From Clostridiales bacterium (lineage in GTDB: Bacteria; Bacillota; Clostridia; Oscillospirales; CAG-272): a DNA stretch of 64,000 nucleotides. The DNA is taken from positions 66,299-130,298 of the forward strand of contig JAJQCT010000032.1 of NCBI GenBank assembly GCA_021202555.1, read 5' to 3'. Under the pieces are notes generated by a model. It made no database searches. It had not been told where the DNA came from and worked only from the letters and a program-made list of their open reading frames with translations. The position numbers and the translations under genes were made by a program. Shown here one piece after another: positions 1-64,000 of this stretch (positions within the stretch are counted from its first letter, which is position 1; the number at the start of each line of letters is the position of its first letter).

Positions 1-62
1 ATTCCATGTGATAATGCGGTAATATGCCGTACTAATACAGCGTAAAGAGAGGAAAAAGCGAA

Positions 63-2030
63 ATGAGATCGAATTACGCATCGCACAAAAACGAAAAATT
101 CTATCTTACAACGGCGATAGCATATGCGTCAAGGAAGCCGCATTTCGGAAACACATACGAAATCATCATGTCGGACGCGGTCGCCCGCTTTCGCCGGCAG
201 ATAGGCTCCGATGTATTCTTCTGCACCGGAACGGACGAGCACGGCGAGAAAATAGAGCGTCAGGCGAAGGAGAGCGGAATCACGCCGAAGCAGCACGTTG
301 ACAGCGTATCCGCCGAGGTTAAGACAATCTGGGACAGGATGAACGCAAGCTACGATTACTTTATCCGCACAACGGATGAAAATCACGTAAAAGCCGTCTC
401 CGAAATATTCCGAAAAATGTACGACAAGGGCGACATCTACAAAAGCTCATATGAGGGCTGGTACTGCGTTTCCTGCGAGAGCTTCTTCACCGACACGCAG
501 GCGGCGGACGGCAAATGCCCCGACTGCGGAGGCGCAGTCGAGCGCCGCTCGGAGGAGGCGTATTTCTTCCGCATGAGCAAATACGCGCCCGCGCTCATAA
601 AGCATATAGAGGAAAACCCCGGATTTATCGAGCCGGAGGCGCGCAAAAAGGAAATGCTCAACAATTTCCTCTACCCGGGACTTCAGGATCTCTGCGTGTC
701 GCGCTCGTCCTTCACATGGGGCATTCCCGTCACCTTTGACGACAAGCACGTAATTTACGTCTGGCTCGACGCGCTTTCAAACTATATAACGGCTCTCGGC
801 TACGACCCCGCAAACGCGGAGCAGCCCGAACGCTTCAATAAATACTGGCCTGCGAACGTCCATATCATAGGCAAGGACATTCTTCGCTTCCACACAATAT
901 ACTGGCCTATATTCTTGATGTCGATGGGACTTTCGCTGCCCGAAAAGGTATTCGGTCATCCGTGGTTCAATTTCGGCTACGAGAAGATGTCAAAATCAAA
1001 GGGCAACGTCATTTACGCCGACAATATGGCTGACAAAATCGGCACGGACGGCGTGAGATATTACGCCCTCTCCGAGATGCCCTACGCCGCCGACGGAAAC
1101 ATCACGTGGGAATCCGTCGTCGAGCGGTATAACACCGACCTTGCCAACATTCTCGGCAATCTCGTGAGCCGCACAATTTCAATGACCGTGAAATATTTTG
1201 ACGGCACAGTCCCCGCACCCGCGGGAGAGGAGACGGAGACTGACAAATCGCTCAAGGCGTGCGCACTTTTGGCAGTTGACGCCGTATACGAGAGCATGAT
1301 GACGTATCACGTCGCCGACGCTGTTGACGCGATATTCTCGGCGCTTCGCCGCGCGAACAAATATATAGACGAAACCTTGCCGTGGTCGCTTGCAAAGGGC
1401 GGCGAGGAGGACCGCGCGCGCCTTTCGTCGGTGATTTATAATCTCCTTGAAACGATAAGAATATCGGCGGTGCTTCTCTTCCCCTTCATGCCCGAGTCAT
1501 CGGAAAAGATAGTTTCAATGCTCGGAACGAAGAATACGGATTACGACGCGCTTGAAGCGTTCGGCGGGCTTGAGGTCGGCACGAAGGTCACGCAGGCGCC
1601 CCCGCTTTTCGCGCGCCTTGATGAGCAAAAATTCCTTGACGAGGTCAAAGCGGAGCGCGAAAAAAATGCAGGCTCGGAGGCGGCGAGCGCGCCGCATGAA
1701 GATAAGCTCCCCGAAATTACAATTGACGACTTTTCGTCAGTCGAGCTGCGCACGGCGCAGGTTTTATCCTGCGAAAAGCTTCCGAAGGCGAAAAAGCTCT
1801 TAAAGCTCACCCTCGACCTCGGATATGAAAAGCGCACAGTCGTTTCGGGAATCGCAAAATGGTATTCGCCCGACGACCTTGTCAGAAAGAAGGTCATTGT
1901 TGTCGCAAATCTGAAGCCGGCGAAGCTCTGCGGGGAGATGTCGGAGGGAATGATTTTAGCGTCGGGAGAGGATGACGTCCGCGTCGTATTCCTCGGGGAT
2001 GATACTCCGCTCGGCGAGCGCATAAGATAA
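63..2030 (+). CDS. metG: methionyl-tRNA synthetase with C-terminal tRNA-binding domain
   Basis: 655-aa ORF. KMSKS motif (EKMSKSKGN). Zinc knuckle CVSC..CPDC. C-terminal Trbp111/EMAP-like tail (VVANLKPAKLCGEMSEGMILA). GAGAGG RBS upstream. Confidence 0.92.
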   Translation: MRSNYASHKNEKFYLTTAIAYASRKPHFGNTYEIIMSDAVARFRRQIGSDVFFCTGTDEHGEKIERQAKESGITPKQHVDSVSAEVKTIWDRMNASYDYFIRTTDENHVKAVSEIFRKMYDKGDIYKSSYEGWYCVSCESFFTDTQAADGKCPDCGGAVERRSEEAYFFRMSKYAPALIKHIEENPGFIEPEARKKEMLNNFLYPGLQDLCVSRSSFTWGIPVTFDDKHVIYVWLDALSNYITALGYDPANAEQPERFNKYWPANVHIIGKDILRFHTIYWPIFLMSMGLSLPEKVFGHPWFNFGYEKMSKSKGNVIYADNMADKIGTDGVRYYALSEMPYAADGNITWESVVERYNTDLANILGNLVSRTISMTVKYFDGTVPAPAGEETETDKSLKACALLAVDAVYESMMTYHVADAVDAIFSALRRANKYIDETLPWSLAKGGEEDRARLSSVIYNLLETIRISAVLLFPFMPESSEKIVSMLGTKNTDYDALEAFGGLEVGTKVTQAPPLFARLDEQKFLDEVKAEREKNAGSEAASAPHEDKLPEITIDDFSSVELRTAQVLSCEKLPKAKKLLKLTLDLGYEKRTVVSGIAKWYSPDDLVRKKVIVVANLKPAKLCGEMSEGMILASGEDDVRVVFLGDDTPLGERIR

Positions 2031-2032
2031 AA

Positions 2033-2872
2033 ATGAGGCTCCTTGACGCTCACGCGCATTACGACGACGAGCGATTCGGGTCTGAATACGAGGGCGGATA
2101 TATAAAGGCTCTCGCCGACGCGAAGCGCGCGGGTGTCGATATTATAATAAACGCGGGCTCGACGCTTGAATCGTCCGAAAAAAGCCTAAAAATCGCCTCT
2201 CACACGCCAGGACAGGTGGAATTGCCCGATGGTATACCCGAAGGACTGCCCACTATATTTGCCTGCGTCGGCGTTCATCCGACGGAAACACAAAAATACC
2301 CCGACATCGACGCTGCAATCGACAAGGTTCGCCTTATGTGCGAGAACCCGCTTGCAGTCGCCGTCGGCGAGATAGGGCTTGACTATCACTATCCCGACAC
2401 TCAAAGGGAAAGACAGCGCGAATTTTTCCGCCGGCAGCTCGCGCTTGCAAGGGAGCTTTCGCTCCCCGCCGTCGTTCATTCGCGCGACGCGACGGAGGAC
2501 ACGCTTGAAATTTTAAGGGATTTTGAGGGCGAGCGAATTATGCTGCACTGCTTTTCGGGCAGCGCTGAGACCGCGAGGGAATATTCAAGGCTCGGCTTTT
2601 ACTTTTCGTTCGGCGGCGTTCTGACGTTCAAAAACGCGAAAAAGGCGCGCCTTGCGGCAGCGTCGATTCCGAGGGATAGGCTCATGCTTGAAACTGACTG
2701 TCCCTATATGGCGCCCACACCGCACAGGGGCGAGATTAACAGCTCGCGCTATCTTCCGATAACAGCAAATGCCTTGGGAGAGGTGCTCGGCACCGACGGG
2801 GAGGACGCGGCGGCGCTCACATATGAAAACGGCTTGACTTTTTTCGATTTGTGTGGTAAAATAAGACGTTGA
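2033..2872 (+). CDS. tatD: TatD-family metal-dependent DNase/hydrolase
   Basis: Starts MRLLDAHAHYDD. Contains VGEIGLDYHY and ETDCPYMAP motifs. Standard position after metG. Confidence 0.88.
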   Translation: MRLLDAHAHYDDERFGSEYEGGYIKALADAKRAGVDIIINAGSTLESSEKSLKIASHTPGQVELPDGIPEGLPTIFACVGVHPTETQKYPDIDAAIDKVRLMCENPLAVAVGEIGLDYHYPDTQRERQREFFRRQLALARELSLPAVVHSRDATEDTLEILRDFEGERIMLHCFSGSAETAREYSRLGFYFSFGGVLTFKNAKKARLAAASIPRDRLMLETDCPYMAPTPHRGEINSSRYLPITANALGEVLGTDGEDAAALTYENGLTFFDLCGKIRR

Positions 2873-2890
2873 GGAATGAATCCAACGTCT
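2864..2890 (+). terminator. hairpin whose left arm contains the tatD stop codon (AGACGTTG-N11-CAACGTCT)
   Basis: 8-bp inverted repeat read directly. The TGA at 2870-2872 lies inside the left arm. Confidence 0.4.
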
Positions 2891-2970
2891 GTTACAGCAT
2901 TCAAAATCATGTCCTTTGACATCACGGCATCCCTATTGAAGCAAATTCATTTGATTACGGAAGATAACTG

Positions 2971-3099
2971 AAGGAGGAGAAAGTTTGAAAGATAAATCTT
3001 TCAAACTCCTCGTTTTGTGTCTTTCGTCGCACAAAAGGCAGTGCGACGAAAGACACAATTCCGAACGAAAGGAAGCTTTCGCTTACGCGAAAGTCATGG
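2971..3099 (+). repeat. type-3 modular hairpin leader, copy 1 (inverted partner at 11653-11802)
   Basis: Shares about 48 nt on the left (AAGTTTGAAAGATAAATCTTTCAAACTCC.CGTTTTGTGTC) and about 46 nt on the right (GACACAATTCCGAA.GAAAGGAAGCTTTCGC..ACGCGAAAGTCATGG) with the rarA-proximal copy. The central palindrome differs. Confidence 0.85.
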
Positions 3100-3109
3100 T
3101 AATAATTGA

Positions 3110-4426
3110 ATGTACGGTATCGGACCGAGAGAAGAACAGAAAAAGGAAAAACAGATAATAAGGCAGTTTACGCCGCGCTTCGTGACGGTGACGGTTGCTC
3201 TCGTCGCGCTTATTATAATCGGCGTATACTTTGTCGGCGCGGGAATGCGCGCGGACGCGGCAGCGGCGGAATCGACGCTTTCCGACGGAATAATCGAGGT
3301 ATCATATGCTGACGGCGGCACAGGGGCGGTCACATACGGCACCGTCGGCGAGCGGGAGACGGAGACGGATGACGAGGCGGCTTTAATTGACAACAGCCAG
3401 ACCGTAAACCCCGCAGAGGATTTTCTGACAGTATCGCGCATAGCGCAGCGCCTGGCGTCGGCAATTGAAATCGCGGAGGTCACGACCGAAAAGGAAACCG
3501 AGGCTGAAACGACGACAAAGGCGGAAACAACGACCGAAGCGGAGACTACAACAAAAGCCGAAACAACAACAAAAGCGGAGACGACGACCGAAGCCGAAAC
3601 AACCACAAAGGCGGAGACGACGACAGAGACAGCGGATGAGGCATCGGGCGACGATGCGTCGGATGAGGTCAGCTCGACTGTGACCTCCTCATCAACGACG
3701 ACGCAGGGCAACGTCTACATAGACGGCACGCTTGCCGCGTCATTCTGCGCAATATATATCGACTCGACCGCATACGTTCCCGTTGACAGCTTCGTTGAAG
3801 CGATTGATTCGGACGCAACGGCATCGTGGAGCGGAGCTAAGACGATTGAAATATCGGCAAACGGTCTTTACGCGACGGTAACGAGCGGGAATATTTACAT
3901 AACGGCGAACGACAGAGCGCTGCCCTGCTACGGCACGGTGTACATATCAGACGGGATAATGTGGGCGCCGGTGAGCGTGCTTGCTAAGATGTTCTCATCG
4001 ACCGTCACAACGAGCGGAAACGACGTCTATGTCGGCGCGAAGGGAGATTATCTTGCCTCGGCGGACGAATTTTACGACGAGGACGATTTATATTACCTCT
4101 CGCACATAATCGGCGCGGAGAGCGGCTCCGAATCGTTTGAGGGAAAGCTCGCAGTCGCGGCGGTCATAATGAACCGCGTTGACAGCTCGAAATTCCCGAA
4201 CACGATTTACGGGGTACTGACGCAGGCGGGGCAGTTCACGCCTATGTCTACCGGCTCATACAAGAAAACGCCGAACACCGCGAGCGTAATCGCGGCGAAA
4301 ATGACGCTTGAGGGCTATAGATACGACACAAAGCCCCTTTACTTCTCGGGAGATTACGAGTCGGGATGGATTTCATCGGGGCACACATACCTATACAAAA
4401 TAGGCTCGCACTATTTTTACTCGTAA
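3110..4426 (+). CDS. membrane-anchored SleB/CwlJ-type cell-wall hydrolase with Thr/Glu repeat linker and copper-amine-oxidase-N-like stalk domain
   Basis: N-terminal TM segment (VTVALVALIIIGVYFVGAG). AETTT[KE] repeats. C-terminal Hydrolase_2-like block (GKLAVAAVIMNRVDSSKFPNTIYGVLTQAGQFTP). Confidence 0.75.
   Translation: MYGIGPREEQKKEKQIIRQFTPRFVTVTVALVALIIIGVYFVGAGMRADAAAAESTLSDGIIEVSYADGGTGAVTYGTVGERETETDDEAALIDNSQTVNPAEDFLTVSRIAQRLASAIEIAEVTTEKETEAETTTKAETTTEAETTTKAETTTKAETTTEAETTTKAETTTETADEASGDDASDEVSSTVTSSSTTTQGNVYIDGTLAASFCAIYIDSTAYVPVDSFVEAIDSDATASWSGAKTIEISANGLYATVTSGNIYITANDRALPCYGTVYISDGIMWAPVSVLAKMFSSTVTTSGNDVYVGAKGDYLASADEFYDEDDLYYLSHIIGAESGSESFEGKLAVAAVIMNRVDSSKFPNTIYGVLTQAGQFTPMSTGSYKKTPNTASVIAAKMTLEGYRYDTKPLYFSGDYESGWISSGHTYLYKIGSHYFYS
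3503..3628 (+). repeat. in-frame 18-nt tandem repeat, about 7 units, encoding AETTT[K/E]
   Basis: Read from translation residues 132-173 of the 3110 ORF and from the nucleotide periodicity. Confidence 0.9.
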
Positions 4427-4436
4427 CGACAAATTC

Positions 4437-4470
4437 GGGGCTGCCGTGACCGCGGCAGCCTCACTTTAAT
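4437..4470 (+). terminator. intrinsic terminator-like hairpin after the hydrolase gene
   Basis: GGCTGCCG-N6-CGGCAGCC followed by a T-rich tract. Confidence 0.5.
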
Positions 4471-4488
4471 TTCGGGAGAGAATTCTTT

Positions 4489-5868
4489 ATGAAGGATAAG
4501 CCCACCGCCGCCGTTCTGACGCTCGGCTGCAAGGTAAATCAATACGAAAGCGTTGCCCTCACCGAGCGGCTCGCGGCGCTCGGATTTGAAATCGTCGGCG
4601 GCGATGATGCTGCCGACGTATACATTGTGAATACGTGCGCCGTGACGGCGGAGGCGGAGCGCAAAAGCCGCAATCTCGCGCGCCGCTGTATCCGCCGCAA
4701 TCCGTCCGCCTCCGTAATTGTCATGGGCTGCGCGTCGGAAACCTCGCCCGAGGAAATGGCGAAAATCGAGGGAGTACGCCACGTTTTCGGCACGAAGGAT
4801 AAGCTTTCCGCCGCCAATGTGGCGGCTGCCGATGTGGCGGCTGCCGAGGTGACATCCGAAAAGAGCGATAACAAGGGCGCGGCGGTGATTCACGTAAATG
4901 AAGGCGAGGTCGCCGCGCTGAAAAAAATCGAGCCGATGAAAATCACCTCATCGCCCCGAACGCGCGCATACGTTAAAATCTGCGACGGGTGCGGCGGGAA
5001 GTGTGCGTACTGCATAATTCCGAGAGCGAGAGGTCCCGTGCGCTCGCGTATGACAGGCGATATAATCGACGAGGTGCGCGGGCTTGCTGCGGCAGGCGTG
5101 CGCGAGGTCGTGTTCACGGGAATCGAAACCGCCGATTTCGGGCGCGACACGGGCGAGGATTTGATTTCGCTTCTTGCTGCCGCGTCGGATATAGACGGTC
5201 TTGACCGCATTCGCTTAAGCTCGCTCGAGCCGACGATTTTCACGCCCGAATTTGCCGCCGCCGTTGCGAAAATTCCGAAAATCGCGCCGCATTTTCACGT
5301 TTCGCTTCAAAGCGGATGCGACAGAACGCTTCACGCGATGAGGCGCAGATACGGCACCGAAAGAGTGCTCGAAAATATTGCTTTTCTGCGCGAAAAAATC
5401 CCCGATCTCATGCTCTCCGCCGACATGATTGTGGGCTTTCCGGGGGAGACGGAGGAGGATTTTGCGGAAACGCTTGAATTTATAAAGCGCTTTCGCCCGC
5501 TTCATCTTCATGTTTTCCCGTTTTCAAGGCGTCGCGGCACCGTCGCCGATACGATGGAAAATCAGGTGACGGAGACGGTGAAGCATGAGCGCTCGGCGCG
5601 GCTGATTTCGCTCGGCGAGCGTATGCGCGATGAGGAAATCGCGTCATATCTTGAAAGGACGGAGGTCGCAGACGTGCTTTTTGAGGCGGACGCCTCGGGA
5701 ATGCACTCGGGACACACGGAAAACTTCATCGAGGTGCGCACCGCGCCGACGGGTGCGAGCGTCACGGGGCAGATTCTTCCCGTAAAGCTCGAATGCGCCC
5801 GGGATGGTGTCGTTTACGGGAGGGCGCTGATTCCCGATTCTGGCGCAAATTGTCGCAAAAATTCATAA
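4489..5868 (+). CDS. mtaB: radical-SAM methylthiotransferase, MtaB-like (tRNA t6A37)
   Basis: N-terminal UPF0004 domain (VLTLGCKVNQYES). CxxxCxxC (CDGCGGKCAYC). C-terminal TRAM-like region. Confidence 0.8.
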   Translation: MKDKPTAAVLTLGCKVNQYESVALTERLAALGFEIVGGDDAADVYIVNTCAVTAEAERKSRNLARRCIRRNPSASVIVMGCASETSPEEMAKIEGVRHVFGTKDKLSAANVAAADVAAAEVTSEKSDNKGAAVIHVNEGEVAALKKIEPMKITSSPRTRAYVKICDGCGGKCAYCIIPRARGPVRSRMTGDIIDEVRGLAAAGVREVVFTGIETADFGRDTGEDLISLLAAASDIDGLDRIRLSSLEPTIFTPEFAAAVAKIPKIAPHFHVSLQSGCDRTLHAMRRRYGTERVLENIAFLREKIPDLMLSADMIVGFPGETEEDFAETLEFIKRFRPLHLHVFPFSRRRGTVADTMENQVTETVKHERSARLISLGERMRDEEIASYLERTEVADVLFEADASGMHSGHTENFIEVRTAPTGASVTGQILPVKLECARDGVVYGRALIPDSGANCRKNS

Positions 5869-5876
5869 ATTTACTC

Positions 5877-5906
5877 TTGACATGGGCGCGGAGAATGAGT
5901 TATAAT
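5877..5906 (+). promoter_or_regulatory. sigma-A-type promoter (TTGACA-18-TATAAT)
   Basis: TTGACA at 5877-5882 and TATAAT at 5901-5906, upstream of the 5945 ORF. Confidence 0.55.
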
Positions 5907-5944
5907 AGAGCATGGTTATTATGGGTAAAGAGAGGAGACGTACA

Positions 5945-6235
5945 ATGGCTGAAAAAGCGGTGGGAAAGCACCTTGAATACAAGGGCAAGCCTCTTGTGCG
6001 GGGCGAAAACAGAATTTACTACGGAAACATGAGCGACGATTACGTTCTTCTTCTGGTTGTCATGTCAACGAAGGAAGAATACGGACGTGATGTTCCCGAT
6101 ATGATTATAGTGCAGATACTTTCCACAAAGGATAATCTGAAAATCGTGAAGCAGGATGTCAAGCAGGGATTTTACGACGCATTCAACACGGGCGTTATCT
6201 GGCTTGAACGGTACCTTTCCGGTTCCGGTGATTAA
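5945..6235 (+). CDS. hypothetical small protein (96 aa)
   Basis: ATG preceded by an AGAGGAG RBS. Has its own promoter and terminator. No recognisable motif. Confidence 0.55.
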   Translation: MAEKAVGKHLEYKGKPLVRGENRIYYGNMSDDYVLLLVVMSTKEEYGRDVPDMIIVQILSTKDNLKIVKQDVKQGFYDAFNTGVIWLERYLSGSGD

Positions 6236-6282
6236 CGCTTTTGCAAAATTTGCGGCTGCGAATGTGCCTTATACTTTATACT

Positions 6283-6324
6283 AAAAAAATCCGCCTCGGG
6301 TTTCACCCGAGGCGGATTTTGCTT
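6283..6324. terminator. bidirectional intrinsic terminator
   Basis: A-run, then ATCCGCCTCGGG-tttca-CCCGAGGCGGAT, then T-run, between convergent genes. Confidence 0.8.
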
Positions 6325-6350
6325 TGCCGTTTACTTTTCACTTTTCACTA

Positions 6351-8657
6351 TTATCTTTTCTTTTTGGATACTCCTGTCACGACGAGCGCCGCACCCGATA
6401 CGATCGCGAGAATCGACAGCGATGCTATCGCATATCCCGTCTGCGGGGATACAGGCTCATCCGGCACGGTTGACGTAGATGCCAATGTATACGCATATGA
6501 TACGGTTGAAAGATTGACATTTTCACCTGTGAGGTGAACTGTCAGGTCAGCGTCCTCAAATTCCGCCACATACGCATTTGCCGTGAACATCTTGCCGCCG
6601 CACTGACATATAATTGTGATATTCGCGCCGTCCTTTTCAACCGTTACGGTGCATTCACTGCCCGCCGCCATCGCCGCGTTCCACTCTGCCCATTCGTCCT
6701 CTGTAAGTCCGTCGCCGAACGTGATTGTATCGGATGTGTCCGTCTGATTGGCAATCCAGCCGTAGTTGTCCGCTCTCACCGTCACATAAACGCCGTCGCC
6801 GTTATACACTTCAACGACGAAGTTGTCCCAGTTGTTTGAGCCGCTCGAGGTGTTCGTGAACGAATATGTGAGCGAGAAATCGTCATTGAACGTGAGCGTT
6901 CCGGTTGACGCGCCCGCGAATGTGCTGATTACAACATCGTCTGCCGTGCCCGTTACGGTGCTTGATGTATCAGGAGCGGTGGTGGTGTCGTCCGCTGCTG
7001 TTGTGTCATCGGCGGTGGTTGTATCGTCAGCCGTCGTCGTATCGTCAGCGGTGGTTGTATCATCCGCTGTTGTAGTATCGTCTGCTGTCGTTGTATCATC
7101 AGCCGCTGTGGTGTCGTCGGGTTCATCCGTTCTGACCGTGTACGCTACCCACGTTATAGTTCCGCCGTAATCCTGCAGCATTACGTCGTCCGTCCATGTG
7201 TCGTTGCCCGCGGGATAGTATGCGATAGCGGTAACATTGTAGAACACTTTATCACCTATGCTCGGAGCATCCCCTTCAAAGGTGATTTCCGTCAGACCAC
7301 TGTAACCGAATGCATAATTACCTATAGTTATCACACTGTCGGGTATTACTAAGCTCGTCAGACTCGTGCAATTTCTGAACGCAGAACCGGCTATTTCAGT
7401 TACGCTGTCGGGTATCGTTACATTTGTCAGATTTGAACAATAAGAGAATGCACTATCACCTATCAACGTCAAGCTGTCGGGCAATGATACGCTTGTCAAG
7501 TTTCCACAGATATAAAACTCTCCGATCGACGTAACGCCGTCCTCAATAACAACGCTTTTAACCAGGCTTGCGCCGCCATACCACGGAATGCCTAGGGCAA
7601 GCTCATAGCTGGGAATCTCCCCCTCGCCGCTTATCGTGAGCGTCCCGTCGACAAGCGTCCATGTTAAATCCTTGCCGCAGGAGCCGCTCACAGGGTACGA
7701 CGTCCACGTTATCGACCCGCCGTAATTCTGCATTACATCATCCGTCCATGTGTCGTTGTCCGCGGGATAATAAGCGGTTGCGCAAACGTCATAGAAAGTA
7801 TCCTGTCCAATGCTCGGCGCATCACCTTCAAAGATGATTTCTGTCAGACCTGTGCAGCCGGAGAAAACTTCCCAGCTTATCTCTGTTACACTGGCAGGGA
7901 TTGATATTCTGTATAGGCTTTTGCAGTTAGCGAATGACCACACACTTATGAACGTCACGCTGTCGGGTATTGTTACGTTTGCAAGGCTCGTGCAGCCCTC
8001 GAACGCTTCGCGGAGTATTTTCGTTACGCCGTTGCCGATTGTGGCACTTGTCAGGTTCGAGCATCCAAAGAACGCACTTTCGCTTATCGACATTATGCTG
8101 CCCGGAATTGTTATACCCGTCAGGTTTGTACAGTTGGAAAACGCAGAATTGGCAATGCCGACCGTACCGGATTTTATCGTATAATCGCCGGAAACAACAT
8201 CTTTGTCCGCTGCTATCAGCCAGTTATCAATGTAGAGAACTCCGTCCTCCCAGTTGTTCTCGTCATTATAGTATGCCGTAGTGACGAACACACCGCCGCC
8301 TATCGTTGTTACGCTGTCGGGGATTGTTACACTCGTGAGGCTTGTGCAGTCGTAAAACGCATTACTCCCTATCGTCGCTACACCATCCTCAACGACAACG
8401 CTTGTAATCACGCTTGCACTGTCATACCATGGAGTGTCTCCAGGGAAGTACTCGTTCATCATACCCTCGCCGCTGATGGTAAGCGTACCGTCGCTCGTGA
8501 GTGTCCACGTGAGATTGTCACCATAAGCTCCACACGTGCCGCTGTCGGTGACTGTCGAATCCTCCGCGCTCATGGATAGTGTCGACGCGAAAATTACGCC
8601 GATACACAGTACAAGCGCTAAAGTCAAGCTGAAAATAAGCTTCTTTTTGGTTTTCAT
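6351..8657 (-). CDS. BspA-type leucine-rich-repeat surface protein with sortase sorting signal
   Basis: Signal peptide (MKTKKKLIFSLTLALVLCIGV). Two LRR blocks (repeated IPDSVT.IG..AF..C..L). ADDTTT repeats. C-terminal SPQTG, then a hydrophobic stretch, then KKKR. Start chosen at the second Met, which has a GGAGGG RBS. Confidence 0.8.
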   Translation of the reverse strand: MKTKKKLIFSLTLALVLCIGVIFASTLSMSAEDSTVTDSGTCGAYGDNLTWTLTSDGTLTISGEGMMNEYFPGDTPWYDSASVITSVVVEDGVATIGSNAFYDCTSLTSVTIPDSVTTIGGGVFVTTAYYNDENNWEDGVLYIDNWLIAADKDVVSGDYTIKSGTVGIANSAFSNCTNLTGITIPGSIMSISESAFFGCSNLTSATIGNGVTKILREAFEGCTSLANVTIPDSVTFISVWSFANCKSLYRISIPASVTEISWEVFSGCTGLTEIIFEGDAPSIGQDTFYDVCATAYYPADNDTWTDDVMQNYGGSITWTSYPVSGSCGKDLTWTLVDGTLTISGEGEIPSYELALGIPWYGGASLVKSVVIEDGVTSIGEFYICGNLTSVSLPDSLTLIGDSAFSYCSNLTNVTIPDSVTEIAGSAFRNCTSLTSLVIPDSVITIGNYAFGYSGLTEITFEGDAPSIGDKVFYNVTAIAYYPAGNDTWTDDVMLQDYGGTITWVAYTVRTDEPDDTTAADDTTTADDTTTADDTTTADDTTTADDTTTADDTTAADDTTTAPDTSSTVTGTADDVVISTFAGASTGTLTFNDDFSLTYSFTNTSSGSNNWDNFVVEVYNGDGVYVTVRADNYGWIANQTDTSDTITFGDGLTEDEWAEWNAAMAAGSECTVTVEKDGANITIICQCGGKMFTANAYVAEFEDADLTVHLTGENVNLSTVSYAYTLASTSTVPDEPVSPQTGYAIASLSILAIVSGAALVVTGVSKKKR
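6972..7119 (-). repeat. in-frame 18-nt tandem repeat, about 8 units, encoding ADDTT[T/A]
   Basis: Periodic GTnGTnGTATCGTCAGCn on the + strand; translation DDTTTADDTTTA... Confidence 0.9.
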
Positions 8658-8742
8658 AAAAACCGCCTTTCCCTCCCCGCAGTCTGCGCGGGGAAAATCG
8701 CCTTTCGGCATAAGATTTTATGTGAAATGTTAAAAGAGCTTT

Positions 8743-8770
8743 TCGGTCAAAAAGTATACTTTTTGACCGA
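8743..8770. repeat. 28-bp perfect palindrome TCGGTCAAAAAGTA|TACTTTTTGACCGA
   Basis: Read directly. Part of an approximately 60-bp module that is duplicated at 8872-8932. Confidence 0.9.
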
Positions 8771-8895
8771 TAGCGCCGAATGTCAAAAAGGTAACCGCAG
8801 AGAAAACAAAATGTGAATTTTATGTAAAATACGTGGCGATTGCTTGATTTTTCCGACTTAATCTGCTAAAATATTTTATGTAATGGAAAAGGTGC

Positions 8896-8931
8896 GGCAT
8901 CGGTCAAAAAGTATACTTTTTGACCGATGCC
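8896..8931. repeat. 36-bp perfect palindrome GGCATCGGTCAAAAAGTA|TACTTTTTGACCGATGCC
   Basis: Read directly. Followed by GTTTGCTTTT, so it could also act as a terminator. Confidence 0.9.
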
Positions 8932-9065
8932 GTTTGCTTTTATCGTGCAAAAATAAGGGGGCTTTCAGTGTGTTTTATGATGTGAAAAGCCCGATTTTGC
9001 TTTGTTTTTCGATAATTTTGCTTTTGCGCGAAGTGTCAATGCGGCAAGTGACATCCCGCAATGCC

Positions 9066-9116
9066 TCAAAAAGTGCGAAAAATATCCCCCTTGAACGTGA
9101 TTCGTCCAAGGGGGAT
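9066..9116 (-). terminator. intrinsic terminator for the small ORF at 9151-9327
   Basis: ATCCCCCTTG-N13-CAAGGGGGAT, followed on the - strand by a T-rich run. Confidence 0.55.
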
Positions 9117-9150
9117 GCTGTATTGGCGAAATACGCCAATTTGCGCATTT

Positions 9151-9327
9151 TTACTTGATTCCGAGCCATTCCTTTACTGTTTTTTCATCATATCCAACCG
9201 CTTTTGAAATCTGCTCAATCGGAATTTGCATTTTATGCAGGTTCTGGGCAGTTTCCTGCGCCTGTTCTCTCTTTTCGCTCGCGATATAATCGCGAAGCAC
9301 TTCATCCTGATCGTAAAGCTTTACCAT
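9151..9327 (-). CDS. 58-aa protein resembling the C-terminal tail of Rpn / PD-(D/E)XK transposase-like proteins (possible remnant)
   Basis: MVKLYDQDEVLRDYIASEKREQAQETAQNLHKMQIPIEQISKAVGYDEKTVKEWL. The YDQ..(I/V)(L/M)R.Y...E start and the helix-turn-helix-like end recall such tails, from memory only. The longer ORF-track model runs into the tmRNA gene. Confidence 0.4.
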   Translation of the reverse strand: MVKLYDQDEVLRDYIASEKREQAQETAQNLHKMQIPIEQISKAVGYDEKTVKEWLGIK

Positions 9328-9484
9328 TATACCGACAACCTCCTTTTCTCTGCCCGCAAGGTAGCTTTCAAGCACATTACGCACGAAATATTCCTCCCTG
9401 CGTGCGCGTCGGACTATTCCGCTCCGCGGAATAGTCCCTACTTTCATTTCTTTGCTCGCTTTGCGGGCAAAGAAATGAATCGTT

Positions 9485-9835
9485 TGGAGGCGAGGGGAAT
9501 CGAACCCCTGTCCGAAAATCTCTCCCTGTGAATTTCTCCGGGCGCATGGCACCGAAAATCTCCCGCCGAGGCACACGATGCCCAAAGCACCTCGGGGAAA
9601 GCGCTTTAATGCGTGACCGCTTCAAGCGCGAAACGGCGGTTCACGTTCACCACAGTCGTGACGCCCGATATGAGGTCGTGGTCCCCCTCATAAAGGACGC
9701 GCCGCACTTAGGCAGCGAGTGCTAATTCTTCGTCGTTAGCAGTTAAAGTTTTAATTGGAGCCGTATTTAAGAACTTGCCCCATGCTCTGCCCGCTTATCA
9801 CCTATCAAAATCCCCGTCGAAACCTTTACGCCCCC
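9485..9835 (-). ncRNA. ssrA: tmRNA (SsrA), tag reading frame ANDEELALAA-stop
   Basis: 5' GGGGGCGTAAAGGTTTCGACGGGG. 3' tRNA-like end GGGGTTCGATTCCCCTCGCCTCCA. Tag GCTAACGACGAAGAATTAGCACTCGCTGCCTAA on the complement of 9708-9740. Lies 7 nt downstream of smpB. Confidence 0.93.
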
Positions 9836-9841
9836 ATTATT

Positions 9842-10330
9842 TCATCCTTTTTCGCTCATGCGCCTTGCACGCTCCATATCGCGCCGCGCCGTTTCAGCCG
9901 CCGCAGCGTCGCGCTTGTCGTAGAGCTTTTTGCCTTTGCAAAGCCCTACCTTCATCTTCACATTCGACCCCGAAAAGTAAAGCGACAGCGGAATTATCGT
10001 CATTCCCTGCTGCGTCACCTTCTCATGAAGCCGCATTATCTCGCGCTTATGCATTAAAAGCTTCTTTTTGCGAAGCGGCTCGCGGTTGTAAATATTCCCG
10101 TTTTCGTATGGGCTTATGTGAAATCCGCAGGCGAATATCTCCCCGTCCTCAATGCGGCAGTATGAATCCTTCAGATTCACCGTCCCCGCGCGAATGCTCT
10201 TGACCTCCGTGCCGAAAAGCTCGATTCCCGCCTCGTATGTGTCGATGATGAAATATTCGTGGCGCGCGGCGCGGTTCTCCGCGATTACCCGCTCGCCGTC
10301 GTTTTTCTTTTTCCCGTCGGACATCGCCAA
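9842..10330 (-). CDS. smpB: SsrA-binding protein
   Basis: NRAARHEYFIIDTYEAGIELFGTEVKSIRAG signature. Adjacent to ssrA. Confidence 0.95.
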   Translation of the reverse strand: MAMSDGKKKNDGERVIAENRAARHEYFIIDTYEAGIELFGTEVKSIRAGTVNLKDSYCRIEDGEIFACGFHISPYENGNIYNREPLRKKKLLMHKREIMRLHEKVTQQGMTIIPLSLYFSGSNVKMKVGLCKGKKLYDKRDAAAAETARRDMERARRMSEKG

Positions 10331-10414
10331 TCCCCCGCTTTCCGTTTAATTATACACCTCATGACGTCGCTTGTCAAGTGCGATTTGTAATTTTTTTCCT
10401 CATCCTCGGCAGGC

Positions 10415-11656
10415 TCACGTTTTTTTCTTTATCGCATCCCAGTAAGCCTCGGCGGCGCGCTCCGTTTTGTTGTCGCCGAATCTGTAATATTTCTTGTCCT
10501 TCACGTCGTCGGGCAGATACTGCTGCTCAACCCAGCGATTCGGGAAATCGTGCGGGTATTTGTACCCGTCGAAAAGCGGCGCGTGAAGATGATGCGGCAC
10601 CGTCTGCCCAAGCCCCGCCTCAACGTCCGCCATCGCCGTCTCGACAGCGACACAGGCTGTGTTCGATTTCGGCGCCGTCGCGAGCATAACGGCAGCGTTT
10701 CCGAGCGGAATCTGCGCCTCGGGCATTCCGAGCTGCTTTGCCGCCTCGCAGCATGAATACGTTATCGCCGCCGCCATCGGGTACGCAGCGCCTATATCCT
10801 CGCTCGCAATTACGAGAAGCCGCCTGCATACGGAAAGAATATCGCCGCCCGCGAGAAGCCGAGCCACATAAAACACTGCGGCATCGGGGTCGGAGCCGCG
10901 AATCGATTTCTGCAGCGCCGAGAGCAAATCATAGTGAACGTCACCGTCGCGGTCAAATGAGCCGTATGACGCGGACGAGAGCGCCGCGAACGTCTCGGGC
11001 GTTATCTCCTCCTCGGCAATGTAAAACGCATTTTCAAGCAGCGTTATCCCGTGACGCACGTCCCCTGCCGCAAATGACGCAAGCTTCATAAGTGTGTCGT
11101 CGCTCGCCGTCACCGTCCGTCCCTCCTCGGCGCATAAAAAATCGAGCGCGCGGCGAAGTGCCGGCGCAAGGTCTCTCGGCTCGACGGGCTTGAATTCAAA
11201 GACGCTGCACCGTGAGAGAAGCGCCGAATAAATGGAGTAGTATGGATTTTCCGTCGTCGAGGCGATGAGGGTCACGCGCCCGTCCTCGATATATTCGAGA
11301 AGCGACTGCTGCTGCTTTTTGTTGAAATACTGAATCTCGTCAAGATAAATTAAAATCCCGCCCGCGCCGAATATATCGGAGGTTGATTTGAGCGCGCTTT
11401 TCACGTCGGACAGCGTCGCCGTCGTCGCGTTGAATCTGTAAATCTTCATCTCGGCGTGCTTCGCGACGATTTCGGCTGCGGTCGTCTTTCCCGTGCCCGC
11501 GGGACCCGAGAAAATCATGTTCGTCACGCGCCCCGCATCAATGAGGCGGCGAAGCGCGCCGTGACTTCCCAGAAGATGGCGCTGACCGACCATTTCGTCG
11601 AAGCTTTGGGGACGAACTGCGTCCGCGAGCGAGCGATTTCTCATATTTTTAACCAT
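10415..11656 (-). CDS. rarA: replication-associated recombination protein A (AAA+ ATPase)
   Basis: Walker A GPAGTGKTT. Walker B IYLDEIQYFNK. MgsA C-terminal block (LHAPLFDGYKYPHDFP). Confidence 0.92.
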   Translation of the reverse strand: MVKNMRNRSLADAVRPQSFDEMVGQRHLLGSHGALRRLIDAGRVTNMIFSGPAGTGKTTAAEIVAKHAEMKIYRFNATTATLSDVKSALKSTSDIFGAGGILIYLDEIQYFNKKQQQSLLEYIEDGRVTLIASTTENPYYSIYSALLSRCSVFEFKPVEPRDLAPALRRALDFLCAEEGRTVTASDDTLMKLASFAAGDVRHGITLLENAFYIAEEEITPETFAALSSASYGSFDRDGDVHYDLLSALQKSIRGSDPDAAVFYVARLLAGGDILSVCRRLLVIASEDIGAAYPMAAAITYSCCEAAKQLGMPEAQIPLGNAAVMLATAPKSNTACVAVETAMADVEAGLGQTVPHHLHAPLFDGYKYPHDFPNRWVEQQYLPDDVKDKKYYRFGDNKTERAAEAYWDAIKKKT

Positions 11657-11802
11657 GACTTTCGCGTCAGCGAAAGCTTCCTTTCATTCGGAATTGTGTC
11701 CGATTCCGCTTTGCGGAATCGCTACGTTCCGCGCAGCGGAATCGTTTGCGAAGGACACAAAACGTGGAGTTTGAAAGATTTATCTTTCAAACTTTCCCTC
11801 CT
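11653..11802 (-). repeat. type-3 modular hairpin leader, copy 2, ending at the rarA start codon
   Basis: Its reverse complement matches 2971-3099 in both flanks. The core holds two TTCCGC-N3/4-GCGGAATCG hairpins enclosed by GTGTCC/GGACAC. Confidence 0.85.
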
Positions 11803-11861
11803 TAAAAAATTGCCGTGAACGGAAAAGGCACTGCGGCAATCACCGCAGCACCTTTTCTGTA

Positions 11862-11934
11862 CGCGCCCTAAAGGATTCGAACCTTCGACCTACCGGTTCG
11901 TAGCCGGGCACTCTATCCGCTGAGCTAAGGGCGC
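11862..11934 (-). tRNA. tRNA-Arg (anticodon ACG)
   Basis: Cloverleaf read by hand: acceptor GCGCCCT/AGGGCGC, anticodon loop CUACGAA, T-arm GAAGG-TTCGAAT-CCTTT. CCA is not encoded. Confidence 0.9.
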
Positions 11935-12119
11935 ACGCTTTCTCAAGCATTTAATATTATATCACGTTTTTTTCGGTTGTCAAGGGGTAAATCGAAAAAA
12001 ATCAAAATTTTTGTTTCGCAGGCTTTCGCCCCGTTGTGATTTACCGCAATTTTACCGTTTTGTTTACAGTTTGTTCGCACATATTCGCGCCGCGTGTGGT
12101 ACAATATCAGCGTAATGAT

Positions 12120-12138
12120 TCGATACTGATAGTATCGA
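12120..12138. promoter_or_regulatory. 19-bp perfect palindrome TCGATACT-GAT-AGTATCGA (candidate operator)
   Basis: Sits between a TGgTACAAT extended -10 (12097-12105) and the RBS of the SDR gene. Confidence 0.45.
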
Positions 12139-12158
12139 TTGAGAAAAGGAGATTTTTT

Positions 12159-12899
12159 ATGAAAACAGCAATTATTACAGGCGGCTCCCGCGGAATCGGC
12201 GAGGCGATGACGCTGAAGCTCGGCGAGATGGGCTATAACGTAGTCATCAACTATCGCTCCGAAAGCTCAAAGGCTCTCACGGAGAAGCTCGTGGCGACGC
12301 TCAGCGAAAAATACGGCGTTGAAGGGTACGCGGTGCGCGCGGACGTTTCAAAATATGAGGACTGTGGCGCGCTCGTCAAGGCTGCTGTCGAGAAATTCGG
12401 CGAGAAGATTGACGTTCTCGTAAATAACGCGGGAATCACGAACAATTCGCCCTTCTGCGAGCTTTCGCACGACAGCTACATGGCTGTTATCGAGACGAAT
12501 ATGTTAAGCGCGTTCCATATGTGCCACTTCGTCGTGCCTTATATGGTAAAGGCGAACGAGGGCTGCGTCATCAGCACGTCCTCAATCGGCGGCTTGATGG
12601 GAGTTGCCAATCAGGCTGACTACTGCGCTTCCAAGTCGGGCTTAATCGGAATGACAAGAGCGCTCGCTATGGAATTCGGCAAGCAGAACATCCGCTTCAA
12701 CTGCATTTGCCCCGGCATGATCTGGACTGATATGCTCCGCGGCGTGAATCAGGACGAGGTCGCGGCGCTCGCGCAGTCAATCCCCGCCGGAAAAATCGGC
12801 GACGTCGATGACATCGCAAACGCAATGGAGTTCCTCATCAAGGATAAGTATATGACGGGACAGTACGTTTCGCCGAACGGCGGAATTTATATGCCGTAA
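12159..12899 (+). CDS. short-chain dehydrogenase/reductase, FabG-like
   Basis: TGGSRGIG cofactor motif, NNAG, and catalytic S...YCASK. Start moved to the ATG that has an AAAGGAG RBS. Confidence 0.85.
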   Translation: MKTAIITGGSRGIGEAMTLKLGEMGYNVVINYRSESSKALTEKLVATLSEKYGVEGYAVRADVSKYEDCGALVKAAVEKFGEKIDVLVNNAGITNNSPFCELSHDSYMAVIETNMLSAFHMCHFVVPYMVKANEGCVISTSSIGGLMGVANQADYCASKSGLIGMTRALAMEFGKQNIRFNCICPGMIWTDMLRGVNQDEVAALAQSIPAGKIGDVDDIANAMEFLIKDKYMTGQYVSPNGGIYMP

Positions 12900-12967
12900 G
12901 CGCATTATTGTCAAGGTATTATAGCTAAATTTGAGCCGATTGAAAATTTCAATCGGCTCGTCTTTTA

Positions 12968-14404
12968 TTAAATTCCGTATTCTTTCCTCGCCCCGCGGCG
13001 CATGATTAGATAGAATACAGCGGCGACCGCCGTCACAGCTGCTGCGGCAGCGCATACGGCAAGGTAAACCTTTCCCGTCGGGATGACGGTTTCGATTGAT
13101 GTTACATCCGACGGATTTATCATCTCAACGAAAAACTCATCCGTAACCTCAATGCGGCAGCTTCCCGAAAAGACGCAGTTTCTGATGTAAAATGTCTCAT
13201 CCTCTCCCGTTTCCTCATTTGTGTATCTCCACTCCTCAAATTCAAGCGTCAGAGTATATGTCCCGTCATCGACGGATACCGCCTCCGTGCCGTAAAGCCC
13301 GGCATATTCAAGCAGCTCGTCAATTTCCTCCTCCCCGCTCCCGCTTTTGAATGTATACGCCTCAATATTTCCCGTTCGCGTGAGGCTTGAGGTCTCACAG
13401 CCCTCCGTCTCGACCGTGTATCTTTCGGCAAAATCATATTCTGTATCATGCTCCGCCCTCTCATACCCGAATTTGTCGAAAAGCGCGCACTCCTCCATGA
13501 AATCGACAAATTCTCCCGTCGTCAGAAACGTCTGATACGAGCCGTATGTCGTCGTCACCGCGTTTTTGTTGACAAACGCCGCTGTAATGATGAAAGCTGT
13601 TAAAAGAAGCACCAAAACCGACGCCGCGAGCGTACACGCCTTGCGCGGGAGTATATATTTATTGTAGCTCCGCTCGTTTTCTGAATAAAAGCTGCGGTGT
13701 CCCTTGCCGTATGTAAGCGCAAGCGCCATTAAAATAACCACGAGCAGCGCGAAGGGCAGACCGTACATAAAGGTCCGAAGGAGCGGCGGGGCATAATTGT
13801 CCTCAACAAACAAATAAGGGATGAGAAGCGCCGCCTCCACGGCTGCCGCCGACCTTATTATGAAATTTTTCACGTACAGCTCGCGGCAAAGCCCGCTTAT
13901 TCCCTCCTCGTTTATATCCTCTCCCGCAAGCGAGAGATTTGTGCGCGACGACGACACCGCGTTCACCGTCACGGCGGCAATGATGAAAACGAGCGCGGCA
14001 AAATATCCGGCGCGCCCTCTGTAAAGCACGTATGTGCAGAAAATCTCAGAGATGAGCGCAAGCGCCAGCAGCGCCGCCGATACCTCCGCCGATGTCACAA
14101 AGCGTCCCCGCTCGCGCGCAAGCATATATTCAAGATTTTTGCGGTATCGCCGCGATTCGGCACCCTCGCCCGCCTCATCGTCCCTTTTGCGCTCTCCCGC
14201 GATTATCTCGTCGCACGTAACACCGTAAAGCTCCGCTATTGCGGGAAGCATACTTATATCGGGACATGACGCGCCCCTCTCCCAGCTCGACACGGTTTTA
14301 TTTGAAATCAGAAGCCTGTTGGCGACCTCCTGCTGCGTGTATCCCTTTGATTTTCTCATGGCGGCTAAAAAATCGCCCATGACGTTGACTCGCTCTTCCT
14401 GCAT
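12968..14404 (-). CDS. membrane-tethered XRE-family HTH regulator with extracytoplasmic domain
   Basis: N-terminal HTH_3 (KGYTQQEVANRLLISNKTVSSWERG). About 5 TM segments, an approximately 190-aa acidic extracellular region, and a C-terminal TM. An alternative start at MGDF (14380) is possible. Confidence 0.7.
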   Translation of the reverse strand: MQEERVNVMGDFLAAMRKSKGYTQQEVANRLLISNKTVSSWERGASCPDISMLPAIAELYGVTCDEIIAGERKRDDEAGEGAESRRYRKNLEYMLARERGRFVTSAEVSAALLALALISEIFCTYVLYRGRAGYFAALVFIIAAVTVNAVSSSRTNLSLAGEDINEEGISGLCRELYVKNFIIRSAAAVEAALLIPYLFVEDNYAPPLLRTFMYGLPFALLVVILMALALTYGKGHRSFYSENERSYNKYILPRKACTLAASVLVLLLTAFIITAAFVNKNAVTTTYGSYQTFLTTGEFVDFMEECALFDKFGYERAEHDTEYDFAERYTVETEGCETSSLTRTGNIEAYTFKSGSGEEEIDELLEYAGLYGTEAVSVDDGTYTLTLEFEEWRYTNEETGEDETFYIRNCVFSGSCRIEVTDEFFVEMINPSDVTSIETVIPTGKVYLAVCAAAAAVTAVAAVFYLIMRRGARKEYGI

Positions 14405-14550
14405 AAATACCTCCGAAACAAAAACTCAATTTCGCCGCGGCGTGCCGGCGACACTCTGATTCTAACCCTGCGGGACAAAAAAATCAACCCGAGATACATA
14501 GAATATGTCGCGCATCCTTAGAATTTCCGCCAAAAGCCCCCTTTTCACGC

Positions 14551-14592
14551 AAAAACCCCGCCGTTTTTTATAAAAAACAGCGGGGTAATTTT
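14551..14592 (-). terminator. intrinsic terminator after the EEP gene
   Basis: CCCCGC..GCGGGG stem with a T-run on the - strand. Confidence 0.6.
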
Positions 14593-14643
14593 TCGCGTCA
14601 GCAAGCTTTGCGATAAACAAATGGCAAAGCACGCTTCTTTTTT

Positions 14644-15486
14644 TTAGTTTTCCTCGGTGCCGCTCAATTCAAAGCGCGCCGCGACGGGATAGTGGTCTGA
14701 AAGCCACACACCGTCATGCTCGTCCCGCCACAGCTCACACTCGCCAAGAGGTTTCAGCCCGCGGCAAAGCCTGCTTTGCTCCCGCGCGTCCTTCAGAAAA
14801 ATGAAGTCGATTTTGTCGCACCTTTTTCCGTATTCGTGAAACGTGCCGCCCGTTCCCTTTGTTATACACACAAATTCGGGGTGATTTGCCATTTCATGTC
14901 CCTCTGGCGTTTCGGGGTCTGATGCATCCGCGTTGAAATCCCCCGCGAGAATGAGCGGAACCTCGGGAAGAAGCTTCATCTGCGATATTCTTTCAAATAT
15001 CACACGGAGCTGCTCGACCCGCGCGCCCATATGGTCAAGGTGCAGGCTCATCACGCGCAGCGCGCAGCCATGGGCAGTATCAAAAAGAAGCGTTTCCGTG
15101 ACGGCGCGCGGACATTCGGACTGCATGGGAGAGCATCCCGCCGCACTTTTTTCAAACCGCGAGCCGGGAATATCCGGCGTCGGCGACAGCCAGAAGGTGT
15201 CGGCGGCGATTACGTCAAATCTCTGCTTTTTTATCAGAATCGAGGTTGCCTCATCGCCAAGAGAGGCGCTTCTGTGGCATCCGAGAAGTATATACTCGGG
15301 AAATTCGCATTTCAGCCATGCGCCGACGTGCGGCAGCACCTCCTGAAAGCAAATGATGTCGGGGCTCTCATCGTTTATCTTTTTTGTTATCCCGGGCTTG
15401 CGGCGTGAGAACACATTCTCCCCGTCCTGCCCGAAATCGCACCGTATGTTGAACGATACGATTTTCAATTCCTTCACTTTACTCAA
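14644..15486 (-). CDS. endonuclease/exonuclease/phosphatase (EEP) family protein
   Basis: IVSFNIR, CFQEV, LAGDFNA and SDHYPV motifs. The start overlaps the MORN gene stop by 4 nt. Confidence 0.8.
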   Translation of the reverse strand: MSKVKELKIVSFNIRCDFGQDGENVFSRRKPGITKKINDESPDIICFQEVLPHVGAWLKCEFPEYILLGCHRSASLGDEATSILIKKQRFDVIAADTFWLSPTPDIPGSRFEKSAAGCSPMQSECPRAVTETLLFDTAHGCALRVMSLHLDHMGARVEQLRVIFERISQMKLLPEVPLILAGDFNADASDPETPEGHEMANHPEFVCITKGTGGTFHEYGKRCDKIDFIFLKDAREQSRLCRGLKPLGECELWRDEHDGVWLSDHYPVAARFELSGTEEN

Positions 15487-16367
15487 AGCTCGTCGTTTTC
15501 GCTCGCCGTCGTGTCGGTGACGGTGCTTGTGTCCTCCGTTTCCTCATCATCGCTGCCTGCAGAGCGCACGATTACGCCGTTTTCAAAATATCCCGTGTAA
15601 ACTCTCCCCGACGGCCATGTGTACGTTCCCTCGCCGTTCGGCAGATTGTTGAGAAATGCTCCCGTGTAGCTCTCGCCGTTCACCCATGTGTACGTTCCCG
15701 TCCCCGAGCGCACGTCATTTTTGTATTCGCCCTCGTAAACGTCTCCGTTCACGTATGTGTAAACGCCGTAGCCCTCCTTGATGTTCGCGGAAAATTCGCC
15801 GAGATACGAGCTGCCGTCCGTCCAGTAATATTCGCCGTAGCCGTCCTTTTTGTCGTCGGAAAAGCCGCCCTCATATATGCTGCCGTCAGCCCATGTGTAC
15901 TTTCCCTCGCCCTCCTTGACGCCCGAGACGAAATCGCCCTCATAAACGTCGCCGTTTGTGTATGTGTAAACGCCCGTTCCCGTCAGCTCGTCATTCAAAA
16001 ATTCTCCGACGTAAACGTCTCCCGAATTGTACGAGAGCCGTCCCTGACCGTTTCGCAGAAGATTTTCAATCTCACCGACGTAAACGTCGCCGTTTGAATA
16101 CGTTATCGAATTTGTTTCGGCGTCAAGCTCGCCCGTTATGCCGCTCGGGTATGTTATGCTCCCCGAATAAGGCACGCCGTCCGAATCGACGACACCGAGA
16201 AATTTAATGTACTGCGTCTCCCCGTCAACAACGTCGGTCGCAATTCTGATATATCGATAGCCCGCCGCGTAAATCACCGCGAAGGTGACTGTGACGGCGA
16301 CAGCAGCAATCACGAATATTACCGCAATTACGACAAACGGCGAGGTGGGTCGTTTTCCTCTTGCCAT
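15483..16367 (-). CDS. membrane-anchored MORN-repeat protein
   Basis: N-terminal TM segment, then about 8 repeats of Y.G.(F/W).(N/D)G...G.G, then an acidic tail. Confidence 0.8.
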   Translation of the reverse strand: MARGKRPTSPFVVIAVIFVIAAVAVTVTFAVIYAAGYRYIRIATDVVDGETQYIKFLGVVDSDGVPYSGSITYPSGITGELDAETNSITYSNGDVYVGEIENLLRNGQGRLSYNSGDVYVGEFLNDELTGTGVYTYTNGDVYEGDFVSGVKEGEGKYTWADGSIYEGGFSDDKKDGYGEYYWTDGSSYLGEFSANIKEGYGVYTYVNGDVYEGEYKNDVRSGTGTYTWVNGESYTGAFLNNLPNGEGTYTWPSGRVYTGYFENGVIVRSAGSDDEETEDTSTVTDTTASENDEL

Positions 16368-16386
16368 ACTGTGTTATCTCCCTTTT

Positions 16387-16935
16387 TCACGAAAAATAGA
16401 TTCCGATATAATTGTCGAGAAGCTGTAGCAGCTCGGGTACGAGGAAAAGCACTCCGAACGCCGCGGCGGCGAGTATTACAATCGTTACGATAAGCGATAT
16501 TATATTCGTTCCCCGACGCGAATATCTCACCTCCGCACGGTATTTCAGCTCCTCGGGAATATAAAATCTCGCCGTCTCAAAGTCGATTATGTCATGCCCT
16601 CCGCGCGATTTTTTCGGCACCACGGGATTTCCGTTCTCGTCCGGCGCGTCAACGCGGCTCACAAACCGCAAAAGCACCGTATTTGTGCGAAGCGCGCTCC
16701 TGACGAATCTGTCAGTCCCGTAGCCAAGCTCCGTTATGGTTTTCGCGCTCGCCTCATCGAAGCATTCGTTTGACAAAATCGCCTTGACAAAGCCCCCGAT
16801 AAGCCCCTTGTTGTAGACTGCCATCAGCGAGGCGACCGCAAAGCCGATAAAAAGCCCCCACACGACGACCTCAAGTGACTCTGTCGGATAGGAAATATTG
16901 ACGTAATCGTATAAAAGCGCACTTTCCATTTCCAA
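16387..16935 (-). CDS. hypothetical membrane protein (2 TM)
   Basis: Hydrophobic segments at both ends. Tightly packed after serS. No motif recognised. Confidence 0.55.
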   Translation of the reverse strand: MEMESALLYDYVNISYPTESLEVVVWGLFIGFAVASLMAVYNKGLIGGFVKAILSNECFDEASAKTITELGYGTDRFVRSALRTNTVLLRFVSRVDAPDENGNPVVPKKSRGGHDIIDFETARFYIPEELKYRAEVRYSRRGTNIISLIVTIVILAAAAFGVLFLVPELLQLLDNYIGIYFS

Positions 16936-16952
16936 GCTCCCCGGAATCTGCC

Positions 16953-18248
16953 TTATTTTTTGCCCTTCGGCACGAGAATTTCAGCCCCGCCCATGTAGGG
17001 GCGCAGCGCCATCGGCACCTTTACGCACCCGTCCGCCGTAAGATTATTCTCGAGCAGCGCGATGAGCATACGCGGCGGCGCGACGACGGTATTGTTCAGC
17101 GTATGCGGCAGATATGTCTTGCCGTCCTTGCCCTTCACGCGGATTTTAAGCCGTCTTGCCTGCGCGTCGCCGAGATTCGAGCATGAGCAGACCTCGAAAT
17201 ACTTTCCCTGACGCGGCGACCACGCCTCGATGTCGCAGGATTTCACCTTCAGATCGGCAAGGTCGCCCGAGCAGCATTCGAGCTGGCGCACGGGTATGTC
17301 GAGCGAGCGGAAAAGCTCCACCGAATATCTCCACATTTTCTCGTACCACTGCATTGATTCCGTAGGTTCGCACACTACAATCATTTCCTGCTTTTCAAAT
17401 TGATGTATACGATAAACTCCGCGCTCCTCGATTCCGTGCGCCCCCTTTTCCTTGCGGAAGCATGGCGAATAGCTCGTCAGCGTCATCGGAAGCGAGCTTT
17501 CAGGCAGAATGCGGTCTATGAAGCGTCCAATCATCGAATGCTCGGAGGTGCCGATTAAATAAAGGTCTTCACCCTCGATTTTATACATCATCGCGTCCAT
17601 TTCGGTAAAGCTCATAACGCCCGAGGCGACGGCTCCGCGAATCATAAAGGGCGGAATCACGTACGTGAAGCCCTTGTTTATCATAAAATCGCGCGCGTAT
17701 GCTGTCACGGACGAATGAAGCCGCGCAATATCGCCCGAAAGATAGTAAAATCCGTTGCCCGCGACGCGGTGAGCCGAATCGAGGTCAAGTCCGTCAAACG
17801 ATTCCATTATGTCAGTGTGATACGGAATCTCAAAATCGGGAACGATAGGCTCGCCGAAGCGCTCGACCTCGACGTTTTCACTGTCATCGCGCCCTATCGG
17901 AACTGACGGGTCGATTATATTCGGCAGCGACATCAGAATCTGCGTGAGCTTTTCCTCTGTTTCACGTGAAACATTTTCAAGCTCCGCGAGCCTCTCGGCG
18001 TTTTCCGTCACCTTTGCTTTCGCAGCCTCAGCCTCCTCGCGCATTCCCTTTGCCATGTACGCGCCGATGGATTTTGAAATTTTGTTTTTCTCCGCGCGAA
18101 GCTGCTCCATCTCGCCTATCGTTTCGCGGCGCTTCGCGTCAAGCGCAATCGCCTCGTCAACGAGCGAAAGCTTCGCATCCTGAAATTTGTTTTTGATGTT
18201 CTGTCTTACAACGTCGGGGTTTTCCCTGACAAATTTAATATCGAGCAT
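16953..18248 (-). CDS. serS: seryl-tRNA synthetase
   Basis: N-terminal coiled coil (MLDIKFVRENPD...). Class II motifs (FRKEKGAHG, GDLA..K.D.E.W). Confidence 0.95.
   Translation of the reverse strand: MLDIKFVRENPDVVRQNIKNKFQDAKLSLVDEAIALDAKRRETIGEMEQLRAEKNKISKSIGAYMAKGMREEAEAAKAKVTENAERLAELENVSRETEEKLTQILMSLPNIIDPSVPIGRDDSENVEVERFGEPIVPDFEIPYHTDIMESFDGLDLDSAHRVAGNGFYYLSGDIARLHSSVTAYARDFMINKGFTYVIPPFMIRGAVASGVMSFTEMDAMMYKIEGEDLYLIGTSEHSMIGRFIDRILPESSLPMTLTSYSPCFRKEKGAHGIEERGVYRIHQFEKQEMIVVCEPTESMQWYEKMWRYSVELFRSLDIPVRQLECCSGDLADLKVKSCDIEAWSPRQGKYFEVCSCSNLGDAQARRLKIRVKGKDGKTYLPHTLNNTVVAPPRMLIALLENNLTADGCVKVPMALRPYMGGAEILVPKGKK
17958..17973. promoter_or_regulatory. parS site (perfect TGTTTCACGTGAAACA) inside serS
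   Basis: 16/16 palindrome read directly. Confidence 0.85.
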
Positions 18249-18311
18249 ATATGCTCCTTTCCGTATATATAAAATAAAAATATATGCTTTTTTTCCCGCA
18301 AAGACGCTTCT

Positions 18312-19190
18312 TTAATCCAAAATGTCCGTCCCGCAGATTTTCGTGAGCAGCGCCTTGAGGTCCTCATTGTCCTCAAATCCGATGCTCACATATTTTGTCC
18401 TTCCGCCCGCCTTAATCGTGACGGGGCGTCCGAGCGCGTTCTGCGCCGCTGCCGCTGCCGCCGCCGCATAATCAATACCGCCGACCGGCTCGCTCTGTGT
18501 CTCCCTTTTCTGTGCGTTCATCCGCTTCGCCTGTCGCTCCGCCTCGCGCACCGACATTCCCTCCGCGATGATTCTGTCTGCAAGAACGCTTATATCGTCC
18601 TTGTTTTTGAGCGAAAGCAGCGCCCTCGCGTGTCCCGCCGTAATCTCGCCGCTTTTGAGAAACGGAATTATTGCCGCGGGCAAATCAAGAAGCCGCAGAC
18701 TGTTCGCGACAGCGGAGCGCGAGCGCCCGATTTTCTCCGAAAGCTCCTCCTGCGTGAATCCGAACCGCTCAATCAGAAGCTTGTACGCCTCCGCCTCCTC
18801 GTAGGGATTGAGGTCTTCGCGCTGAATATTTTCAATAAGCGATATTTCCGCCGTCAGAACCTCGTCGGGCTGCATTATCATCGCGGGAATTTCGGAAAGC
18901 CCTGCCGCCTTTGATGCGCGCCAGCGCCGCTCGCCCGCGATTATGACGTATCGTCCGTCCTCGCCCTCGTAGACTAAAATCGGCTGAAGCACGCCGTAGC
19001 GCGAAATCGAATCTGAAAGCGCCGCGAGCGCTTCGTCGTCGAAGCTCTTTCGCGGCTGATCGCGGCGCGGCTCGACCATTGAAATATCAAGCTTATATAT
19101 TCTGCCCTCATCGGGCGAGGAGGGGTCATATGATGTGTTATCAAGGAAGATTGAATCTATTCCCCGTCCGAGAGAGGGTTTTTTCGACAT
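18312..19190 (-). CDS. spo0J: ParB/Spo0J chromosome partitioning protein
   Basis: ParB box GERRWRAS. HTH QEELSEKIGRSRSAVANSLRLL. Confidence 0.93.
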   Translation of the reverse strand: MSKKPSLGRGIDSIFLDNTSYDPSSPDEGRIYKLDISMVEPRRDQPRKSFDDEALAALSDSISRYGVLQPILVYEGEDGRYVIIAGERRWRASKAAGLSEIPAMIMQPDEVLTAEISLIENIQREDLNPYEEAEAYKLLIERFGFTQEELSEKIGRSRSAVANSLRLLDLPAAIIPFLKSGEITAGHARALLSLKNKDDISVLADRIIAEGMSVREAERQAKRMNAQKRETQSEPVGGIDYAAAAAAAAQNALGRPVTIKAGGRTKYVSIGFEDNEDLKALLTKICGTDILD

Positions 19191-19214
19191 TGCGTAATCT
19201 CACTTTCAATTTTG

Positions 19215-19230
19215 CGTTTCACGTGAAACA
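19215..19230. promoter_or_regulatory. parS site (CGTTTCACGTGAAACA, 15/16)
   Basis: Lies between soj and spo0J. Confidence 0.8.
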
Positions 19231-19232
19231 TT

Positions 19233-19997
19233 TTACTTAATCCGCGCTATAAGCTCGTCAGTCACGTCGAGATAGCACTGCGTGCCCTTTGAGGTCTTGT
19301 CATGATATATTATCGGCTCGCCGAAGCTCGGCGCCTCGGAAAGCTTGACATTGCGCACAATCTGCGTTCTGAAAAGCTGATCGGCGTAATATTTCTTCAG
19401 CTCGCCGACAACCTGCGTCGTCAGATTCAGGCGCGGATTATACATCGTAAGAAGAATTCCCGTAATCTCAAGCTTGCGGTTATAAAGCTGCTTGATTTTG
19501 CGAATCGTGAGCATAAGCTGCGAAAGTCCCTCAAGCGCGTAATATTCGCACTGCATGGGAATCAGCACGCCGTTTGAAGCTGCAAGCGAATTTATCGTCA
19601 GAAGCCCGAGCGACGGCGGGCAGTCGATGACCATCACATCATAATTATCGGAAACGTCCGCAATCACGTTTTTCAGGCGATACTGCCTGTCGGGAAGGTC
19701 TGATAAGTCAAATTCCGACGCCGCAAGCGATATTGTCGCAGGAATCACGTCAAGGCGCTCGAACTTTGTATGCGCTATAACCTCAGAGGCTGTTTTCTGC
19801 CCGAGCAGAAGCTCGTACATGGACGATTTAAGTCCGCGCTTTGAAATCCCAACTCCGCTCGTCGAGTTGCCCTGCGGGTCTGCGTCAAGCAGCAGCACAC
19901 GCCGCCCGCGATACGCAAGGCAAGCGGCGATATTGACGGCAGACGTCGTTTTGCCGACGCCGCCCTTCTGATTTGCGAATGAAATAATGTAAGACAT
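19233..19997 (-). CDS. soj: ParA/Soj partitioning ATPase
   Basis: Deviant Walker A KGGVGKTT. Start set at MSYIISFANQ, which has a GGGAG RBS. Confidence 0.93.
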   Translation of the reverse strand: MSYIISFANQKGGVGKTTSAVNIAACLAYRGRRVLLLDADPQGNSTSGVGISKRGLKSSMYELLLGQKTASEVIAHTKFERLDVIPATISLAASEFDLSDLPDRQYRLKNVIADVSDNYDVMVIDCPPSLGLLTINSLAASNGVLIPMQCEYYALEGLSQLMLTIRKIKQLYNRKLEITGILLTMYNPRLNLTTQVVGELKKYYADQLFRTQIVRNVKLSEAPSFGEPIIYHDKTSKGTQCYLDVTDELIARIK

Positions 19998-20144
19998 AGA
20001 CGCTCCCGCAAAAATCGGCACAGCCAAAGGTAATTATACATATTATAATCGCACGGCGGCGTTTTGTCAAGCCCCGAGCGAAAGTTTCCGCCCCACGCAA
20101 AAAAATTTACTTTTGCATATAGCGTGGAATGGCGCTCCGCCGAC

Positions 20145-20160
20145 TGTTTCACGTGAAACA
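20145..20160. promoter_or_regulatory. parS site (perfect TGTTTCACGTGAAACA)
   Basis: Lies between noc and soj. Confidence 0.85.
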
Positions 20161-20185
20161 ATCGGCGGAGATGCGCGCCTTTCAG

Positions 20186-21028
20186 TCATGCCGAACATTC
20201 GTTCTTTCTTTTGCAGTCAATTGAGACGACGATAGTCACAACACCCTCATTTTCGCGCTTTTCGACCTCGACTGGAACGCCGCCGCCGCGAAGTGTCTCG
20301 GCGGCATGGTCGATGGCGTTATAAAAAAGGCGAAGGTCTTTTATCGCGTATTTCTGGCGCTGGCGGCAGACGCCGCGCGAGTTATCTACCATATTAGATA
20401 ACAGTCCGTCAACGTATCTTTCGGATGATGATACGTTGAGCTTTCGCTTTATAATATGTAAAAGCGCGCTTTTCCTCGCCCCCTCGTCGCGAAGGCGCAG
20501 AAGCGTCCTCGCATGGCGCTCCGTCAGCCCGTTTTCGAGAATGAGCGCCCGCTCCTCATCCGAAAAGCGCAGCATACGAAGCTTGTTCGCAATATAGGGC
20601 TGGCTCACAGAAAGCCTCGCCGCCGCCTGCTCCTGCGTCATCCTATAAAGGAAGATAAGCGATGAAATCGCCGCCGCCTCCTCAAACATATTCAGATCCT
20701 CCCGCTGCAAATTCTCGATAATCGCGAGCGCCGCGGACTCCTCCTCCCCCGCGTCCATCATAATGCACGGCACCGTCAGAAATCCCGCGAGCCTCGCCGC
20801 CTGCCACCGCCTCTCACCGGCGATAATTTCATAAGACCCCGTCCCGTTTCGCCTGACGGTGAGCGGCTGCAAAATCCCGTAGCGCCTGATTGATTCTGAA
20901 AGCGCCTTCAGTTTCCCCTTGTCAAAGACCTTTCTTGGCTGGCGCGGATTCGGCACAAGCGCCTCAACCGGCACCTCAATTGTCGCGCCTCCTACGGCTG
21001 CGGCATAATCAACATACTTTTCGTTCAT
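20186..21028 (-). CDS. noc: ParB-family nucleoid occlusion protein
   Basis: ParB box GERRWQAARLAG. Second ParB paralogue upstream of soj-spo0J. Start set at MNEKYV, which has a GGGAG RBS. Confidence 0.8.
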   Translation of the reverse strand: MNEKYVDYAAAVGGATIEVPVEALVPNPRQPRKVFDKGKLKALSESIRRYGILQPLTVRRNGTGSYEIIAGERRWQAARLAGFLTVPCIMMDAGEEESAALAIIENLQREDLNMFEEAAAISSLIFLYRMTQEQAAARLSVSQPYIANKLRMLRFSDEERALILENGLTERHARTLLRLRDEGARKSALLHIIKRKLNVSSSERYVDGLLSNMVDNSRGVCRQRQKYAIKDLRLFYNAIDHAAETLRGGGVPVEVEKRENEGVVTIVVSIDCKRKNECSA

Positions 21029-21325
21029 ATCAAATCTCCCTTTCTTTTGTCGGGTGATACCCCGAAATTCACTCACAGCGAGTATATCAATATGATAAAG
21101 CACGACCGGGCGAAAAAACGGGCGAGACACGGTGTTTGAAAATAAAAGTTACGGGAAATGTATCGGGGATTCTGCGGGGATATGTTATAGCCGAAAATTT
21201 AAGCGGGAGATTTGCAAAGAGGTGAAATTGCGTGTTGATTTTGGAGCAAAAGTGTGTTATTATTTAGTCAGATGAGACGTTTTGCGCGACGGCGCAGAAA
21301 AATTTAATTAAAGAGGAGAAATTAC

Positions 21326-23515
21326 ATGAAAAAAGGCGGATTTACGCTTCCGGGAGAGGCGGGATACGAGAAGCTTACGCTCGAGCTGTGCGAAAAATGG
21401 GGTGCGGACTGCATTCGCGACAGCGACGGAACGGTGCTGTCGGACGAGATTCTGTCGTCAGGGATACCGATTTACTCGACAATTTGCCTCGTGCGCAGCA
21501 TAAACGGCTGGGCAAAGGAAAATCCCGACAAGCTTCAGCGCTGCTTTCTTTCAAGCGACCCGAAGCACGCAACAGGAAATACGCTTGAAATAGACCCGCT
21601 CGAAAAATATTTCCGCCCGCAGATGACAATCTGGCGGGGCGACGACAAAAAGAAGCTCTGGGAGGTATGGGACAGAACGTCAGGCGAGCAAATCGACAAA
21701 GAAAAGTGGAGCTGGGACGAGGAGCGCGGGGTCGTAACAATAAATGAAACGATACCGTACCACTTTTATACCGTCAGCTTCATGGCAACGCGCGTGTGGG
21801 AGGAAATTTCAATGTACAACCACATCACAAACGACTGGGGCGACCGTGAGCGCCTCTTGGCTGTCGAGCCGCGCTATCCCGAGGCGCAGGAGGCGCTACT
21901 GTCATATCTTGACGAGTGGTGCCGCTCGCATCCGGCGACAAAGGTCGTGCGCTTCACCTCGCTTTTTTATAATTTCACATGGATATGGGGCGCAGATGAG
22001 CGTCACCGCAGTATGTATACGGACTGGGGCAGCTATGACTTCGCCGTAAATCCGCCGGCGCTTGACGAATTTGAGGCTGAATATTCGTATCGCCTCACCG
22101 CCGAGGATTTTATCAACATGGGACGCCGCAACCCGACCCACAATCCCCCGACAAAGCACTATCGCGACTGGATGGAGTTCACGGGAAAATTCGTGCGCGC
22201 ATTCGGTAAAAAGTGCATTGACATAGTACACAGCTACGGCAAGCTCGCCTATATGTTTTACGACGACACATGGATTGGAACTGAGCCGTGGAGCGGATAT
22301 TACGGGGAATTCGGCTTCGACGGGCTTATCAAATGCGTATTCAACGCCTTTGAGGCGCGTCTTTGCGCTGGAGTTAAAGAGGTAAAAACGCACGAGCTTC
22401 GCCTTCATCCGTATCTTTTCCCGACGGGACTTGGCGGCGAGCCGACCTTTGCCCCGGGCGGTCATCCCGAGCGCGACGCGAAGCGCTTCTGGGCGTGCGT
22501 GCGCCGCGCGCTTCTGCGCGTGAAAATCGACAGAATCGGGCTTGGCGGGTATCTTTCGCTCACAGAGTCGTTCCCCGAATTCAGGGACGAAATTGAGCAT
22601 ATAGCGGACGAATTCCGCACGCTTCGCGACCTGCACGAAAACGATTCGCCGTGGTCGACTGAAATCCATGTCGCCGTGCTTCACTCATGGGGTTCGCTTC
22701 GCACATGGAACTGCGCCGGTCATATGCACGAGCATCCCGAGCTGCCTCTCAATCACATTTACGAGGCGCTCGCGGGTCAGCCCTTCGAGGTTTCCGCGAT
22801 TTCATTTGAGGATGTTGAGAAAAACGGCGTGCCGGAAGACGTTGACGTGATAATAAACGCGGGACGCGAGGGCGACGCTTGGTCAGGCGGGGATGCGTGG
22901 AAATCCGCAGCTCTCAAAGCCGCAATATGCGAATTTGTGGCGCGCGGCGGCGGCATTATCGGCGTGTCGGAGCCGTCGGCACTTCGCTGCGGCGGCAGAC
23001 ATTTCCGCCTTGCCGACATTTTCGGCGTTGACCGCGAGGTTGGCGCGACGATTTGCCACGAAAAATATAAATACGAGCGAAAGCCTCATTTCATAACAGC
23101 GGAAATGACGGAGGAGCAGCGTCGGGGAGTGCGCTTTCACAATCATACCCCGGGAGTATACGCGCTTTCGGGAGACGCCGACATAATCCTCTCGGACGAG
23201 GCGACGGGAGACATTATAATGTCAGCGCGCGAATTTGAGGCGGGACGCGCCGTCTATATGTCGGGCTTCACCTACAGCTCCGAGGACGCAAGGCTCTTGT
23301 ACCGTTCCCTTCTTTATGCGGCAGGTCGAGAGGAGCTTGAAAGCTCGTATATGGCGAAAAGTCCCTATGTCGAATGCGCGTATTTTCCGAAAAGCGGAAC
23401 GCTTGTCGCGATAAACAGCTCAAAGGTTGATGTCGCGACGGAAATAAAAACGCCAAATGGAAGCATACCCGTAAATGTTTCGGGCGAGGGAACGGTGATA
23501 CTGAAGCTTTCATAA
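21326..23515 (+). CDS. GH112 1,3-beta-galactosyl-N-acetylhexosamine (lacto-N-biose/galacto-N-biose) phosphorylase
   Basis: 729 aa. The N-terminus GGFTLPGEAGYEKLTLELCEKWGADCIRDSDGT matches the family signature as I recall it. Confidence 0.8.
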   Translation: MKKGGFTLPGEAGYEKLTLELCEKWGADCIRDSDGTVLSDEILSSGIPIYSTICLVRSINGWAKENPDKLQRCFLSSDPKHATGNTLEIDPLEKYFRPQMTIWRGDDKKKLWEVWDRTSGEQIDKEKWSWDEERGVVTINETIPYHFYTVSFMATRVWEEISMYNHITNDWGDRERLLAVEPRYPEAQEALLSYLDEWCRSHPATKVVRFTSLFYNFTWIWGADERHRSMYTDWGSYDFAVNPPALDEFEAEYSYRLTAEDFINMGRRNPTHNPPTKHYRDWMEFTGKFVRAFGKKCIDIVHSYGKLAYMFYDDTWIGTEPWSGYYGEFGFDGLIKCVFNAFEARLCAGVKEVKTHELRLHPYLFPTGLGGEPTFAPGGHPERDAKRFWACVRRALLRVKIDRIGLGGYLSLTESFPEFRDEIEHIADEFRTLRDLHENDSPWSTEIHVAVLHSWGSLRTWNCAGHMHEHPELPLNHIYEALAGQPFEVSAISFEDVEKNGVPEDVDVIINAGREGDAWSGGDAWKSAALKAAICEFVARGGGIIGVSEPSALRCGGRHFRLADIFGVDREVGATICHEKYKYERKPHFITAEMTEEQRRGVRFHNHTPGVYALSGDADIILSDEATGDIIMSAREFEAGRAVYMSGFTYSSEDARLLYRSLLYAAGREELESSYMAKSPYVECAYFPKSGTLVAINSSKVDVATEIKTPNGSIPVNVSGEGTVILKLS

Positions 23516-23638
23516 AATTTTCACAAATATCTCGTCCGAAAGTCACGCAAAGGGACTTGTAAAATCGGCGTAAATCGATTATAATATCATCACCGAAAAA
23601 AACGGCGCCGCACTCAGCGCGAAACGGAGGAATTTACT

Positions 23639-24631
23639 ATGAAGAAGATTATTTTGACGGCAGTAGCGCTCATGCTCGCTTTGTCAATGCTCGCGCTCCC
23701 CTCATGCACGACGGAGGGAGAAGGTGACGACACCGACGCGGCGGGTACAAATTCGTCGGACACGACGTCAGGAAATGTAAGCTCGGGCGACACAACGTCT
23801 GACAGCGACGGAAACGACGACAGCACGGCAACATCGTCGCGCTACACAAACTTTGACCTGCGCACTGATTACGACGAGGATGAGGCAGTGACGGTCGTAT
23901 TCACCGACGAGGCGATAACGCTCTCGGGAAATGACACGTCGGGCGCGACGGTGGACGGCACGACGCTGACGATAACGGCTGAGGGAACGTATGTGATTTC
24001 AGGCTCATGCAGCGACGGACAGATTATCGTCGAGGTATCGGACACCGAAAAGGTTCAGCTTGTATTTAACGGAATTTCGCTCATGTGCAAGACGAGCGCT
24101 CCCGTATGGGTAAAGTGTGCCGACAAAACGTCGATAACGCTCGCTGACGGCACGACGAACACAATGCAGGACGCAGCGTCGTACACCGACGTAAACACTG
24201 ACGGCGAGCCGAACGCCTGCATTTTCTCAAAGGACGACCTGACAATCAACGGCACGGGAACACTCAACGTCTACGCGAACTGCAACAACGGAATAACCTC
24301 AAAGGATGACCTCAAGATTATAAGCGGCATAATCACAGTAACGGCTGAAAATCACGGCATTCGCGGAAATGACAGCGTTACAATAAAGGACGGCACAATT
24401 TCGGTTTCATGCGGAAACGACGGCATCAAGGCGTCGAACACGACGAAATCAGACAAGGGCTATATCTACATTGAGGGCGGCACAATTACAATCGACTGCG
24501 GCGACGACGCGCTTCAGGCAATAACGTCAATCGACGTGACGGGCGGCTCGATTACAGTCTCCGCCGCGGGTGATGTCACAAACTGCGAGGGCACGGTAAA
24601 TCTCGCCGACGGCTGCGTAACGGAGCAGTAA
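23639..24631 (+). CDS. lipoprotein with Cthe_2159-like beta-helix carbohydrate-binding domain
   Basis: Lipobox LALPSC. Ser/Thr/Asp linker. Repeated G(I/D)..(K/N)D.(L/V).I..G motifs. Confidence 0.55.
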   Translation: MKKIILTAVALMLALSMLALPSCTTEGEGDDTDAAGTNSSDTTSGNVSSGDTTSDSDGNDDSTATSSRYTNFDLRTDYDEDEAVTVVFTDEAITLSGNDTSGATVDGTTLTITAEGTYVISGSCSDGQIIVEVSDTEKVQLVFNGISLMCKTSAPVWVKCADKTSITLADGTTNTMQDAASYTDVNTDGEPNACIFSKDDLTINGTGTLNVYANCNNGITSKDDLKIISGIITVTAENHGIRGNDSVTIKDGTISVSCGNDGIKASNTTKSDKGYIYIEGGTITIDCGDDALQAITSIDVTGGSITVSAAGDVTNCEGTVNLADGCVTEQ

Positions 24632-24635
24632 TTGA

Positions 24636-24914
24636 GTGAAATCGAGACGGTTGACATCGGTCAACCGTCTCGGATAAATCCGCGCTTCGCGCGGGTAAAA
24701 TCCGTCGCTGACGCGACGGGTTAATGAAAAAAGCCACCTCAACGCTTCGCTTTTGAGATGACTTTTATTCAATTAAAAGTCCGTAGGACTTTTTACCTTA
24801 ACCCGCACAAAGTGCGGATTTCACCGAGTATTCGCCGCAGGCGGATGCTCGATTTCACCTGCCCGAAGGGCAGATTTCACCGTCTCAAAAGCTTTGCTTT
24901 TGAGACGATTTAAC
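24636..24914. repeat. type-1 hairpin array A (9 hairpins on GTGAAATC / GATTTCACC linkers)
   Basis: Linkers at 24636, 24673 and 24695 (GTGAAATC-type) and at 24818, 24851, 24873 and 24907 (GATTTCACC-type). Parsed by hand. Confidence 0.85.
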
Positions 24915-25007
24915 TCCCCGTATTCTTTTCAGCTTGCATAAACGCAAAAAATGAGTTATACTATATATGCGAAAAAGCCATCGCGGAGCATTTCGGAGGA
25001 CAATTAG

Positions 25008-25205
25008 ATGAAAATACGCTACAATGACGACAAGGAAATCGTGCGCCTCGTGAAGGAGGGACTGCGCGAGCGCGGCGGATACTGTCCCTGCCGCCGTGAA
25101 ATATCCGAGGACACAAAATGTATGTGCCGCGAATTCAGAGAGCAGATTGCAGACCCCGAATTTGAAGGCTACTGCCACTGCCGTCTCTACTATAAGGAAA
25201 AATAA
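25008..25205 (+). CDS. small ferredoxin-thioredoxin-reductase catalytic-subunit-like Cys-rich protein
   Basis: CPCR, CMC and CHC cysteine pattern in 65 aa. Lies immediately upstream of thioredoxin. Confidence 0.55.
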   Translation: MKIRYNDDKEIVRLVKEGLRERGGYCPCRREISEDTKCMCREFREQIADPEFEGYCHCRLYYKEK

Positions 25206-25253
25206 CAAAGTCTGAAAGATACATCCTTCAGACTTCAGAAAGGAGAATCGAAA

Positions 25254-25565
25254 ATGGAAGTTATAAAGGTAACAGGCGATACCTTTGAGGAAATTGTAAT
25301 CGGCTCGGACGTGCCCGTGCTTGTCGATTTCTGGGCAACATGGTGCGGTCCCTGCCGCATGATGACGCCCGTAACGGAGGCGCTCGCCGCCGAATCTGAC
25401 GGGAAATACAAAATTTGCTCCGTCAACGTGGACGAGGAGCCCGCTCTTGCCGACCGCTTCGGCGTAAACTCGATACCGATGTTCATATCGTTTTCGGGCG
25501 GCGAGATGAAGGGAAGCACAGTCGGCGTCACGCCTAAGGAGACGCTTCTTACGCTTCTTGCGTGA
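25254..25565 (+). CDS. trxA: thioredoxin
   Basis: WCGPC active site. 103 aa. Confidence 0.93.
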   Translation: MEVIKVTGDTFEEIVIGSDVPVLVDFWATWCGPCRMMTPVTEALAAESDGKYKICSVNVDEEPALADRFGVNSIPMFISFSGGEMKGSTVGVTPKETLLTLLA

Positions 25566-25707
25566 TTTAATCCGAAAATTCACGTTTTTTTGGCGTTTTT
25601 ACCCGCGGGCACTTGAAAATCCTCCGTTTTTGTGATAATATTATAGAGGAAATTTTCATGCCGTGCGGCAAAACGTCCCGCTGACCGGCAAAACCCAAGG
25701 AGAAGTC

Positions 25708-25968
25708 ATGCAGAATATTCCAAAAGACGATACATTGACATTTTCACTCCACAAAACTGCGGAGGAGGAGATGCACGACACGCTTAGGAGTGTGTATGAC
25801 GCGCTCGTTGAAAAGGGCTACAACCCCGTAAATCAGATAGTGGGCTACATTCTCTCCGAAGACCCAACCTATATCACGAATCACAACGGCGCGCGCGCGC
25901 TTATAAGACGAATCGACAGGGACGAGCTTCTGAACGAGCTTGTCAGATGCTATCTCGGCGTAAAATAA
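25708..25968 (+). CDS. ireB: IreB-family regulatory phosphoprotein (UPF0297)
   Basis: [27 protein letters not shown] signature. Start at MQNIP, which has a GGAGAAG RBS. Confidence 0.8.
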
Positions 25969-25971
25969 AAA

Positions 25972-26388
25972 ATGCCGCCAATATACGAATTTACCGCACC
26001 CGTCATAAAAGGAAACGGACTGGGGCATTCCTTTGGTACGCCCACCTTGAATCAGACGCTGCCGGACGATGAGGCGGCGGCAGCACTCACCTACGGCGTT
26101 TATTTTTCGCGCTGTGAGCTTGACGGGACGGATTATCCCGCCGTTTCAAATGTAGGCGTAAAGCCCACAATAAACGGTATCCCGTCCCCCGCCGTCGAAT
26201 CGTTTCTTTTCGGATATTCGGGCGACGCATACGGCAGGGTCGTCAGAACGTCGCTTCTCGAATTTCGCCGACCCGAGAAAAAATTCCCCGATAGGGAATC
26301 TCTTTTTTCGGCAATTTCAAAGGATGTCGATGCGGCGGCTGAATTTTTCGGCATGGAGAACATCTCCCGGGAGGACAAAACAAAATGA
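25972..26388 (+). CDS. stand-alone riboflavin kinase domain protein
   Basis: VIKGNGLGHSFGTPTLN ... GVKPT ... E.FLF..SGD.YG pattern of the RibF C-terminal domain. No FAD-synthetase half is present. Confidence 0.65.
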   Translation: MPPIYEFTAPVIKGNGLGHSFGTPTLNQTLPDDEAAAALTYGVYFSRCELDGTDYPAVSNVGVKPTINGIPSPAVESFLFGYSGDAYGRVVRTSLLEFRRPEKKFPDRESLFSAISKDVDAAAEFFGMENISREDKTK

Positions 26389-27761
26389 AAAAAGACCGTT
26401 TTTTCAAAAAAGCAGCATTCGCCCGCGCGGTGTCGGCTATTCTGGCGGTTTTTTTTATTTTTCCTGTAATTTCAAACCGCGCGAGTGTCACTGTCGGAGC
26501 GGTCAATCTTTCATCTGCGACGACAAGCGAGGTGGGGGTTGATGTGGGCGTATTCACAAGCGCATATTTATATAATATCGAAAACGATTTCATCGTATAT
26601 TCCTACGAGCCGGACGATCTCGTTTATCCGACCTCGACCGTCAAGATAATGACGGGAATTTTGGCAATCGAGGCGCTCGGCGAAAATCTTGAGGACACGG
26701 TGACGATTACCTCCGAAATGATAGAGGACGCGACGGGAAATACCATAGGCTTTGAGGAGGGCGAGACGGTCACAATCGAGGATTTGCTCTATTCGCTTCT
26801 CGTCGGCGGCGCGAACGACGCGGCGTACATCCTCGCGTATCTTGTGGGCGGAACCGTTGACAACTTTATTTCCATGATGAACGCGCGCGCATGGGAGCTT
26901 GGCGCCACCTCCACAAGATACACGAATCCCTCGGGAGTGCATGACAGCGGCATGGTGACGACCGCGGCGGACACGGCGAAAATCGCGCTCGCGGCGTATT
27001 CCCTCCCGCTTTTCATGACAATATCGTCAACCTCATCCTACGTCATCCCCGAGACGAACATGAGCGAATACAGGTCGGTCTACAACCGCAATTATCTCAT
27101 AACGTCAAGCGGAAACACCTACAGCTACGTCTATTCGGGCGCGTCGGGACTGAACGCGGGCGCGACGACTGACGGCGGCTACTGCGTTGTGACAACGGCG
27201 GAATCAGACGGGCTGACATATCTCGCCGTCGTGATGGGAGCGGACGCAAGCGACGACGGCACGCAGATTTACTCATACGAGACGGCGACGACGCTGCTCG
27301 ATTACGCATTTGCGTCATATGAAAACATAACCCTCGTCGAGGAGGGCGAGATAATATGCGAAATCCCCGTCGAGCTGTCAGGCTCCGCCGATTACGTCAC
27401 CCTCGTCACCTCCGAGGAGCTTACTGTTTACCTTCCCTCGGACACAGACCTTGACGTTGACATCAAGCGCACATACAAAACGACGTCAGACTCGCTCGAA
27501 GCGCCCGTATATGAAAATCAGGAGGCAGGCTCGCTCACGGTGACGTATAAGGATGAGATAATCGGCAACATCCCGCTCGTCACGACGACGGCAGTCTCGC
27601 GAAGCACATTTTTATATACTCTATCGCAGATTGAGAGCTTCGCGACGGGAAGATTTTTCATTATCGCCGTCGTCTCGGCGGCATCGCTCACAGTGATATA
27701 CGTCATAGGCAAGGCAATTTACCTCGGACACAAGAAAAAGTACCGCGGGCGGTACAAATAA
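26385..27761 (+). CDS. D-alanyl-D-alanine carboxypeptidase (PBP5-type, C-terminal membrane anchor)
   Basis: STVK (SxxK) and a SGxHD region. C-terminal TM plus a basic tail. Confidence 0.8.
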   Translation: MKKDRFFKKAAFARAVSAILAVFFIFPVISNRASVTVGAVNLSSATTSEVGVDVGVFTSAYLYNIENDFIVYSYEPDDLVYPTSTVKIMTGILAIEALGENLEDTVTITSEMIEDATGNTIGFEEGETVTIEDLLYSLLVGGANDAAYILAYLVGGTVDNFISMMNARAWELGATSTRYTNPSGVHDSGMVTTAADTAKIALAAYSLPLFMTISSTSSYVIPETNMSEYRSVYNRNYLITSSGNTYSYVYSGASGLNAGATTDGGYCVVTTAESDGLTYLAVVMGADASDDGTQIYSYETATTLLDYAFASYENITLVEEGEIICEIPVELSGSADYVTLVTSEELTVYLPSDTDLDVDIKRTYKTTSDSLEAPVYENQEAGSLTVTYKDEIIGNIPLVTTTAVSRSTFLYTLSQIESFATGRFFIIAVVSAASLTVIYVIGKAIYLGHKKKYRGRYK

Positions 27762-27814
27762 GAAGATAATTTGCCGCCGCGAGCGGCAAATTTTTCAAAG
27801 AAGGGGGGACACTC

Positions 27815-28681
27815 ATGAAAAATTCAATGCGCAAATCAGCCGCTGTGTTGATTGTGACGGCACTTATTGCCACACTGCTGTCCTCATGCACGGAAACGAC
27901 GCAATACCCTTTGATTTCCGATTACGAATACTGCGTCGTTTTTCTCAACATCGGCTACGGCGACTGCACAATAATAAAGGCGGGCGGCGACTATTACATG
28001 ATTGACACCGCATCCGCCGACCATGCGCGCGATGTGACGTCATTTCTTGCGGCGGAGGGAATCACGGAGCTGGCAGGGCTGTTCCTCACGCACACGGACA
28101 GCGACCATACGGGCGGGCTGTTCTACGTCTCCGACGTCGTGAAAATCGACTGTATTTACTATCCCTACTATTCCGAGCCTGATGACAAGGGTCAGAATCA
28201 GCTTGAAATGAAGGCGGAAAGCCTCGGCGTTGAGCATTCGGCGCTTTCGGGCGGCGACACTGTTGAAACAGATAATATAACATTTGAAATTCTCGGTCCC
28301 ACGGAATATTACGAGTATGACGACAACGACAATTCGCTCGTCATTCGCGCAGAAATCGACGGAATAGTCTATCTTTTCGCGGGAGATATGCAGTTTTATG
28401 AGGAAAATCTCGTGCTTGCCTCGGGCGCGGACGTATCATGCGATGTGCTGAAGGTGGGCAATCACGGCAACCGTGACGCAACCTCGTCGGAATTTCTGTC
28501 GGCGGCATCGCCGTCAGTCGCGGTGATTTCCGCAAATACGACGGAAAAATCGACATCGGCGTCGCTGCGCGTCACAACCCTTCTCTCCTCCGTCTGCGAT
28601 TATTACGTCACCGAGGACTCGGAATATTGTATAATCACATACAAAAACGAAAGCGGAGAGATAATAGTTGAAGTTGATTGA
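27815..28681 (+). CDS. lipoprotein with ComEC-C-terminal-like metallo-beta-lactamase fold
   Basis: Lipobox LLSSC. HTDSDHTGG motif. NHGN later in the sequence. Confidence 0.65.
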   Translation: MKNSMRKSAAVLIVTALIATLLSSCTETTQYPLISDYEYCVVFLNIGYGDCTIIKAGGDYYMIDTASADHARDVTSFLAAEGITELAGLFLTHTDSDHTGGLFYVSDVVKIDCIYYPYYSEPDDKGQNQLEMKAESLGVEHSALSGGDTVETDNITFEILGPTEYYEYDDNDNSLVIRAEIDGIVYLFAGDMQFYEENLVLASGADVSCDVLKVGNHGNRDATSSEFLSAASPSVAVISANTTEKSTSASLRVTTLLSSVCDYYVTEDSEYCIITYKNESGEIIVEVD

Positions 28682-28719
28682 TTACTTAAGGGGGTATTTT
28701 TGCAAAAATACCCCCTTAA
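28650..28719 (+). repeat. direct repeat DR1 (last 10 codons of the MBL gene plus its terminator palindrome)
   Basis: AAAGCGGAGAGATAATAGTTGAAGTTGATTGATTACTTAAGGGGGTATTTTTGCAAAAATACCCCCTTAA. Repeated at 29284-29352. Confidence 0.9.
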
Positions 28720-28741
28720 CATCCCCCAAAAAACTTCTACC

Positions 28742-28765
28742 GCGAACATACTTGCGTATGTTCGC
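28742..28765. promoter_or_regulatory. palindrome GCGAACATAC-ttgc-GTATGTTCGC upstream of hicB
   Basis: 10-bp perfect arms. Candidate operator or terminator. Confidence 0.4.
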
Positions 28766-28888
28766 TTAAAAAAATATTCAGCCCACCATGTAACGGTTGC
28801 TCACCGTTGACAATACCGAAGCATAGTCCCATCAAAAAGGTATATGTTGCGATGGTAAAACAAGTCGTAGAAAGCGAGGAACAAAACG

Positions 28889-29266
28889 ATGCGGACATTA
28901 GATGAATATATGGCTTTGCCGTACAAGATGGAAATCGTAGAGGACAAAGAAGACGGCGGATTCGTCGTTTCCTTCCCTGACCTTCCCGGATGCATTACCT
29001 GCGGCGATACAATAGAGCAAGCGCTGTCAAACGCGGAGGATGCGAAAAGGTCGTGGCTTGATGCAGCGCTTGAAGAAGGATACGCGATAAAAGACCCTCA
29101 GGGTCAGGAGGAATATTCGGGACAATTCAAATTGCGTATGCCGCGCAGCCTGCACAAAGCGTTATCGGAGCATTCAAAGCAAGAAGGAATTTCAATGAAT
29201 CAATATTGCGTTTATCTGCTTTCGCGAAACGACGCAATTAACACCGCAACAACAAAGCGAAGCTGA
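28889..29266 (+). CDS. hicB: HicB-family antitoxin (no HicA partner seen)
   Basis: YKMEIVEDKEDGGFVVSFPDLPGCITCGDTIEQALSNAEDA (HicB fold), plus a C-terminal RHH-like RMPRSLHKALSEHSKQEGISMNQY. Confidence 0.8.
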   Translation: MRTLDEYMALPYKMEIVEDKEDGGFVVSFPDLPGCITCGDTIEQALSNAEDAKRSWLDAALEEGYAIKDPQGQEEYSGQFKLRMPRSLHKALSEHSKQEGISMNQYCVYLLSRNDAINTATTKRS

Positions 29267-29283
29267 TGCTGCGTCCTTTCCAC

Positions 29284-29352
29284 AAAGCGGAGAGACAATA
29301 GTTGAAGTTGATTGATTATTTAGGGGGTGCTTTTTCAAAAGCACCCCCTAAA
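29284..29352 (+). repeat. direct repeat DR2 (copy of DR1)
   Basis: AAAGCGGAGAGACAATAGTTGAAGTTGATTGATTATTTAGGGGGTGCTTTTTCAAAAGCACCCCCTAAA. The hairpin is kept by compensatory changes. Confidence 0.9.
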
Positions 29353-29362
29353 TAATTCCCTC

Positions 29363-29950
29363 TCATATATTCTTATCCATATACTTCCCGTATACCTTCA
29401 GATAATTCACGCCGCTGACGACAGTCATCACCACCATAAACGCCATTGTGACATACGTCACGATATGAAGCGTATCCTCAGCGACGAAAGCAGCGTAAAC
29501 CGACGGCTCAAGGAATGCGGCGAGAATAAACACAATCTGCGACACCGTCTTAATCTTGCCGAGCATATTCGCCGCAAGCGTCGGCGCCTTGCCCGATACA
29601 ACAATGCGGATTGACGTCACCGCCAGCTCGCGCAGAATCACAATAAGCGTCGCCCAGATCAGCACATTTTTCATAAATGCGTATCTGTCCACGATAAGCA
29701 TCGTGATGAGCGCCGAAAATACCATGAATTTGTCGGCGACAGGATCGGCAACCTTGCCGAAATCCGTAATCATGTTGTATTTGCGCGCGATTTTGCCGTC
29801 GAGCATATCAGTCAGCGAAACAAGCCCGAATATGACCGCGGAAATAATTCCCGCCCACGGCTCCGCGATGTCAAGCATCATCACAACAACAAATATCGGA
29901 ACGCATATAACACGCAGAATCGTCAGCGTGTTCGGTATGTTCATCTTCAC
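29363..29950 (-). CDS. pgsA: CDP-diacylglycerol--glycerol-3-phosphate 3-phosphatidyltransferase
   Basis: CDP-alcohol phosphotransferase motif DMLDGKIARK....DFGKVADPVADK. Confidence 0.9.
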   Translation of the reverse strand: MKMNIPNTLTILRVICVPIFVVVMMLDIAEPWAGIISAVIFGLVSLTDMLDGKIARKYNMITDFGKVADPVADKFMVFSALITMLIVDRYAFMKNVLIWATLIVILRELAVTSIRIVVSGKAPTLAANMLGKIKTVSQIVFILAAFLEPSVYAAFVAEDTLHIVTYVTMAFMVVMTVVSGVNYLKVYGKYMDKNI

Positions 29951-31335
29951 TTCCCGTCATCTCCCCCTTTGACGTATTCGCCGACCAGATCATAGTCGAG
30001 CGTATCCGTAATTCTGACCTTTATGTGAGTGCCCTCGCAGGGACGGTCCTTTGCCGCGCAGGCAAAATAAACCTTCCCGTCAACGTCGGGCGCGTCAAAT
30101 TCGCTTCTGCCGTAGCACGTCCCCGAAACGTAATCGAACCCCTCGTAAATTACGTCGAGCGTCTGCCCGACCCTCGCGCGGTTAAGCTCCACCGATATAT
30201 CAAGCTGAAGCGCCATAATCGTGTCGTATCTGTCCTGCTTTGTCTGCTCGTCAATCTGATCGGGAAATTCCGCTGCCGGCGTTCCCTCCTCGGGCGAAAA
30301 CATGAACGCGCCGAGCCTGTCAAATTTCACATCCTTGATAAACTCGCAAAGCTCCTCAAAATCCTCATCCGTCTCGCCCGGAAATCCCACCATTACCGTC
30401 GTGCGTATAACAATGTCGGGAATCTCATGGCGAAGACGCGAAATCGCCTCGCGCACCACCTTCGCGCCGCCGTGGCGGTTCATGCGCGAAAGCACCCTCT
30501 CGCTCACGTGCTGAATCGGCATATCTATGTACCTGCAAACACGCGGGTTATTTTTTATTTCCGCGATAAGCTCGTCCGTTATCTTGTCGGGATAGCAGTA
30601 AAGCAGCCGCACCCACGGAATGCCTGAGACCTCCGTGATTTTATGCACAAGCTCCGCAAGCTTATATTCCCCGTAAAGGTCAAGCCCATACCGCGAGGTG
30701 TCCTGCGCCACAATATCAAGCTCGCCCACTGAAAGCTCCGCGAGCTGACGCGCCTCCTCGACTATATCTTCCATCGGACGTGAACGGTGACGTCCTCTTA
30801 TTGACGGAATAAGACAGTACGTGCATTTGTTGTCGCATCCCTCCGCGATTTTAAGGTATGCGTACCCTTCCGTCGTCAGAACTCTCTCCCCGCCAAGCTG
30901 CGAGGTCTCCTTGCAGTCGAAAAATGCATATTTTTTCTTATTTTCAACGGATTTTACCGCCTCGACGATATTGTAAATCCCGCCGACACCTATCGCCGCG
31001 TCAACCTCGGGCAGCTCGCGGAAAATCTCGTCCTTCACCATCTCCGGCAGACATCCCGTCACAATAATCCCGCGAAGCGTCCTGTGCTTTTTGAGCCATG
31101 CCACGTCGAGAATGTTGTCGATTGCCTCTTTTCGCGCCGATTCGAGAAACGCGCACGTATTTATGATTATAATGTCCGCGTCCGTGTCCTCCGATACGAT
31201 TTCATACCCCGCGTCAACAAGCAGCTTCAGCATGACCTCCGTATCGACCAGATTTTTCGCGCATCCGAGCGAAACAAAGCCCACCTTTGTGGGAGAACTG
31301 CGGTTCTTTTTCACCTTTGCCTTATTTTCTGCCAC
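29947..31335 (-). CDS. rimO: ribosomal protein S12 methylthiotransferase
   Basis: VGFVSLGCAKNLVDTE N-terminal domain. CDNKCTYC radical-SAM cluster. C-terminal TRAM domain. Confidence 0.88.
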   Translation of the reverse strand: MAENKAKVKKNRSSPTKVGFVSLGCAKNLVDTEVMLKLLVDAGYEIVSEDTDADIIIINTCAFLESARKEAIDNILDVAWLKKHRTLRGIIVTGCLPEMVKDEIFRELPEVDAAIGVGGIYNIVEAVKSVENKKKYAFFDCKETSQLGGERVLTTEGYAYLKIAEGCDNKCTYCLIPSIRGRHRSRPMEDIVEEARQLAELSVGELDIVAQDTSRYGLDLYGEYKLAELVHKITEVSGIPWVRLLYCYPDKITDELIAEIKNNPRVCRYIDMPIQHVSERVLSRMNRHGGAKVVREAISRLRHEIPDIVIRTTVMVGFPGETDEDFEELCEFIKDVKFDRLGAFMFSPEEGTPAAEFPDQIDEQTKQDRYDTIMALQLDISVELNRARVGQTLDVIYEGFDYVSGTCYGRSEFDAPDVDGKVYFACAAKDRPCEGTHIKVRITDTLDYDLVGEYVKGGDDGK

Positions 31336-31352
31336 ATCCGTAGGGCGGGGAT

Positions 31353-32060
31353 TCAGTCTCCCGCCTCCTCCTTTATGATTTTCGCAGCTCCCTTGATTTG
31401 CTCGGAGCCGTAGCCTATACGGTAAAGCCTCGATATAACCCGCCGCTTTTCCTCAATCTCATATGGAATCCCGCCAAGCTTTTTTATCTGCTCCGCGCAC
31501 ATCCTGTCGTAATCGATTTTCGCTCCCGCGCCGCGCATCCACGCCTCGATTTTCTCCGGCGCGAAGCCGCGGCTGTGAAGGTCTGCAAGCACCTTGGAAG
31601 GACCGTACCCCTTTCGCAGGGAAATCTCCGCGCGCCTGCAAATCCCGCGCTCCTCGTCAATATATCCGCGCCCGTCAATATAATCGACCGCGCGCGCCGC
31701 CGCGTCTCTTCCGAAGCCCCGATGGCAAAGACTGTCCCGGAGCATTTTCTTTGATTTGTCGCCGACGGAAAGCAGCCTCATTTCCGCTCTCACCGCCTCG
31801 GATACCTCGCCGCTTTCGGCGAGAATACCATATGCCTCCTCGTCGATTAAGTCTCCGAGGGAAAGCCCGAGCGCGTCAAAATCCTCTTTGACTACGGAAA
31901 TCTGGTGCCGAACGCTCTCGCCCTCGGAAATCTCAATTTTCACCGTCAGCCCGTCGTATCCGTCCCTCACCGAGGAAAGCGTCAGCTCGGGCGCGACCGC
32001 ATCCGCTTCAATATCGGCGTCCGTCATGCCCCCGGCGCCTATATAATTTTTATATCTCAA
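31353..32060 (-). CDS. recX: RecX regulatory protein (long N-terminal extension)
   Basis: Three-helix repeats ([22 protein letters not shown]...). The start overlaps the recA stop by 4 nt. Confidence 0.75.
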
Positions 32061-33175
32061 ACCTCATCCTCGTCAAGGTCAAGAAGCCTTATGTCAAGCT
32101 CGTCCTCAAGCTCGTCGGGATTGATTTCCTCGCCTATGCCCTCGTTGTCCGAGAGATAATATTCCTTGATTTTCGCCTCGATTTCATCCGCAAGCTCGGG
32201 CTTTGCTTCAAGCAGCTTTCTCACCCCGTCGCGCCCCTGCGCAAGCCTCTGCTCGCCGTATGAAAACCACGAGCCGCTCTTTTTTATAACGCCCGAATCG
32301 ACGCCGAGGTCTACAATCTCACCCGATTTGGAAATTCCCGTACCGTAAAGTATGTCAAACTCCGCTATCCGAAACGGCGGGGCGACCTTGTTTTTCACAA
32401 CCTTTACCTTTGTCCTGCTCCCGTAAACGTCGCTTCCCGATTTGAGCGTCTCCGTCTTGCGTATATCAAGCCTCACGGACGAATAGAATTTGAGCGCGCG
32501 TCCGCCCGTCGTCGTCTCGGGATTTCCATACATAACTCCGACCTTTTCGCGAAGCTGGTTTATGAATATGACAATGCAGTTTGTCTTTGAGATTGAGCCT
32601 GAAAGCTTTCTCATCGCCTGCGACATAAGACGCGCCTGAAGTCCTACAGTAGCGCTTCCCATATCGCCCTCGATTTCCTGCTGCGGCACGAGCGCCGCGA
32701 CTGAATCGACGACAACAATGTCAATAGCGCCCGAAAGCACGAGCGCCTCTGTAATCGAAAGCGCCTGCTCGCCGCTGTCCGGCTGCGAAACCAAAAGCTC
32801 ATCCGTATTTACGCCGAGCGCCTTCGCATAAACGGGATCGAGCGCGTGTTCCGCGTCGATGAAGGCGGCTGAACCGCCCGCCTTCTGCACCTCCGCCACC
32901 GCGTGAAGCGCCACCGTCGTCTTACCCGATGATTCGGGACCGTAAATCTCGACGATTCTTCCCTTCGGGTATCCCCCGATTCCGAGAGCGAGGTCGAGCG
33001 AGAGCGAGCCTGTCGGAGATGCCGACACGTTCATATGCGTCGTCTCGCCGAGCTTCATTATAGCTCCGCTGCCGTAATCCTTCTTTATTTTGTCAAGCGC
33101 CGCCGAGAGCGCCTTTTCCTTATCCTCCGCAGCAGCGGGAGCCGCACTCGACACAGCCTTTTTTGCTTTCGCCAT
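32057..33175 (-). CDS. recA: recombinase RecA with acidic C-terminal tail
   Basis: GPESSGKTT Walker A. Canonical RecA core. Confidence 0.97.
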
Positions 33176-33196
33176 GATATCTCATCCTTTCAAATC

Positions 33197-33247
33197 CGAA
33201 CATTTGTTTTGCATTTATATTATACACTGCCCGCGCCGAAAAATCAA
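33197..33247 (-). promoter_or_regulatory. recA promoter (-35 TTGATT, -10 TATAAT) with LexA/Cheo-like box
   Basis: On the - strand: TTGATT (33242-33247), 17 nt, TATAAT (33219-33224), then AAAACAAATGTTCG (33197-33210). One half-site is perfect. Confidence 0.6.
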
Positions 33248-33285
33248 TACCTTTTTCCCGCGTCCGCTAAATTTTTTTGCCGCTT

Positions 33286-33879
33286 TTAATAGGTAGCAGA
33301 GTTAATTCTCCAGATTGTTTCACCGTCGTCATCCTTTTCGCTTGTAATTGTTATCTCAATCACCTCGTCAGCCGTCCCGTCAAGATATGACTGCGCCGTG
33401 AATACGATAAAGCGCGAGGAAAGCGACGTAATCTCCACACTTTCAAGGTCATACGTCCTCTCGTAGCTTACAAGCACCTCCGCCTCCGTGTCAATATAAA
33501 GCCTGTCGCCGTATTCGTAATATCGCGCGTATATAATCGACCCCGTGTCGTCGTCACTGTAGCCCGTCAGATAAATATCGAATATCGACTCGCAGTAATC
33601 GGATGAAAAGACTGCCTCTGTCGCCGTGCGAAGCTCCTCCTCCGTCAGATACGGACTGTCGTCGGAAACGGGCATATATTTGCCCTCGCTCCCGTCGTCA
33701 ATATAGTCCATACCAACGCCAAAATAAATCTCGTTGAGAAGATATGTCCTCGGCAGAAGATTTTCGATAATACCAATCGCCTCGTCCTCCGTCGGCGCCG
33801 CCTCGCATGAAACAAATGAAATCGGAAGCACTGCCGCAAAAACAAGCGCCAAAGCAACAGACAGCGCCTTATTCCTCAT
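33286..33879 (-). CDS. hypothetical lipoprotein
   Basis: Lipobox ISFVSC. Start taken at MRNKALSV. Overlaps the gyrA 3' end by about 11 nt. Confidence 0.55.
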
Positions 33880-36427
33880 CCTCGCCCTCGTCAATTTCGT
33901 CCTCCTCGTATTCATCCGGGTCTATGTCACCGTCATCTGACGCACCGTCATCTGTCGTGACGTCTCCCGGCGTCTCCGTTTCCTCCGCCTCTGCTGCAAT
34001 CTGCGTAAACGACGCGACCCTCGCGCCCTCGCCCGTTTTCATCACGATAACGCCCGAAGCCGACCGTCCCATCACGCCGATTCCGCCGGCTGACGTTCTC
34101 ATTATGATTCCCGTGTCTGAAATAACGATAATGTCGTCCTCATCCGAGATCGAAGCGATTCCTATAAGCTTTCCCGTGCGGCTCGTGAGCTTATGCGAGA
34201 TAACGCCCAAGCCGCCGCGGTGCTTCGTGTCGTAATTTGAAAATTCCGTCCGCTTGCCAAGCCCCTTTTCCGTCAGGGTAAAGAGCGTCTTGCCCTCCTC
34301 GACGACGGCGGCGCCCGCTACGTGCTCGCCATCTGAAAGCTTGATTGCGCGCACGCCCATCGCGGTGCGTCCCTGCGGTCGAATCGTGCGCTCCGCAAAT
34401 CTCACGGCGCGTCCGTTTTCACCTGCGACGATAATTTCGCGCTCTCCGTCCGTTACCTTGACGAAAATAAGCTCGTCGTCGCCCTCAAACGAAATCGCGC
34501 GCTTGCCGCCGCGCCTCTGATACTCAAATTCCGTGAGCGGCGTGCGCTTGATTTTGCCGTTTTTCGTCACCATCGTGAGATAAAGCCCCTTCACGAAGCC
34601 GTCAACGGCTACAATCGCCGTGAGCTTCTCGCCCGGCTCCGTCTCGATGATGTTCGCGATGTTCGTTCCCTTTGAGGTGCGCCCCGCCTCGGGTATCTGA
34701 TACGCCTTTTTCATGTAGACGCGCCCTTTGTCGGTGAACATCAGAATATAGCTGTGGCTGTCAACGGAGATAACGCGCTCGATGAAATCCTCCTCGCTCT
34801 TCGTCGTGCCGATAATGCCCTTGCCGCCGCGCCGCTGCGCCGAATATACGTCGGAGCGCTGACGCTTTACATATCCCTCGTGCGTAATCGTGATAATGCA
34901 GTTGTGGCGGTCGATTAAATCCTCAATCATAATCTCGTTTTCGACAGGAACAATCTCCGTGCGCCTTGCGTCCGCGTATTTCTGCTTTATCGCGAGCATT
35001 TCCTCCTTGATAAGCGCCTTCAGCTTCTCCTCGTCGGAGAGAATGCCGACAAGCCGCTCGATTTCCTCGTAAAGCGCCGCGAGCCGCGCCTCGATTTTCT
35101 CGCGCTCAAGACCCGAAAGCCGCCCGAGCGTCATTTCAACAATCGCCTGCGTCTGAACGTCGTCAAGCCCGAATCTCGCGCCGAGCTTTGCCTTCGCGTC
35201 GGGAATCGATGCCGAGCCCTTGATTATCTCGATTACCTCGTCGATATTGTCAATCGCAATCTTGTAGCCCTCGTAAATATGCGCCTCGCGCCTTGCCTTT
35301 TCAAGCTCAAACTTGAGACGGCGCGTGACGACCTCCTCCTGATGGCGTATATGCTCGCCGAGCATATCGCGAAGGGAGCAGGTTTTCGGCTCCCCGCCTA
35401 CAAGAGCTACCATGTTGACTGCAAACGTGTCCTGAAGCTGCGTATATTTGAAAAGCTGATTTAAAAGTATCTGCGGGTTCACATCGCGCCTGTATTCGAC
35501 GACGATTCTCATTCCGCCTCGCCCCGACTCGTCGCGAAGCCCCGTGATTCCGTCAACTCGCTTATCCTTTACAAGATTCGCAATCGATTCGACAAGAACG
35601 GATTTGTTGACGGCATACGGAATTTCCGTCGCGATGATTCTGCGGTGCTCCTCGTCAATCTCCGTTTTTGAGCGCACGGTGATATGACCCTTTCCCGTCA
35701 TATACGCCTCGTAAATGCCCGCCGTGCCGTATATAGTCGCTCCCGTCGGGAAATCGGGACCCTTTATATAGCGCATAAGCTCATCAAGCGTCGCCTCGGG
35801 ATTGTCCATCATGTAAATTTCCGCGTCGATTGCCTCGCCGAGGTTGTGCGGCGGAATATTTGTAGCCATACCGACAGCAATTCCGACGGAGCCGTTGACG
35901 AGCAGATTCGGTATTCTCGACGGCAAAACGACAGGCTCCTTCAGCCTGTTGTCAAAGTTCGGTCTGAAATCGACGACATCCTTTTCAATGTCCGCCATCA
36001 TCTCGTTGGCGATTTTTGACATTCTCGCCTCCGTGTAACGGTAAGCAGCGGGCGGGTCGCCGTCAACGGAGCCGAAGTTGCCGTTTCCGTCAATCAAGGG
36101 ATAGCGGTATGAGAACGGCTGCGCCATTCTCACCATCGCCTGATAGACGGAGGAATCTCCGTGCGGATGATACCGACCGAGAACATTACCGACCGTCGTC
36201 GCCGATTTGCGGTACGCCTTGTCGTATGTCAGCCTGTCCTCGTACATCGCGTAAAGTATTCGCCTCTGCGACGGCTTCATTCCGTCCCTTATATCGGGAA
36301 GCGCGCGCGCCGTGATTACCGACATCGAATACGCGATGAAGGATTTTTTTACTTCATCGTGCATTCCGACGTCAATAATCTTCTGGTCGGGAAACTCTAT
36401 ATCCTTTATCTCTTCCTCATGCTTCAT
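33869..36427 (-). CDS. gyrA: DNA gyrase subunit A
   Basis: [25 protein letters not shown]; catalytic Tyr in AAYRYTE. Acidic tail. Confidence 0.97.
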
Positions 36428-36473
36428 AAATATCAATCATTCCTTTTGCAAGTATTATATAGGGCAGTGAATC

Positions 36474-36553
36474 GTGAATATTTTTCACCAATCTATGATT
36501 TGGTGAAAAATATTCACCAACTTTAAGAATGAATCTACGATTCATTCTTAAAG

Positions 36554-36555
<2 letters not shown>
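36474..36555. repeat. type-2 double nested palindrome, copy a (right arm overlaps the gyrB stop codon)
   Basis: GTGAATATTTTTCACCAATC-tat-GATTTGGTGAAAAATATTCAC, then AACTTTAAGAATGAATC-tac-GATTCATTCTTAAAGTT. Confidence 0.85.
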
Positions 36556-38581
<2,026 letters not shown>

Positions 38582-38857
38582 TCAGTACTCATAATTTCCG
38601 GCGGACGCGCTTTTTGTCCGCGCGGCGACGGTGACTGACATCAGCTCCGAGAGCGTAACCATGTCGTCCCCCGTCAGAATAAAGCTTTTCGGCAGCTCAT
38701 GCGTCAGAACAATAAGCCTGCCCTCACTCTGGCTTTTATTAAGAAAATCCTTCGTCGTCCCCGACACGGTCGCGCTGTCCATGTCGAAAATTCCGATTAT
38801 ATCGGGAGAAAATATAAGCCTTCCCCCGCCCGCGTGTACATATGCCATAAAGTTCAC
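38582..38857 (-). CDS. DUF370 / RemB(YaaB)-like small protein
   Basis: Conserved recF-(DUF370)-gyrB position. IIGIFDMD motif. GTG start overlaps the recF stop; the ATG at 38848 is an alternative. Confidence 0.7.
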   Translation of the reverse strand: MNFMAYVHAGGGRLIFSPDIIGIFDMDSATVSGTTKDFLNKSQSEGRLIVLTHELPKSFILTGDDMVTLSELMSVTVAARTKSASAGNYEY

Positions 38858-39981
38858 CTCGCGCAGCTTTCCTTGGCGCTCCCGTCCTTGATGTAATATT
38901 TCCTTCCGTTCGGTATTCGCCTTGACGCGGAAAGGTCGCAGGCTGTTATAATCACCTGCCGCTCGCCAAGCCCCGAGGCGACAAACGAGCGCCTTTGCGG
39001 GTCAAGCTCCGAGAGCACGTCGTCAAAAAGAAACACGGGATATTCCCCCGTCCGCCTTCGCGAGCATTCCCCCTCAGCAAGCTTCATCGAAAGCACAATT
39101 CCTCTTTCCTGCCCCTGCGACGCGAATGATTTCGCCTCGCGCCCGTCAAGCGTAATCTCAATATCGTCCTTGTGCGTCCCGTACTGCGTCGAGCCTAAAA
39201 TTATCTCACGCTCCGTGTTTTCCGTGAGAAGCGACGAGTAAATTTTCCTTATGCGCGCCTCGTCCCTGTATTCGCCGCCAAGCCGCGAACACCCGCGGTA
39301 TGAAAGCCCGAGCGTCTCCGCCCCGCCCGTCATATCGGAATATATCTCACCTGACGCCAAAGCGAGCGAATCTATATATTCGCACCTTTCGACCGTGATT
39401 TTCGCGGCAAGCTCTGCGAGCTGCTCAGACCATGCCTCCAGCAGCAGCCGTCTGTCGCCTCCCTCGCGCGCCCTTTTAAGCTCCGCGTTCCTTCCGAAAA
39501 GCACCTTATTGTAGCGCTGAAGCGTCCTCATGTAAAGCGGCTTAAGCTGCGATATTGCCACGTCGACAAACGCGCGCCTCTCGGACGGCGAGCCCTTCAC
39601 GATAAAAAGATGCTCGGGACAGAAAAGAACTGCCCTGAAGCTCCCTATAAGCTCGGATAACCTTTCAAGCTTTACACCGTTTTTTGAAATTTGCTTCCGC
39701 TTCCCGCCTCCGAAATTCCCGATCTGCATTATGAGCGTGTTCTCGCTCCCGCCGCTCTCGTAAACGATTCTGACAAGCGCATAATCCGAGCCGAATCTCA
39801 CCATTTCCTCGTCATGGACAGCTCTCATGCTTTTTCCCTGCGCGAAAAGGTAAATTCCTTCGAGCATATTCGTCTTTCCCTGCGCGTTTTTTCCGAAAAG
39901 AATCGTCGATGTCGGAGAAAAATCGAGCCGCGCGCTCTCTATGTTGCGAAAATCAGTATATTCGGCGCTTTTAATTATCAT
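38854..39981 (-). CDS. recF: DNA replication and repair protein RecF
   Basis: Walker A GKNAQGKTN. Signature GQERGIVLSMKLAE. Walker B FLFDDVLSELD. Confidence 0.95.
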   Translation of the reverse strand: MIIKSAEYTDFRNIESARLDFSPTSTILFGKNAQGKTNMLEGIYLFAQGKSMRAVHDEEMVRFGSDYALVRIVYESGGSENTLIMQIGNFGGGKRKQISKNGVKLERLSELIGSFRAVLFCPEHLFIVKGSPSERRAFVDVAISQLKPLYMRTLQRYNKVLFGRNAELKRAREGGDRRLLLEAWSEQLAELAAKITVERCEYIDSLALASGEIYSDMTGGAETLGLSYRGCSRLGGEYRDEARIRKIYSSLLTENTEREIILGSTQYGTHKDDIEITLDGREAKSFASQGQERGIVLSMKLAEGECSRRRTGEYPVFLFDDVLSELDPQRRSFVASGLGERQVIITACDLSASRRIPNGRKYYIKDGSAKESCAR

Positions 39982-40021
39982 CTGTCATTTCTTTTTGTAT
40001 CTTCATTTTCCTCACTTACAG

Positions 40022-40380
40022 GTTTGAAATCTTCACTTCCATCGCTATCCGACTTTATAGCTTGAAAGATTCCATCTTTCAAGCTGTGAAGTCGATAGGT
40101 TGCAAGTTTGAAATTTTTCAAACTTGCAATCCTGTATAGTCGTCAGGTTTGAAAGATGGAAAAATTTATTTTTCCGTCTTTCAAATCCTATGCTGTCGGT
40201 TCCGCGAAGCGGAATCGCCGTCTTACTTTCTGACGGCGAAGACAGCAGCGAATCAACCGCCTATTCAACCTTTGCTGTTGTTTCCGCGAAGCGGAATCGT
40301 CGTCTTACTTTTTGACGACGAAAACAGCAAAGTTGACAGTTTTGTAATTTTGAAAAATTCTTTTTCAAAATTACAAAACT
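40022..40380. repeat. about 360-bp field of nested hairpins between recF and dnaN, including a tandem pair of three-way-junction-like units
   Basis: Hairpins at 40059-40085, 40100-40129, 40146-40188 and 40338-40380. Units at 40192-40246 and 40274-40328. All parsed by hand. Confidence 0.85.
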
Positions 40381-41527
40381 ATTCCTTCATTCTCACGGGC
40401 ATCATGAAGAATACGAAATCTCCCTCGTCCTCATCGCTCTTTTCGTCCGCGCTCGTTATCGAAATTCCCATAAGCGGCGTGGACAGCCCTATATGAAGCG
40501 TCTTTGCGTCGGTTGCCGCAACGGCGTCGAGCAGGAATCTGCAATTGAAGCCGATTTTAATGTCGTCGCCCTGCTTTTTAATCGGAATCTCGTCGTAAAC
40601 CGAGCCGGAAACGCCGTCGGAGGTTATGATAAGCCTGTCGTCCTCAAAGGAAAGTTTGACGTATCCGCGGGCAGACCCCGCCTTTTCCTCAATCATCAGA
40701 TTCGCTCTTTCAAGCGACGCGCCGAACTGACCGCGGTCAATCTCGACCGAAATCATATGCGACTTCGGCAAAATCCTTTCGTAGTCTATATATGTGCCGT
40801 CAATCAGGCGCGAGAAGAATATAATGTCCCCGACTGTGAATATTACGTGCTTTAATGTCAGGGAGACTGTCATCATGTCCTCCGTATCAGCGACGCGGCG
40901 TGAAAGCTCCGTGAGAGTCGTCCCCGGAACTATAAACGAAACATCAGTCTCGCCGACACCGTGGGCGTTTGAAATCTCGCACCTTGAAACGCATTTTGAA
41001 AGCCTGTTTGCGTCGCATGAAACGACAGTTATCTCGCCGCTTGAAATTTTGAAATACGCGCCCGTGAATATGGGACGCTGATCCTTTGCCGCTATCGCAA
41101 AGCGCGTCATCTCAATAAAGCGCTTCATCACGTGCTGCGGAATATCAAATCCCGTCTCGCCCGAAAGGACGGGCAGCGACGGAAAATCCGACCCCGGAAG
41201 CGCATGAAGCTCAAAGCAGCTCTTGCCGCTCGTAATTTTCACATTCATTCTGTCATTTACGGTCAGAAGCAGCTCTCCCGACGGAATCGTTTTGATAATC
41301 GAGTAGAATTTCTGCGCGTTTATAATATAGCTGCCCGGCTCAATGACCTCGCATTCAAGTGACGTTCTGATTCCCTTTTCAGTGTCATAGCCCGTAATGA
41401 CGCATACTCCGTCCTTTGCCTCAAAGAGCAGTCCCTCAATAGCCTGTATCGTGCTTTTTGACGAGACAGCTCCGAGAGCGGGTGTTACTGCCGCTATAAG
41501 CGGCTCCTTTTCAAATCTTACCTTCAT
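40379..41527 (-). CDS. dnaN: DNA polymerase III beta sliding clamp
   Basis: 382 aa with three-domain clamp pattern. Position downstream of dnaA. Confidence 0.95.
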   Translation of the reverse strand: MKVRFEKEPLIAAVTPALGAVSSKSTIQAIEGLLFEAKDGVCVITGYDTEKGIRTSLECEVIEPGSYIINAQKFYSIIKTIPSGELLLTVNDRMNVKITSGKSCFELHALPGSDFPSLPVLSGETGFDIPQHVMKRFIEMTRFAIAAKDQRPIFTGAYFKISSGEITVVSCDANRLSKCVSRCEISNAHGVGETDVSFIVPGTTLTELSRRVADTEDMMTVSLTLKHVIFTVGDIIFFSRLIDGTYIDYERILPKSHMISVEIDRGQFGASLERANLMIEEKAGSARGYVKLSFEDDRLIITSDGVSGSVYDEIPIKKQGDDIKIGFNCRFLLDAVAATDAKTLHIGLSTPLMGISITSADEKSDEDEGDFVFFMMPVRMKE

Positions 41528-42049
41528 CCTCTTTCCTCTCCTCCCACAGTAAGCTTCACAGCCTGCGATTCGCAGCTTTTTTCACCCCTGTGGAAAATTT
41601 TTTGTCCGAGCGCGAACGCGCCCACAATATAATATATTATATATATCAGCAGCCGCAGCAGTAGGCTCTGTGGAAAATGCGGAAAACTCGCCGCAGCCCT
41701 TTTATTTGCTCAATTTTCCGACCGCAAATCATGTTGAAAACAGCCGGCAAATCATGTTGACGCCCAAAAGCTTATCAACAGCCCCCGAAAAATCCCGCTC
41801 AGCTGCCGCTGTGCCACCGCTGTCAAATTTAAGCCTTGACTTCCACAAAAAGGGACGAAAATCGGCTGATTTTTGTCTTATCAACAGCCCCCGGCGAAAT
41901 TTGCCGACAGGAAATTTTCGTGTTATGGCGGGAATTTCCGAAGTCTTCGTGAGCTGTAAACCCGATTTTGCGGCAGGTTTTCCACAGACTTTTCCACAGA
42001 CTGTGGAAAAGTCGGGCGATAAAATGCCTTCGCAGACGCCCCCAAGCGG
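41528..42049. other. oriC (dnaA-dnaN spacer): DnaA-box cluster plus AT-rich unwinding element
   Basis: TTTTCCACA/TGTGGAAAA at 41589, 41669, 41978, 41990 and 42002. TTATCAACA at 41772 and 41878. A weaker ACTTCCACA at 41839. Confidence 0.8.
41626..41646. other. candidate DNA unwinding element (21 consecutive A/T)
   Basis: AATATAATATATTATATATAT, flanked by DnaA boxes at 41589 and 41669. Confidence 0.6.
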
Positions 42050-43450
42050 TCAGATTTCAATATCGTTCAGAAGATCGTTTATCTCAACCGCGAAGGCTGG
42101 ATTCGATTCGATTTCGCGGTCGATTACGCCGATTGATGAAACTATCGTCGAGTGGTCGCGCCCGAATATCTTCCCGATGGCGGGCAGTGAAAGCTCCGTC
42201 TTTTTCCGAAGCACATATACGGCGATATGACGCGCCCATGAAATATTTTTCATTCTGCTCTTGCCGATAATATCCTTCGATTCGACGCCGTAGCGGGAGC
42301 TTACCTCGGAGAGCACGCGCTCCACCTTAGCCTCCGTCGGCACCTCCTCGGGAATCACGTCCGCAATGCATCTTGCCGCCATGTCAAGCGTAACGGGACC
42401 GCCTGAGACAAAGCTCGTCGCCGAAAGGCGCTTGAGCGTCCCTTCAATCTGCCGCACGTTGCTTTTCAGCTTATCCGCCAAAAATCCGACGACATCGGAT
42501 GAAAGTGAAAGCGACATCGCCTCCGCCTTTTTCTTTATAATCGCCGCGCGAAGCTCGGGGTCGGGCGGCTGAATGTCAGCTATAAGCCCCCATTCGCACC
42601 TCGTCTTGATTCTGTCCTCGAGGAGCTTTATGTCGCGCGCCGGTCTGTCGCTTGTGAAAATTATCTGCTTATGCGCGTCGTAAAGCGTATTGAAGGTGTG
42701 AAACAGCTCCTCCTGCGTCGAGGTCTTGCCCGCTACAAACTGCACGTCGTCAATCAGCAGCACATCAGCCCGCCTGAATTTCTCGCGGAAGGTCTGCGTG
42801 CTTCTCTCCGAAATCGCCGCTATAAGCTGATTTGTGAAATCCTCGCATTTCGTGTAAACGACGTTGAGCGTTGGATTTTTGCGCTTCAGCTCGTTTGTGA
42901 CGGCGTACATCAGATGCGTCTTTCCAAGCCCGCTGTGACCGTAAATGAAAAGCGGATTGTATACAGACCCCGGCGTGTTCGCGACCGCAAGACAGGCAGC
43001 GTGAGCGAATTTGTTTGAATCCCCGACTATGAAATTTTCAAACGTGTACTCTGTGTGGAAAACGAAATCCTCTGTCCCAGATGTCATCGCAGATGTCATC
43101 TGGGTTGACATCTGTGCCGAGGCGGCGGCATCCTTCTGAAAGGAGGCGGGAACTGTTCCCATTCCGATTCCCGTCGGCGTGCGCGCCCTTTCAAGCGAGC
43201 GGACGGTGACGAAGCAGCGCTTGTTCGTCGTGAGCGAGAACAGCTCCTCCAGCAGCCGCTTATAATTCCTGCTTACAATATCAGCCTTGAAATCCGCGCC
43301 GACTGTAACCTCGGCGAAAAGATCGCCACTCTGCTCCTTGAGCGAGGAAAGCTCCATATCAGCAAACCAAAGCCCGTATGTCGAATCAGAGAACTGCCGC
43401 CGCAGCTCGTTTTTAACGGTCGTCACCGTTTCCGATAAATCATAGTTCAA
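42050..43450 (-). CDS. dnaA: chromosomal replication initiator DnaA (TTG start)
   Basis: Walker A GHSGLGKTHL. Walker B LLIDDVQF. C-terminal DnaA signature HSTIVSSI. Confidence 0.97.
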   Translation of the reverse strand: MNYDLSETVTTVKNELRRQFSDSTYGLWFADMELSSLKEQSGDLFAEVTVGADFKADIVSRNYKRLLEELFSLTTNKRCFVTVRSLERARTPTGIGMGTVPASFQKDAAASAQMSTQMTSAMTSGTEDFVFHTEYTFENFIVGDSNKFAHAACLAVANTPGSVYNPLFIYGHSGLGKTHLMYAVTNELKRKNPTLNVVYTKCEDFTNQLIAAISERSTQTFREKFRRADVLLIDDVQFVAGKTSTQEELFHTFNTLYDAHKQIIFTSDRPARDIKLLEDRIKTRCEWGLIADIQPPDPELRAAIIKKKAEAMSLSLSSDVVGFLADKLKSNVRQIEGTLKRLSATSFVSGGPVTLDMAARCIADVIPEEVPTEAKVERVLSEVSSRYGVESKDIIGKSRMKNISWARHIAVYVLRKKTELSLPAIGKIFGRDHSTIVSSIGVIDREIESNPAFAVEINDLLNDIEI

Positions 43451-43504
43451 AATATCATACCCTTACCGTATTTTTTATTTAAGCGCAATGCGCGAATATT
43501 CAAC

Positions 43505-43544
43505 AGACTTGAAGAATAAGGCTGTGCCTTATTCTTCAAAGTCT
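43505..43544. repeat. type-2-related hairpin AGAC-TTGAAGAATAAGGC-tgt-GCCTTATTCTTCAA-aGTCT
   Basis: Same frame (ACAGAC TTGA..GC tgt GC..TCAA .GTCT) as 52414-52456. Preceded by AATATTCAAC. Confidence 0.7.
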
Positions 43545-43654
43545 TACCCTTATATTATACCATAAACTCTTCTGTAAGTCAAGAGTTAATATGAAAACAA
43601 TGCCGAAAACGGCGCCGAAATATCGGCACACAAAAGGGCTTCTATTCGTCAAAA

Positions 43655-43668
43655 TGAACATATGTTCG
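43655..43668. promoter_or_regulatory. near-consensus LexA (Cheo) box TGAACATATGTTCG
   Basis: GAAC-N4-GTTC with ATAT spacer, in the dnaA-rpmH divergent region. Confidence 0.55.
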
Positions 43669-43782
43669 CTTTTTGCGCCCCTTCCATGCGAAAAAAGCGC
43701 AGAACACACAGCGGAACGCTTGTGAGAGGGAAAAAAATTCGGGCGCGGGAGGTGCAAATATCATACTTTTTGAGAAAAACGC

Positions 43783-43812
43783 TTGACAAACGGGGAAAAT
43801 ATGCGCTATAAT
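43783..43812 (+). promoter_or_regulatory. rpmH promoter (TTGACA-18-TATAAT)
   Basis: TTGACA at 43783-43788 and TATAAT at 43807-43812. Confidence 0.65.
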
Positions 43813-43883
43813 AAAAAGCGCGCCGTGCGGCGCGGCGCGATTTTACGTTTTATTATGCGCATATAAAGTGAGGAGGTGCCGAA

Positions 43884-44018
43884 ATGAAGAGGACATACCA
43901 GCCCAAAAAGCTCCAGAGACAGAAGGAGCATGGCTTCATGAAAAGAATGAGGACAGCAAACGGGCGCAAGGTTTTGAAGAGAAGGCGCGCGAAGGGCAGA
44001 GCGAGACTTTCTTATTGA
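43884..44018 (+). CDS. rpmH: 50S ribosomal protein L34
   Basis: [53 protein letters not shown]. Too short for the ORF track, which shows an out-of-frame GTG ORF instead. Confidence 0.95.
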
Positions 44019-44032
44019 GAATCGTAACCGAA

Positions 44033-44068
44033 CCTCAGAAGCGGAGCCAACGGCAGCCGCTTCTGAGG
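44033..44068 (+). terminator. hairpin between rpmH and rnpA (possible attenuator)
   Basis: CCTCAGAAGCGG-N12-CCGCTTCTGAGG. The T-run lies only about 25 nt further on. Confidence 0.35.
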
Positions 44069-44115
44069 AAAAGCGTCATTCTGCCGATTTTTTTTGAAGG
44101 ACCGCATTTGCCGCT

Positions 44116-44451
44116 ATGAGGGGAACAATCAAAAAAAGCGGAATTTTCACCCGCGCGTACAGGCGCGGAAGAAAATACGTCGGAAAATATTCGGTTTTGT
44201 ACGTGCTGTCGGGAAAACCCGATGAGGAAAGCGTTTACGGTATTACCGTGACGAAAAAACGAGGGGGAGCGGTAACGCGCAACAGAATCAGGCGCGTGCT
44301 GCGTGAGGCGTACAGACAGAACGCGGGCGATATTGTGACGGGAAAATACATCGTCATCACCGCAAGAGACGCGGCAAGGGACGCTAAATCCTACGACGCT
44401 GCCCGCGATATGAGAGCAGGCTTTGGGGCTCTCGGAATTTTGAAAAAGTGA
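44116..44451 (+). CDS. rnpA: ribonuclease P protein component
   Basis: Basic 111-aa protein with an RNR-type motif ([16 protein letters not shown]), after rpmH. Confidence 0.93.
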
Positions 44452-44687
44452 AGTACCTTTGCATAAAGCTCATCGAGCTTTACCAGAAATACGTCTCGCC
44501 GCTGAAAAGGTATCCGTCGTGCCGGTTTACCCCCACCTGCTCGCAGTACGCGAAGGAGGCGCTTTTGAAGCGCGGATTTTTTGTAGGCACGGCACTCACC
44601 GTGTGGCGGATTCTGCGCTGCAATCCCTTTTCAAAGGGCGGGTACGACCCGGTACCCCCGAAAAAGGAAAGGGGAAAGCATTCATGA
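44448..44687 (+). CDS. yidD: membrane protein insertion efficiency factor YidD
   Basis: [30 protein letters not shown] signature. GTG start overlaps the rnpA stop. Confidence 0.9.
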
Positions 44688-44736
44688 TTGACCGCGCCTT
44701 ATATCATGGTGCGGATTAAAGGAGAAATTTACGGAG

Positions 44737-46263
44737 TTGAAAACAAAGGAATTTCGCGTGCGCGCGTATATCGCGTTTATTTTGTGCGCGGTTATGATAT
44801 TAGCCTGCTCTTTTACAACATCTGTTTTTGCCGATGACACAGCTTCAGACGTCACGTCTGAAGCTGACGAGACGTCAGAAGCTGACGAAACTGATACCGA
44901 AACGGAGCTGACGGAGATAACAATCGAGGAGGAGGATTCGAGCTTTTCGATTCTCGACATTCTCTATATCCCGATGGGCTTCATCATGCGCGTATGCTAC
45001 AGCATAACGAACAATTACGCTTTCGCGCTTCTGCTTTTCGCGCTTGTAATGCAGCTCATTTTGCTCCCGCTCGGGGTAAGACAGCAAAAGGGAATGATAA
45101 AGCAGGCGTCGCTTCGCCCGAAGGAAAGCGCGATTCGCAAGAAGTACGCGGGGCGCACCGATCAGGCGACGCAGAAGAAGATGAACGACGAGCTGATGGC
45201 GCTCTATCAGGCGGAAAATTACAATCCCGCGAGCGGATGTCTGCCACTTCTCATTCAGCTTCCGATAATTCTTGCGCTTTTCACAGTTGTGCGTCAGCCG
45301 CTCACGTATATAACGCGGCTTGACGAGGGAGTTATCGACGCGCTCAAATCCGCAGTCGAGCAGCTTGGCGGCACTCTTACGACCTCATACGAGGAAATAA
45401 GCGTTATCACCTTCATACGCGACAACGGGCTTGACGGAATCCGCTCGATAATAACGAATTTCGACGAGCTTTCGGGAATCACGGATTCAACCGTTTTCCC
45501 CGATTTCACGATGTTCGGAGTATTTGACCTGTCCGTTATACCGTCAAGTCAGTTCATACCGTATATTCTCGTTCCTATACTGACGGGAGCGGTCATGCTC
45601 ATAACGACGAAGCTTCAGCGGAAATTCACCTATCAGTCCGAGGCGACGATGGACGCGCAGAATCAGTCCTCGATGAAGATAATGATGTGGATTTCGCCTC
45701 TCATGTGTGCGTATTTTGCCTACATTGTCCCGTCCGCCATCGGCGTATACTGGATTTGGCGAAATCTGCTCTCATTTTTGCAGCAGGTGATTCTCTCAAA
45801 GGTGATGCCGACGCCGAAATTTACAGAGGAGGAGCTTCTGGCGGCGGAGCGCGAATATCTCGGGAAAAAGCCCAAAAAGTCGGGCGCATCCGTAGAGGGC
45901 GGTCAGAAAAAGGTTTACGACGCAGACCATCCGCGTCCGCGCTCACTGCACCGAATTGATTTTGAGGACACAACACCGTTGGACGAGGACGTGTCGTCCT
46001 CGTCCAAGGTGGCGAAGACGGCGCAGCCGTCTTCGAGTAAAGATGCTTCGGGTGAGGAAAGCACGGATTCGTCAAAGACAGGCGAGGAAAGCGGAGGCGC
46101 GTCGGGCGGGCTGATTGAGGCGGCGCCGCTCAAGACTGACACCCGCTCCGACAAGGCGGCGGGAAGGAAAAAGAAAAAGCGCTCGGACGACAAAACAGAC
46201 GACAAAACAGAAGAGGAATCCGCAGCTGATGCGGAAAAAACGACAGAGAAAGAGAAGGATTGA
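44737..46263 (+). CDS. yidC: YidC/Oxa1-family membrane insertase with acidic N-terminal and long charged C-terminal extensions
   Basis: Core MQLILLPLGVRQQKGMIK...NPASGCLPLLIQLPI. TTG start with an AAAGGAG RBS. Confidence 0.88.
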   Translation: MKTKEFRVRAYIAFILCAVMILACSFTTSVFADDTASDVTSEADETSEADETDTETELTEITIEEEDSSFSILDILYIPMGFIMRVCYSITNNYAFALLLFALVMQLILLPLGVRQQKGMIKQASLRPKESAIRKKYAGRTDQATQKKMNDELMALYQAENYNPASGCLPLLIQLPIILALFTVVRQPLTYITRLDEGVIDALKSAVEQLGGTLTTSYEEISVITFIRDNGLDGIRSIITNFDELSGITDSTVFPDFTMFGVFDLSVIPSSQFIPYILVPILTGAVMLITTKLQRKFTYQSEATMDAQNQSSMKIMMWISPLMCAYFAYIVPSAIGVYWIWRNLLSFLQQVILSKVMPTPKFTEEELLAAEREYLGKKPKKSGASVEGGQKKVYDADHPRPRSLHRIDFEDTTPLDEDVSSSSKVAKTAQPSSSKDASGEESTDSSKTGEESGGASGGLIEAAPLKTDTRSDKAAGRKKKKRSDDKTDDKTEEESAADAEKTTEKEKD

Positions 46264-46265
46264 CC

Positions 46266-47009
46266 ATGAAGAAGGAATTTACCGTAACGGGAAAAACAAT
46301 AAGCGACGCGATTGCGGCGGCGAAGGCGGGTGCCGAGGCGGGAATCGACCCCTCGGGAATGCAGTTTGAAATTATTGAGCAGCCGAAGAAGGGAATACTC
46401 GGAATCGGCTCATCTCCCGCAGTCGTGAAGGTTACATACGAGGTGCCGGACCCCGACGCGGCTCTCGATTTCGTGAAAACGGTCGTTTCGGCTATGGGAC
46501 TTGACGCGTCGGTTACAAAGACTGTCGGCGAGGACGGCTCCACGATGATAAGCGTCGAGGGAGAGGGGACGAGCTATCTCATCGGACATCACGGCGAGAC
46601 GCTCGATTCGCTTCAGTATCTCGCGTCCCTCGCTGCCAACAGGCGTATTTCAAAGGAAAATGCCGCTGAAAACGGCGGCGATGCAGATGACGACGGCGAG
46701 AAGAGCGGTCGAAAATATACGCGCGTGACTGTTGATATTGCGGGGTATCGCGCAAAGCGCGAGGAGACGCTCCGCTCGCTCGCAAGGCGCACGGCGTCCC
46801 GCGTCAAAAAATCAGGGCGCAGCGTGACACTCGAGCCGATGTCGTCGTATGAGCGCAGAATCGTGCATTCGGAGATTCAGGGAATCGACGGGGTGACGAC
46901 GCATTCCGTCGGAACCGACACGGAGCGCAGAATCGTAGTCGCGCTCGACCGCGGCGGCTACAGGCGCACGGGCGGCTATCAGAGAACGTCCGAGCCGAGC
47001 GCAGAATAA
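46266..47009 (+). CDS. jag: Jag/KhpB RNA-binding protein (Jag_N, KH, R3H)
   Basis: R3H motif LEPMSSYERRIVHSEI. Position after yidC. Confidence 0.88.
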   Translation: MKKEFTVTGKTISDAIAAAKAGAEAGIDPSGMQFEIIEQPKKGILGIGSSPAVVKVTYEVPDPDAALDFVKTVVSAMGLDASVTKTVGEDGSTMISVEGEGTSYLIGHHGETLDSLQYLASLAANRRISKENAAENGGDADDDGEKSGRKYTRVTVDIAGYRAKREETLRSLARRTASRVKKSGRSVTLEPMSSYERRIVHSEIQGIDGVTTHSVGTDTERRIVVALDRGGYRRTGGYQRTSEPSAE

Positions 47010-47041
47010 GCATTTATTTCGGATTTCAAGAAAAAACACTG

Positions 47042-47068
47042 AAAAAGGGGACGCTGAGTCCCCTTTTT
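47042..47068. terminator. intrinsic terminator AAAAAGGGGAC-gctga-GTCCCCTTTTT
   Basis: Read directly. Flanked by A/T runs. Confidence 0.75.
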
Positions 47069-47089
47069 AATCGTAAAGAAGGGGTACGC

Positions 47090-48514
47090 ATGGATATAAA
47101 CGAGACTGTCGCGGCAATATCGACACCGCACGGAACGGGCGGGATTTCCGTTATCAGGGTATCGGGCGAGGATGCCGTCAATATCGCCTCCCGCGTCTTT
47201 GTTCCCGCGTCGGGAAAGCCGCTCCTCGCCTCGGAGCACGCCCGCGCCGGATACGGGAAAATTTACTCGCGGGGGAAGGTCATTGACGACGGGATTGCAG
47301 TCGTATTTTACGCGCCCCGCTCGTACACGGGCGAGAACGTCGTCGAGATTTCATGTCACGGCGGCATTCTTGTGACAAACCGCGTGCTTGAAGCGCTTTT
47401 TTCGGCGGGAGCGGCGCCTGCTCCGGCAGGCGAATTTACGCGGCGCGCGTTTCTGTCGGGAAAGCTGACGCTTTCCGAGGCGGAGGCTGTCGGCGACAGG
47501 CTTTACGCGCGCACGGACGCGCAGCTCTCGCTCGCCTCGCCCGAGGCGGCAGGGAGGGTTTCGCGCGCCGTATCGGGCATCGCTGAGCGCATTATGTCGC
47601 TCATCTCCTCGCTTTCCGCCGTAATTGATTATCCCGACGAAGAGCTGACCGAGACGGGACGAGAGGACGTGTCGGCGGAGTGCGAAAAAATCGGCGCAGC
47701 TCTCACATCGCTCCTTGCGACATACGATACGGGACGTGCCGTCACGCTCGGAATCGACGCGGCTATAGTCGGTCGCCCGAACGCGGGCAAAAGCACGCTT
47801 TTCAATCTTTTTGCCGGCTGCGAGCGCGCGATTGTGACAAATATTGCGGGAACGACGAGAGACGTGATAACGGAGGACGTGTCTGTTGACGGCGTGATGC
47901 TGCATATATCGGACACTGCGGGCGTTCGCGGGACGGATGACGAGATTGAGGCGCTCGGAGTTCGCCGCGCCCGCGCTGCGGCGGCGGGCGCCGAGCTTGT
48001 GATTATAGTTATCGACGCGACAGACACGAACACGTCGGCAGACGTGTCTGCGGATGTATCCACGGATATATCCGTTCTACTCGACGAGCTTGACGTGGCG
48101 GGCGGGGACAGGACAGCTCTCGCGGTAATCAACAAAACGGACGAGGCGGAGCCCTATCGCGTCGAAAAGATAAAAAAAGCGCTCGATTTGCGCGGAATTT
48201 CCTCCGTTGAGGCGTCGCTTTTGAGGGGGGAAGGGTTTGATGAGATAAAGCGCTTCATAAAGGAGCGGTTCACCGACGGGGAGCTGTCGCTCTCGGAGGA
48301 CGCGATAATCTCAAACGCGCGGATTTCGGCGGAGATTTCGGCGGCGGCTGACGGGGTGATTTCCGCCGGACGCGCGTCGTCGGCGGGAATGCCGGCGGAC
48401 ATTGTTATAACGGAGCTTGAGGGCGCATACGGGGCGCTTATGCGCGCTGACGGACGAGAGGTAACGACTGCGGTTGTGGATGAAATTTTCGGCAAATTCT
48501 GTGTAGGCAAATAA
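47090..48514 (+). CDS. mnmE: tRNA modification GTPase MnmE
   Basis: G1 GRPNAGKST, DTAG, NKTD, and a C-terminal FCVGK. Confidence 0.95.
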   Translation: MDINETVAAISTPHGTGGISVIRVSGEDAVNIASRVFVPASGKPLLASEHARAGYGKIYSRGKVIDDGIAVVFYAPRSYTGENVVEISCHGGILVTNRVLEALFSAGAAPAPAGEFTRRAFLSGKLTLSEAEAVGDRLYARTDAQLSLASPEAAGRVSRAVSGIAERIMSLISSLSAVIDYPDEELTETGREDVSAECEKIGAALTSLLATYDTGRAVTLGIDAAIVGRPNAGKSTLFNLFAGCERAIVTNIAGTTRDVITEDVSVDGVMLHISDTAGVRGTDDEIEALGVRRARAAAAGAELVIIVIDATDTNTSADVSADVSTDISVLLDELDVAGGDRTALAVINKTDEAEPYRVEKIKKALDLRGISSVEASLLRGEGFDEIKRFIKERFTDGELSLSEDAIISNARISAEISAAADGVISAGRASSAGMPADIVITELEGAYGALMRADGREVTTAVVDEIFGKFCVGK

Positions 48515-48543
48515 ATCGCGTGAGCGATTTATTTGCCTACACA
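48500..48543. repeat. 20-bp perfect-stem palindrome built from the last 15 nt of mnmE and the 5 nt that follow
   Basis: TGTGTAGGCAAATAAATCGC-gtga-GCGATTTATTTGCCTACACA. The stop TAA at 48512-48514 lies inside the left arm. Confidence 0.9.
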
Positions 48544-48550
48544 GTTAAAT

Positions 48551-48591
48551 CAAAGTAATCGTCAAGTGCTATGCACTTGACGATTACTTTG
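48551..48591. repeat. 19-bp perfect-stem palindrome, possible terminator
   Basis: CAAAGTAATCGTCAAGTGC-tat-GCACTTGACGATTACTTTG, followed by TAACTTTTT. Confidence 0.85.
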
Positions 48592-48603
48592 TAACTTTTT
48601 CAC

Positions 48604-48632
48604 TTGAAAAAAAATTATTTTTGTGCTATAAT
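48604..48632 (+). promoter_or_regulatory. promoter TTGAAA-17-TATAAT
   Basis: Upstream of the CarD-like gene. Confidence 0.6.
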
Positions 48633-48670
48633 ATAAGCGTATAAAAATAACCTTTGAAAGGGGGGCAGCC

Positions 48671-49174
48671 ATGTTTTCAATCGGAGACACCGTTATGTAC
48701 GGCGCCGACGGAGTATGTCGTATAGCTGATATTACGACGCTCGATCTTACGGGAAGCGACGAATCATATTACGTCCTAACGCCCGAATCCGAAAACGGAT
48801 CGAAAATTTTCGTTCCCACGGAAAACAGTGCTCTAACCGAACGGATTCAGCCGCTTCTCTCAAAAGATGAGATTATGGAGCTTGTCGCAAACGTCAAGCC
48901 GTGCGAGCCGTTCTGGTCGGAGAATTCCGGGGAGCGCAGACAGCGCTACAGCGAAGCCGTAAAGGGCGGGGACAGAGGCGTTCTGATTGCTATGATTCGC
49001 GAGCTTTACGAAAAGCGGAGCGGACTTTCGGGCAAGCGCAAGCGCTTTTCTGTGACGGACGAGAAATACTATAAGCTCGCGCAGAAAATCCTCTACGATG
49101 AATTTTCCCGCGTAATTCCCATGAAATTCGACGACCTTGTTCCGTTTGTATGCAAAACAGCCGCGGAAACGTGA
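48671..49174 (+). CDS. CarD/CdnL/TRCF-domain transcription factor
   Basis: MFSIGDTVMYGADGVCRI....YYVL.P......KIFVP N-terminal Tudor-like RNAP-interaction domain. Confidence 0.75.
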   Translation: MFSIGDTVMYGADGVCRIADITTLDLTGSDESYYVLTPESENGSKIFVPTENSALTERIQPLLSKDEIMELVANVKPCEPFWSENSGERRQRYSEAVKGGDRGVLIAMIRELYEKRSGLSGKRKRFSVTDEKYYKLAQKILYDEFSRVIPMKFDDLVPFVCKTAAET

Positions 49175-49188
49175 AGCGGTGAAGTCAC

Positions 49189-49223
49189 AGTGTTCTCTAA
49201 ATGCTCCGCATTTAGAGAACACT
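49189..49223 (+). terminator. hairpin AGTGTTCTCTAAATGC-tcc-GCATTTAGAGAACACT
   Basis: 16-bp perfect stem after the CarD-like gene. Confidence 0.6.
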
Positions 49224-49358
49224 TTGTGTCTTAAAAGGAAATTTTCGCGGCAGGGGTTGAAATCAAACGGTTTTTGTGGTAAAATGGACTGAAGGGATTA
49301 TAAGATTGCCCCTCGGCGCTTAAAGCCCAAAGAAAATGAAAGGAAAAGGAATTTGATT

Positions 49359-50084
49359 ATGGAGGAAAATGAACTGCTCAGACGGGCGAAATACTATATG
49401 GACTGCTTGGCGTCGGGCGTAAATCCGATAACTGAAAAGCCGTTTGAGGACGTGAAGGAGCTTGACGATCCGCGGTTCGCAAAGTGCTTTTCGTTTATAT
49501 CGGGGGCGCTGTGGAGCAAAATGTCGGGCTTTGGCGGAGGGTCGCAGAGGCGCTCCGAGAGGGAAATCATGCCGTCGCGCGAGAAATTCAGCCTGACGGA
49601 GGAACAGAAGGCGAGCGTGACGATTTCCGACGATTATGTCGGAATAAACACTGTCGCGGCGCATATCAATGAGGTTATAGACCAGAACCGTATGTACGGC
49701 GTATCGGGCGGAAAGCTCGCCGAAAGCCTTGTCGCACTCGGCTTTCTTTCGGTGACGGACGCGCCCGATGGAAGTCATATCCGCACGGCGACCGAAAAGG
49801 GAACCGTTGCGGGCATAATGACGGTGCAGCGCCTTGACGCGCTCGGCAGGGATTTCAGGCAGAATGTGTACAGTCCCGAAATGCAGCGCTATATTGTTGA
49901 CAATATCGAGAGCATTATCGAGGAAGGGCAGATTCGCAAGCGCGCGGCTGCTGCCGCAGCGAAGGCTGAGGAGGCGTCGGGAGACATTTTTGACGGCGCA
50001 GAGGGCGCTGATGAGAGCAGCGAAAAGGAAACCACACAATCGGAGGCTCCGAGCGAGGAAACGGAAACGGGTCTTTTATTCTGA
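49359..50084 (+). CDS. hypothetical protein (241 aa, acidic C-terminal tail)
   Basis: ATG with a GAAAGGAAAAGG RBS. No motif recognised. Confidence 0.55.
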   Translation: MEENELLRRAKYYMDCLASGVNPITEKPFEDVKELDDPRFAKCFSFISGALWSKMSGFGGGSQRRSEREIMPSREKFSLTEEQKASVTISDDYVGINTVAAHINEVIDQNRMYGVSGGKLAESLVALGFLSVTDAPDGSHIRTATEKGTVAGIMTVQRLDALGRDFRQNVYSPEMQRYIVDNIESIIEEGQIRKRAAAAAAKAEEASGDIFDGAEGADESSEKETTQSEAPSEETETGLLF

Positions 50085-50098
50085 AAAATCGCATAATT

Positions 50099-50140
50099 CA
50101 GGCGGCGGTCGCTCATTTTGCGACCGCCGCCTGTTTTTTT
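50099..50140 (+). terminator. intrinsic terminator CAGGCGGCGGTCGC-N7-GCGACCGCCGCCTG plus T7
   Basis: Read directly. Confidence 0.85.
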
Positions 50141-50149
50141 GCCTGTATT

Positions 50150-50902
50150 TTAAGAGAGAAGCTCGTCCGCGTATGTATCGACCATTAAAAACCACCAGTT
50201 CCAGTCGTGATTCACGTCAAATCCCCAGTAGTTGATGCTCGCGCGTATGCCCTTTTCGGCAAGCACGCGGTCAAGACGGCGTGTACTTGCGAGCGTCTGC
50301 TCCTCCCACGCGCCCTGACCGACCGCGGCGATGATTTTCCGCTCGCCGTAAATTTTAATATACGGATGCTCCGCCGGCATTCCCGAAAGATAGACTGCGG
50401 GGGAGTTATTATAGAGTATGTCGTCCATGTAATCGCCGAAATAATAGCCCGAATCGAATACGCCCGAAAGCGCAAGAGTGCCGCGGAATATGTCGGGACG
50501 GCGGAAGAAGAAATTCGCCGCGTGAAGCCCGCCGAGCGAGCAGCCGAACGTGCATATCATGCTGTCGTACCCGTTCATTCTTCGCGATATTTCCTTTATT
50601 TTCGGTACGGTTTCAGAGATTACGGAGTTATACCACCTCTCGTGCTGCTCCGTGCGTCGGCGCGGATTGCCGTTTGCGTCGGCGTATGTCTCGTTGTCGA
50701 TTGTGTCAATGCTGAAAATTGTGCATTTTCCCGCCTCGATTCTGCCGCGCCAGCAGTCGAGCATACCGAAATTCTCAAAATCGTAAAACCGCCCGCCCTG
50801 ACAGGGGATGAAAAGCACGGGGACGCCGCCCCAGCCGTATACCTTGAATTCGACCTCGCGCGACAAAATGTCGCTTTCATACTTGTAATACTCGGTATTC
50901 AT
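50150..50902 (-). CDS. esterase-family alpha/beta hydrolase
   Basis: GCSLGG nucleophile elbow. Start at MNTEYYKY, 1 nt after the murD stop. Confidence 0.7.
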   Translation of the reverse strand: MNTEYYKYESDILSREVEFKVYGWGGVPVLFIPCQGGRFYDFENFGMLDCWRGRIEAGKCTIFSIDTIDNETYADANGNPRRRTEQHERWYNSVISETVPKIKEISRRMNGYDSMICTFGCSLGGLHAANFFFRRPDIFRGTLALSGVFDSGYYFGDYMDDILYNNSPAVYLSGMPAEHPYIKIYGERKIIAAVGQGAWEEQTLASTRRLDRVLAEKGIRASINYWGFDVNHDWNWWFLMVDTYADELLS

Positions 50903-50903
50903 G

Positions 50904-52340
50904 TTATTCTCCGTCCTCGCTCGCAAGACCGTTTACAATCGATTTATAAAATCGCCCGCGCTCCTCGAAATTTTTGAATCTGTCAAAGCTTGCCGCGGCG
51001 GGGGAGAGCAGCACCGTGTCGGCGTAAAGGCGCTTTGCGTTTTCAGACGCGGAAATTACAGCCTCCTCAAAGTCGCCGATAATTTCAAACGGGGGCAGCG
51101 TGCCGCGAAAATCAGCGAATGCGTCAGCCATCAGCTCCGAGGTCGCGCCCGTGAGGGTGACGGAAACGACGCCGCCGTGAGCCGAAATCGCCTCCGCGAG
51201 GGGTTTCATCGGTATATGCTTGTCGTAGCCGCCGCATATGAGCGAGATTTTGCGGTCGGGGAGCGCCGAGAGAGCCGCCGCCGTGCGCGTCGGCGTCGAA
51301 TCGATGCTGCCGTTATAATACGTTATCCCGTCAAGCTCGCGCACAAATTCGAGCCTGTGCTCAACGCCGCCGAATTCGGGCGCGAGCCTCTCCATTGCAG
51401 ACACAAGCGCGTCAGGGCTTAAAAGCGCGCTTGCAAGCGCCGCTGCCGTCATGTAATTTTCGACGTTGTGAGCGCCGGGAAGCTTTATTTTTTTGCGCAC
51501 TATTATCGGAATTTCCTCCCCGCCGCGCCGCAGCGTGATAACGCCGTCCTTAAGATATACGGCGTCAAGCCCTCTCGGAATCTCGCGCTTTGCGGAAAAG
51601 AAGATTATGTCCGCTCCCGTGAGCGACGCCGCCTCCCTTGTGTCCCCGCAGCCGTAATTCAGCACCGCTGTCCTGCACCCCGAGCCGAGTATATTATATT
51701 TTGCGTTCCTGTATTCGTCCATTCCCGTGTGCCAGTTTAAGTGATTCGGCGTGATGTTCGTTATTGCCGCGACCTCGGGCGCTTTTTTCATCGTCATGAG
51801 CTGAAAGCTCGAAAGCTCCGTCACGGCAATATCAGCGGATGTCATTTTTTCGACCTCGGGCAGAAGCGGCGCGCCGATGTTGCCGCCGAGCCATACTTTG
51901 CCCTCGCTCCCCTCGCCCGCGAGCGAGAGCAGCTTATGCGTTATTGTCGTCGTCGTCGTTTTGCCGTCGCTTCCCGTAATTCCGACTGTGCGGGCGGGCG
52001 TCATTTCATAGAAAAGCTCCATTTCGGAGGATAAAACTGCGCCGCGCCGCACGGCGGACGAAAGCTCGCCCGCGTCGGGGCGTATTCCGGGCGTGCGGAA
52101 TATCACTTCATTGCCAAAGTCCGAAAGATAGCAATCTCCCGTTATCACCTTTACGCTGCGCGAGATGAGCGCAGCCTCATCCTCGATGGGCTTTGCGTCG
52201 CGGACTGTCACCTTTATTCCGCACGCGAGCAGAAATTCGAGCAGCGGGCGGTTTGATATTCCAAACCCGACAACAGCCGCGCCCCGCTCGCGGCATATTT
52301 CAAGCGTTTTGCATTCATTTGCCATATATCTATACCTCAT
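50904..52340 (-). CDS. murD: UDP-N-acetylmuramoylalanine--D-glutamate ligase
   Basis: GITGSDGKTTTT P-loop. Mur ligase middle and C-terminal domains. Confidence 0.92.
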   Translation of the reverse strand: MRYRYMANECKTLEICRERGAAVVGFGISNRPLLEFLLACGIKVTVRDAKPIEDEAALISRSVKVITGDCYLSDFGNEVIFRTPGIRPDAGELSSAVRRGAVLSSEMELFYEMTPARTVGITGSDGKTTTTTITHKLLSLAGEGSEGKVWLGGNIGAPLLPEVEKMTSADIAVTELSSFQLMTMKKAPEVAAITNITPNHLNWHTGMDEYRNAKYNILGSGCRTAVLNYGCGDTREAASLTGADIIFFSAKREIPRGLDAVYLKDGVITLRRGGEEIPIIVRKKIKLPGAHNVENYMTAAALASALLSPDALVSAMERLAPEFGGVEHRLEFVRELDGITYYNGSIDSTPTRTAAALSALPDRKISLICGGYDKHIPMKPLAEAISAHGGVVSVTLTGATSELMADAFADFRGTLPPFEIIGDFEEAVISASENAKRLYADTVLLSPAAASFDRFKNFEERGRFYKSIVNGLASEDGE

Positions 52341-52374
52341 AAGTAGATTATATCATAAAAGTGCGCTAAACCGC

Positions 52375-52645
52375 AAATATTCAATGAAAAACATAGATTT
52401 TCATTGAATATTTGACAGACTTGACGATGCAAGCTGTGCTTGCATCGTCAATGTCTTGCGCTGTACCGTGAATATTGCGCTGCGCGCAATATTCATCAAC
52501 TTGCAGAATGAATCTGCGATTCATTCTGCAATGTTGTGTTATCATAAATTGAGCGGAAAACCGTGAATATTTTCCGCGAATCACAGATTCGCGGAAAATA
52601 TTCATCAACTTGAACAACAAAGCTATGCTTTGTTGTTCAATGTTG
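52375..52645. repeat. type-2 nested palindrome array (lead hairpins plus two full double units)
   Basis: Hairpins at 52375-52413 and 52417-52456. Units at 52468-52536 and 52563-52645. Confidence 0.85.
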
Positions 52646-52647
52646 TG

Positions 52648-52845
52648 TTAGTTTTGTTTCTGTACGCTTTTATATTCGTCATAGAAGCGGAAATACGGGC
52701 ATTCGCGCGAGCCGGCGCGTCCGACACGCTCCGATTCGTCCTCGTCAAGCGTAATCATGCATCCGTATTCCTCTGTTTCCTCATCAAAATCGTACCATTC
52801 GCAGTCCTCACAGCGAACTGTGCGTTTTTTCTTTTGCTTCACCAT
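52648..52845 (-). CDS. small acidic Cys-rich (zinc-ribbon-like) protein
   Basis: CEDCEWYDFDEETEEYGC ... RECPYF. GAGG RBS. Confidence 0.6.
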   Translation of the reverse strand: MVKQKKKRTVRCEDCEWYDFDEETEEYGCMITLDEDESERVGRAGSRECPYFRFYDEYKSVQKQN

Positions 52846-52944
52846 AAAAATCGCCTCGTTAAATTGAGTGTGTCGCAGTGAATATTTTACCTCACAAGAA
52901 CCGATTTGTCAATCGGCATTGTGTGAAATTTCGTGGCTATTAAA

Positions 52945-52980
52945 AACTGTTGACCCCAAACGCGCAGTGTTTGGGGTCAA
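52945..52980 (-). terminator. intrinsic terminator TTGACCCCAAAC-N6-TGTTTGGGGTCAA
   Basis: T-rich on the - strand after the stem. Downstream of the lipoprotein gene. Confidence 0.7.
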
Positions 52981-52988
52981 AGTGTGCT

Positions 52989-53612
52989 TTATTCCTCTGT
53001 GATGTTCCACTCGACTTCAAGCTCGCCGAGCTCGTACCCTTCTATGTCCGCTTTCGCGACCTCTGCGGTGATATACCAGTAAACTATGTCAGTCGTTGAA
53101 TCTCCGCCAAAATTCATCAGGATAACAGGAGTGAGTTTTGAATCCTTAATCACAATATGCGTCAGTCCGTCGGTATCGGTTGAGCTTGCACCCGGAATCT
53201 CAATAATTAAAAGCGATTTTTCTTCAAAGAAATCTTCATTATAGTCAAGAGAAACATACGACGAAATTTCTTCCCATTTTTCACTCGATTCTATAATCGA
53301 CAGGTGCGCAGTTACTGAATAGCTGTCATAATTTACAGTATACGACTCATCAAACAATGCCGTTCCGTCCTCATTGCTGTTTCTTACGGAGGCGTTTTCA
53401 AAATTTATCGATTCGTATTCAGCGTATGAGTCCTCGGTCGTCTCATCTTCAGTGGCTTCAGTTTCAGTATCTGAAGATGTGTCGGACACGGTATCAGCCT
53501 CGCCGTTTAACGTATCATCCGTGTCACTGTCCACACTGTCCGCGCATGAAATAACGCAGATGCAAAGCGTAAGGCAAATAAGCATAAGTATCAGTTTTTT
53601 CATGATAATCAC
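52989..53612 (-). CDS. hypothetical lipoprotein, low-GC
   Basis: Lipobox VISCAD. Acidic Ser/Thr/Asp linker. 9 nt downstream of the S8 gene. Confidence 0.6.
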   Translation of the reverse strand: MIIMKKLILMLICLTLCICVISCADSVDSDTDDTLNGEADTVSDTSSDTETEATEDETTEDSYAEYESINFENASVRNSNEDGTALFDESYTVNYDSYSVTAHLSIIESSEKWEEISSYVSLDYNEDFFEEKSLLIIEIPGASSTDTDGLTHIVIKDSKLTPVILMNFGGDSTTDIVYWYITAEVAKADIEGYELGELEVEWNITEE

Positions 53613-53621
53613 CTCCAGATA

Positions 53622-55388
53622 TTATTCCGTTACCCAAGTGACTGCTACATAGTCGGTGTAAGAATTTGCTTTTTCACCGCTTTGGTATAGCTTAACTTTC
53701 AATGTTGAGTACGACGAATTAGAATAGTTAATATACTCAATGTTAAACGCCGTGCTTCCATACGAAAGAATCGTTCCGCCTGTGGTAGTCAAATTTATAT
53801 AATAATTTGTGAAATTATTAAGAACGACTGTGTCAGATGAACTTTGAGTCATAGAATTTGTCAACCAAAAAGCTACCACTTTAACTCTGGTTCCAGTTGA
53901 AACAGAGGCGGTCTTTGTTGCTCTCAAACCAGTATAATCGGTATTAAACGTGTATGTAGAACAATTTGCCACTGCTTCACGGGCTTTTTCGTAATCGATA
54001 ATGCCCGCACCTGCATAAATATCCCACGAATTGCTTTGACCTGTTACCGGAGTTGCAGAAGCAATTAATGCTGCCATCACTATTTCAGGGTATAGTTTTA
54101 GCGATGGAGTTTCACACATCAATTTTGCAACCACGCCCGCTACCATTGGTGCGGCATAACTCGTTCCTGAACCGAGATTAGTTCCACTTATGGTGATTTT
54201 TGTGCCAGGCGCAGACACGGTTGGCTTTCTCGTATAAATACCGCTTTGAGTGCCGTATGAGGAATATGTACTTATATTGCCCAAACTATCTGTTGCAGCA
54301 ACTGCAATTACATTATATCCCATACCATAATTGCTCGTATAGTGCTCATATTCTTCATTGACACCGGTATTTCCTGCTGAATTTACATATGTCACAAACA
54401 AAAGTCCAACGTAATAATCAAGAACGGCACTTGTCCAATGATATTGTCCTTCAAGTCCCAAAGTACTACGACTCGAATTTATGACATCGCATTCGTTGTC
54501 TGTAAGCCAATCCATACCTGAAACAAGATAACTCGTACTTTTTGCATAATAAACATAAACCTCATCAACTCCAGGCGCCACACCATTTGTGCCGCATAGA
54601 ATCCGAGCTACTGCTGTCGCATGGTCGCTAATGACGGAACTGCTGGCATATATGGTTAAGTTGTTCAAGTCATCGTTCTCACTCGATGTCGTAACCCCTC
54701 CAGCTTCAATTATTCCAACAGTAACTCCCTTTCCGTTAGATGTTGTACTAGAAGCATTAATATCAGAAATGGCATCTGAAATTTGATACTTTGAAGCGCT
54801 GCTCGAACTTACTCTTGTAGCTGAGTCATCTCCATATTCTACAGGAATGGTTATATCTATCGCAGACACTTCATCACATTCTGCGATAGCAATTATGTCC
54901 GAAAAGTAATCCGTGTAATCAACGTAGCTTTCAAAAGAGATTTGTACAAACGGGGAATAAATGCTTGCATATACGGTATAATCGTCTGAATCAACAGATA
55001 TTCCGTTCTCTTCAATAAAAGCCTTGTTTGCAGCGGTGTTTGCATCCTTAACCTTTGCATGGTATGCGGCTTTTACAGCATTAACCTCCTCGTGTGTTGA
55101 TTCAAGCGTTAAGCTTTCTCTTCCCGAAGAATCGACTTCGGGATATTCAAGCTCAAATATAACGTCAACCGAATCGGTCGATGCCATGTTTGCGTCAAAT
55201 GTTTCCGAATCATCGGTCAGCGCAAGTGCGCCGTCCGAATCTTTATAGTAATATCGAATTTTGGGCAGATCGCTGTCTGCCGTTTCGTCAGTCTCCGTCG
55301 TTGTGGTATATTCCGCAATGCAGATGACACCAACAAAGCACGCGAGCAAGAGTGACATAGCCAGCAATAAAGAAATTGCTTTTTTCAT
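53622..55388 (-). CDS. secreted S8 (subtilisin-like) serine peptidase, low-GC
   Basis: Signal peptide. DHATAVA (His), SAGNTG (oxyanion Asn), GTSYAAPMVAG (Ser). Start at MKKAISLL, which has a perfect AAGGAGG RBS. Confidence 0.8.
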   Translation of the reverse strand: MKKAISLLLAMSLLLACFVGVICIAEYTTTTETDETADSDLPKIRYYYKDSDGALALTDDSETFDANMASTDSVDVIFELEYPEVDSSGRESLTLESTHEEVNAVKAAYHAKVKDANTAANKAFIEENGISVDSDDYTVYASIYSPFVQISFESYVDYTDYFSDIIAIAECDEVSAIDITIPVEYGDDSATRVSSSSASKYQISDAISDINASSTTSNGKGVTVGIIEAGGVTTSSENDDLNNLTIYASSSVISDHATAVARILCGTNGVAPGVDEVYVYYAKSTSYLVSGMDWLTDNECDVINSSRSTLGLEGQYHWTSAVLDYYVGLLFVTYVNSAGNTGVNEEYEHYTSNYGMGYNVIAVAATDSLGNISTYSSYGTQSGIYTRKPTVSAPGTKITISGTNLGSGTSYAAPMVAGVVAKLMCETPSLKLYPEIVMAALIASATPVTGQSNSWDIYAGAGIIDYEKAREAVANCSTYTFNTDYTGLRATKTASVSTGTRVKVVAFWLTNSMTQSSSDTVVLNNFTNYYINLTTTGGTILSYGSTAFNIEYINYSNSSYSTLKVKLYQSGEKANSYTDYVAVTWVTE

Positions 55389-55563
55389 GGGTTTATCCTC
55401 CTTATCAATAAATTTTAGCTGTGTCAAGCAATACTGTTCGCGTTCAGCCATGAAACCGCTCGTTTTGCGGTTCACGGCGTTTAACTGCGGAAAAGAAGAT
55501 GATACCGTATCCTTTCAGCTATATTTTTCATTTTATTGCCCCTCCGTTGTTCTTTCTGGTTAT

Positions 55564-55592
55564 ATTATACACTGCAATTTGCTTCTTGTCAA
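55564..55592 (-). promoter_or_regulatory. promoter for the S8 gene (TTGACA-17-TATAAT on the - strand)
   Basis: Complement of tgtcaa at 55587-55592 and attata at 55564-55569. Confidence 0.6.
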
Positions 55593-55791
55593 GCGTTTTT
55601 TGAATAAAAATTCCGCAAAAATCCGACTTTTTGTGCGAAAAATAAAAATTTTCGTAAAAGGCAGGCTTTTCCTTGCCGGCATATTATGCGTCAAACTGCA
55701 AATATTCGATTTTGGGTGCAGAACCATTCAAATCCCGAAGGTAAGCGAGGGGAGCTTTGTTTTAACCATATGTAAATTTTACATCATGCTC

Positions 55792-55820
55792 TTGATTTTA
55801 TGCGCAGCTTTTGATATACT
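55792..55820 (+). promoter_or_regulatory. promoter TTGATT-17-TATACT
   Basis: Upstream of the LRR lipoprotein gene. Confidence 0.45.
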
Positions 55821-55874
55821 TTTGCTTGCGTATTTTATTTGCGCAATAAAGATAATCCGAAAGAGGGAATTACT

Positions 55875-57614
55875 TTGAAGAAAAAGCTTTTTTTCATTTT
55901 GTTTGTTACAGCGGCTGCGGCTGCGATATTAATGTTTTCGTCATGCAGCTCGGGCGACAGCACGTTCGGCGTGAGATTCAACGTCTATGACGATTACGCG
56001 GAGGTATCCGAATATGTGGGCGGCTCGGCTGATGTCGTCGTGGGAGACGAATACAAGGGCGTTCCCGTCACGAAAATCGCCGACGGCGCCTTCAAGGATG
56101 AGGAAATCACCTCGATAACGCTTCCCGATTCGCTCACGACAATAGGAGCGAACGCATTTGAAGGCTCGACGCTCGAAACGGTCACATTCGGCTCGGGGCT
56201 TACCGAAATAGGCGATTTTGCGTTTTTAGGCTGCACGTCGCTTTCGTCGGTTGAGATTCCCGAGGGCGTGACTAAAATCGGCGAGGAGGCATTCGCGGGC
56301 TGCACTTATCTTACGTCAGCGACGCTGCCCTCGACGCTGACAAGCCTCGGCATGAGCGCGTTTTATCAGTGCGCGTCGCTTTCGTCGATAACGCTTCCCG
56401 ACAGTCTCACGTCAGTTCTGTACGGCACGTTCTGGCAGTGCATAGCGCTCAAATCTGTGACGCTCGGAGATGCCGTGACGGAGATAGGCACGAGCGCGTT
56501 TGCCGAATGCACCTCGCTTTCATCGATAAATATCCCCGACACCGTGACCGAAATCGGCGCATACGCCTTCATGAGCTGCTCGGCTTTAACGGAGATGGTG
56601 ATTCCCGAGGGCGTGACGGTGATTGAGACGGAGTGCTTTTATCATTGTACGTCGCTTGCAACCGTTTCGATACCCTCAACGGTGACCGAAATCGGGGATT
56701 CGGCGTTCATAAACTGCACCTCGCTTTCATCGATAACTCTTCCCGACGGGCTGACAACTCTTGGGGATTCCGCGTTTGAGGGCTGCACGTCATTGACGGA
56801 GCTTATTATTCCCGAGTCTCTCACCTCGCTTTCGACAAGCGCGTTTTATAAATGCTCATCTATCGAAACCGTATCATTCCCCGAAAATTTCTCCTCCTTC
56901 GGAATAAGCTGCTTTGCATACTGCTCGTCCATAACGGAGATTGTGATTCCCGATACGGTGACGGCAATTCCGATAAGCTGCTTTGCTTACTGCACCGCTC
57001 TTGAAAGCCTGACAATCCCCGACACGGTGACGTCGATTTCCGACACGTGCATTGACGGGGACACGAATATTGTGATTTACACATGGTCGGATTCATACGC
57101 CGACTATTGGTCAAAGGAAAACGGAAAGACGATAGTATATCTCGGAGAGGCTGAAAATGTCTATGAGGAGCCTGATACGGGGACTGTATGGCTCTCATCC
57201 TCGGAGCTTCTCGAGCTTGCCGAGTATTACGCCGACATCTGGGCGGATGAAATTCTCGCATACGACGTGAGGTTTGACGGCGGGTCGTATTCCGTCGAGA
57301 TTGAGACGCTCACGGGAAAGCATACGTTTGCAGTATCAAACAACGGGGAGATTACCTCGTACACGTTCGACGAATACGCAAGCGCGCTTTCAAGCGTCTG
57401 GGGTACTGCCGATGAGGCGGAGGAGCTTGCGCTTGCGGACGCGGGATATACGAGAGATGACGTATGGTACGTCAATTCGTATATCGAATATTCCGACGGC
57501 ACGCCGTATTTTTACGTCGTGAGCTTCAGACTGCGCGACGAGGATGTGTCGTTTGAGTATAAAATCCACATTGTAAGCGGCTCGATAACAAGCAGGGCAC
57601 AATATGAGCAGTAA
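55875..57614 (+). CDS. BspA-type LRR lipoprotein with C-terminal PepSY-like repeats
   Basis: Lipobox MFSSCSS. About 14 LRR units (IP..VT.IG..AF..C..L). C-terminal region with TGKHTFAVSNNGEITSY and FEYKIHIVSGSI. TTG start with an AGAGGGA RBS. Confidence 0.75.
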   Translation: MKKKLFFILFVTAAAAAILMFSSCSSGDSTFGVRFNVYDDYAEVSEYVGGSADVVVGDEYKGVPVTKIADGAFKDEEITSITLPDSLTTIGANAFEGSTLETVTFGSGLTEIGDFAFLGCTSLSSVEIPEGVTKIGEEAFAGCTYLTSATLPSTLTSLGMSAFYQCASLSSITLPDSLTSVLYGTFWQCIALKSVTLGDAVTEIGTSAFAECTSLSSINIPDTVTEIGAYAFMSCSALTEMVIPEGVTVIETECFYHCTSLATVSIPSTVTEIGDSAFINCTSLSSITLPDGLTTLGDSAFEGCTSLTELIIPESLTSLSTSAFYKCSSIETVSFPENFSSFGISCFAYCSSITEIVIPDTVTAIPISCFAYCTALESLTIPDTVTSISDTCIDGDTNIVIYTWSDSYADYWSKENGKTIVYLGEAENVYEEPDTGTVWLSSSELLELAEYYADIWADEILAYDVRFDGGSYSVEIETLTGKHTFAVSNNGEITSYTFDEYASALSSVWGTADEAEELALADAGYTRDDVWYVNSYIEYSDGTPYFYVVSFRLRDEDVSFEYKIHIVSGSITSRAQYEQ

Positions 57615-57629
57615 TGCTCATATTGAGCA

Positions 57630-57937
57630 GTGAAATCGCCGCTACGCGGCGGATAAATCCGCACTTCGTGCGGGTGAAATCACAGCAAATGCAAAGCATT
57701 TGCTGTGGTGAAATCCGTCGCTTTAGCGACGGGTTAAAGAAGCCTCTTAAAAGCTTTGCTTTTAAGAGGCAGTTTAATTTAATAGTCTTTTCAAAGTCTA
57801 TGCTTTGAAAAGACTTCATAAACCGCTGCGAAGCAGCGATTTCACCCTGCCTGTGCGATAGCACGGGCAGGATTTAACCCGACCGTAAGGTCGGATTTCA
57901 CCCCGCGGGAGCTTTTATGGCTCCCGCGGGATTTCAC
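57630..57937. repeat. type-1 hairpin array B (10 hairpins on GTGAAATC / GATTTCACC linkers)
   Basis: Linkers at 57630, 57652, 57674 and 57708 (GTGAAATC-type) and at 57839, 57871, 57894 and 57931 (GATTTCACC-type). Confidence 0.9.
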
Positions 57938-58995
57938 TTAATGTATGTAATATATCTGTCGCTGATTTTCGCGGTATTTTCATCGCCCTCGAAGAATATA
58001 ATTCTGTACTTATATTCAAGGCGACCGCCTGCGGGAATTTCAAGTCCGCCGCGGAAATAAAGGTTATTCGCAGCGAAAAGCCCGTAATTTCTTATGTGCC
58101 ACGTCGTCGGGAATCTCTCGTTTTTCGGGTTGTCGAACACTGCGATGCCGACGGGGTGTCCCGAAAGCTCGCCGCCGTAAATAGAGTAGTTCGCCGCGCG
58201 ACCCCAGCATTCCTCCTCGCCTGTGGCGCCGTATGAGTTTTTCATGTACCCGCCGCGCTCGACGCGAAGCGGATCGGCAACTCTCACGCCGAGAGGTCCC
58301 GCCTCCTTTGTCGCGCCGAAGGTGAGCTTGCCGTATGACGCCGTGAACGCGAGCGTCACGTCAACAGTCCTTGTCTTGTGCGGCTGCGAATATACGGTGA
58401 AGGAGGATTCCGCGTCCGCCATAGGCTCGCCGTCGTGCGAGGTCCATACGGTTTCGGCATTTACCCTCATCTGCCCGCCGCCTGCCGAAACTGATGCGGA
58501 TTTATGTTTCTGAATGCCGCAGTTTAGAGGCTCATTCCAGAAATCGACGTGCTGCGCGCCGCCCTCAAGCGACACGTCGCCGACGCCGAAAAATACAGAG
58601 CGATGATGCGGATGCTCCGTCGCCTCAAAATCAAGGCGCGTGTAGCTCTCGCCGAATGAGGTCATGACGGGTCCGAAATATGGCTTATAAAATTTGTCGG
58701 AATATACGTATTCCGCAAACTTTTTCCCGCCGATATGAAACCTGAATCGCTTGTCCGCCGCCTCGATTTTCATGTCGTACTTTGGCGCCGTTTGCTCGCC
58801 GGTCAATGTGAGTGTATGCTCGCCCGCGCCGAATGTGCCTACGAAATGAAGCTCCCCGTCACGGTATGCGGCGGAGAGCGCCCTGCCGTCCTCGGTGATG
58901 ACGCTCCCGAACTCAAAATCGGGCGCTTCCTTTAATCTGAGCGCTATCGGCTCATCCTCGACGCTGCGCGTCAGCCTGAATTTTGCCTCTTTCAT
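57934..58995 (-). CDS. PmoA-like / DUF6807-family protein
   Basis: HPHHRSVFFGVGDV....VDFWNE motif typical of the family as I recall it. Confidence 0.6.
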   Translation of the reverse strand: MKEAKFRLTRSVEDEPIALRLKEAPDFEFGSVITEDGRALSAAYRDGELHFVGTFGAGEHTLTLTGEQTAPKYDMKIEAADKRFRFHIGGKKFAEYVYSDKFYKPYFGPVMTSFGESYTRLDFEATEHPHHRSVFFGVGDVSLEGGAQHVDFWNEPLNCGIQKHKSASVSAGGGQMRVNAETVWTSHDGEPMADAESSFTVYSQPHKTRTVDVTLAFTASYGKLTFGATKEAGPLGVRVADPLRVERGGYMKNSYGATGEEECWGRAANYSIYGGELSGHPVGIAVFDNPKNERFPTTWHIRNYGLFAANNLYFRGGLEIPAGGRLEYKYRIIFFEGDENTAKISDRYITYIK

Positions 58996-59013
58996 GATAT
59001 ATATCCTCCGATA

Positions 59014-59856
59014 TTAAAAATATTTGTCGGTGAAGTCGTGCGCGAGGGGCGCTTCTTTTTCAAAATCGTCGATTTTACACTCGACGGAAATCCTTCCCGC
59101 GTATGACGTTTTTTTGAGAGCGTCGGCAAAGGCGATGAGATATTCGCTGCCGTTCTTCCCGGGATATGACCTGTCAGGCTCGGATATATGAATATGAACG
59201 GGGAGAATTTCAGCCGAAAGCAGCGCGTCTGGCGCCTCACCGCCGTGAAACATATGAAATGCGTCGGCAAGATACTTTATTTTCGGGTGATTCACGCGCG
59301 ATGAAAGCGCGCAGCCCTCACCCGTCAGATTCACCGCGTTACATTCGGAGGGGCGAAGCGGCTCAACGGCGACTGTCACGCCGTAAGCCTCGCCAAGGTC
59401 GCCGCACATCGAAAGAAAGTCCGCGATATGTGAAAGTCCCTCCTCCTTTGTCATGCCGTCGGGGATTTTTCGCGCGCCGCCCGAGCCGAAAACAACAGTG
59501 TCGGCGCCGAGTATGCGCATTCTCATCATCGCGCCCTCGACATAATCATAAAGGGGCGAGCCTTTTTTAAGCTCCCCGCCGATTATTTTCAGCGTCGGCG
59601 GGATGAAGCTGTTGCATGATTCAATCCGAAAGCTGCCGCCGTATTTTTCGGAAAGTGCATCCGCCGCCGCCGTCGTTTCGTCAGCCGAAAGCTTCATAAT
59701 CATTCCGACACCGACCTCGGCATAGTCAAAGCCCGCGCGCTTTACAGTCTCCGCGCCCGCAAGCAGCTCCGAGAGTGTATCGCTTTTTGTTCCCGCTATG
59801 CCCTCGGGCATGAATGACGCCCCCGGTACACAGCATCCGATTTTGTAGTGTGACAT
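59014..59856 (-). CDS. xylose-isomerase-like TIM-barrel sugar phosphate isomerase/epimerase
   Basis: AP_endonuc_2-type pattern (VAVEPL, HIHISE). Start at MSHYKIGC, which has an AGGAGG RBS. Confidence 0.65.
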   Translation of the reverse strand: MSHYKIGCCVPGASFMPEGIAGTKSDTLSELLAGAETVKRAGFDYAEVGVGMIMKLSADETTAAADALSEKYGGSFRIESCNSFIPPTLKIIGGELKKGSPLYDYVEGAMMRMRILGADTVVFGSGGARKIPDGMTKEEGLSHIADFLSMCGDLGEAYGVTVAVEPLRPSECNAVNLTGEGCALSSRVNHPKIKYLADAFHMFHGGEAPDALLSAEILPVHIHISEPDRSYPGKNGSEYLIAFADALKKTSYAGRISVECKIDDFEKEAPLAHDFTDKYF

Positions 59857-59876
59857 AAAAGGTCCTCCTATTGTGT

Positions 59877-60137
59877 TCAGTCGTCGTAGTGACCCCTGCA
59901 TGAGACAATTTCAAGTACGCCCGCCCGAATGCGATAGACAAGCCTGTTTGTTTCGTCGATTCGTCGGCTCCAAAAGCCGCTCAAATCGCCTTTCAGCGGC
60001 TCGGGTTTGCCTATTCCGCCGAAATTTTGACGTTCAATATCTTTCAACAAAGCATTTATACGTTTGAGAGTTTTCTTGTCCGTCGTCTGCCAGTACAGAT
60101 AATCCTCCCACGCTTCGTCAAACCAAATCTTTTTCAT
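59877..60137 (-). CDS. yoeB: YoeB/Txe-family type II toxin (mRNA interferase)
   Basis: FDEAWEDYLYWQTTDKKTLKRINALLKDI......GIGKPEPLKGDLSGFWSRRID..NRLVYRI signature, ending in HY. Confidence 0.9.
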   Translation of the reverse strand: MKKIWFDEAWEDYLYWQTTDKKTLKRINALLKDIERQNFGGIGKPEPLKGDLSGFWSRRIDETNRLVYRIRAGVLEIVSCRGHYDD

Positions 60138-60394
60138 TCGTCGTCCTCGAGCGTCTCATGCTCCGTTCCCTTTCCCGCGTTAAGCGCGGCGATTCCGCGA
60201 AGCAGATGCTCCATGTTTGTGTCCGAATAAAACGGGTCTGCCGTAATCTCAAACGGGATTCTGCGCTCCCTGCCGACCTTTGTCGCGAAAATCGTGAATG
60301 CCGTCGTCATGCTCATTCCCATGTCGCGGCAGACGCTCTCCATTTTCTCCTTCACCGCCTTGTCCATGCGGAAATTAACCATTACCTGCGCCAT
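60134..60394 (-). CDS. type II antitoxin with RelB/DinJ-like N-terminal RHH
   Basis: MAQVMVNFRMDKAVKEKMESVCRDMGMSMTTAFTIFATKVGRERRIPFE resembles DinJ. Acidic C-terminal tail. 4-nt overlap with yoeB. AAGGAGG RBS. Confidence 0.75.
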   Translation of the reverse strand: MAQVMVNFRMDKAVKEKMESVCRDMGMSMTTAFTIFATKVGRERRIPFEITADPFYSDTNMEHLLRGIAALNAGKGTEHETLEDDE

Positions 60395-60483
60395 CAAATC
60401 ACCTCCTTTGCTTCGGCTACGTATATGATACCACATTGTAAAGCAAAAGTCAACATCTATCTTTACGGCTTTCAAAAAATTTT

Positions 60484-60581
60484 CGTGAAAAATTTCAGCA
60501 CACCGTGCCATGCACGGTGTGCGGGTGAAAGCTTTTGAAGATTTTCTTGAATGGGGCTTGGGGCAAAGCCCCAATTTCAGC
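60484..60581. repeat. mini type-1-like hairpin cluster
   Basis: GTGAAAAATTTCA, then GCACACCGTGC-cat-GCACGGTGTGC, then GGGTGAAAGC, then TGGGGCTT-ggggca-AAGCCCCA-ATTTCAGC. The esterase stop TGA is the complement of 60577-60579, inside ATTTCA. Confidence 0.6.
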
Positions 60582-61353
60582 TAACCCCGAGGCATTCCAT
60601 AAAAATCGGTATCTGGCGCTCCCATGACGCCTCGTTATGCGTCCCGTCGGGGACGATGCGGAAGGTGAGGAATGCGTTCTTTTTAAGAAGCAGGCCCGAC
60701 ATTGAAATCAGCGCGTCGTGCGACATGAAATGATTCGACATTTCGCGCGAGCCGTAGTCCATATATATGCGTGTGCCGCGGCGTATCGTCGAGGACTCGA
60801 CAATGCTCGTTATTTCCTCGGGAATTGCCCAGAGGCTCGGTGAAAGGCAAGCCGCGCGGCTGAATACGTGATTATACGCCGTCACAGCGTAAAGCGACAT
60901 CAAGCCTCCCATCGACGAGCCGCATATAAACGTGTTCTCGCGCCCGGGAATCGTGCGGAAATCCCTGTCGATTTGAACCTTCAGGGTGTTTATAAGCCAG
61001 TCCATGTAAATTTTCCCGCGTCCCTTAACCTGACCGAGCGTTTTGTTGTCAATATCGGACGGGGAATATTCCGAAAGCCGCGCATTTCCGCGGTGACTGC
61101 ATTCGACGGCGACGATTATAAGATGCTTTCCCGTCCGCTCCATGTACTGCTCCATGCCCCATGATTTGCCGTATGTCGCGTGACTGTCATAAAAGACATT
61201 ATGTCCGTCGAACATATACATGACGGGATAGCGCGCCTCGCCGCCGTCAAAATCGTAGCATTCCGGCAGAAAAACATATACCTTACGCTTGTCGTCTCCC
61301 GAAAGCTCGGGAATTTTTACGTCCCATTCCTGAATCAAAGAAATCGCCTCCAA
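60577..61353 (-). CDS. esterase-family alpha/beta hydrolase
   Basis: YPVMYMFDGHN. GSSMGG nucleophile elbow. Confidence 0.72.
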   Translation of the reverse strand: MEAISLIQEWDVKIPELSGDDKRKVYVFLPECYDFDGGEARYPVMYMFDGHNVFYDSHATYGKSWGMEQYMERTGKHLIIVAVECSHRGNARLSEYSPSDIDNKTLGQVKGRGKIYMDWLINTLKVQIDRDFRTIPGRENTFICGSSMGGLMSLYAVTAYNHVFSRAACLSPSLWAIPEEITSIVESSTIRRGTRIYMDYGSREMSNHFMSHDALISMSGLLLKKNAFLTFRIVPDGTHNEASWERQIPIFMECLGVS

Positions 61354-61356
61354 ATC

Positions 61357-62139
61357 CTATACTTTTTGCTTTTTGTTATTCCGCGCTTCCTTTTTCACCG
61401 CGATGTAAAACCTCGGCAGAACGAGCATTCGCCGCCATCGCCACGGCTCGCGCAAAAGCCGCCAGAACCATTCAAGCCCGAGCGAGATGAAAATCCTCGG
61501 CGCGCGTCTCACGCCGCCCGAATAGACATCGAGCGCGCCGCCAAGTCCCATCGCGAGCGATATTCCCGCCGCCTCGAGGGCTTTTTTGTTGTCGTAAATC
61601 CACAGCTCCTGCGTCGGCATACCGAGACAGACAAAAAGCAGCTTTGCGCCCGATTTGGCGATTTTCTCAATCACCGCGTCGCTCGCCTTTCCCGTTTTTT
61701 CAAAATATCCGTCGGCGGTGCCGAGAACGGAAAGCCCCGCATATTTTCCCGATAGCCTTTCCGCCGCCGCCTCGGCGACGCCGGGCTTGCCGCCGAGAAG
61801 ATAAACGCCGATACTGTTCTCCGCCGCGTATTTTATCATCCGCTCGCCAAGCTCAACTCCGGCAACCTTTTCATAAAGCGGAAGCTTCAACATCTTTGCC
61901 GCCTTGATAATCCCGACGCCGTCCGCGACGACAAGCTCCGCTGCCTTGGCGGCGCGGAAAAGCCGCCCCGTTTCATCCCGCCTTGCCGCTTCGAGATATT
62001 CGGGATTGAGCGTATACACGGCGGCAAGCCCGCCGCCCGCCTGAAGGTGGGCGGACAGCGCCGACGCCGCCTCGTTTTGCGTCAGGGCGTCAAAGCCGAC
62101 GCCGCGAATTATTACACGTTTTTTTTCCGACAGTCTCAT
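61357..62139 (-). CDS. tagA: WecB/TagA/CpsF-family glycosyltransferase
   Basis: VVADGVGI, VYLLGGKPGVAE, GMPTQELWI and REPWRWRRM motifs. Confidence 0.82.
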   Translation of the reverse strand: MRLSEKKRVIIRGVGFDALTQNEAASALSAHLQAGGGLAAVYTLNPEYLEAARRDETGRLFRAAKAAELVVADGVGIIKAAKMLKLPLYEKVAGVELGERMIKYAAENSIGVYLLGGKPGVAEAAAERLSGKYAGLSVLGTADGYFEKTGKASDAVIEKIAKSGAKLLFVCLGMPTQELWIYDNKKALEAAGISLAMGLGGALDVYSGGVRRAPRIFISLGLEWFWRLLREPWRWRRMLVLPRFYIAVKKEARNNKKQKV

Positions 62140-63866
62140 ACTCCGAGAAAGCTGTAGAGCGATTTCTGGTAGACATCGATTTTTTCATCGGCTGCCTCGG
62201 CGCTCACGTCGCCCGCGAGGAAATAAAGCTTTATTTTCGGCTCCGTTCCCGACGGACGGCAGACGATGACATCCCCGCCCTCAATGCTGAAATACATGAC
62301 GTCTGATTCGGGAAGTCCCGTGTCCGAAACATTTCCCGTCGCCGTCTCCGTAATCGTCCGCGCAAGATAATCGCGCACATGAGTGACGGCTCTCCCCGCA
62401 AATTCAGCAGGCGGCGTTTTGCGAAGCTTATTCATAAGCCCCTTTATCTTTTCCGCGCCGTCAAGCCCCTCCATCATGATTGATTTTGTAACCTCACGGT
62501 AGCAGCCGTAGCGCTCGTAAAGGGATGCGAGCGCGTCGGCGAGCGTCATTCCCTTAGCGGAATAATACGCCGCCATTTCCGTTATGAGCATCGACGCGAC
62601 GACGGCGTCCTTGTCGCGCGCGTATGTGCCCTTGAGATAGCCGTAGCTCTCCTCAAAGCCGAATATATATGTGCCGTGACCTGCCGCCTCGTGCTGCTTG
62701 ATAACCTCGCCGATAAATTTGAAGCCCGTTAAGACGTTATAAAGCTTAACGCCGCCGCTCTCGCAGATTTTCGACGCCATTTCCGTTGTCACTATCGTTT
62801 TGACGGCATACGGCTCGGGCGGCATCGTCCCGCGCTCGCGGTATGCCGCTATGATGTAGTCGAGCAGAAGCGCTCCCATCTGGTTGCCCGTTATCGTCAC
62901 AAATTCGCCCGACGCGGATTTTGCCATAACGCCCACGCGGTCGCTGTCGGGGTCTGTCGCGATTATGAGATTCGAGCCGACCTCATCCGCAAGCATAAGC
63001 CCGCGGGTGAAAGCCTCCTTGAATTCGGGATTCGGATTTTTAAGCCCGGGAAAATCTCCGTTCGGAATCGACTCAAATTCCACGGGATATAAATGCTTTA
63101 CGCCAATCTCTTTAAGAACGCGCGGCACCATTTTATATCCCGCGCCGAAAAGCGGCGTATATACGATTTTGAGATTTTCAGCCTCGGCTTTTACCGCGTC
63201 GGGATTTACAGCCTCGGCAAGCACGCATTTCACGTATGCGTCGTCGGTTTCCTTTCCGATGACGGTGATGATTCCCTCATCAACTCCGCGGTCGAAATCA
63301 AGGCGCTTCACGCCGTCGAAAATATCGACCCTTGACATCGATTCGGAAACGACGGCAGCCTGCTCGGGCGCGAGCTGCGCTCCGTCCTCCCAGTATGCCT
63401 TGTAGCCGTTGTATTCCTTCGGATTGTGCGAGGCGGTGATGTTGATTCCCGCAATGCAGCCGTGGTATCTCACGGCGAAGGAAAGCATCGGCGTCGGGCG
63501 CAGACTGTCGTAAATATAAACCTTGATTCCGTTGCCCGCAAGCACCTCGGCAGCGGTTTTTGAAAAGCGCTCCGAATTGTTTCTGCTGTCGCAGGCGACG
63601 GCGACGCCGCGCGCCTCGCAGCCCTCGCTTAAAATAAGCTCGGCAAGCCCCTGCGTTGCGTGCGCGACAGTGTAGACGTTCATGCGGTTCGTGCCTGCCG
63701 CCATGTGACCGCGAAGTCCGCCCGTTCCGAACGAAAGATACGAAACGAAGCGCGATTTTATCTCGTCCTCGTTCCCCGCGATAGCTACAAGCTCCGCTTT
63801 TGTCTCCTCGTCAACAGACGGCGATGCGCACCATCTTTCGTATGCGTCGGTGATGTACTTTTCCAT
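62136..63866 (-). CDS. phospho-sugar mutase (phosphoglucomutase/phosphomannomutase family)
   Basis: Active-site TASHNPKEYNGYK. Mg loop DPDSDR. Confidence 0.9.
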   Translation of the reverse strand: MEKYITDAYERWCASPSVDEETKAELVAIAGNEDEIKSRFVSYLSFGTGGLRGHMAAGTNRMNVYTVAHATQGLAELILSEGCEARGVAVACDSRNNSERFSKTAAEVLAGNGIKVYIYDSLRPTPMLSFAVRYHGCIAGINITASHNPKEYNGYKAYWEDGAQLAPEQAAVVSESMSRVDIFDGVKRLDFDRGVDEGIITVIGKETDDAYVKCVLAEAVNPDAVKAEAENLKIVYTPLFGAGYKMVPRVLKEIGVKHLYPVEFESIPNGDFPGLKNPNPEFKEAFTRGLMLADEVGSNLIIATDPDSDRVGVMAKSASGEFVTITGNQMGALLLDYIIAAYRERGTMPPEPYAVKTIVTTEMASKICESGGVKLYNVLTGFKFIGEVIKQHEAAGHGTYIFGFEESYGYLKGTYARDKDAVVASMLITEMAAYYSAKGMTLADALASLYERYGCYREVTKSIMMEGLDGAEKIKGLMNKLRKTPPAEFAGRAVTHVRDYLARTITETATGNVSDTGLPESDVMYFSIEGGDVIVCRPSGTEPKIKLYFLAGDVSAEAADEKIDVYQKSLYSFLGV

Positions 63867-63896
63867 ATTGTCCTCCGGATGTATGTTAAATTATAG

Positions 63897-64000
63897 TCAA
63901 GCTGTCAGGTCAAGAATCGATACCTCGCCCGAGGAAAGCAAAATCCGCTCGCCCCCGCGAAGTATCACAAGTCTGCCGTCGGGGCAGACGTCAATCGCGC
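63897..64000 (-). CDS. 3' end of an unidentified CDS that continues beyond the window
   Basis: Open frame ...AIDVCPDGRLVILRGGERILLSSGEVSILDLTA-stop on the - strand. Confidence 0.35.
   Translation of the reverse strand, partial: AIDVCPDGRLVILRGGERILLSSGEVSILDLTA

Follow-up and report, generated by a model that had tools for sequence, protein, structure and literature searches.

Why does the same folded leader precede two genes that are unrelated to each other? The window analysed here (64,000 nt of a Clostridiales bacterium contig) holds two look-alike copies of it, at 2980–3109 on the plus strand and 11796–11645 on the minus strand, in which two near-identical blocks flank a variable centre. 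An earlier note on this DNA had described one structured element lying in sense before two unrelated genes, and we confirm both copies and the blocks that they share. A 30-mer (AAAGTTTGAAAGATAAATCTTTCAAACTCC) and a 31-mer (GACACAATTCCGAANGAAAGGAAGCTTTCGC) each occur exactly twice in the window, a result matched by 0 of 100 shuffles, and folding compared with shuffled sequence gives z −8.7 for copy 1 and −6.2 for copy 2. The copies belong to a family that obeys a rule of position and orientation and carries covarying helices, and close relatives differ in whether a given site holds a member. We consider it probable that these leaders are a mobile, modular, folded cassette that sits between the old Shine–Dalgarno (SD) sequence of a gene and its start codon, bears an SD of its own, and occurs in both phages and hosts.

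Copy 1 (~130 nt, 2980–3109, plus strand) extends from the AAAG before hairpin P1 to the base before the hydrolase ATG, limits obtained by alignment with copy 2 and with copies L002 and L003, and it scores 152 and 93 bits with covariance models R1 and R2. The AAGGAGG on its left flank (2971–2977, plus) is assumed to be the pre-existing SD of the hydrolase, by analogy with the empty rarA site described below. Folding places P1 at 2983–3006 (plus; GTTTGAAAGA-TAAA-TCTTTCAAAC, with a TTG at 2985 in the 5′ arm). The centre (3015–3058, plus) is a single 18-bp hairpin with a z of −9.25 that replaces the three-way junction of other copies, and its base, TTGTGTC/GACACAA, is helix P2. The internal SD, GAAAGGAAG at 3067–3075 (plus), contains the (A)GAAAGGA kept in nearly all copies directly 5′ of the spacer, and its GGAA is able to pair with TTCC at 3059–3062 as a weak helix P3. 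Between this SD and the spacer stands hairpin P4 (3075–3094, plus; GCTTTCGC-TTAC-GCGAAAGT). The spacer itself, ATGGTAATAATTGA at 3096–3109 (plus), contains a non-native ATG at 3096 and is 2 nt longer than the usual 12. The cell-wall hydrolase gene (3110–4426, plus; Pfam Hydrolase_2 and Cu_amine_oxidN1) follows with its start codon at 3110, and an identical hydrolase protein is called in two Logan assemblies.

Copy 2 (~150 nt, 11645–11796, minus strand; 160.6 bits with the covariance model) is missing from close relatives. It lies behind the native SD of rarA, AAGGAGG at 11797–11803 (minus), which occupies the same place in the empty site of L024. By folding, P1 spans 11769–11792 (minus); the centre follows at 11694–11760 (minus), with P2 (TTGTGTC/GACACAA) around two GATTCCGC-NNN-GCGGAA(TC) hairpins. 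Next come the internal SD (GAAAGGAAG, 11677–11685, minus), P4 (11658–11677, minus; GCTTTCGC-TGAC-GCGAAAGT) and the spacer (11645–11656, minus; ATGGTTAAAAAT), whose non-native ATG (11656–11654) is in frame with rarA (10415–11644, minus; MgsA/RarA ATPase by Pfam; native start codon 11644–11642). The centres differ just as had been described, with one 18-bp hairpin in copy 1 and GTGTC/GACAC closing two TTCCGC..GCGGAA hairpins in copy 2. The two copies occupy opposite strands of one replichore (oriC region near 41.5–43.9 kb). A good promoter candidate lies upstream of copy 1 at 2834–2862, copy 2 sits behind the promoter of a tRNA, and a promoter scan found none inside the element. P1 together with CGTTTTG was flagged by a scan as an intrinsic terminator and judged weak, with an A/T-rich stem and a short, offset T run.

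Beyond the window, the family comprises about 25 copies, of which two are in another Clostridia MAG (43% G+C vs 52% for the window; genome scan) and about 20 in IMG/VR phage contigs recovered by viral scans and covariance models, several of these contigs having two copies each. One MAG copy precedes a lipoprotein gene and the other lies between response-regulator and histidine-kinase genes. Across copies, the element measures 95–165 nt and has no conserved ORF. The proposed tie to translation starts holds throughout: all of the roughly 25 copies end at a start codon, each in sense to an ORF that begins directly after the spacer. The genes so preceded are unrelated and encode a tail protein, a head-tail adaptor, a Mu-like transposase, serine integrases, RarA, the hydrolase, a lipoprotein and a kinase. 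Almost all copies have an SD-like purine run 2–5 nt 5′ of P1, and the upstream ORF of roughly two in three phage copies ends between −15 and +8 nt from P1. On the left of the top strand the element is flanked by the SD-like run plus 1–3 variable bases, and on the bottom strand by NCAT, the complement of the start codon; both are too unspecific to account for its placement. Because the copies were located by element-specific patterns (P1, P2b and block 2), degenerate or otherwise placed copies were possibly missed.

Two further sites in the window carry related modules. The dnaN–recF spacer (39990–40390, minus; repeat D15) contains P1-like hairpins and two tandem junction modules, with covariance-model matches of 32–52 bits, and is without the SD/spacer block. 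A solo P1-like hairpin at 25210–25233 (plus; GTCTGAAAGATACATCCTTCAGAC; 22.7 bits; repeat family D11), behind which come AGAAAGGAG and a thioredoxin start codon (ATG, 25254), is possibly a minimal family member.

Searches of existing collections assign no known class to either copy. At the gathering threshold, Rfam reports only a tmRNA and a tRNA in the window and nothing at the element; in E-value mode, copy 1 and the L074 copy give noise far below the cut-offs, and across 13 element-bearing loci the sole match is an unrelated pemK RNA ~1 kb away. No Rfam riboswitch, leader, ribozyme or sRNA family therefore matches at or near its gathering score. By blastn, GenBank phages and PLSDB plasmids contain no real match to the element. 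A metagenome scan with CAATTCCGAANGAAAGGAAG returned 17 loci, all chance and none with an adjoining P4, and of the 65 loci from a viral scan with GAAAGGAATGGTNATAA none has the element at the matched site besides two already-known contigs. Three candidates were discarded: a single Melainabacteria match from the genome scan, a chance hit inside an ORF; L111, a genuine lipoprotein gene beginning MKNKFF; and the N-terminal ‘extension’ of the RarA protein P0034 (444 aa), which neither covariance model matches. In this last case, 95 nt that faintly resemble the element (GGTTTTGT, GCGAAAGC) are inserted after an SD and before ATGATG. We take the two leaders to be copies of a small mobile element, not described before, that is common in uncultivated Clostridia phages and would supply a replacement ribosome-binding site.

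Aligned copies share a single plan, which reads 5′ to 3′ as the pre-existing SD, P1, a covarying three-way junction, the internal SD (A)GAAAGGA, the spacer ATGGTNATAANN and the downstream start codon. P1 is conserved in sequence (TTTGAAAGAT-AAA-TCTTTCAAA), and the three-way junction, in which P2 encloses hairpins P2a and P2b, is conserved in shape but not in sequence. Folded independently, 13 of 20 cores adopt the P2/P2a/P2b junction, with z from −2.3 to −7. When 23 copies are aligned by fitting to the structure of the model itself, paired cells make up 94.7%, against 77.5% in shuffled alignments, double changes are seen at 25 of 29 pairs, and none of 500 shuffles attains these values. Compensatory changes occur at nine of the ten P1 pairs, all seven P2 pairs covary, and paralogues on the same contig (L106a/b and L062/L100) differ from each other by compensatory changes.

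The 3′ part of the plan is the part that looks functional in translation. The internal SD has 7–8 bases complementary to a B. subtilis-type 16S 3′ end (CCUCCUUUCU), and the spacer ATGGTNATAANN is conserved ahead of unrelated genes. P4 is confined to the subfamily of the window, L002, L003 and L040, and folding predicts it in each of the four copies with this hairpin; other hairpins occupy the insertion point in L062 and L155, and most phage copies have none. Since the P4-free relatives have (A)GAAAGGA directly against ATGGTNATAANN-ATG, P4 appears to be a hairpin inserted into the SD-to-start spacer. The arrangement of SD, hairpin and start codon suggested earlier survives in part: GAAAGGAAG has the character of an SD and P4 lies within its spacer, while the ATG that ends the repeat belongs to the spacer and is not a start.

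The sequence evidence makes this ‘terminal ATG’ a conserved spacer feature, not a start codon. It had been read as the start of rarA in copy 2 (11656–11654); the native start is instead the second ATG, 12 nt downstream at 11644–11642, which is the start in element-free relatives and fits the 409-aa database protein P0001 from the closest relative. In copy 1, the upstream ATG does open a 20-codon ORF with its stop at 3158, although it occupies 3096–3098 and not 3097 as first given, and 14 nt beyond it the hydrolase ATG (3110) follows in another frame, as had been noted. This short ORF overlaps the hydrolase gene and could harm its expression. Homology points to 3110 and 11644 as the real starts of the hydrolase and rarA, and we infer that the internal SD and the second ATG are used for initiation. 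Neither the 413-aa nor the 409-aa version of RarA was on record in exact look-ups, and a set of 5.8 billion predicted proteins yielded no candidate gene-caller read-through containing the element's translation (HNSERKEAFA...). Starts beside the element are prone to miscalling: both 413 and 409 aa are possible readings of RarA, the hydrolase seems to be without a ribosome-binding site, and an open frame upstream of the L002 gene passes through the element.

The rarA site provides the clearest view of how copy 2 arose. In L024, whose RarA is 99% identical, the site is empty (...TTTTTAAGGAGGTTAGATATGAGAAAT): the tRNA, terminator, AAGGAGG and ATG are the same and ~150 nt are absent. Copy 2 is therefore not a leader that evolved in place. 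The site is also empty in L022 (RarA 89% identical), and with both relatives empty, absence is the parsimonious ancestral state. The comparison also reassigns the AAGGAGG that the earlier note had made the first part of the repeat; it is the gene's own pre-existing SD and is present in the empty site. Empty AAGGAGG-TTAGAT-ATG compared with filled AAGGAGG-(GAAAGT...TTAAAAAT)-ATG reveals no duplicated flank, and because the native spacer TTAGAT is intact on neither side of the insert, the event looks like a replacement and not a clean insertion.

Related phages carry the element at differing gene junctions, in three filled/empty comparisons of lower resolution than rarA. Phage L046 is filled (GGAGGTGAAGGATAA...ATGGAAAAC) at a junction that is empty in L074 (GGAGGTGAAGGATAATGG) and L102; L074 holds a copy at a site that is empty in L046, as does L102 at one that is empty in L045. 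In these comparisons the flanks have diverged (37–77% identity in translated comparisons), so loss is indistinguishable from gain. Target-site duplications are absent at rarA and at the L046/L074 junction, and small ones are possible in the diverged phage pairs. Reading of the aligned copies found no terminal inverted repeats, the left end (AAAGTTTGAAAG...) and the right end (...GAAAGGAATGGTCATAA) not being reverse complements, and Pfam identified no transposase or other mobility gene, Y1 included, among ~50 ORFs of the 64-kb window. An orthologue search with the hydrolase for an empty site of copy 1 scored nothing, probably because low-complexity words swamped the candidates, and exact look-ups of neighbouring window proteins found the same strain only. 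The contigs of one Logan assembly break exactly at block 1.

A control device and a mobile repeat had been posed as alternatives, but the empty sites and the constant position at the start codon favour both at once. In the explanation that we prefer, a cassette of 95–165 nt would move between genomes of uncultivated Clostridia-type phages and hosts. Its insertion would part the old SD from the start codon, so that translation of the downstream gene would now depend on the SD inside the cassette. P4 would have been added, in the window subfamily, between this SD and the spacer and, once folded, would return the SD to a workable distance from the start, which would make 3110 and 11644 the real starts. 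The fold of P1 and the junction might serve mobility as single-stranded DNA, form a compact or insulating insert in the mRNA, or provide a site for a nuclease or binding protein.

A more specific proposal, which we hold only tentatively, is that the element targets translation-initiation regions, inserting or recombining between SD and start codon and being shuttled by phages among distantly related Clostridia. Both ends could then be seen as mimics of a gene start, the left by its SD, spacer, TTG and AAA and the right by its SD, spacer and ATG, and P1 with the three-way junction would be the recognition fold for a putative enzyme. The gene that is hit would stay expressed because the element brings its own ribosome-binding site. 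If this were true, the ribosome-binding site, the sole landmark common to all genes, would be a target of transposition or recombination.

Movement might instead follow the route of a non-autonomous single-strand-DNA transposon, of the IS200/IS605-derived PATE or REP/RAYT type, an idea compatible with the cassette explanation but in our estimate rather unlikely. The hairpins would be enzyme sites on one DNA strand, insertion would occur in one orientation beside a short target, and the terminal SD and spacer would be selected only for making insertions survivable. The missing terminal inverted repeats and target duplications agree with such an origin, as do the strictly uniform orientation of all copies and, in the window subfamily, hairpins near both ends (P1 and P4). 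One transposase normally binds similar hairpins at both ends, however, and P1 (GTTTGAAAGAT/ATCTTTCAAAC) is unlike P4 (GCTTTCGC/GCGAAAG), which most copies lack altogether; nor does the window encode a Y1 transposase. In 17 of 20 cores it is the complementary strand that folds at the lower energy, but this difference seems largely a composition effect and is gone after base-composition correction (mean z −4.45 vs −4.67). Several sense-strand A–C mismatches would be G–T wobbles on the other strand (L106b, L073 and L102), yet sense-strand G–U pairs also exist. The opposite strands of the window copies on one replichore, the restriction of shared flank bases to the SD-like run and ATG, and a rarA spacer that was replaced rather than merely split also argue against this route.

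About equally improbable is an RNA processing or stabilising module that mainly benefits phages and spreads by phage recombination rather than transposition. Its hairpins would form a nuclease site (RNase III, for example) or a protective 5′ structure, and its purine-rich SD would hold a ribosome, shield the downstream message and uncouple the gene from its upstream neighbour. There are precedents in the conserved RNase III sites between early genes of phage SP82 and in the STAB-SD sequence GAAAGGAGG of cryIIIA. The perfect 18-bp helix of copy 1 and the compensatory changes that keep the structure after duplication are in line with a role in RNA, and in phages the element sits between genes that overlap or abut in element-free relatives (TAATG; TGATTATG). 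P1, however, is A/U-rich and just 10–11 bp long, and such a module leaves unexplained both the fixed placement after a pre-existing SD and the recent gain before a chromosomal rarA, between strains whose RarA is 99% identical.

We regard a vertically inherited cis-regulatory leader, riboswitch-like or protein-binding, as improbable indeed. It would respond to a common signal, and absences would be losses. The conserved, covarying fold with an SD directly after it has this look, and TTTCC after P2 has two potential partners, a GGAAA upstream and the GGAA within the SD, which makes a switch possible. Against it, neither the 99% nor the 89% relative has the element at this site, its junctions vary between related phages, the flanking blocks are almost identical within one genome around unrelated centres, and the downstream genes have nothing in common, with no Rfam class matching. 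A riboswitch in particular is rejected on the unrelated downstream genes and on the orthologous rarA leaders that lack the element.

Least credible is a leader-peptide or upstream-ORF device, the latter raised by the earlier note. Initiation at the TTG or GTG of P1 (MKDKSF...) or at the spacer ATG would here control the main gene. In its favour, almost every copy has a TTG, GTG or CTG where P1 starts, preceded at 5–8 nt by a good SD, and in five of the seven copies first examined the spacer ATG lies 12 nt ahead of the main ATG and shares its frame. Against it, the P1 ORF runs from 5 to >76 codons with stops in unrelated places and in some copies continues into the downstream gene, its words are shared by no protein of the 5.8-billion-protein set, the spacer ATG touches the SD at zero spacing in hairpin-less copies, and L073, L084, L085 and L102 have no spacer ATG. 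A conserved small protein or leader peptide is rejected on this ORF, which is conserved neither in length nor in frame nor in end point.

Small interspersed repeats are usually regarded as intergenic clutter with loose effects on neighbouring genes. Here, every copy found obeys a strict rule, lying after an SD, flush with a start codon, in sense and with an SD of its own, and at least one clean and recent insertion is into a core gene (rarA). For phage biology, the cassette would swap translational coupling to a neighbouring gene for an independent, structured ribosome-binding site, and the shared element links uncultivated gut or digester-type phages with hosts. In assemblies, the repeat breaks contigs. 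Should the placement reflect targeting and not survivorship, it would represent a new kind of target choice and a natural “portable RBS with insulator”.

We class the element as a variant among the small interspersed repeats. Integron attC sites are single imperfect palindromes with R″/R′ cores (RYYYAAC...GTTRRRY) located 3′ of a cassette ORF; the element, whose ends do not pair with each other, which consists of a hairpin and a three-way junction and which is inserted before a core chromosomal gene, is not one of them. With MITEs, PATEs, REPs and REPINs it shares a short, non-coding, multi-copy, hairpin-rich make-up and presence/absence differences between close relatives. The size (95–165 nt), the ~25 copies and the one clean empty site with three lower-resolution comparisons would suit a classical MITE, but terminal inverted repeats and target-site duplications are absent. 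Their absence and the fixed orientation resemble PATEs and REPs, yet the similar sub-terminal hairpins at both ends that mark PATE and REP-RAYT elements are not found. Unlike all of these, the element has dissimilar end hairpins, no partner transposase found in the window and a working-looking ribosome-binding site, and its position is set by a functional landmark, the SD-to-start spacer, in place of a recognisable target word.

Among phage systems, the PeSL cassettes of T4-like phages are conserved composite regulatory motifs at gene boundaries, believed to spread and, through recombination, to bring about the shuffling of modules (PMC4122927). PeSLs combine a terminator stem-loop with an early promoter (PMC4122927), whereas the element is without a detectable promoter and its conserved, functional-looking part is an SD. 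The BOX elements of Streptococcus pneumoniae (boxA, boxB(n), boxC) are small, intergenic, strongly folded and modular, differ between strains in their sets of copies, and can affect neighbouring genes and even supply start codons (PMC3049150). Like BOX and BIME repeats, the element has conserved end blocks and a variable middle, with extra hairpins at one joint in L062, L155 and the window subfamily, and its modules occur alone or recombined, those of the dnaN–recF spacer without the end block. BOX elements have terminal inverted repeats and are scattered between genes in either orientation (PMC3049150); unlike them, the element has no such repeats, is always in sense, lies flush with a start codon and contains an SD, and most of its copies are in phages. 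We would call it built like BOX and claim no membership; it is not known to resemble BOX sequences.

The SAS/ESAS repeats of Cluster K mycobacteriophages come closest in placement, lying in one orientation a few bases 5′ of the start codons of unrelated genes (PMC3203893). SAS is a 13-bp motif (GGGATAGGAGCCC) found 3–7 bp before the start codon; it contains an SD core, often overlaps the upstream stop codon, has an inverted repeat just upstream in about half of cases, and is suspected of a role in translation initiation (PMC3203893). The ESAS inverted repeats do not covary as RNA, and the authors favoured a DNA-binding protein (PMC3203893). The element is likewise phage-borne, of single orientation, SD-containing and near the starts of unrelated genes. 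It departs from SAS/ESAS in its 95–165 nt, covarying helices, three-way junction, occurrence in Firmicutes-type phages and host chromosomes, and empty sites, and its start-proximal block, (A)GAAAGGA plus ATGGTNATAANN, does not fit the SAS consensus.

In phage T4, the ribosome-binding sites of genes 38 and 25 are split, and a hairpin that separates SD from AUG brings the two back to a working distance. Unlike in T4, only one sub-part of the element is concerned, the parallel comes from comparison and folding, and folded P4 would leave an SD-to-start distance of ~12–14 nt. The likeness lies in the window subfamily, where P4 (8 bp and a 3–4 nt loop) stands exactly between the SD GAAAGGAA and the spacer: in copy 1 the SD at 3067–3075 is followed by P4 at 3075–3094 and then by the spacer, and in the P4-free relatives SD and spacer are adjacent.

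The window contains two copies of a small folded element, at 2980–3109 (+) before a cell-wall hydrolase gene and at 11645–11796 (−) before rarA. Alignment of 2971–3112 (+) with 11803–11642 (−) agrees with the earlier note, which described two look-alike leaders with near-identical blocks. Block 1 runs AAGGAGG, 1–2 nt, AAAG, hairpin P1 (GTTTGAAAGA-TAAA-TCTTTCAAAC) and CTCC-N-CGTTTTGTGTC, while block 2 runs GACACAATTCCGAA-N-GAAAGGAAG, hairpin P4 (GCTTTCGC-N4-GCGAAAGT) and CATGGT. A 30-mer of block 1 and a 31-mer of block 2 each occur twice in the 64 kb, where none is expected by chance. The centres differ as described and are unrelated, with one 18-bp hairpin in copy 1 and two GATTCCGC-NNN-GCGGAA hairpins in copy 2. 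Compared with shuffled sequence, the two regions fold with z-scores of −8.7 and −6.2. A known RNA class, raised at first as the alternative, finds no support in Rfam: at gathering thresholds the window matches only tmRNA (9484–9835) and tRNA (11862–11934), 13 element-bearing loci give no relevant match, and neither do copy 1 and one phage copy in E-value mode.

To examine the rarA site, we retrieved RarA homologues and read their loci. Judged by this sequence comparison, copy 2 is an insertion. A relative with a 99% identical RarA (L024, GCA_021199195.1) keeps the tRNA, the terminator-like hairpin and ...GGCAAATTTTTAAGGAGG, followed by TTAGAT-ATGAGAAATCGC, and its rarA leader is an empty site without the ~150 nt; the site is also empty in L022 (RarA 89% identical), which reads GGAGG-AGACATC-ATGAGAAAT. 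These empty sites indicate that the AAGGAGG at the 5′ edge of the element is the gene's own Shine-Dalgarno (SD), that the native rarA start is the second ATG (11644), and that the element lies exactly between SD and start codon. The closest relative's database protein, P0001, is 409 aa long, which agrees with a start at 11644. The native spacer TTAGAT was not found intact on either flank of the element, and alignment of filled and empty sites revealed no duplicated flank. In a more distant orthologue from a biogas-fermenter metagenome (P0034, 69% identical; L028 9990–10096 (+)), ~95 nt separate a GGTGGAGG SD from the conserved rarA ATGATG start, a stretch that gene callers take as coding, which lengthens the protein at its N terminus to 444 aa. 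It contains small hairpins with a faint likeness to the element (GGTTTTGT, GCGAAAGC) but matches neither of our covariance models; a decayed insertion at a comparable site, or an unrelated one, could explain it.

An exact-pattern scan covering 185,579 species genomes yielded two more copies, both in MAG CAZXAU01 (43% G+C; window 52%), one before a lipoprotein-like gene and the other separating a response-regulator gene from its histidine-kinase gene; relative to the window copies, they carry compensatory changes in P1 and P2. A first covariance model, built from four copies and used with pattern scans of IMG/VR, added ~20 copies in viral contigs, and a second model (23 copies) added one. The element is common to phages and two hosts of different G+C. 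Its viral contigs are real phages or prophages, with flanking genes for a tail protein, minor tail protein, head-tail adaptor, Mu-like transposase and large serine integrases, and two copies share a contig in L106, L060 and L056, as do L062 and L100. In L106 each copy precedes a large serine recombinase gene, and a pemK RNA motif (RF02913, 60 bits) lies at 6644–6724 (+), ~1 kb upstream of one. Nothing similar was found in GenBank phages or PLSDB plasmids. Matches from a JGI metagenome scan were rejected as chance matches. In a Logan assembly of the same strain (SRR15221328), contigs end or begin exactly on the 30-nt block 1 common to both copies (L026 1–31; L027 4382–4412); because the element breaks short-read assemblies, MAG-based copy counts are underestimates.

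All copies follow a common plan. At the left is an SD-like run (GGAG, GAGG, AAGG or GGTG), found at the end of the upstream ORF in about two-thirds of phage copies, with the ORF stop −15 to +8 nt from P1. The P1 5′ arm begins TTG, GTG or CTG 5–8 nt past this SD; the hairpin top is conserved in sequence (TGAAARAT-AAA-TYTTTCA) and its base covaries. In the three-way junction that follows, a long-range helix, P2, encloses P2a, a variable hairpin that is often CTTTCGG...CCGAAA, and P2b, AAT-TTTTGC-NNN-GCAAAA-CC with variants TTTGGC/GCCAAA, TTTCGC/GCGAAA, TCCCGC/GCGGGA and TTCCGC/GCGGAA. P2 itself is very different among copies (GAGTTTTGC/GCAAAACTC, GGAATTGGTGGC/GCCACCAATTTCC, GCTATTTGTTCC/GGAACAAATAGC). 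An internal SD, (A)GAAAGGA, the spacer ATGGTNATAANN and the ATG of the downstream gene complete the plan. Thirteen of 20 cores self-fold into the three-way junction (z −2.3 to −7). In a 23-copy alignment, which was fitted to the model and favours the structure, 94.7% of cells pair versus 77.5% when shuffled, both partners have changed in 25 of 29 pairs, none of 500 shuffles matches the observed values, and sliding the helix partners lowers pairing to ≤59%. The same-contig paralogues L106a and L106b differ by compensatory substitutions (GAAGAATT/AATTCTTC versus GAGGAATT/AATTCCTC), as do L062 and L100. The element's helices are under selection.

The proposed consistent placement at start codons extends to the whole family: every copy is in sense orientation to an ORF beginning right after the spacer, and orientation alone, over ~25 copies, has a chance probability of ~3e-8. 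When element flanks were compared by local tblastx with every retrieved locus, four related siphophage modules proved to have the element at different gene junctions. L046 is filled, reading GGAGGTGAAGGATAA, the element (AGTTTG...GGTCATAATC) and ATGGAAAAC; the same junction is GGAGGTGAAGGATAATGG in L074, with overlapping stop and start, and GGAGGAGGGCTGATTATGGAAAAC in L102. The L074 copy occupies a junction that in L046 is a 31-nt spacer containing a GGAGGG of its own, and L102 is filled where L045 has TAA-AAGGAGTGATCATATAT-ATG. As these phage pairs have diverged, they reveal differences in presence, not their direction. Among close relatives, one and the same site is seen both with and without a copy.

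Copies with and without the extra hairpin also support the earlier reading, in which a hairpin that bridges the spacer comes after the SD. Where the hairpin is missing, the internal SD abuts the spacer (AGAAAGGA, directly ATGGTCATAATC, then ATG), and P4 sits exactly at this joint in the window copies, L002, L003 and L040, which suggests that P4 is a module added to the SD-to-start spacer; L062 and L155 have other hairpins there. Folding of P4 would restore the original SD-to-start geometry, analogous to the split ribosome-binding site (RBS) of T4 gene 38. We infer that P4 acts as a spacer hairpin and that the downstream gene uses the cassette's SD. The ATG within ATGGT, taken earlier as the rarA start, is then part of the spacer, and the gene starts at the second ATG; in hairpin-less copies the SD leaves no room for use of the spacer ATG, which is absent in L073, L084, L085 and L102. 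In copy 2 this upstream ATG (11656) is in the rarA frame, 12 nt ahead of 11644. In copy 1 it lies at 3096 rather than 3097 and opens a 20-codon ORF, and the hydrolase ATG (3110) follows 14 nt later, out of frame. That ATG was said to have no RBS of its own; by homology its RBS is GAAAGGAAG at 3067–3075, with P4 looped out and a spacer 2 nt longer than usual. An upstream-ORF device is unlikely: the ORF from the P1 TTG/GTG/CTG is not conserved, spanning 5 to >76 codons with arbitrary ends and continuing into the downstream gene in some copies. A predicted-protein search with its translation found nothing.

Phages are the probable vehicle of the element. Neither terminal inverted repeats nor target duplication were seen in it, and no transposase was found within the window. 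Both ends resemble gene starts (left, SD, ~6 nt, TTG AAA GAT; right, SD, spacer, ATG), and the native rarA start region matches the left end at ~16 of 23 positions by eye, which makes recombination through RBS-like microhomology one candidate. Another is a single-strand-DNA enzyme that recognises hairpins. Tests of the strand favour neither one decisively: folding energy is lower on the complementary strand in 17 of 20 cores, but correction for composition makes the z-scores equal, and wobble pairs occur on both strands. In compact phage genomes, survivorship alone could produce the position rule that every copy obeys, if only such insertions persist. The four chromosomal copies had other upstream space available, and this speaks for real targeting.

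Other repeats occur in the window. The ~400-nt spacer at 39990–40390 (−), from dnaN (ending ~40379) to recF (ATG ~39981), has no ORF. Hairpin modules related to the element follow one another along it: first a long P1-like hairpin, next a tandem pair of junction modules that are 89% alike and each contain TTCCGC-TTC-GCGGAA, then three more P1-like hairpins, e.g. AGCTTGAAAGAT-gga-ATCTTTCAAGCT. The spacer has no SD/spacer block; it could be a structured RNA in its own right or an accumulation of modules. A solo P1-like hairpin at 25210–25233 (+), GTCTGAAAGATACATCCTTCAGAC, runs directly into TTCAGAAAGGAG-AATCGAAA-ATG of a thioredoxin gene (ATG 25254, WCGPC motif) and may be a minimal P1-plus-SD version; a longer opposite-strand ORF (24885–25583) has no Pfam match and looks spurious. 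Between convergent genes, 24632–24884 and 57615–57933 hold arrays of short G+C-rich hairpins, no two with the same stem, that are separated by a conserved linker, with four to five units per half, G(T/A)(G/A)AAATC then hairpin on the left and, mirrored, hairpin then GATTTCACC on the right; they look like REP/BIME-style arrays. Another small family has three intergenic copies (36509–36562, 52488–52541, 52597–52650), one between gyrA and gyrB, with AATATTCAYCAACTT then a hairpin such as TTGCAGAATGAATC-tgc-GATTCATTCTGCAA. A perfect 29-nt palindrome, TCGGTCAAAAAGTATACTTTTTGACCGAT, occurs identically at 8743–8771 and 8900–8928, 157 nt apart, in the spacer after an LRR-protein gene (6351–8711). A 57-nt direct repeat (86% identical; 28650–28706, 29284–29340) brackets a HicB-like antitoxin gene (28889–29266), and its two copies may be the boundaries of a small toxin-antitoxin cassette that was inserted. 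Tandem 18-nt coding repeats in the hydrolase (3497–3622) and LRR-protein (6963–7124) genes look like low-complexity linkers, and probably explain why a word search with the hydrolase protein failed. The chromosomal origin region spans 33869–43867, where gyrA and gyrB were assigned solely by position and size, recF by a weak SMC_N Pfam match, and dnaN and dnaA by position; after dnaA come a 417-nt spacer and several small ORFs clustered on the plus strand. The region at 18.3–21.1 kb holds parA and two parB genes. The two element copies are on the same replichore in opposite orientations.

The finding exceeds a pair of similar leaders: the element is a mobile cassette, not described before, that is associated with phages and linked to start codons. 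It belongs with the small interspersed repeats, broadly defined, and a new mechanism is not yet demonstrable. SP82 RNase III sites and STAB-SD offer functional leads. With no TIR or TSD seen, it differs from a classical MITE, and in some features it also departs from PATE/REP elements. Among known systems it comes nearest in construction to modular interspersed repeats such as pneumococcal BOX (PMC3049150), and in placement to the start-associated sequences that Cluster K mycobacteriophages carry (PMC3203893); it differs from both in architecture, from the latter in sequence and probably from the former in sequence as well.

Follow-up and report, generated by a model that had tools for sequence, protein, structure and literature searches.

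Facing hairpin-repeat modules in a Clostridiales genome: probable members of the Gut-1 family (RF01706)

Gut-1 (RF01706) was described by Weinberg et al. (2010) from 43 representatives, in one sentence and without a function, and was rated by its discoverers as "certainly RNA, not cis-regulatory" (PMC2864571). Rfam classes it as an sRNA gene, with the model consensus UGAAAU-hairpin-GUGAAAU-hairpin-GUGAAAU-hairpin-UGAAAU. The sequences flanking the 2010 seeds already show a mirror layout, with an upstream tRNA and terminator and with GUGAUAU / AUAUCAC linkers; this layout has no description in the 2010 Gut-1 paper (PMC2864571). We found no literature after that paper on the Gut-1 motif, RF01706, its linker, or a link to IVS proteins.

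Here we describe two arrays, A and B, in a 64-kb window (the whole 64,000-nt stretch of DNA that was analyzed). Like Gut-1, they consist of consecutive short hairpins parted by (G)UGAAAU linkers. They differ from Gut-1 in that the hairpins are longer and more variable, with 3-4 units per half and a 75-100-nt center containing terminator-like hairpins, and in that they come after protein-coding genes, not a tRNA gene. The range of Gut-1 extends beyond the human gut, as rumen, goat, and yak MAGs are also carriers.

Other repeats are similar in part. REP/BIME and REPIN elements are also intergenic multi-copy hairpins that follow gene ends, often as inverted pairs around a linker, and vary between strains. 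These elements, which are known from enterobacteria and pseudomonads, have conserved stem sequences and owe their spread to a RAYT transposase; REP/BIME elements are credited with message stabilization and termination. In our arrays, by contrast, stems are free and the linker alone is conserved, 114 different hairpins take the place of a conserved palindrome, and no RAYT-like gene was seen among the array neighbors. BOX elements of Streptococcus pneumoniae are likewise modular intergenic Firmicutes repeats with variable internal modules and strong secondary structure. However, BOX modules are conserved in sequence and have neither an 8-nt linker nor a mirror plan, whereas our arrays have both and their hairpins are free in sequence. 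The alternation of conserved and variable parts and the turnover of units between strains recall CRISPR, whose repeats are 23-50 nt long and whose spacers are unique and non-palindromic, but here the conserved part is 8-9 nt long and non-palindromic, the variable part is a 9-41-nt palindrome, and no cas-like genes were present among the array neighbors. Finally, the central hairpins of A, B, and locus L071 resemble bidirectional intrinsic terminators in their A-/T-rich flanks and their position between genes. The repeat units differ from such terminators, as only three U follow the stem and the upstream linker, which a terminator does not need, is conserved.

Two mirrored arrays in the window

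Array A (24636-24914) follows a mirrored plan, with (G)GTGAAATC-hairpin units on the left, a center of terminator-like hairpins, and hairpin-GATTTCAC(C) units on the right. The TAA stop codon (24629-24631) of a Cthe_2159-family gene is followed by ttga, and the first GTGAAATC lies 5 nt past this stop. The left half (24636-24726, + strand) has three linker-plus-hairpin units: GTGAAATC at 24636 with a 13-bp hairpin (24643-24672), GATAAATC with CCGCGC-ttc-GCGCGG (24680-24694; linker also written GGATAAATC), and GTAAAATC with CCGTCGC-tgac-GCGACGG (24702-24719; linker also written GGTAAAATC). A degenerate linker, GTTAATG, closes this half. The right half (24803-24914, - strand) is its mirror image, with four hairpin-plus-linker units. 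The hairpins are at 24803-24817, 24825-24851 (with two G.T pairs, on the + strand), 24859-24873, and 24881-24907, and the linkers are GATTTCAC at 24817, 24851, and 24873 and GATTTAAC at 24907.

The center of array A (24727-24802), to which no strand is assigned, combines an imperfect hairpin (24734-24762) with an AT-rich stretch that holds AAAAGTCC-gta-GGACTTTT (24775-24793) or, extended, AAAAGTCC-gta-GGACTTTTT (24775-24797). The imperfect hairpin pairs better on the - strand, where GCTTTTTT comes next. From its sequence, the center may represent two weak terminators that face each other; a consensus scan reported neither a promoter nor a canonical terminator in it. Divergent promoters in the AT-rich center were considered and rejected, as the scan found none and the tRNA-associated arrays described below have no center. 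Both neighboring genes are on the + strand, the Cthe_2159-family gene at 23639-24631 and a FeThRed_B-like gene of 65 aa at 25008-25205. Before the latter, 19 nt past the last linker, we read a promoter-like TTGCAT-17 nt-TATACT (24934-24962, +), a site that the strict scan did not report. The fold energy of array A is -86/-89 kcal/mol, compared to approximately -40 +/- 4 for shuffles (z ~ -12 on either strand).

Array B (57630-57937) has the same mirrored plan but four left units. Its left half (57630-57739, + strand) has hairpins at 57637-57651, 57659-57673, 57681-57707, and 57715-57732 and ends in GTTAAAG. The center (57742-57815, no strand) contains two hairpins, one of 13 bp (57742-57770), which the terminator scan called terminator-like on both strands, and one at 57784-57815. 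The right half (57824-57937, - strand) has hairpins at 57824-57838, 57846-57871 (one G.T), 57879-57894, and 57902-57930, and its last linker directly abuts the stop codon of a DUF6807 gene on the - strand. The unit at 57902-57930, with the tail ATTTCACTTA, was flagged by the terminator scan, which flagged no other repeat unit in A or B and nothing at all in A. A 19-nt duplication (TGAGCAGTAATGCTCATAT, TGAGCAGTGAAATC) is present at the end of the LRR gene (57606-57637).

These findings bear on a first-pass annotation of array A, made from the sequence before this analysis. All features that it listed were found at their positions in the sequence and the hairpin list, and its observation that the degenerate central hairpin pairs better on the - strand was borne out. 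It had called A and B homologous, and we agree, since linker variants occur in matching order and both arrays contain CCGTCGC..GCGACGG-GTTAA (24702-24719 in A, 57715-57732 in B). Of the two modules that it named among several orthologous ones, this one stands. The other, CTCAAAAGC-tttg-CTTTTGAG, occupies different positions, as it forms the outermost unit on the right of A and the terminator-like hairpin at the center of B. It is shared sequence and provides no evidence for conserved order. The annotation had also argued that the mirror layout does not simply follow from convergent transcription. This also held, as array contexts are mixed and array A has + strand genes on either side. The linker itself is enriched, with 14 copies of GATTTCAC in the window versus 2.7 expected (0 of 100 shuffles reached 14), and 10 of the 14 lie inside the two arrays.

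The first-pass annotation did not include the Gut-1 identification. In a permissive Rfam scan, this one family (gathering cut-off 50 bits) matched each of the four half-arrays, in the expected mirrored orientations: the left (24671-24764, +, 29.2 bits) and right (24791-24882, -, 43.5 bits; E 2e-7 local, 3e-5 for the whole window) halves of A and the left (57628-57719, +, 43.1 bits) and right (57808-57903, -, 36.9 bits) halves of B. Model positions 1-77 aligned in all four, and the consensus of three hairpins with (G)UGAAAU linkers was present, although no half-array in the window reached the 50-bit cut-off (29.2-43.5 bits). Relatives with the same plan in other Clostridia MAGs scored 51.9-77.5 bits, above the cut-off. 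Since these relatives exceed it, arrays A and B are very probably diverged, sub-threshold members of the Gut-1 class, and thus new members of a known family. Array A, like B, is a dyad of two facing Gut-1-class hairpin-repeat modules around terminator-like hairpins.

The array family and its turnover between strains

Pattern scans of genome and metagenome contigs yielded approximately 25 genuine arrays amid many chance hits; matches to a loose two-motif pattern were mostly chance or coding repeats. The genuine arrays came from Clostridia, Acutalibacteraceae, and Christensenellaceae-like MAGs of human, goat, yak, and other guts, and many of them exceed the Rfam cut-off for Gut-1. If GTGAAATC-hairpin is denoted F and hairpin-GATTTCAC is denoted R, every two-sided array (~24) runs from an F-half to an R-half, on either strand, while the reverse order was seen only among unrelated repeats. 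The center ranges from 0 nt, through ~100 nt with terminator-like hairpins (in the window and in L071, where the central AAATCCGTC..GACGGATT hairpin has an A-tract and a T-tract), to ~480 nt in L070. Each module consists of short GC-rich hairpins of free sequence and a conserved linker, GGUGAAAUC / GAUUUCACC on the two strands, with an invariant core (AAATC / GATTT) and irregular spacing (16-41 nt). The 114 distinct hairpins in the survey share few stems (e.g., CCGCAC, CCGTCGC, and CGCGGC).

The best-conserved type of array is always downstream of a tRNA gene, with eight anticodons represented (Ser-gga, Ser-cga, Val-cac, Lys-ttt, Cys-gca, Gly-gcc, Asn-gtt, and Gln-ctg). At this canonical locus, the tRNA gene is followed by a strong bidirectional terminator with a conserved loop and then by an array without any center, which ends with 2 nt between the last GATTTCAC and a -35-like TTGnnn box. 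In 7 of 15 loci (L139 680-1036, L127 12954-13292, L130, L032, L235, L155, and L014), the next gene encodes a PF05635 protein (23S rRNA IVS protein, an Avd-like four-helix bundle), and it is the -35-like box of this gene that starts 2 nt past the last GATTTCAC. The PF05635 gene, which is apparently frameshifted in L155 and L014, is the only recurrent neighbor of the arrays (the flanking genes encode Cthe_2159, LRR_5, DUF6807, FeThRed_B-like, and PF05635 proteins); no copy is present in the 64-kb window. Downstream of the array locus, two MAGs share a conserved segment that looks structured, ..gttaatagt(t/c)cc..cagttggggattaacttgcgata.. (L127 13380-13440 and L137 9396-9460).

As right halves often end 2-19 nt ahead of a -35-like box, the linkers could be double-stranded operators through which a ParB-like protein or a transcription factor affects the neighboring promoter, with the hairpins incidental. 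GATTTCAC also resembles a parS half-site, and true parS is present in the same window. Nevertheless, we regard this explanation as highly improbable. With their irregular spacing, the linkers lack helical phasing, selection on the hairpins is clear, and many arrays are located between the ends of genes, away from any promoter. Moreover, the 16-bp parS palindrome TGTTNCACGTGAAACA is absent from the arrays, which contain only half-site-like 8-mers, never adjacent. Integron attC sites and parS half-sites were considered and rejected on sequence. Separately, two perfect parS sites (TGTTTCACGTGAAACA) are at 17958-17973 and 20145-20160 of the window, and parA/parB-like genes lie just upstream of the array A locus in orthologous contigs. 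Since both are present, the window is probably near a replication origin.

We compared arrays A and B with those of strains in which the flanking genes are 93-100% identical. In L241, the left half of array B has one unit, compared to four in the window, with a clean junction between two linkers. On the right, a 20-bp hairpin of unrelated sequence takes the place of hairpin 2 in L241, with no change in the other three or in the center; the central loop is TTT in the window and AAA in L241. The TGA inside the first GTGAAATC linker of L241 is the stop codon of the LRR gene, and thus an array can supply a stop codon. In L282 and L285, the left half of array A comprises two units, compared to three in the window, and the second of these has another hairpin. 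The central hairpin has likewise been swapped for a different one, which is perfect. In the right half, the one difference is a flipped loop in the last hairpin (AAA in place of TTT). In L280, the contig of the closest relative, with a flanking protein 96% identical, the stop is followed directly by a plain terminator (6094-6129), and the array is apparently absent from this short contig, which ends 36 nt past the stop. A contig end at this position is consistent with assemblies breaking at such repeats. In the more distant L281 and L243 (77% and 57% identical), there is no such array at the locus.

The first-pass annotation had proposed that stems covary between A and B. This was not what we observed, as whole hairpins are replaced, units are deleted, and loops are flipped, with no stepwise compensatory change. 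The arrays thus change by unit loss, cassette replacement, and loop inversion, not by stepwise compensatory substitution. We rejected the idea that hairpin arms are copied from elsewhere, as CRISPR spacers are, since 11 long arms had no match in the window or in ~280 loci. For annotation, an array of this kind explains intergenic differences between near-identical strains and would explain assembly breaks at such sites.

Selection on the fold and conflicting strand signals

Covariation was examined in an alignment of 15 orthologous tRNA-associated arrays, all from outside the window. Across the hairpins and a long-range helix, P0, 90.7% of cells were paired, compared to 77.4% in shuffles, and 23 pairs had double changes, a number reached by 0 of 500 shuffles. 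Partner-sliding controls brought pairing down to 31-44%. P0, formed by AAATCCGTCC with GGACGGATTT, encloses the tRNA-proximal half. It is 98.8% paired with three covarying pairs, one of which (alignment columns 4/107) falls outside an alternative local hairpin. Selection on a single-stranded fold, as the first-pass annotation had suggested, is thus borne out by the doubly changed pairs, and covariation persisted once more copies were aligned. These comparisons of aligned sequences support the view that selection acts on the single-stranded folding of the hairpins.

The minimum-free-energy folds of whole arrays contain a different long-range interaction, in which left linkers pair with right linkers on one strand to form a rod of 8-bp helices, with the hairpins branching at four-way junctions. 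Linker variants also match across halves: GTGAAATC occurs with GATTTCAC, ATGAAATC mostly with GATTTCAT (in the second array of L014), and GUGAUAU with AUAUCAC (in the 2010 seeds). L014 contains two arrays 7 kb apart (60-290 and 7186-7359) that differ in their linkers, one having mostly ATGAAATC/GATTTCAT, with GATTTCAC as its last right linker, and the other GTGAAATC/GATTTCAC, so that the variant is largely matched between both halves of each array. Even so, a rod is very improbable. GATAAATC, GTAAAATC, and GAGAAATC face GATTTCAC uncompensated, leaving five unpaired cells at alignment columns 27-28; the halves have unequal numbers of units (1 vs 4 in L241, 2 vs 4 in L282); and P0, which is supported by covariation, crosses the linker pairs and cannot coexist with them. 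On these three grounds, we rejected linker pairing as the selected fold. The half-to-half matching in L014 is fully explained neither by pairing nor by a single recognition factor.

Which strand folds is a separate question. The R strand (hairpin-GATTTCAC) corresponds to + in right halves and to - in left halves. On this strand, the loops of the 114 distinct hairpins include 36 GNA triloops and 32 GNNA tetraloops, giving 68 G..A loops, compared to two of the complementary type; G..A loops (49% triloops) are nearly all closed by C-G. Triloops of the type c-GNA-g are a hallmark of very stable DNA mini-hairpins. Hairpin cores are also more stable on the R strand (50 vs 7 with RNA parameters, 51 vs 6 with DNA parameters), and hairpin R1 has a conserved tandem G.A (20 cells). 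Thus, as first proposed from array A, the two halves look optimized on opposite strands, with 68 versus 2 for loops and 50 versus 7 for cores. The argument from wobble pairs fared less well. Although the G.T pairs that it cited are present, the evidence is thin: 97.4% of stem pairs (646 of 663) are Watson-Crick, and the mismatches, counted on the R strand, are eight G.T, two A.C, and seven others. These are too few to decide, and we rejected strand choice from wobble pairs alone.

Other signals favor the opposite strand. Each unit has at its base a conserved U.G pair (29 of 30 cells), by which the stem extends into the linker (AUC..GGU). Whole halves are more stable on the GUGAAAUC (F) strand with RNA parameters (36 vs 7), while DNA parameters give 23 vs 20. 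On the strand that runs in the direction of the tRNA, P0 has six G.U wobbles and one C.A. With respect to Gut-1, the U.G stem bases and the P0 wobbles agree with the UGAAAU-hairpin strand, whereas loops and cores favor its complement. On the GAUUUCACC strand, a C.A mismatch leaves the 9-nt linker unpaired between stable hairpins. In one reading, a single strand in the direction of the tRNA forms a closed 5' domain and a 3' domain that displays unpaired GAUUUCACC linkers, which fits everything except the loops of the proximal half. The two strong signals thus disagree on the strand.

The loop asymmetry, with its mostly C-G-closed G..A loops, raises the possibility that the arrays are DNA-level repeats, comparable to REP/BIME, whose functional form is DNA, either single-stranded or extruded, of the hairpin-GATTTCACC strand (+ for right halves, - for left ones). 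A strand-specific nuclease, recombinase, topoisomerase, or nucleoid protein would recognize the hairpin foot and linker, and the arrays would be selfish or architectural, spread and reshuffled by recombination at the linkers. The greater stability of cores on this strand by DNA and RNA parameters alike, the excess of G.T over A.C (8 vs 2), and the tandem G.A of hairpin R1 all agree with this explanation. So do the exact deletions between linkers, the cassette swaps, the loop inversions and the apparent absence from the short L280 contig, the occurrence in multiple copies (2 in 64 kb in the window, 2 in 8 kb in L014), and the constant F-then-R polarity around a center of 0 to ~480 nt. We nonetheless consider it, although the main rival of our favored reading, rather unlikely. 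Stem sequences are unconserved, and thus copies have not spread replicatively as REPs do. The neighborhoods of the arrays showed no gene of transposase-like or HUH type, plasmid and phage collections contained no matches, and P0 and the stem-base wobble pairs favor the other strand. GC skew suggests that the - strand is the lagging template, at odds with G.T on the + strand, although this is a weak inference. As the skew mostly tracks gene strand and, if anything, makes the - strand the lagging template, we rejected the lagging-strand template hypothesis as not decisive. A mobile element borne on plasmids or phages was also rejected, since blastn gave no match and a scan of viral contigs gave one genuine array among 36 hits.

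A more specific proposal is that the arrays are remodeled single-stranded DNA hairpin cassettes on the hairpin-GATTTCACC strand, in which dedicated machinery would insert, exchange, and invert units at the 8-9-nt linker, and the tRNA-adjacent copy, often with the PF05635 gene, would be the master locus. We judge this quite improbable. If it were true, the arrays would be a new kind of structured-DNA element, and both the orientation and the "sRNA" label in Rfam would be wrong. Resolving the strand conflict would show whether a widespread element acts as RNA or as DNA.

Possible roles as RNA

The arrays start 0-16 nt past stop codons, ahead of any terminator. Since they begin after the stop and before any terminator, at least their proximal halves are predicted to be part of messages. 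Our favored reading, which is tentative and somewhat short of an even chance, is that the array is a transcribed, cis-acting intergenic RNA module near a terminator, with hairpins as scaffold and a linker that is read by a factor. Once transcribed, such an array would form the tail of the flanking messages or an intergenic portion of them, and it would act in cis as a structured RNA module in a 3'-terminal or intergenic position. Interchangeable hairpin scaffolds could block 3' exonucleases, and they could help stop transcription or insulate neighboring genes from read-through. The invariant linker core (AAAUC / GAUUU) would be read by a trans-acting factor, for which an RNA-binding protein or a ribonuclease is a candidate. 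Since the sequence and number of hairpins are free and the linker is not, a stable hairpin plus a linker may suffice, in which case units could be deleted between linkers, replaced, or flipped without functional loss. A need for only these two parts would explain the rapid remodeling between strains.

Several findings count against a cis-acting RNA module. Given the strong bias of R-strand loops, the loops on the message strand of the proximal half are UNC, and we know of no stabilizing role for UNC loops in RNA. In array A the right half, and in tRNA-associated arrays the distal half, faces a promoter, not the incoming gene. Because canonical arrays sit behind a strong bidirectional terminator, their transcription would need read-through, and because only three U follow the stem, single units would be poor terminators.

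Alternatively, half or all of the array could be a stand-alone, trans-acting sRNA, such as a sponge in which 3-4 single-stranded linkers titrate an RNA-binding protein or a complementary RNA. The sRNA-gene label in Rfam, the discoverers' rating (PMC2864571), the 9-nt linker that a C.A mismatch keeps unpaired on the GAUUUCACC strand, and the conservation of the tRNA-adjacent copy, with its closing helix, across families are in accord with this idea. However, our scan found no promoter-like sites in or beside the window arrays, there is no known partner, and the variation from one to four units among near-identical strains, together with the apparent absence from the short L280 contig, would be odd for a dosage-sensitive regulator. 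We therefore hold a trans-acting sRNA to be doubtful.

Compared to the published description of Gut-1, the mirrored dyad of fixed polarity, helix P0, and the cassette turnover of units are new, as are the tRNA/terminator/promoter/PF05635 context, the occurrence in rumen as well as human-gut Clostridia, and the loop asymmetry at odds with the annotated orientation. This places Gut-1 in assembled genomes of gut and rumen Clostridia, with the mirrored dyad as its true unit, and makes a motif orphaned since 2010 testable.

The window contains other intergenic hairpins. A distinct hairpin-repeat family at 52421-52640 consists of five 12-19-bp hairpins, in which conserved stem ends TTGA..TCAA alternate with TGAATATT..AATATTCA and the linkers are TCAAC and TGTTGTGTT. 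In L281, a hairpin of the TGAATATT type lies upstream of the 65-aa gene, at the position of array A in the window. Additional clusters are present at 40059-40380, 2982-3007, and 11768-11793, with twin copies of ttccgcGAAgcggaa (40200 and 40282) and of AGTTTGAAAGA-TAAA/TTTA-TCTTTCAAACT. One copy of the latter is just downstream of the only tRNA gene in the window (11862-11934, -), where no Gut-1 array is present. A tmRNA gene is at 9484-9835 (-, 145.9 bits).

Follow-up and report, generated by a model that had tools for sequence, protein, structure and literature searches.

REP elements are defined as small extragenic palindromes of high copy number, with an unpaired GTAG or CGTC at one end (PMC3733652); both they and BIMEs have been described mainly from Proteobacteria (Enterobacteria, Pseudomonas). 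The repeats reported here, from the replication-origin region of an uncultured Firmicutes/Clostridia-like bacterium, resemble both in that they are short extragenic palindromes lying in strain-variable clusters of varying number, are found between co-directional genes and near gene ends, and are likely to be transcribed within mRNAs; their conserved linking motifs (GCGCTGTACC / TTAT..AACC), together with a unit number that differs from strain to strain, are those of a BIME-like mosaic cluster. The units are extragenic and, in the ~90 kb surveyed around oriC, repeated; none of the 20 that we aligned has a GTAG or CGTC tag at any hairpin foot (..ACC-GTGAATATT, ..ACC-GCAAATATT, CAACTTG and ACAGACTTG). 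Successive units also never alternate in orientation, a point of difference from BIMEs, and the interiors of their stems are highly diverse within one genome. Unlike REPINs, in which inverted doublets fold into one long hairpin, each unit is a head-to-tail pair of two different hairpins, and no RAYT (Y1 HUH) is found among the 40 open reading frames of the window, by which we mean the whole 64-kb stretch of DNA that was analysed.

The ‘ends-only’ derivatives of IS200/IS605 elements (PATEs) provide a second point of reference. Our units fit the traits documented for that family (PMC7290912): subterminal hairpins with an extrahelical T, no terminal inverted repeats (aligned without gaps, the two outermost 30-nt stretches of the unit agree at 13/30 positions at best, which is the chance level), no clear target duplication, and a very small size that would favour single-strand mobility. 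They differ from PATEs in that the two hairpin frameworks are dissimilar, the stems are not conserved between copies, insertion is not 3' of a fixed tetra- or pentanucleotide, orientation tracks transcription rather than the replication fork, and no TnpA is encoded in the window. With Correia/NEMIS elements and RUP MITEs the units share a length of ~100 bp, an intergenic and strain-polymorphic location and, as predicted here, the alteration of promoters and mRNA 5' ends, but the long terminal inverted repeats and TA duplications of those elements are missing; having no terminal inverted repeats, the units are not MITEs. Of known kinds, REP/BIME mosaics and the ends-only derivatives of IS200/IS605 come closest to the family, which nevertheless matches the definition of neither. 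The reading that we favour, and hold to be probable, is that of a new REP/BIME-like family of modular extragenic palindromic DNA repeats, restricted to one lineage, in which template switching makes the two arms of a hairpin change in step.

A two-hairpin unit beside the replication origin

The window spans the replication-origin region of a genome with a GC content of ~52%. On the - strand lie gyrA (33869–36427), gyrB (36554–38566), dnaA (42050–43450), remA, recF and dnaN; on the + strand, starting at 43884, lie rpmH, rnpA, yidD, yidC, jag, trmE and carD. The closest relatives of the encoded GyrB come from ‘Firmicutes bacterium’ MAGs, with the next relatives just 76% identical. Exact look-ups with these GyrB relatives, and with the L34 protein (44 aa), retrieved the sister regions (an exact look-up of the GyrA protein returned the identical strain only); nine distinct sister strains were recovered for the origin region, with a gyrB identity of 95–99%, alongside a sister species at 85%.

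From an alignment of 20 units, drawn from the window and the sister strains, we see that each is composed of a leader, a first hairpin, a linker of 1–3 nt and a second hairpin, which together make up ~85–115 bp of non-coding DNA. The leader follows the consensus TTAT(N about 10)RGYGCTRWACC, shortened inside arrays to GCGCTGTACC. Hairpin 1 is built on a base of xxAATATT/AATATTxx, such that AATATT borders every insert, with an outer stem of (G)TGAATATT/AATATTCA(Y) or, in the ‘B-type’, CAAATATT/AATATTTG; above the base come ~7 variable base pairs, an invariant AATC/GATT and a 3-nt loop, and a short form, GCGC-tgc-GCGC, is also present. In hairpin 2 the base is ACTTG/CAAtGT, from which one T bulges; the middle of the stem varies, and the closing pair, C:G, is conserved. 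The two hairpins fold separately and are mutually non-complementary.

The original prediction described paired palindromes with conserved stem bases and hypervariable apices. That this is a genuine repeat family, with conserved stem bases and self-complementary interiors that vary far beyond chance, is borne out by the alignment, but it is not the apices that vary: four apex-proximal pairs of hairpin 1 are invariant (pairs 27–30 with 34–38), the stem tips are conserved (AATC-nnn-GATT and AAGC-tRt-GCTT), and the variable part comprises 6–8 bp in mid-stem. Perfect hairpins as a class are greatly over-represented in the window, with 44 having a stem of at least 9 bp (2.25 in shuffles) and 33 a stem of at least 12 bp (0.05 in shuffles); the loops of about half of the 44 are 3 nt long.

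Five strong units (c1–c5) and one half-unit remnant are present in the window, all on the + strand. The unit in the gyrB–gyrA spacer (c1, 36464–36560; 85.1 bits with the covariance model described below) has a short-form leader, ..CAGTGAATC, followed by hairpin 1 (36474–36517), which reads GTGAATATT + TTTCACCAATC tat GATTtGGTGAAA + AATATTCAC, and hairpin 2 (36519–36555), which reads AACTT + TAAGAATGAATC tac GATTCATTCTTA + AAGTT; the last arm shares 2 nt with the gyrB stop codon (TTA, 36554–36556 on the + strand), confirming an overlap that had already been noted. As a correction to the original description, this hairpin 1 is imperfect, its right arm containing one extra T. As single-stranded DNA, c1 folds into two adjacent, independent hairpins (-31.6 kcal/mol, z = -13).

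Just 5' of dnaA, c5 (43483–43548; 48.4 bits) pairs a degenerate, short hairpin 1 (GCGC aat GCGC + GAATATTCA) with a hairpin 2 (43505–43544) of AGACTTG + AAGAATAAGGC tgt GCCTTATTCTT + CAAaGTCT. The other three form a tandem array: first the B-type unit c4 (52348–52457, or 52363–52460 in a second delimitation; 100.8 bits), with leader TTATATCATAAAAGTGCGCTAAACC, a hairpin 1 (52374–52414) of CAAATATT..AATATTTG with a 7-nt loop, and a hairpin 2 (52415–52457) of ACAGACTTG..CAATGTCTT; then c2 (52458–52538; 64.3 bits), with linker GCGCTGTACC, a short-form hairpin 1 (52468–52496; insert GCGC tgc GCGC) and hairpin 2 at 52497–52536; and lastly c3 (52539–52647; 100.8 bits), with leader TTATCATAAATTGAGCGGAAAACC, hairpin 1 at 52563–52605 and hairpin 2 at 52606–52645, the unit stopping 2 nt short of the DUF6472 stop codon (52648–52650). 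The remnant (52855–52886), located 5' of the DUF6472 start, retains a leader-like AAATTGAGTGTGTCGCA and GTGAATATT without a right arm; at this same site the sister strains have one to three full B-type units.

The three copies reported at the outset (36474–36555, 52468–52536 and 52563–52645) are all real and read exactly as described; c4, c5 and the remnant are additions to that list. Scanning for the hairpin 1 framework, GTGAATATT-N(0-30)-AATATTCAY, returns three sites, compared with no match in 100 dinucleotide shuffles. The companion pattern suggested for hairpin 2, CAACTT-N-AAGTTG, has no match because a T is bulged in the right base, the real sequence of which is CAAtGTTG, or else AAGTT.

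A covariance model (R1) built from the 20 units finds exactly five strong matches in the window, at 48–101 bits with all else at or below 43 bits, and 4–8 units per 20 kb in the nine sister strains. Within the ~90 kb surveyed around oriC, strong copies all lie within ~9 kb of the origin; one further, diverged unit is located ~5 kb past the right end of the window, ~25 kb from oriC, and R1 finds no units in the remaining ~44 kb of the window, nor in those sister loci that span the same part. The nearest other genus (76% GyrB identity) yields no R1 match, and 22 kb of its sequence contain no perfect hairpin of at least 12 bp. When 185,579 species-representative reference genomes were scanned for the exact pattern, no member of the family was found; the sole match, in Mucilaginibacter, is a single hairpin lacking hairpin 2 that we judged to be due to chance. 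The 23 pattern matches in JGI metagenomes, all with non-palindromic inserts in AT-rich DNA, were set aside for the same reason. With none in the next genus, and chance matches only in the reference genomes and JGI metagenomes, the family is, on the basis of these searches, lineage-specific.

Stem covariation and turnover between strains

Across the 20-unit alignment, 97.2% of 679 stem cells are paired, against 78% in shuffles and 37–46% in slid controls. Changes on both sides are seen in 23 of the 37 stem pairs, and the number of double-change cells is 132, where 43 are expected from shuffles and 4–15 are found in slid controls. Cells that depart from Watson–Crick pairing consist of 6 G·T, 5 C·A and 14 other mismatches. 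Since there is no tolerance of wobble pairs and no strand asymmetry, the pattern points to stems maintained by Watson–Crick pairing at the level of the DNA, rather than by selection on RNA.

At eight or more orthologous hairpins the loops are exact reverse complements of each other in different strains (tat/ata, aaa/ttt, tac/gta, aca/tgt, gca/tgc and tgt/aca). For two hairpins that lie 20 nt apart in the gyr spacer, three of the four orientation combinations are found—(aaa,aca), (aaa,tgt) and (ttt,aca)—and loop flips are therefore recurrent. Single template-switching events are reported to invert loops, to compensate several bases together and to leave perfect stems (PMC8794818); the loop inversions and one-step compensations of our units match these footprints, and it is from such patterns that we infer switching. 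Both quasi-palindrome mutation by template switching (PMC8794818) and the small inversions of plastids (PMC6824564) are similar to what we see here in their multi-base compensations, perfect stems and homoplastic loop inversions. Compared with the template-switch reports, however, a whole repeat family is affected here, at a density far above that reported for bacterial intergenic DNA, and even coding low-complexity tracts are involved: perfect palindromes also lie within such tracts of the yidC coding sequence, the product of which ranges from 455 to 543 aa among strains. The yidC palindromes suggest that a palindrome-perfecting process operates genome-wide in this lineage.

In our favoured reading, switching of template during replication (quasi-palindrome correction) would copy one arm of a hairpin onto the other, and in so doing would fix compensated changes in one step, flip loops and regenerate perfect palindromes; in addition, short patches converted from one paralogous unit to another would shuffle the hairpin alleles. 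Harder to reconcile with this are the conserved base and apex, which a purely mutational model leaves unexplained; their invariance would imply that some protein reads the hairpins, with a transposase, a nuclease or a host factor as candidate classes.

From strain to strain within one species, units come and go, multiply in tandem and are exchanged between loci. Each of at least five intergenic sites near oriC contains 0–3 units across the nine sister strains, being empty in some strains and filled in others, such that comparison of orthologous loci in close strains, as originally recommended, does reveal rapid turnover. The gyrB–gyrA spacer, with conserved flanks that include the gyrA leader, contains one or two units (two in tandem in strain L034). 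In its hairpin 1, four strains have TTTCAC(C/T/A)AATC and five have GCGC-tgc-GCGC; the sister species has GCGAATC-aca-GATTCGC, the same apex as found in unit c3 of the window. Hairpin 2 of the spacer is missing in L003 and L030, takes the form of a plain, perfect stem-loop in the window and L034, and in six strains contains, nested within it, a further hairpin of 44 nt (E; GACTTCCATTGTGAATC-nnn-GATTCACAATGGAATGTC), which takes the place of 5–6 variable nt of the left arm.

The dnaA leader is 114–344 nt in length and contains one or two units; in L035, hairpin 1 has a second copy of E in its left arm, at the distance from the loop (8 nt, on the 5' side) also seen in the gyr spacer. Between the window and L033 (L004), five of the eight middle base pairs of the dnaA hairpin 2 differ, both versions being perfect, and the window's version is similar to a hairpin 2 found at the Mur locus in another strain. 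No unit is present in the carD leader of the window, L030, L035 and L036; five strains do have one there, immediately following the -10 box and oriented oppositely on the genome. The spacer between the Mur ligase gene and DUF6472 is 23 nt in four strains, contains one unit in L034, and three in both the window and L033. In every array the units share the same, head-to-tail, orientation. Identical hairpin alleles recur at different loci (GCGCtgcGCGC, for example, is found at three), which indicates that paralogous units exchange them by conversion or replacement; what looks new at a given locus is in large part an allele reused from elsewhere.

If our reading is correct, natural and near-identical strains would show how perfect hairpins in bacteria form, stay perfect and reshuffle, with one-step compensations, loop inversions, nested hairpins and the gain or loss of units all visible beside dnaA, gyrBA and carD. 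The template-switch model of stem evolution would become directly testable in a bacterium, and a REP/BIME-like family would be added to a phylum where such elements are poorly described. On a practical level, repeats of this kind break short-read assemblies.

Insertion sites and possible mobility

A bolder version of events, which we put forward tentatively and think unlikely, is that the lineage possesses a dedicated or unusually active DNA-hairpin process, through which the arms of hundreds of intergenic palindromes, and of some coding ones, would be continually re-copied onto each other, their loops flipping like switches, and whole hairpin modules would enter the arms of other hairpins, always equally far from the loop. 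Such ‘hairpin-in-hairpin’ mobility would be exemplified by module E in the gyr spacer and the dnaA leader; the agent might be an unrecognised single-stranded-DNA hairpin enzyme, or else the loss of palindrome-suppressing nucleases, with 5'-terminal stem-loops on key mRNAs (dnaA, carD) as a by-product.

Possible, but again on the unlikely side, is that each unit is a miniature single-stranded-DNA transposon, either IS200/IS605 ends-only (PATE) or REP/RAYT-like, the hairpins being the ends bound by a Y1 HUH transposase encoded elsewhere. The two subterminal hairpins, the lack of terminal inverted repeats and the conserved bulged T of hairpin 2 would all be expected of such an element, although stems as diverse as these among the copies of one genome would be unusual for ends bound by a transposase. 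Filled and empty sites are clean at the Mur locus, with at most a TTA ambiguity (TTA is present at both junctions, reflecting a 2–3 bp duplication or coincidence), but at carD the filled site shows replacement of 5–7 nt without target duplication, and is not a clean insertion. The left flanks of three sites differ (..GTAGA|TTAT, ..TTTTTA|TATG and ..AAGTA|TTAT) and yield no conserved target tetranucleotide. Head-to-tail tandem insertion, and the placing of E at an equal distance from the loop in two different hairpins, speak for mobility of this type; an orientation that follows transcription, with the Mur-locus units opposite to the lagging-strand rule, speaks against it. The window moreover encodes no Y1/HUH protein: Pfam scans of the 40 open reading frames in its 64 kb, with relaxed thresholds for eight unknown frames, found no transposase, integrase or HUH/Y1_Tnp protein that could serve as a mobilising enzyme. 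The sole yield of that search was a weak RecX-like match beside recA.

Orientation, promoters and the remaining alternatives

At all five of the loci where the relationship is unambiguous, units are antisense to local transcription. The Mur operon, to the right of oriC, is head-on to replication, and as units there are still antisense to transcription, it is transcription, not replication, that predicts their orientation. Read in its own orientation, a unit has a U-rich tail after hairpin 2 and passes a loose terminator filter (TGTTGTGTTA follows hairpin 2 of c2 and c3 in the + orientation); no convincing -35/-10 pair that might drive transcription in this orientation is present. Purifying selection against the orientation that would put the U-rich tail after hairpin 2 may be the simplest explanation for the antisense bias.

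The predicted promoter of dnaA (43554–43582, - strand; TTGACT-17-TGnTATAAT) abuts c5, and that of carD is predicted at 48604–48632; in both cases only a few nt separate the predicted transcription start from the beginning of the hairpin 2 complement. Given that c5 lies directly 3' of the predicted promoter, the dnaA mRNA would carry the complement of that unit's hairpin 2 at its 5' end. At gyrA and at the Mur locus it is the complement of the leader that adjoins a TATAAT box, or itself provides one. Because units sit right after or right before -10 boxes, they are predicted to reshape the mRNA 5' ends or promoters of dnaA, carD, gyrA and the Mur ligase gene, and a placement of this kind could modulate the expression of replication genes between strains.

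Such positions raise the question of whether the unit is a structured RNA carried by mRNAs, a 5'-terminal or intercistronic pair of stem-loops that stabilises or processes transcripts (as an RNase J block or RNase III site), its stems being kept by selection on the RNA. The single orientation relative to transcription at all unambiguous copies would also fit an RNA-level role, and to that extent counts against our favoured reading. The proximity of the hairpin 2 complement to the predicted dnaA and carD starts would suit such a role as well; the transcript strand itself folds at -46.5 kcal/mol (z = -8.6), and stems of 18–20 bp are long enough to be substrates for RNase III. We nonetheless regard the proposal as doubtful: units are present or absent at essential genes between near-identical strains, G·U pairs are no commoner than C·A or other mismatches, and loop sequences invert freely. 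Positions relative to genes are also mixed (3' of gyrB, 5' of dnaA, 5' of carD and between operon genes). Consistent with this, Rfam 15 has no match to the units, detecting above its gathering threshold only the tmRNA and one tRNA across the whole window, and returning only sub-threshold, miRNA-like hairpin noise in a permissive scan of the elements.

The model advanced in the original prediction, in which a hairpin-handling enzyme adds palindromic DNA at the symmetry centre of GTGAATATTCAC and of CAACTTG/CAAGTTG to create hypervariable apices, now appears very unlikely. The AATATT found around each hairpin 1 insert does look like a duplicated palindromic target, CAACTTG is found in the gyr spacer of L003 without the hairpin 2 insert of other strains, and the two perfect versions of the dnaA hairpin 2 described above could be read in the same way. 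However, no empty GTGAATATTCAC, allowing up to one mismatch, is found in 370 kb of sequence from the population, and there is therefore no evidence of inserts entering the centre of this 12-bp palindrome. The apex-proximal bases are the conserved part of the structure, the sharing of insert alleles between loci is what conversion or replacement would give, and not synthesis de novo, and the only clear case of an added hairpin, E, lies away from the centre, within the left arm and 8 nt short of the loop on its 5' side.

It is highly improbable that the units are structure-specific DNA sites for protein binding or recombination, whether attC-like, Xer-like or the targets of an origin-proximal nucleoid protein. 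A conserved base, an extrahelical T and a variable terminal structure do resemble the logic of integron attC sites, which likewise place their recognition features at the stem base and conserve their folding. The R boxes of attC (RYYYAAC/GTTRRRY) are nevertheless unmatched, the equivalent positions reading CATCAAC/GTTGTGT in A-type and AGAC/GTCT in B-type units, the unit has two hairpins preceded by a leader, and there is neither an integrase nor an organisation into cassette arrays; without R boxes or an integrase, the units are not attC sites. The clustering of copies around oriC, all strong ones lying within ~9 kb of it, makes a local, origin-linked function possible, and this too has to be weighed against our favoured reading, but an occupancy that varies between strains argues against a site essential for chromosome organisation. 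Candidate readings of the leader as a DnaA box and of hairpin 1 as a parS-like site were rejected, the matches being too weak and inconsistent between copies.

The idea that the copies are ordinary intrinsic terminators sharing a few bases by chance is refuted: although hairpin 2 of c2 and c3, followed by TGTTGTGTTA, passes the loose filter in the + orientation, that orientation is antisense to every flanking gene, the sense strand has no U-tract, copies are found in the 5' leaders of dnaA and carD, not one of 100 shuffles has even a single framework match, and the 20 units have in common a leader, two hairpin frameworks and a linker.

Hairpin E and the hairpin 1 framework

Within the gyrB-gyrA spacer, we see that hairpin E, the 44-nt hairpin nested in the left arm of hairpin 2, contains the end points of four independent short-read (Logan) contigs, namely the retrieved loci L005 (position 12079), L006 (5414), L037 (1) and L038 (1). 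Palindromic repeats of this kind break assemblies; as a result, metagenome-assembled genomes of the lineage probably under-represent them. In the species-representative genomes, the hairpin 1 framework has one match only, in Mucilaginibacter oryzae (reference locus L001, 6585–6630). There, one 16-bp hairpin, TGAATATTCAATTTAA..TTAAATTGAATATTCA, stands alone, with CAACTT after it and no hairpin 2; we consider this match probably a coincidence.

Hairpins of other types in the window

Directly 3' of the tmRNA gene (9484–9835, minus strand) lies a hairpin of the form GGACTATTCCGC-nnn-GCGGAATAGTCC (9402–9491; positions 2076–2158 in retrieved locus L050). In a sister strain the tmRNA-adjacent hairpin is followed by a second that resembles hairpin 2, ACTTTGACC..GGTCAAtAGT, complete with its bulged T; the hairpin 2 module thus combines with other partners.

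A separate family, found at 24630–24910, 57620–57940 and 60480–60540, carries on one side runs of GTGAAATC, GATAAATC or GTAAAATC, with a short GC-rich hairpin after every run, and on the opposite side the mirror image (a hairpin, then GATTTCAC); together the two sides generate large multi-branched inverted structures 3' of genes. The motif AAATC/GATTT is common to this family and to the apices of the Type-2 element.

A third family fills nearly all of the recF-dnaN spacer (39982–40378), with hairpins of the form AG(T/C)TTGAAAGAT-nn-ATCTTTCAA(A/G)CT and TTGCAAGTTTGAAA.., and recurs at 2982–3007 and 11768–11793. The spacer also holds a direct repeat of ~55 nt that includes TTCCGCGAAGCGGAA; in sister strain L004, other hairpins occupy the same position.

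Origin-region sites, a possible hicB cassette and yidC

Between dnaA and dnaN, TTTTCCACAG repeats that resemble DnaA boxes and are arranged in inverted orientation form a cluster (41972–42028), likely one of two parts of a bipartite oriC and the second of them. At 20145–20160, the sequence TGTTTCACGTGAAACA is a perfect parS palindrome within a longer 20-bp inverted repeat, flanked by soj (19233–20027) and a second ParB/Noc-like gene (20186–21130); spo0J is located at 18312–19190.

Direct repeats of ~70 nt (28650–28719 and 29285–29356), each terminating in a perfect ‘GGGGGT’-type palindrome of 17–20 bp, flank a lone hicB antitoxin gene (28889–29266); gene and repeats together look like a small inserted cassette, and the same arrangement is found in sister strain L004.

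Perfect palindromes of 10–13 bp also occur inside the coding sequence of yidC (44737–46263), at 44840–44866, 45979–46007 and 46013–46035, where they fall in acidic/serine-rich tracts, both N- and C-terminal; DED-V-SSS, for example, is encoded by GACGAGGACG tgt CGTCCTCGTC. The length of YidC differs between sister strains, from 455 to 543 aa.

Follow-up and report, generated by a model that had tools for sequence, protein, structure and literature searches.

The replication genes considered here lie on the minus strand of a 64-kb window, i.e. the whole stretch of 64,000 nucleotides that was analyzed, in the order dnaA, dnaN, a spacer, recF, a RemA-like/DUF370 gene, gyrB and gyrA. The following features were assigned to the region from dnaA to recF.

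42050-43450, minus strand: dnaA
40379-41527, minus strand: dnaN
39982-40378, minus strand: dnaN-recF spacer, 397 nt
40338-40380, minus strand: hairpin H1, 20-bp perfect stem with a 3-nt loop, begins at the dnaN stop codon
40270-40332, minus strand: three-way-junction unit B, composed of outer stem, TT, hairpin a, A, hairpin b
40188-40250, minus strand: three-way-junction unit A, tandem copy of unit B, 82 nt apart
40146-40187, minus strand: hairpin H2, P1-like long hairpin GGATTTGAAAGACGGAAAAAT-aa-ATTTTTCCATCTTTCAAACC
40100-40129, minus strand: hairpin H3, 14-bp perfect stem TTGCAAGTTTGAAA/TTTCAAACTTGCAA
40050-40094, minus strand: hairpin H4, diverged P1 palindrome AGCTTGAAAGAT-gga-ATCTTTCAAGCT within CGACTT..AAGTCG
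39982-40049, minus strand: recF-proximal leader, defined by strain alignment and sequence
38854-39981, minus strand: recF

An inverted-repeat search located the arms of H1 at 40338-40357 and 40361-40380 (20 nt, 100% complementary), those of H2 at 40148-40165 and 40168-40185 (18 nt, 94%), those of H3 at 40100-40113 and 40116-40129 (14 nt, 100%) and those of H4 at 40050-40070 and 40074-40094 (21 nt, 90%). Together with a direct-repeat search, which returned the tandem units as 40187-40247 and 40269-40329 (61 nt each, 89% identical, 82 nt apart), it recovered the hairpins and both units where the initial annotation of this DNA had placed them. One detail has to be amended. The outer pairing of the AGCTTGAAAGAT hairpin is not CTTCAC..GTGAAG as previously claimed but CGACTT..AAGTCG, an extension that sits across a 3x3 internal mismatch. 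The right arm of H1 reaches into the dnaN stop codon, of which it covers two of the three bases. Hairpin b of unit B reads TTCCGC-ttc-GCGGAA, and the core of H4 reads AGCTTGAAAGAT-tcc-ATCTTTCAAGCT on the opposite strand. H2 carries one bulge and one transition mismatch, which is a C·A on the recF-sense strand, and is preceded by ATAG. The hairpins of the spacer are 27-45 nt long overall and have perfect stems of 12-20 bp. Within the recF-proximal leader, an SD-like GAGG is found together with an 11-codon uORF (40006-39971) overlapping the start codon of recF.

The recF-sense RNA of the spacer folds with -161 kcal/mol compared to -87 +/- 4.8 kcal/mol for dinucleotide shuffles (z = -15.6), hence the hairpins are far beyond chance, as had been supposed. 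The stems of unit A, unit B and the corresponding unit of strain L003 differ by six changes, which form three compensated pairs and include no uncompensated one. With only transitions allowed, i.e. under assumptions favouring chance, the pattern of compensation between units A and B would be expected with a probability of about 7e-4. The spacer holds no credible ORF, and Pfam returned zero matches at E <= 10 for its eight ORF fragments. A scan of 39982-40378 revealed neither a promoter-like site nor a terminator-like site on either strand, and a T-run 3' of the spacer stems as expected for an intrinsic (Rho-independent) terminator is missing. Hence, on the basis of these signals, the spacer is probably transcribed together with dnaN and recF. 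A comparison with Rfam, which had been proposed with the initial annotation, assigned the spacer to no family: at the gathering threshold, release 15 returned a tmRNA and one tRNA for the whole window and nothing else, while the E-value mode applied to the spacer and to the element at 2975-3112 (see below) gave miRNA-type hairpin noise far below threshold.

A look-up of the exact DnaN sequence identified eight contigs encoding the identical protein, three of them from NCBI MAGs labelled "Clostridia bacterium". The analysis covered 64 kb of this genome and about 21 kb per strain for three others, together with shorter sequences of five more assemblies. At identical DnaN, the spacer is 155, 196, 275 or 397 nt long and contains 0, 0, 1 or 2 three-way units, respectively, which means strain-to-strain differences in length of up to 240 nt. 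The alignment of the four variants displays different strings of hairpins, all of which open with the stop-codon hairpin; H1 is thus present in all four and shows compensated changes (GTAA/TTAC versus GCAA/TTGC). The last approximately 45 nt before the recF start codon are likewise conserved in all four variants, and a longer 3' leader is common to three of them, whereas the middle of the spacer varies in the number of three-way units and carries differing P1-like hairpins between strains. In the alignment, the junctions between modules repeat ATAGG and CTGT. In the spacer itself they read gaATAGtttt, gcATAGgattt and tcggATAGcg, and an 80-nt unit that is present in L003 and absent in L001 is bordered by ATAGG on each side. 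These observations show that modules are added to, lost from and shuffled within the spacer field as strains diverge, which makes the recF leader one of the most variable places of an otherwise conserved replication operon.

The next DnaN proteins are only 71% identical. The relative at this distance has a 198-nt spacer with a few unrelated hairpins, and those at 67% and 58% DnaN identity have weakly folding spacers of 34 and 57 nt. In all three, dnaN is directly followed by recF with no S4 gene in between. Hence, this lineage has no "yaaA slot", contrary to the initial view that the field occupies the usual place of yaaA, and the spacers of 34, 57 and 198 nt without yaaA identify the hairpin field as a recent expansion.

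Sequences of the same type were found at three further places in the window with a hidden Markov model (HMM) of the full element, which is referred to as P1-3WJ in the following.

2975-3112, plus strand: canonical P1-3WJ element upstream of a SleB-like hydrolase gene (R1 E = 2.6e-8, HMM E = 8e-20)
11642-11801, minus strand: canonical P1-3WJ element upstream of the MgsA/RarA gene (R1 E = 5.5e-10, HMM E = 2e-21)
25207-25256, plus strand: minimal P1 element with a P1-like palindrome, AGAAAGGAG and ATG, preceding a small ORF

The two canonical regions represent the same element of 130-160 nt in front of unrelated genes; paralogy of the two downstream genes was considered and rejected, because they share no similarity. 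AGTTTGAAAGAT-nn-ATCTTTCAAACT palindromes are found again at 2982-3007 and at 11768-11793. In the element at 11642-11801, two GATTCCGC-nnn-GCGGAATC hairpins correspond in type to hairpin b of the spacer units; these GATTCCGC-nnn-GCGGAA hairpins are located at 11704 and 11727. R1 is a covariance model that was built from 24 three-way-junction modules of other genomes only. Run over the 64-kb window with filters off, it gave four significant hits (11690-11763, 3012-3062, 40272-40330 and 40194-40244), and its next-best match had an E-value of 0.5. Both spacer units were matched on the recF-sense strand, unit B at 40272-40330 (minus strand, 30.1 bits, E = 2.1e-6) and unit A at 40194-40244 (minus strand, 18.6 bits, E = 0.0048). 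At the level of sequence, these comparisons demonstrate that the two three-way units of the spacer are homologous to the three-way-junction module of the family and that the spacer hairpins are palindromes of the P1 type. In this regard, strains L001 and L002 possess the exact family motif TTTGAAAGAT-www-ATCTTTCAAA in the (extended) hairpin corresponding to H4. The 275-nt spacer of L003 keeps the canonical order, P1 followed by the three-way junction, upstream of recF (full-element HMM E = 2.5e-5), while the order of modules in the strain of the window is rearranged relative to the canonical element.

Read in the sense of the downstream gene, the canonical element begins 4-6 nt after a host SD-like sequence with the P1 palindrome TTTGAAAGAT-nn-ATCTTTCAAA. 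It continues with a three-way junction consisting of GTTTTGTGsC, TT, hairpin a, A, hairpin b, nC and GsCACAATTCC, and ends with its own SD GAAAGGA, in some copies one more hairpin, and ATGGTCATAAATATG, the last ATG of which is the start codon of the downstream gene. Minimal family copies are devoid of the junction, and element sizes range from 45 to 170 nt. A scan for TTTGAAAGAT-N2-5-ATCTTTCAAA in one genome per species found the exact P1 pattern in at least 117 genomic stretches, where a rough estimate predicts few by chance. Among the matches listed, nearly all carriers are Clostridia MAGs (Oscillospiraceae, Ruminococcaceae, Acutalibacteraceae, Flemingiibacterium and ruminant-gut bins), many of the carriers being uncultured Clostridia from guts and digesters, and one is the cultured Acetanaerobacterium elongatum CGMCC 1.5012, a species in which experiments are feasible; the 4.2-Mb chromosome OW818648.1 carries the element as well. 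More than one copy is present in several genomes, and the canonical architecture was also present in eight of nine matches on viral contigs. A scan of metagenomes for the three-way junction of the window type yielded two identical soil matches without the flanking architecture, which are probably due to chance.

The P1-3WJ element is always oriented with the downstream gene. Of 80 copies, 64 have an SD-like 4-mer in the 18 nt preceding P1, compared to 14 of 80 in a control window, and AAG, which was looked at as a possible target-site duplication, precedes P1 in 49 of 80. The setting is intercistronic in 31 of 74 copies, in which a co-directional gene ends 1-139 nt upstream as between dnaN and recF. 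The 64 downstream genes are functionally diverse, including uvrC, recJ, icd, ispG, murG, atpD, plsX and ABC ATPases; the idea of a regulon, which came from recF and rarA both being repair genes, was rejected in the absence of a functional theme among them. A leader peptide starting from a TTG inside P1 was rejected as well, because this codon is in frame 0, 1 or 2 to the main ATG in four, six and nine copies, respectively, the positions of stop codons are scattered, and the distance that follows P1 differs between copies by numbers not divisible by three. No conserved reading frame was found in the P1-3WJ copies. Literature searches revealed no specific report of the motif or of a clostridial repeat element close to the SD, and the P1-3WJ element is apparently undescribed.

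R1 gave 65 hits in the fetched loci, of which 63 distinct copies from dozens of genomes were analyzed for covariation. The cells of the three helices are paired in 80.4% of cases versus 66.6% in shuffles, and 179 cells are doubly changed versus 63 in shuffles and 31-59 with slid partners; none of 500 shuffles attained the observed values for either measure. Hence, the stems covary strongly, and the claim that the three-way fold is kept by compensatory change is supported well beyond the two spacer copies on which it had been based. The unpaired nucleotides of the junction are conserved while the stems covary. Copies within one genome are more alike than copies from different genomes (identity of 0.80 versus 0.70, reached in none of 2000 permutations), which indicates genome-specific subfamilies and suggests amplification.

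A separate question is at which level the stems are kept. Functional RNA of the sense strand normally tolerates G·U and purges A·C. A symmetric hairpin finder counted, in sense orientation, 48 A·C and 32 G·T mismatches, and 17 A·C and 8 G·T within the junctions, both being small counts. The antisense strand folds at least as well as the sense strand and is slightly more stable. The lacking excess of G·U over A·C points to a maintenance of the stems at the DNA level and argues against selection on sense RNA as the main force keeping them. In the same direction, the earlier proposal of a single selected RNA is not borne out, since the content of the spacer differs grossly at identical DnaN and G·U is not in excess on the sense strand.

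Our preferred interpretation, which we regard as probable, is that the dnaN-recF spacer represents a strain-variable cluster of multicopy P1-3WJ mosaic modules, similar to REP/BIME or BOX repeats and co-transcribed with dnaN and recF. In this scenario, recF would once have been preceded by an ancestral P1-3WJ element, from which the field would have grown and been reshuffled as DNA, whether through duplication, through slippage, or through recombination or transposition among the hairpin modules; ATAGG is repeated at the junctions. The complementarity of the arms would be due mainly to processes acting on DNA, for which recent copying, templated correction of one arm by the other and the recognition of hairpins in single-stranded DNA are candidates, and less to selection on the sense RNA. 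By analogy, the perfect stems of 14-20 bp in the co-transcript could act as intercistronic processing and stability barriers that uncouple the fates of the dnaN and recF mRNAs, while the conserved 3' leader of about 45 nt would supply the translation initiation of recF.

Beyond this locus, it is possible, albeit in our judgement somewhat improbable as a complete proposal, that P1-3WJ represents an undescribed class of small mobile or structured elements of Oscillospirales-type Clostridia and their phages, which fills the gap between SD and start codon, brings its own SD, and has a fold recognised as single-stranded DNA or RNA by a dedicated protein, the dnaN-recF spacer being a hotspot where modules pile up. 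No transposase is present among the 25 of 79 Pfam families listed for 46 window proteins, and neither an excision footprint nor a clean pair of empty and filled sites was found for a canonical element among the sequences covered. If mobile, P1-3WJ would persist as an insertion element by restoring the very translation start that it disrupts. The strict orientation and the built-in SD would fit an element that survives only where downstream translation is preserved, and would equally fit an RNA device of the host.

Such a device can be envisaged as P1-3WJ modules that benefit the host as a generic leader for translation initiation or mRNA stability and were spread by recombination and not as selfish DNA, in which case the recF field would be an elaborated version that tunes RecF versus DnaN. 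It could, for example, combine an SD/anti-SD mimic hairpin with a three-way junction that binds a protein, or stabilise the 5' end against RNase J. The co-orientation with the gene, the place between an SD-like sequence and the start codon, the own SD GAAAGGA, and covarying stems with conserved junction nucleotides are all in line with this. Moreover, the 3' arm of P1, AUCUUUC, is complementary to the GAAAGGA SD and resembles the 3' end of Firmicute 16S rRNA. Housekeeping genes as well as phage genes are found downstream of the element, and clostridial intergenic stem-loops have been shown to control processing and stoichiometry (PMC10311766). However, a device of this kind is difficult to reconcile with downstream genes that share no functional theme, with a number and order of modules that vary freely at identical flanking proteins, and with spacers of 34-57 nt in closely related lineages. 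The mismatch counts, in which G·U does not exceed A·C on the sense strand, and the at least equal folding of the antisense strand also speak against it, as do genome-specific subfamilies suggestive of amplification and the missing conserved uORF frame. On balance, a host RNA device is an unlikely explanation, although the main alternative; if it were correct, P1-3WJ would be a general leader cassette.

Far less probable is a dedicated cis-regulatory RNA of recF, such as an attenuator or a riboswitch-like element, to which the structured RNA of the initial annotation would correspond. The very stable fold, the position directly upstream of recF and the three units that differ by compensated substitutions would suit it, but the same modules precede unrelated genes, 0, 1 or 2 units occur among strains with identical DnaN, the field is absent in relatives, and the spacer offers neither an Rfam family nor a terminator-like expression platform. 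A DNA cruciform or another accessory structure of oriC is more doubtful still. Perfect palindromes could extrude, and clusters of DnaA boxes are situated about 1.2 to 3.5 kb away; however, the spacer itself contains no DnaA box (TTATCCACA, up to one mismatch), while seven are located at 41589-42010 in the dnaA-dnaN spacer. Identical module types also occur 28-37 kb away, in other genomes and on phage contigs, always oriented with a gene, and hairpin fields are found in about 20 of the 35 intergenic regions of the window in addition to strain differences of up to 240 nt at the locus. With the same modules preceding unrelated genes and occurring in many other genomes, the special structure beside the origin that had been suggested initially is not supported. 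Finally, a decayed yaaA/rlbA gene can practically be dismissed: the position corresponds to that of yaaA in Bacillus, but Pfam remained empty at E <= 10 for every spacer frame, tblastn with an approximate YaaA query gave noise only, the relatives have no gene here, and hairpin modules account for the full sequence. Collectively, the initial annotation is partly supported; a maintained fold and the lack of a gene or yaaA remnant were found, while the readings as yaaA slot, origin-linked structure and single dedicated RNA are unsupported.

The variable cluster of P1-3WJ modules that we favour invites comparison with known repeat families. REP and BIME sequences are defined as short palindromic units and their intergenic mosaic clusters (PMC3733652, PMC2817692). 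The spacer resembles REP, BIME and REPIN arrays in its short palindromes, its strain-variable mosaic arrangement and its place between co-directional genes, and further likenesses to REP/BIME are the probable co-transcription, the proposed mRNA stabilisation and the species-specific subfamilies. Its hairpins also agree with the definition of a palindromic unit (20-40 bp, stem-loop). REPs typically number more than about 100 per genome; the 64-kb window contains, besides the spacer, three P1 elements. REPs carry GTAG or CGTC as an unpaired tag on one side of the palindrome (PMC3733652), whereas the spacer hairpins lack this tag and show a recurrent ATAG(G) before several of them. In BIMEs the REPs alternate in orientation, while the three-way units of the spacer are arranged in direct tandem, both on the minus strand. 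P1-3WJ further differs from REPs by the three-way junction, its own SD and the fixed place between SD-like sequence and start codon, and by its hosts, which are Clostridia here and Proteobacteria for REPs. REPINs are mobilised by RAYT transposases, IS200/IS605-like Y1 enzymes with genes flanked by the repeats, and no RAYT gene was seen among the 25 Pfam families listed for the window proteins.

BOX elements of Streptococcus pneumoniae and Correia/NEMIS elements of Neisseria are modular repeats inserted near genes; they are transcribed with these genes, fold into stable stem-loops and influence expression or the processing of RNA. P1-3WJ shares with them the character of small mosaic repeats with a variable number of internal modules, but it has no sequence relationship to them, is without terminal inverted repeats, and is stricter in its position and orientation relative to the start codon as well as broader in its distribution across genera and phages. 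Similar to MITEs, the element is small, non-coding and multicopy, with a unit number that is polymorphic between strains at dnaN-recF; unlike in MITEs, its ends (TTTGAAAGAT... and ...ATGGTCATAAATATG) are not inverted copies, i.e. terminal inverted repeats are missing. The STAB-SD and 5' stem-loop stabilisers of Bacillus are single-copy features of particular genes. Similar to the arrangement found here, their 5' leader combines a hairpin with a nearby SD-like sequence that does not serve the main start, whereas P1-3WJ is a multicopy cassette with a three-way junction and its own second SD. Within the Clostridia, intergenic stem-loops of the cip-cel operon of Ruminiclostridium cellulolyticum serve as endonuclease signals and end protection and set stoichiometry (PMC10311766). 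The dnaN-recF field also consists of stem-loops between clostridial genes and by analogy might behave in the same way as RNA; the cip-cel stem-loops are proven by experiment and not described as dispersed repeats. Since the characteristics of REP, BIME, MITE and Rfam families were found only in part or not at all, the likeness to REP/BIME or BOX concerns the mode of working and not membership. Hence, P1-3WJ is by analogy an element that would work like a mosaic repeat of the REP/BIME or BOX type without belonging to those families.

The present analysis removes the attractive but wrong idea of an origin-linked structure that replaces yaaA, and the lasting interest is in the parent family of elements rather than in the dnaN-recF locus. 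The family also affects the annotation of gene starts, since a spurious "MVINM" would appear at the N-terminus of many predicted proteins. Furthermore, this organism bears hairpin fields throughout its genome. Perfect hairpins with stems of 9 bp or more number 49 in the 64-kb window, and no fewer than 36 of them fall within 7.9 kb of intergenic DNA, where 0.5 are expected. In the comparison with the three other strains over 21 kb (93-97% identity), every break of collinearity coincides with a hairpin site, namely at the gyrB-gyrA and remB-gyrB junctions, upstream of dnaA, at the yidC 3' end, at 48.5 kb and 50.1 kb, and at 33280, where one strain carries a 276-nt hairpin insert. These fields also bear on the assembly of MAGs, as contigs break there.

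Beyond the dnaN-recF spacer, hairpin modules recur in the window and in loci fetched from other strains, genomes or viral contigs (L-numbers), and the presumptive origin region is among the places affected. The following features are concerned:

41589-42010: seven DnaA-box-like sites, each reading TTTTCCACA or TTATCAACA, clustered in the dnaA-dnaN intergenic region
43495-43539 (also L018 7975-8050, L019 7905-8030 and L020 6950-7175): strain-variable hairpins in the rpmH-dnaA region, upstream of dnaA
40006-39971, minus strand: short uORF of 11 codons (ATGAAGATACAAAAAGAAATGACAGATGATAATTAA), located just after the SD-like GAGG
52374-52640 and 36474-36555 (also L018 18150-18460, L020 6950-7175 and L019 7905-8030): further hairpin family, arranged in tandem pairs
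24632-24920 and 57615-57935: symmetric composite array of approximately 300 nt, present twice
45979-46035: pair of perfect hairpins (stems of 13 and 10 bp) in the 3' coding part of yidC (44737-46263, plus strand)
9411-9479: two hairpins directly downstream of the tmRNA gene (9484-9835, minus strand)

The cluster of DnaA-box-like sites probably represents one half of a bipartite oriC. An inverted pair of these sites forms a palindrome at 41987-42013, and the cumulative GC skew is locally lowest around 42-44 kb of the window. In other strains, the rpmH-dnaA region is longer by 58, 107 or 210 nt, and the presence of strain-variable hairpins between these two genes indicates that hairpin turnover extends into the presumptive origin region, too. 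The uORF overlaps the start codon of recF (39981-39979) in a different frame. Its start (ATGAAGATA) and last 17 nt (TGACAGATGATAATTAA) are shared by all four spacer variants from the strains; a 5-nt deletion lies inside the uORF in two of the four, hence its reading frame is not conserved.

Strain differences in copy number were also found for the tandem-pair family, in which the loops and the stem bases are kept, while the middles are variable yet perfectly complementary. The first hairpin of a pair reads accg TGAATATT-variable-AATCnnnGATT-variable'-AATATTCA and is followed by the second one, tcaac TTGnnn...nnnCAA. The composite arrays are built from three or four units of a GTGAAATC linker plus short hairpin on the left, one or two longer hairpins in the centre, and three or four units of a hairpin plus GATTTCACC on the right; the linkers of the left half are thus reverse-complementary to those of the right half. 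One copy is situated between convergent genes and the other between co-directional ones, and what distinguishes them is compensated changes (CGCGC/GCGCG versus CGCAC/GTGCG) together with the gain or loss of whole hairpins.

The P1-3WJ element, a multicopy cassette that supplies the start codon of the downstream gene, has consequences for gene annotation. Because its 3' end is ATGGTCATAAATATG (window 2975-3112 and 25207-25256, plus strand; 11642-11801, minus strand; loci L025-L141), ORF callers give MVINM, MVIKM or MVIIM starts to many unrelated proteins, of which the second ATG is probably the real start. An exact-protein look-up of MgsA from either start returned no match on record. A few bins with a non-Clostridia label (L028, a Paludibacteraceae MAG; L039/L152, a Desulfobulbaceae MAG and a viral contig) also contain canonical-looking elements; contaminated bins, carriage by phages or horizontal transfer could account for this.

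In this species, the ends of short-read contigs tend to coincide with hairpin fields or to lie close to them (L017, logan SRR15221328_4456; several short Logan contigs, L006-L008), which suggests that the repeats break assemblies; L017 begins within the 52.4-kb field, 110 nt upstream of a MurD-like gene. The coding tail of yidC seems to tolerate hairpin modules as well, since its hairpins coincide with a break in collinearity between strains and the called YidC length differs from strain to strain (486, 489, 505, 508 and 543 aa). Finally, the first hairpin next to the tmRNA gene is of the TTCCGC-nnn-GCGGAA type (GGACTATTCCGCtccGCGGAATAGTCC), the same motif as hairpin b of the three-way units, and the second is a 13-bp hairpin.
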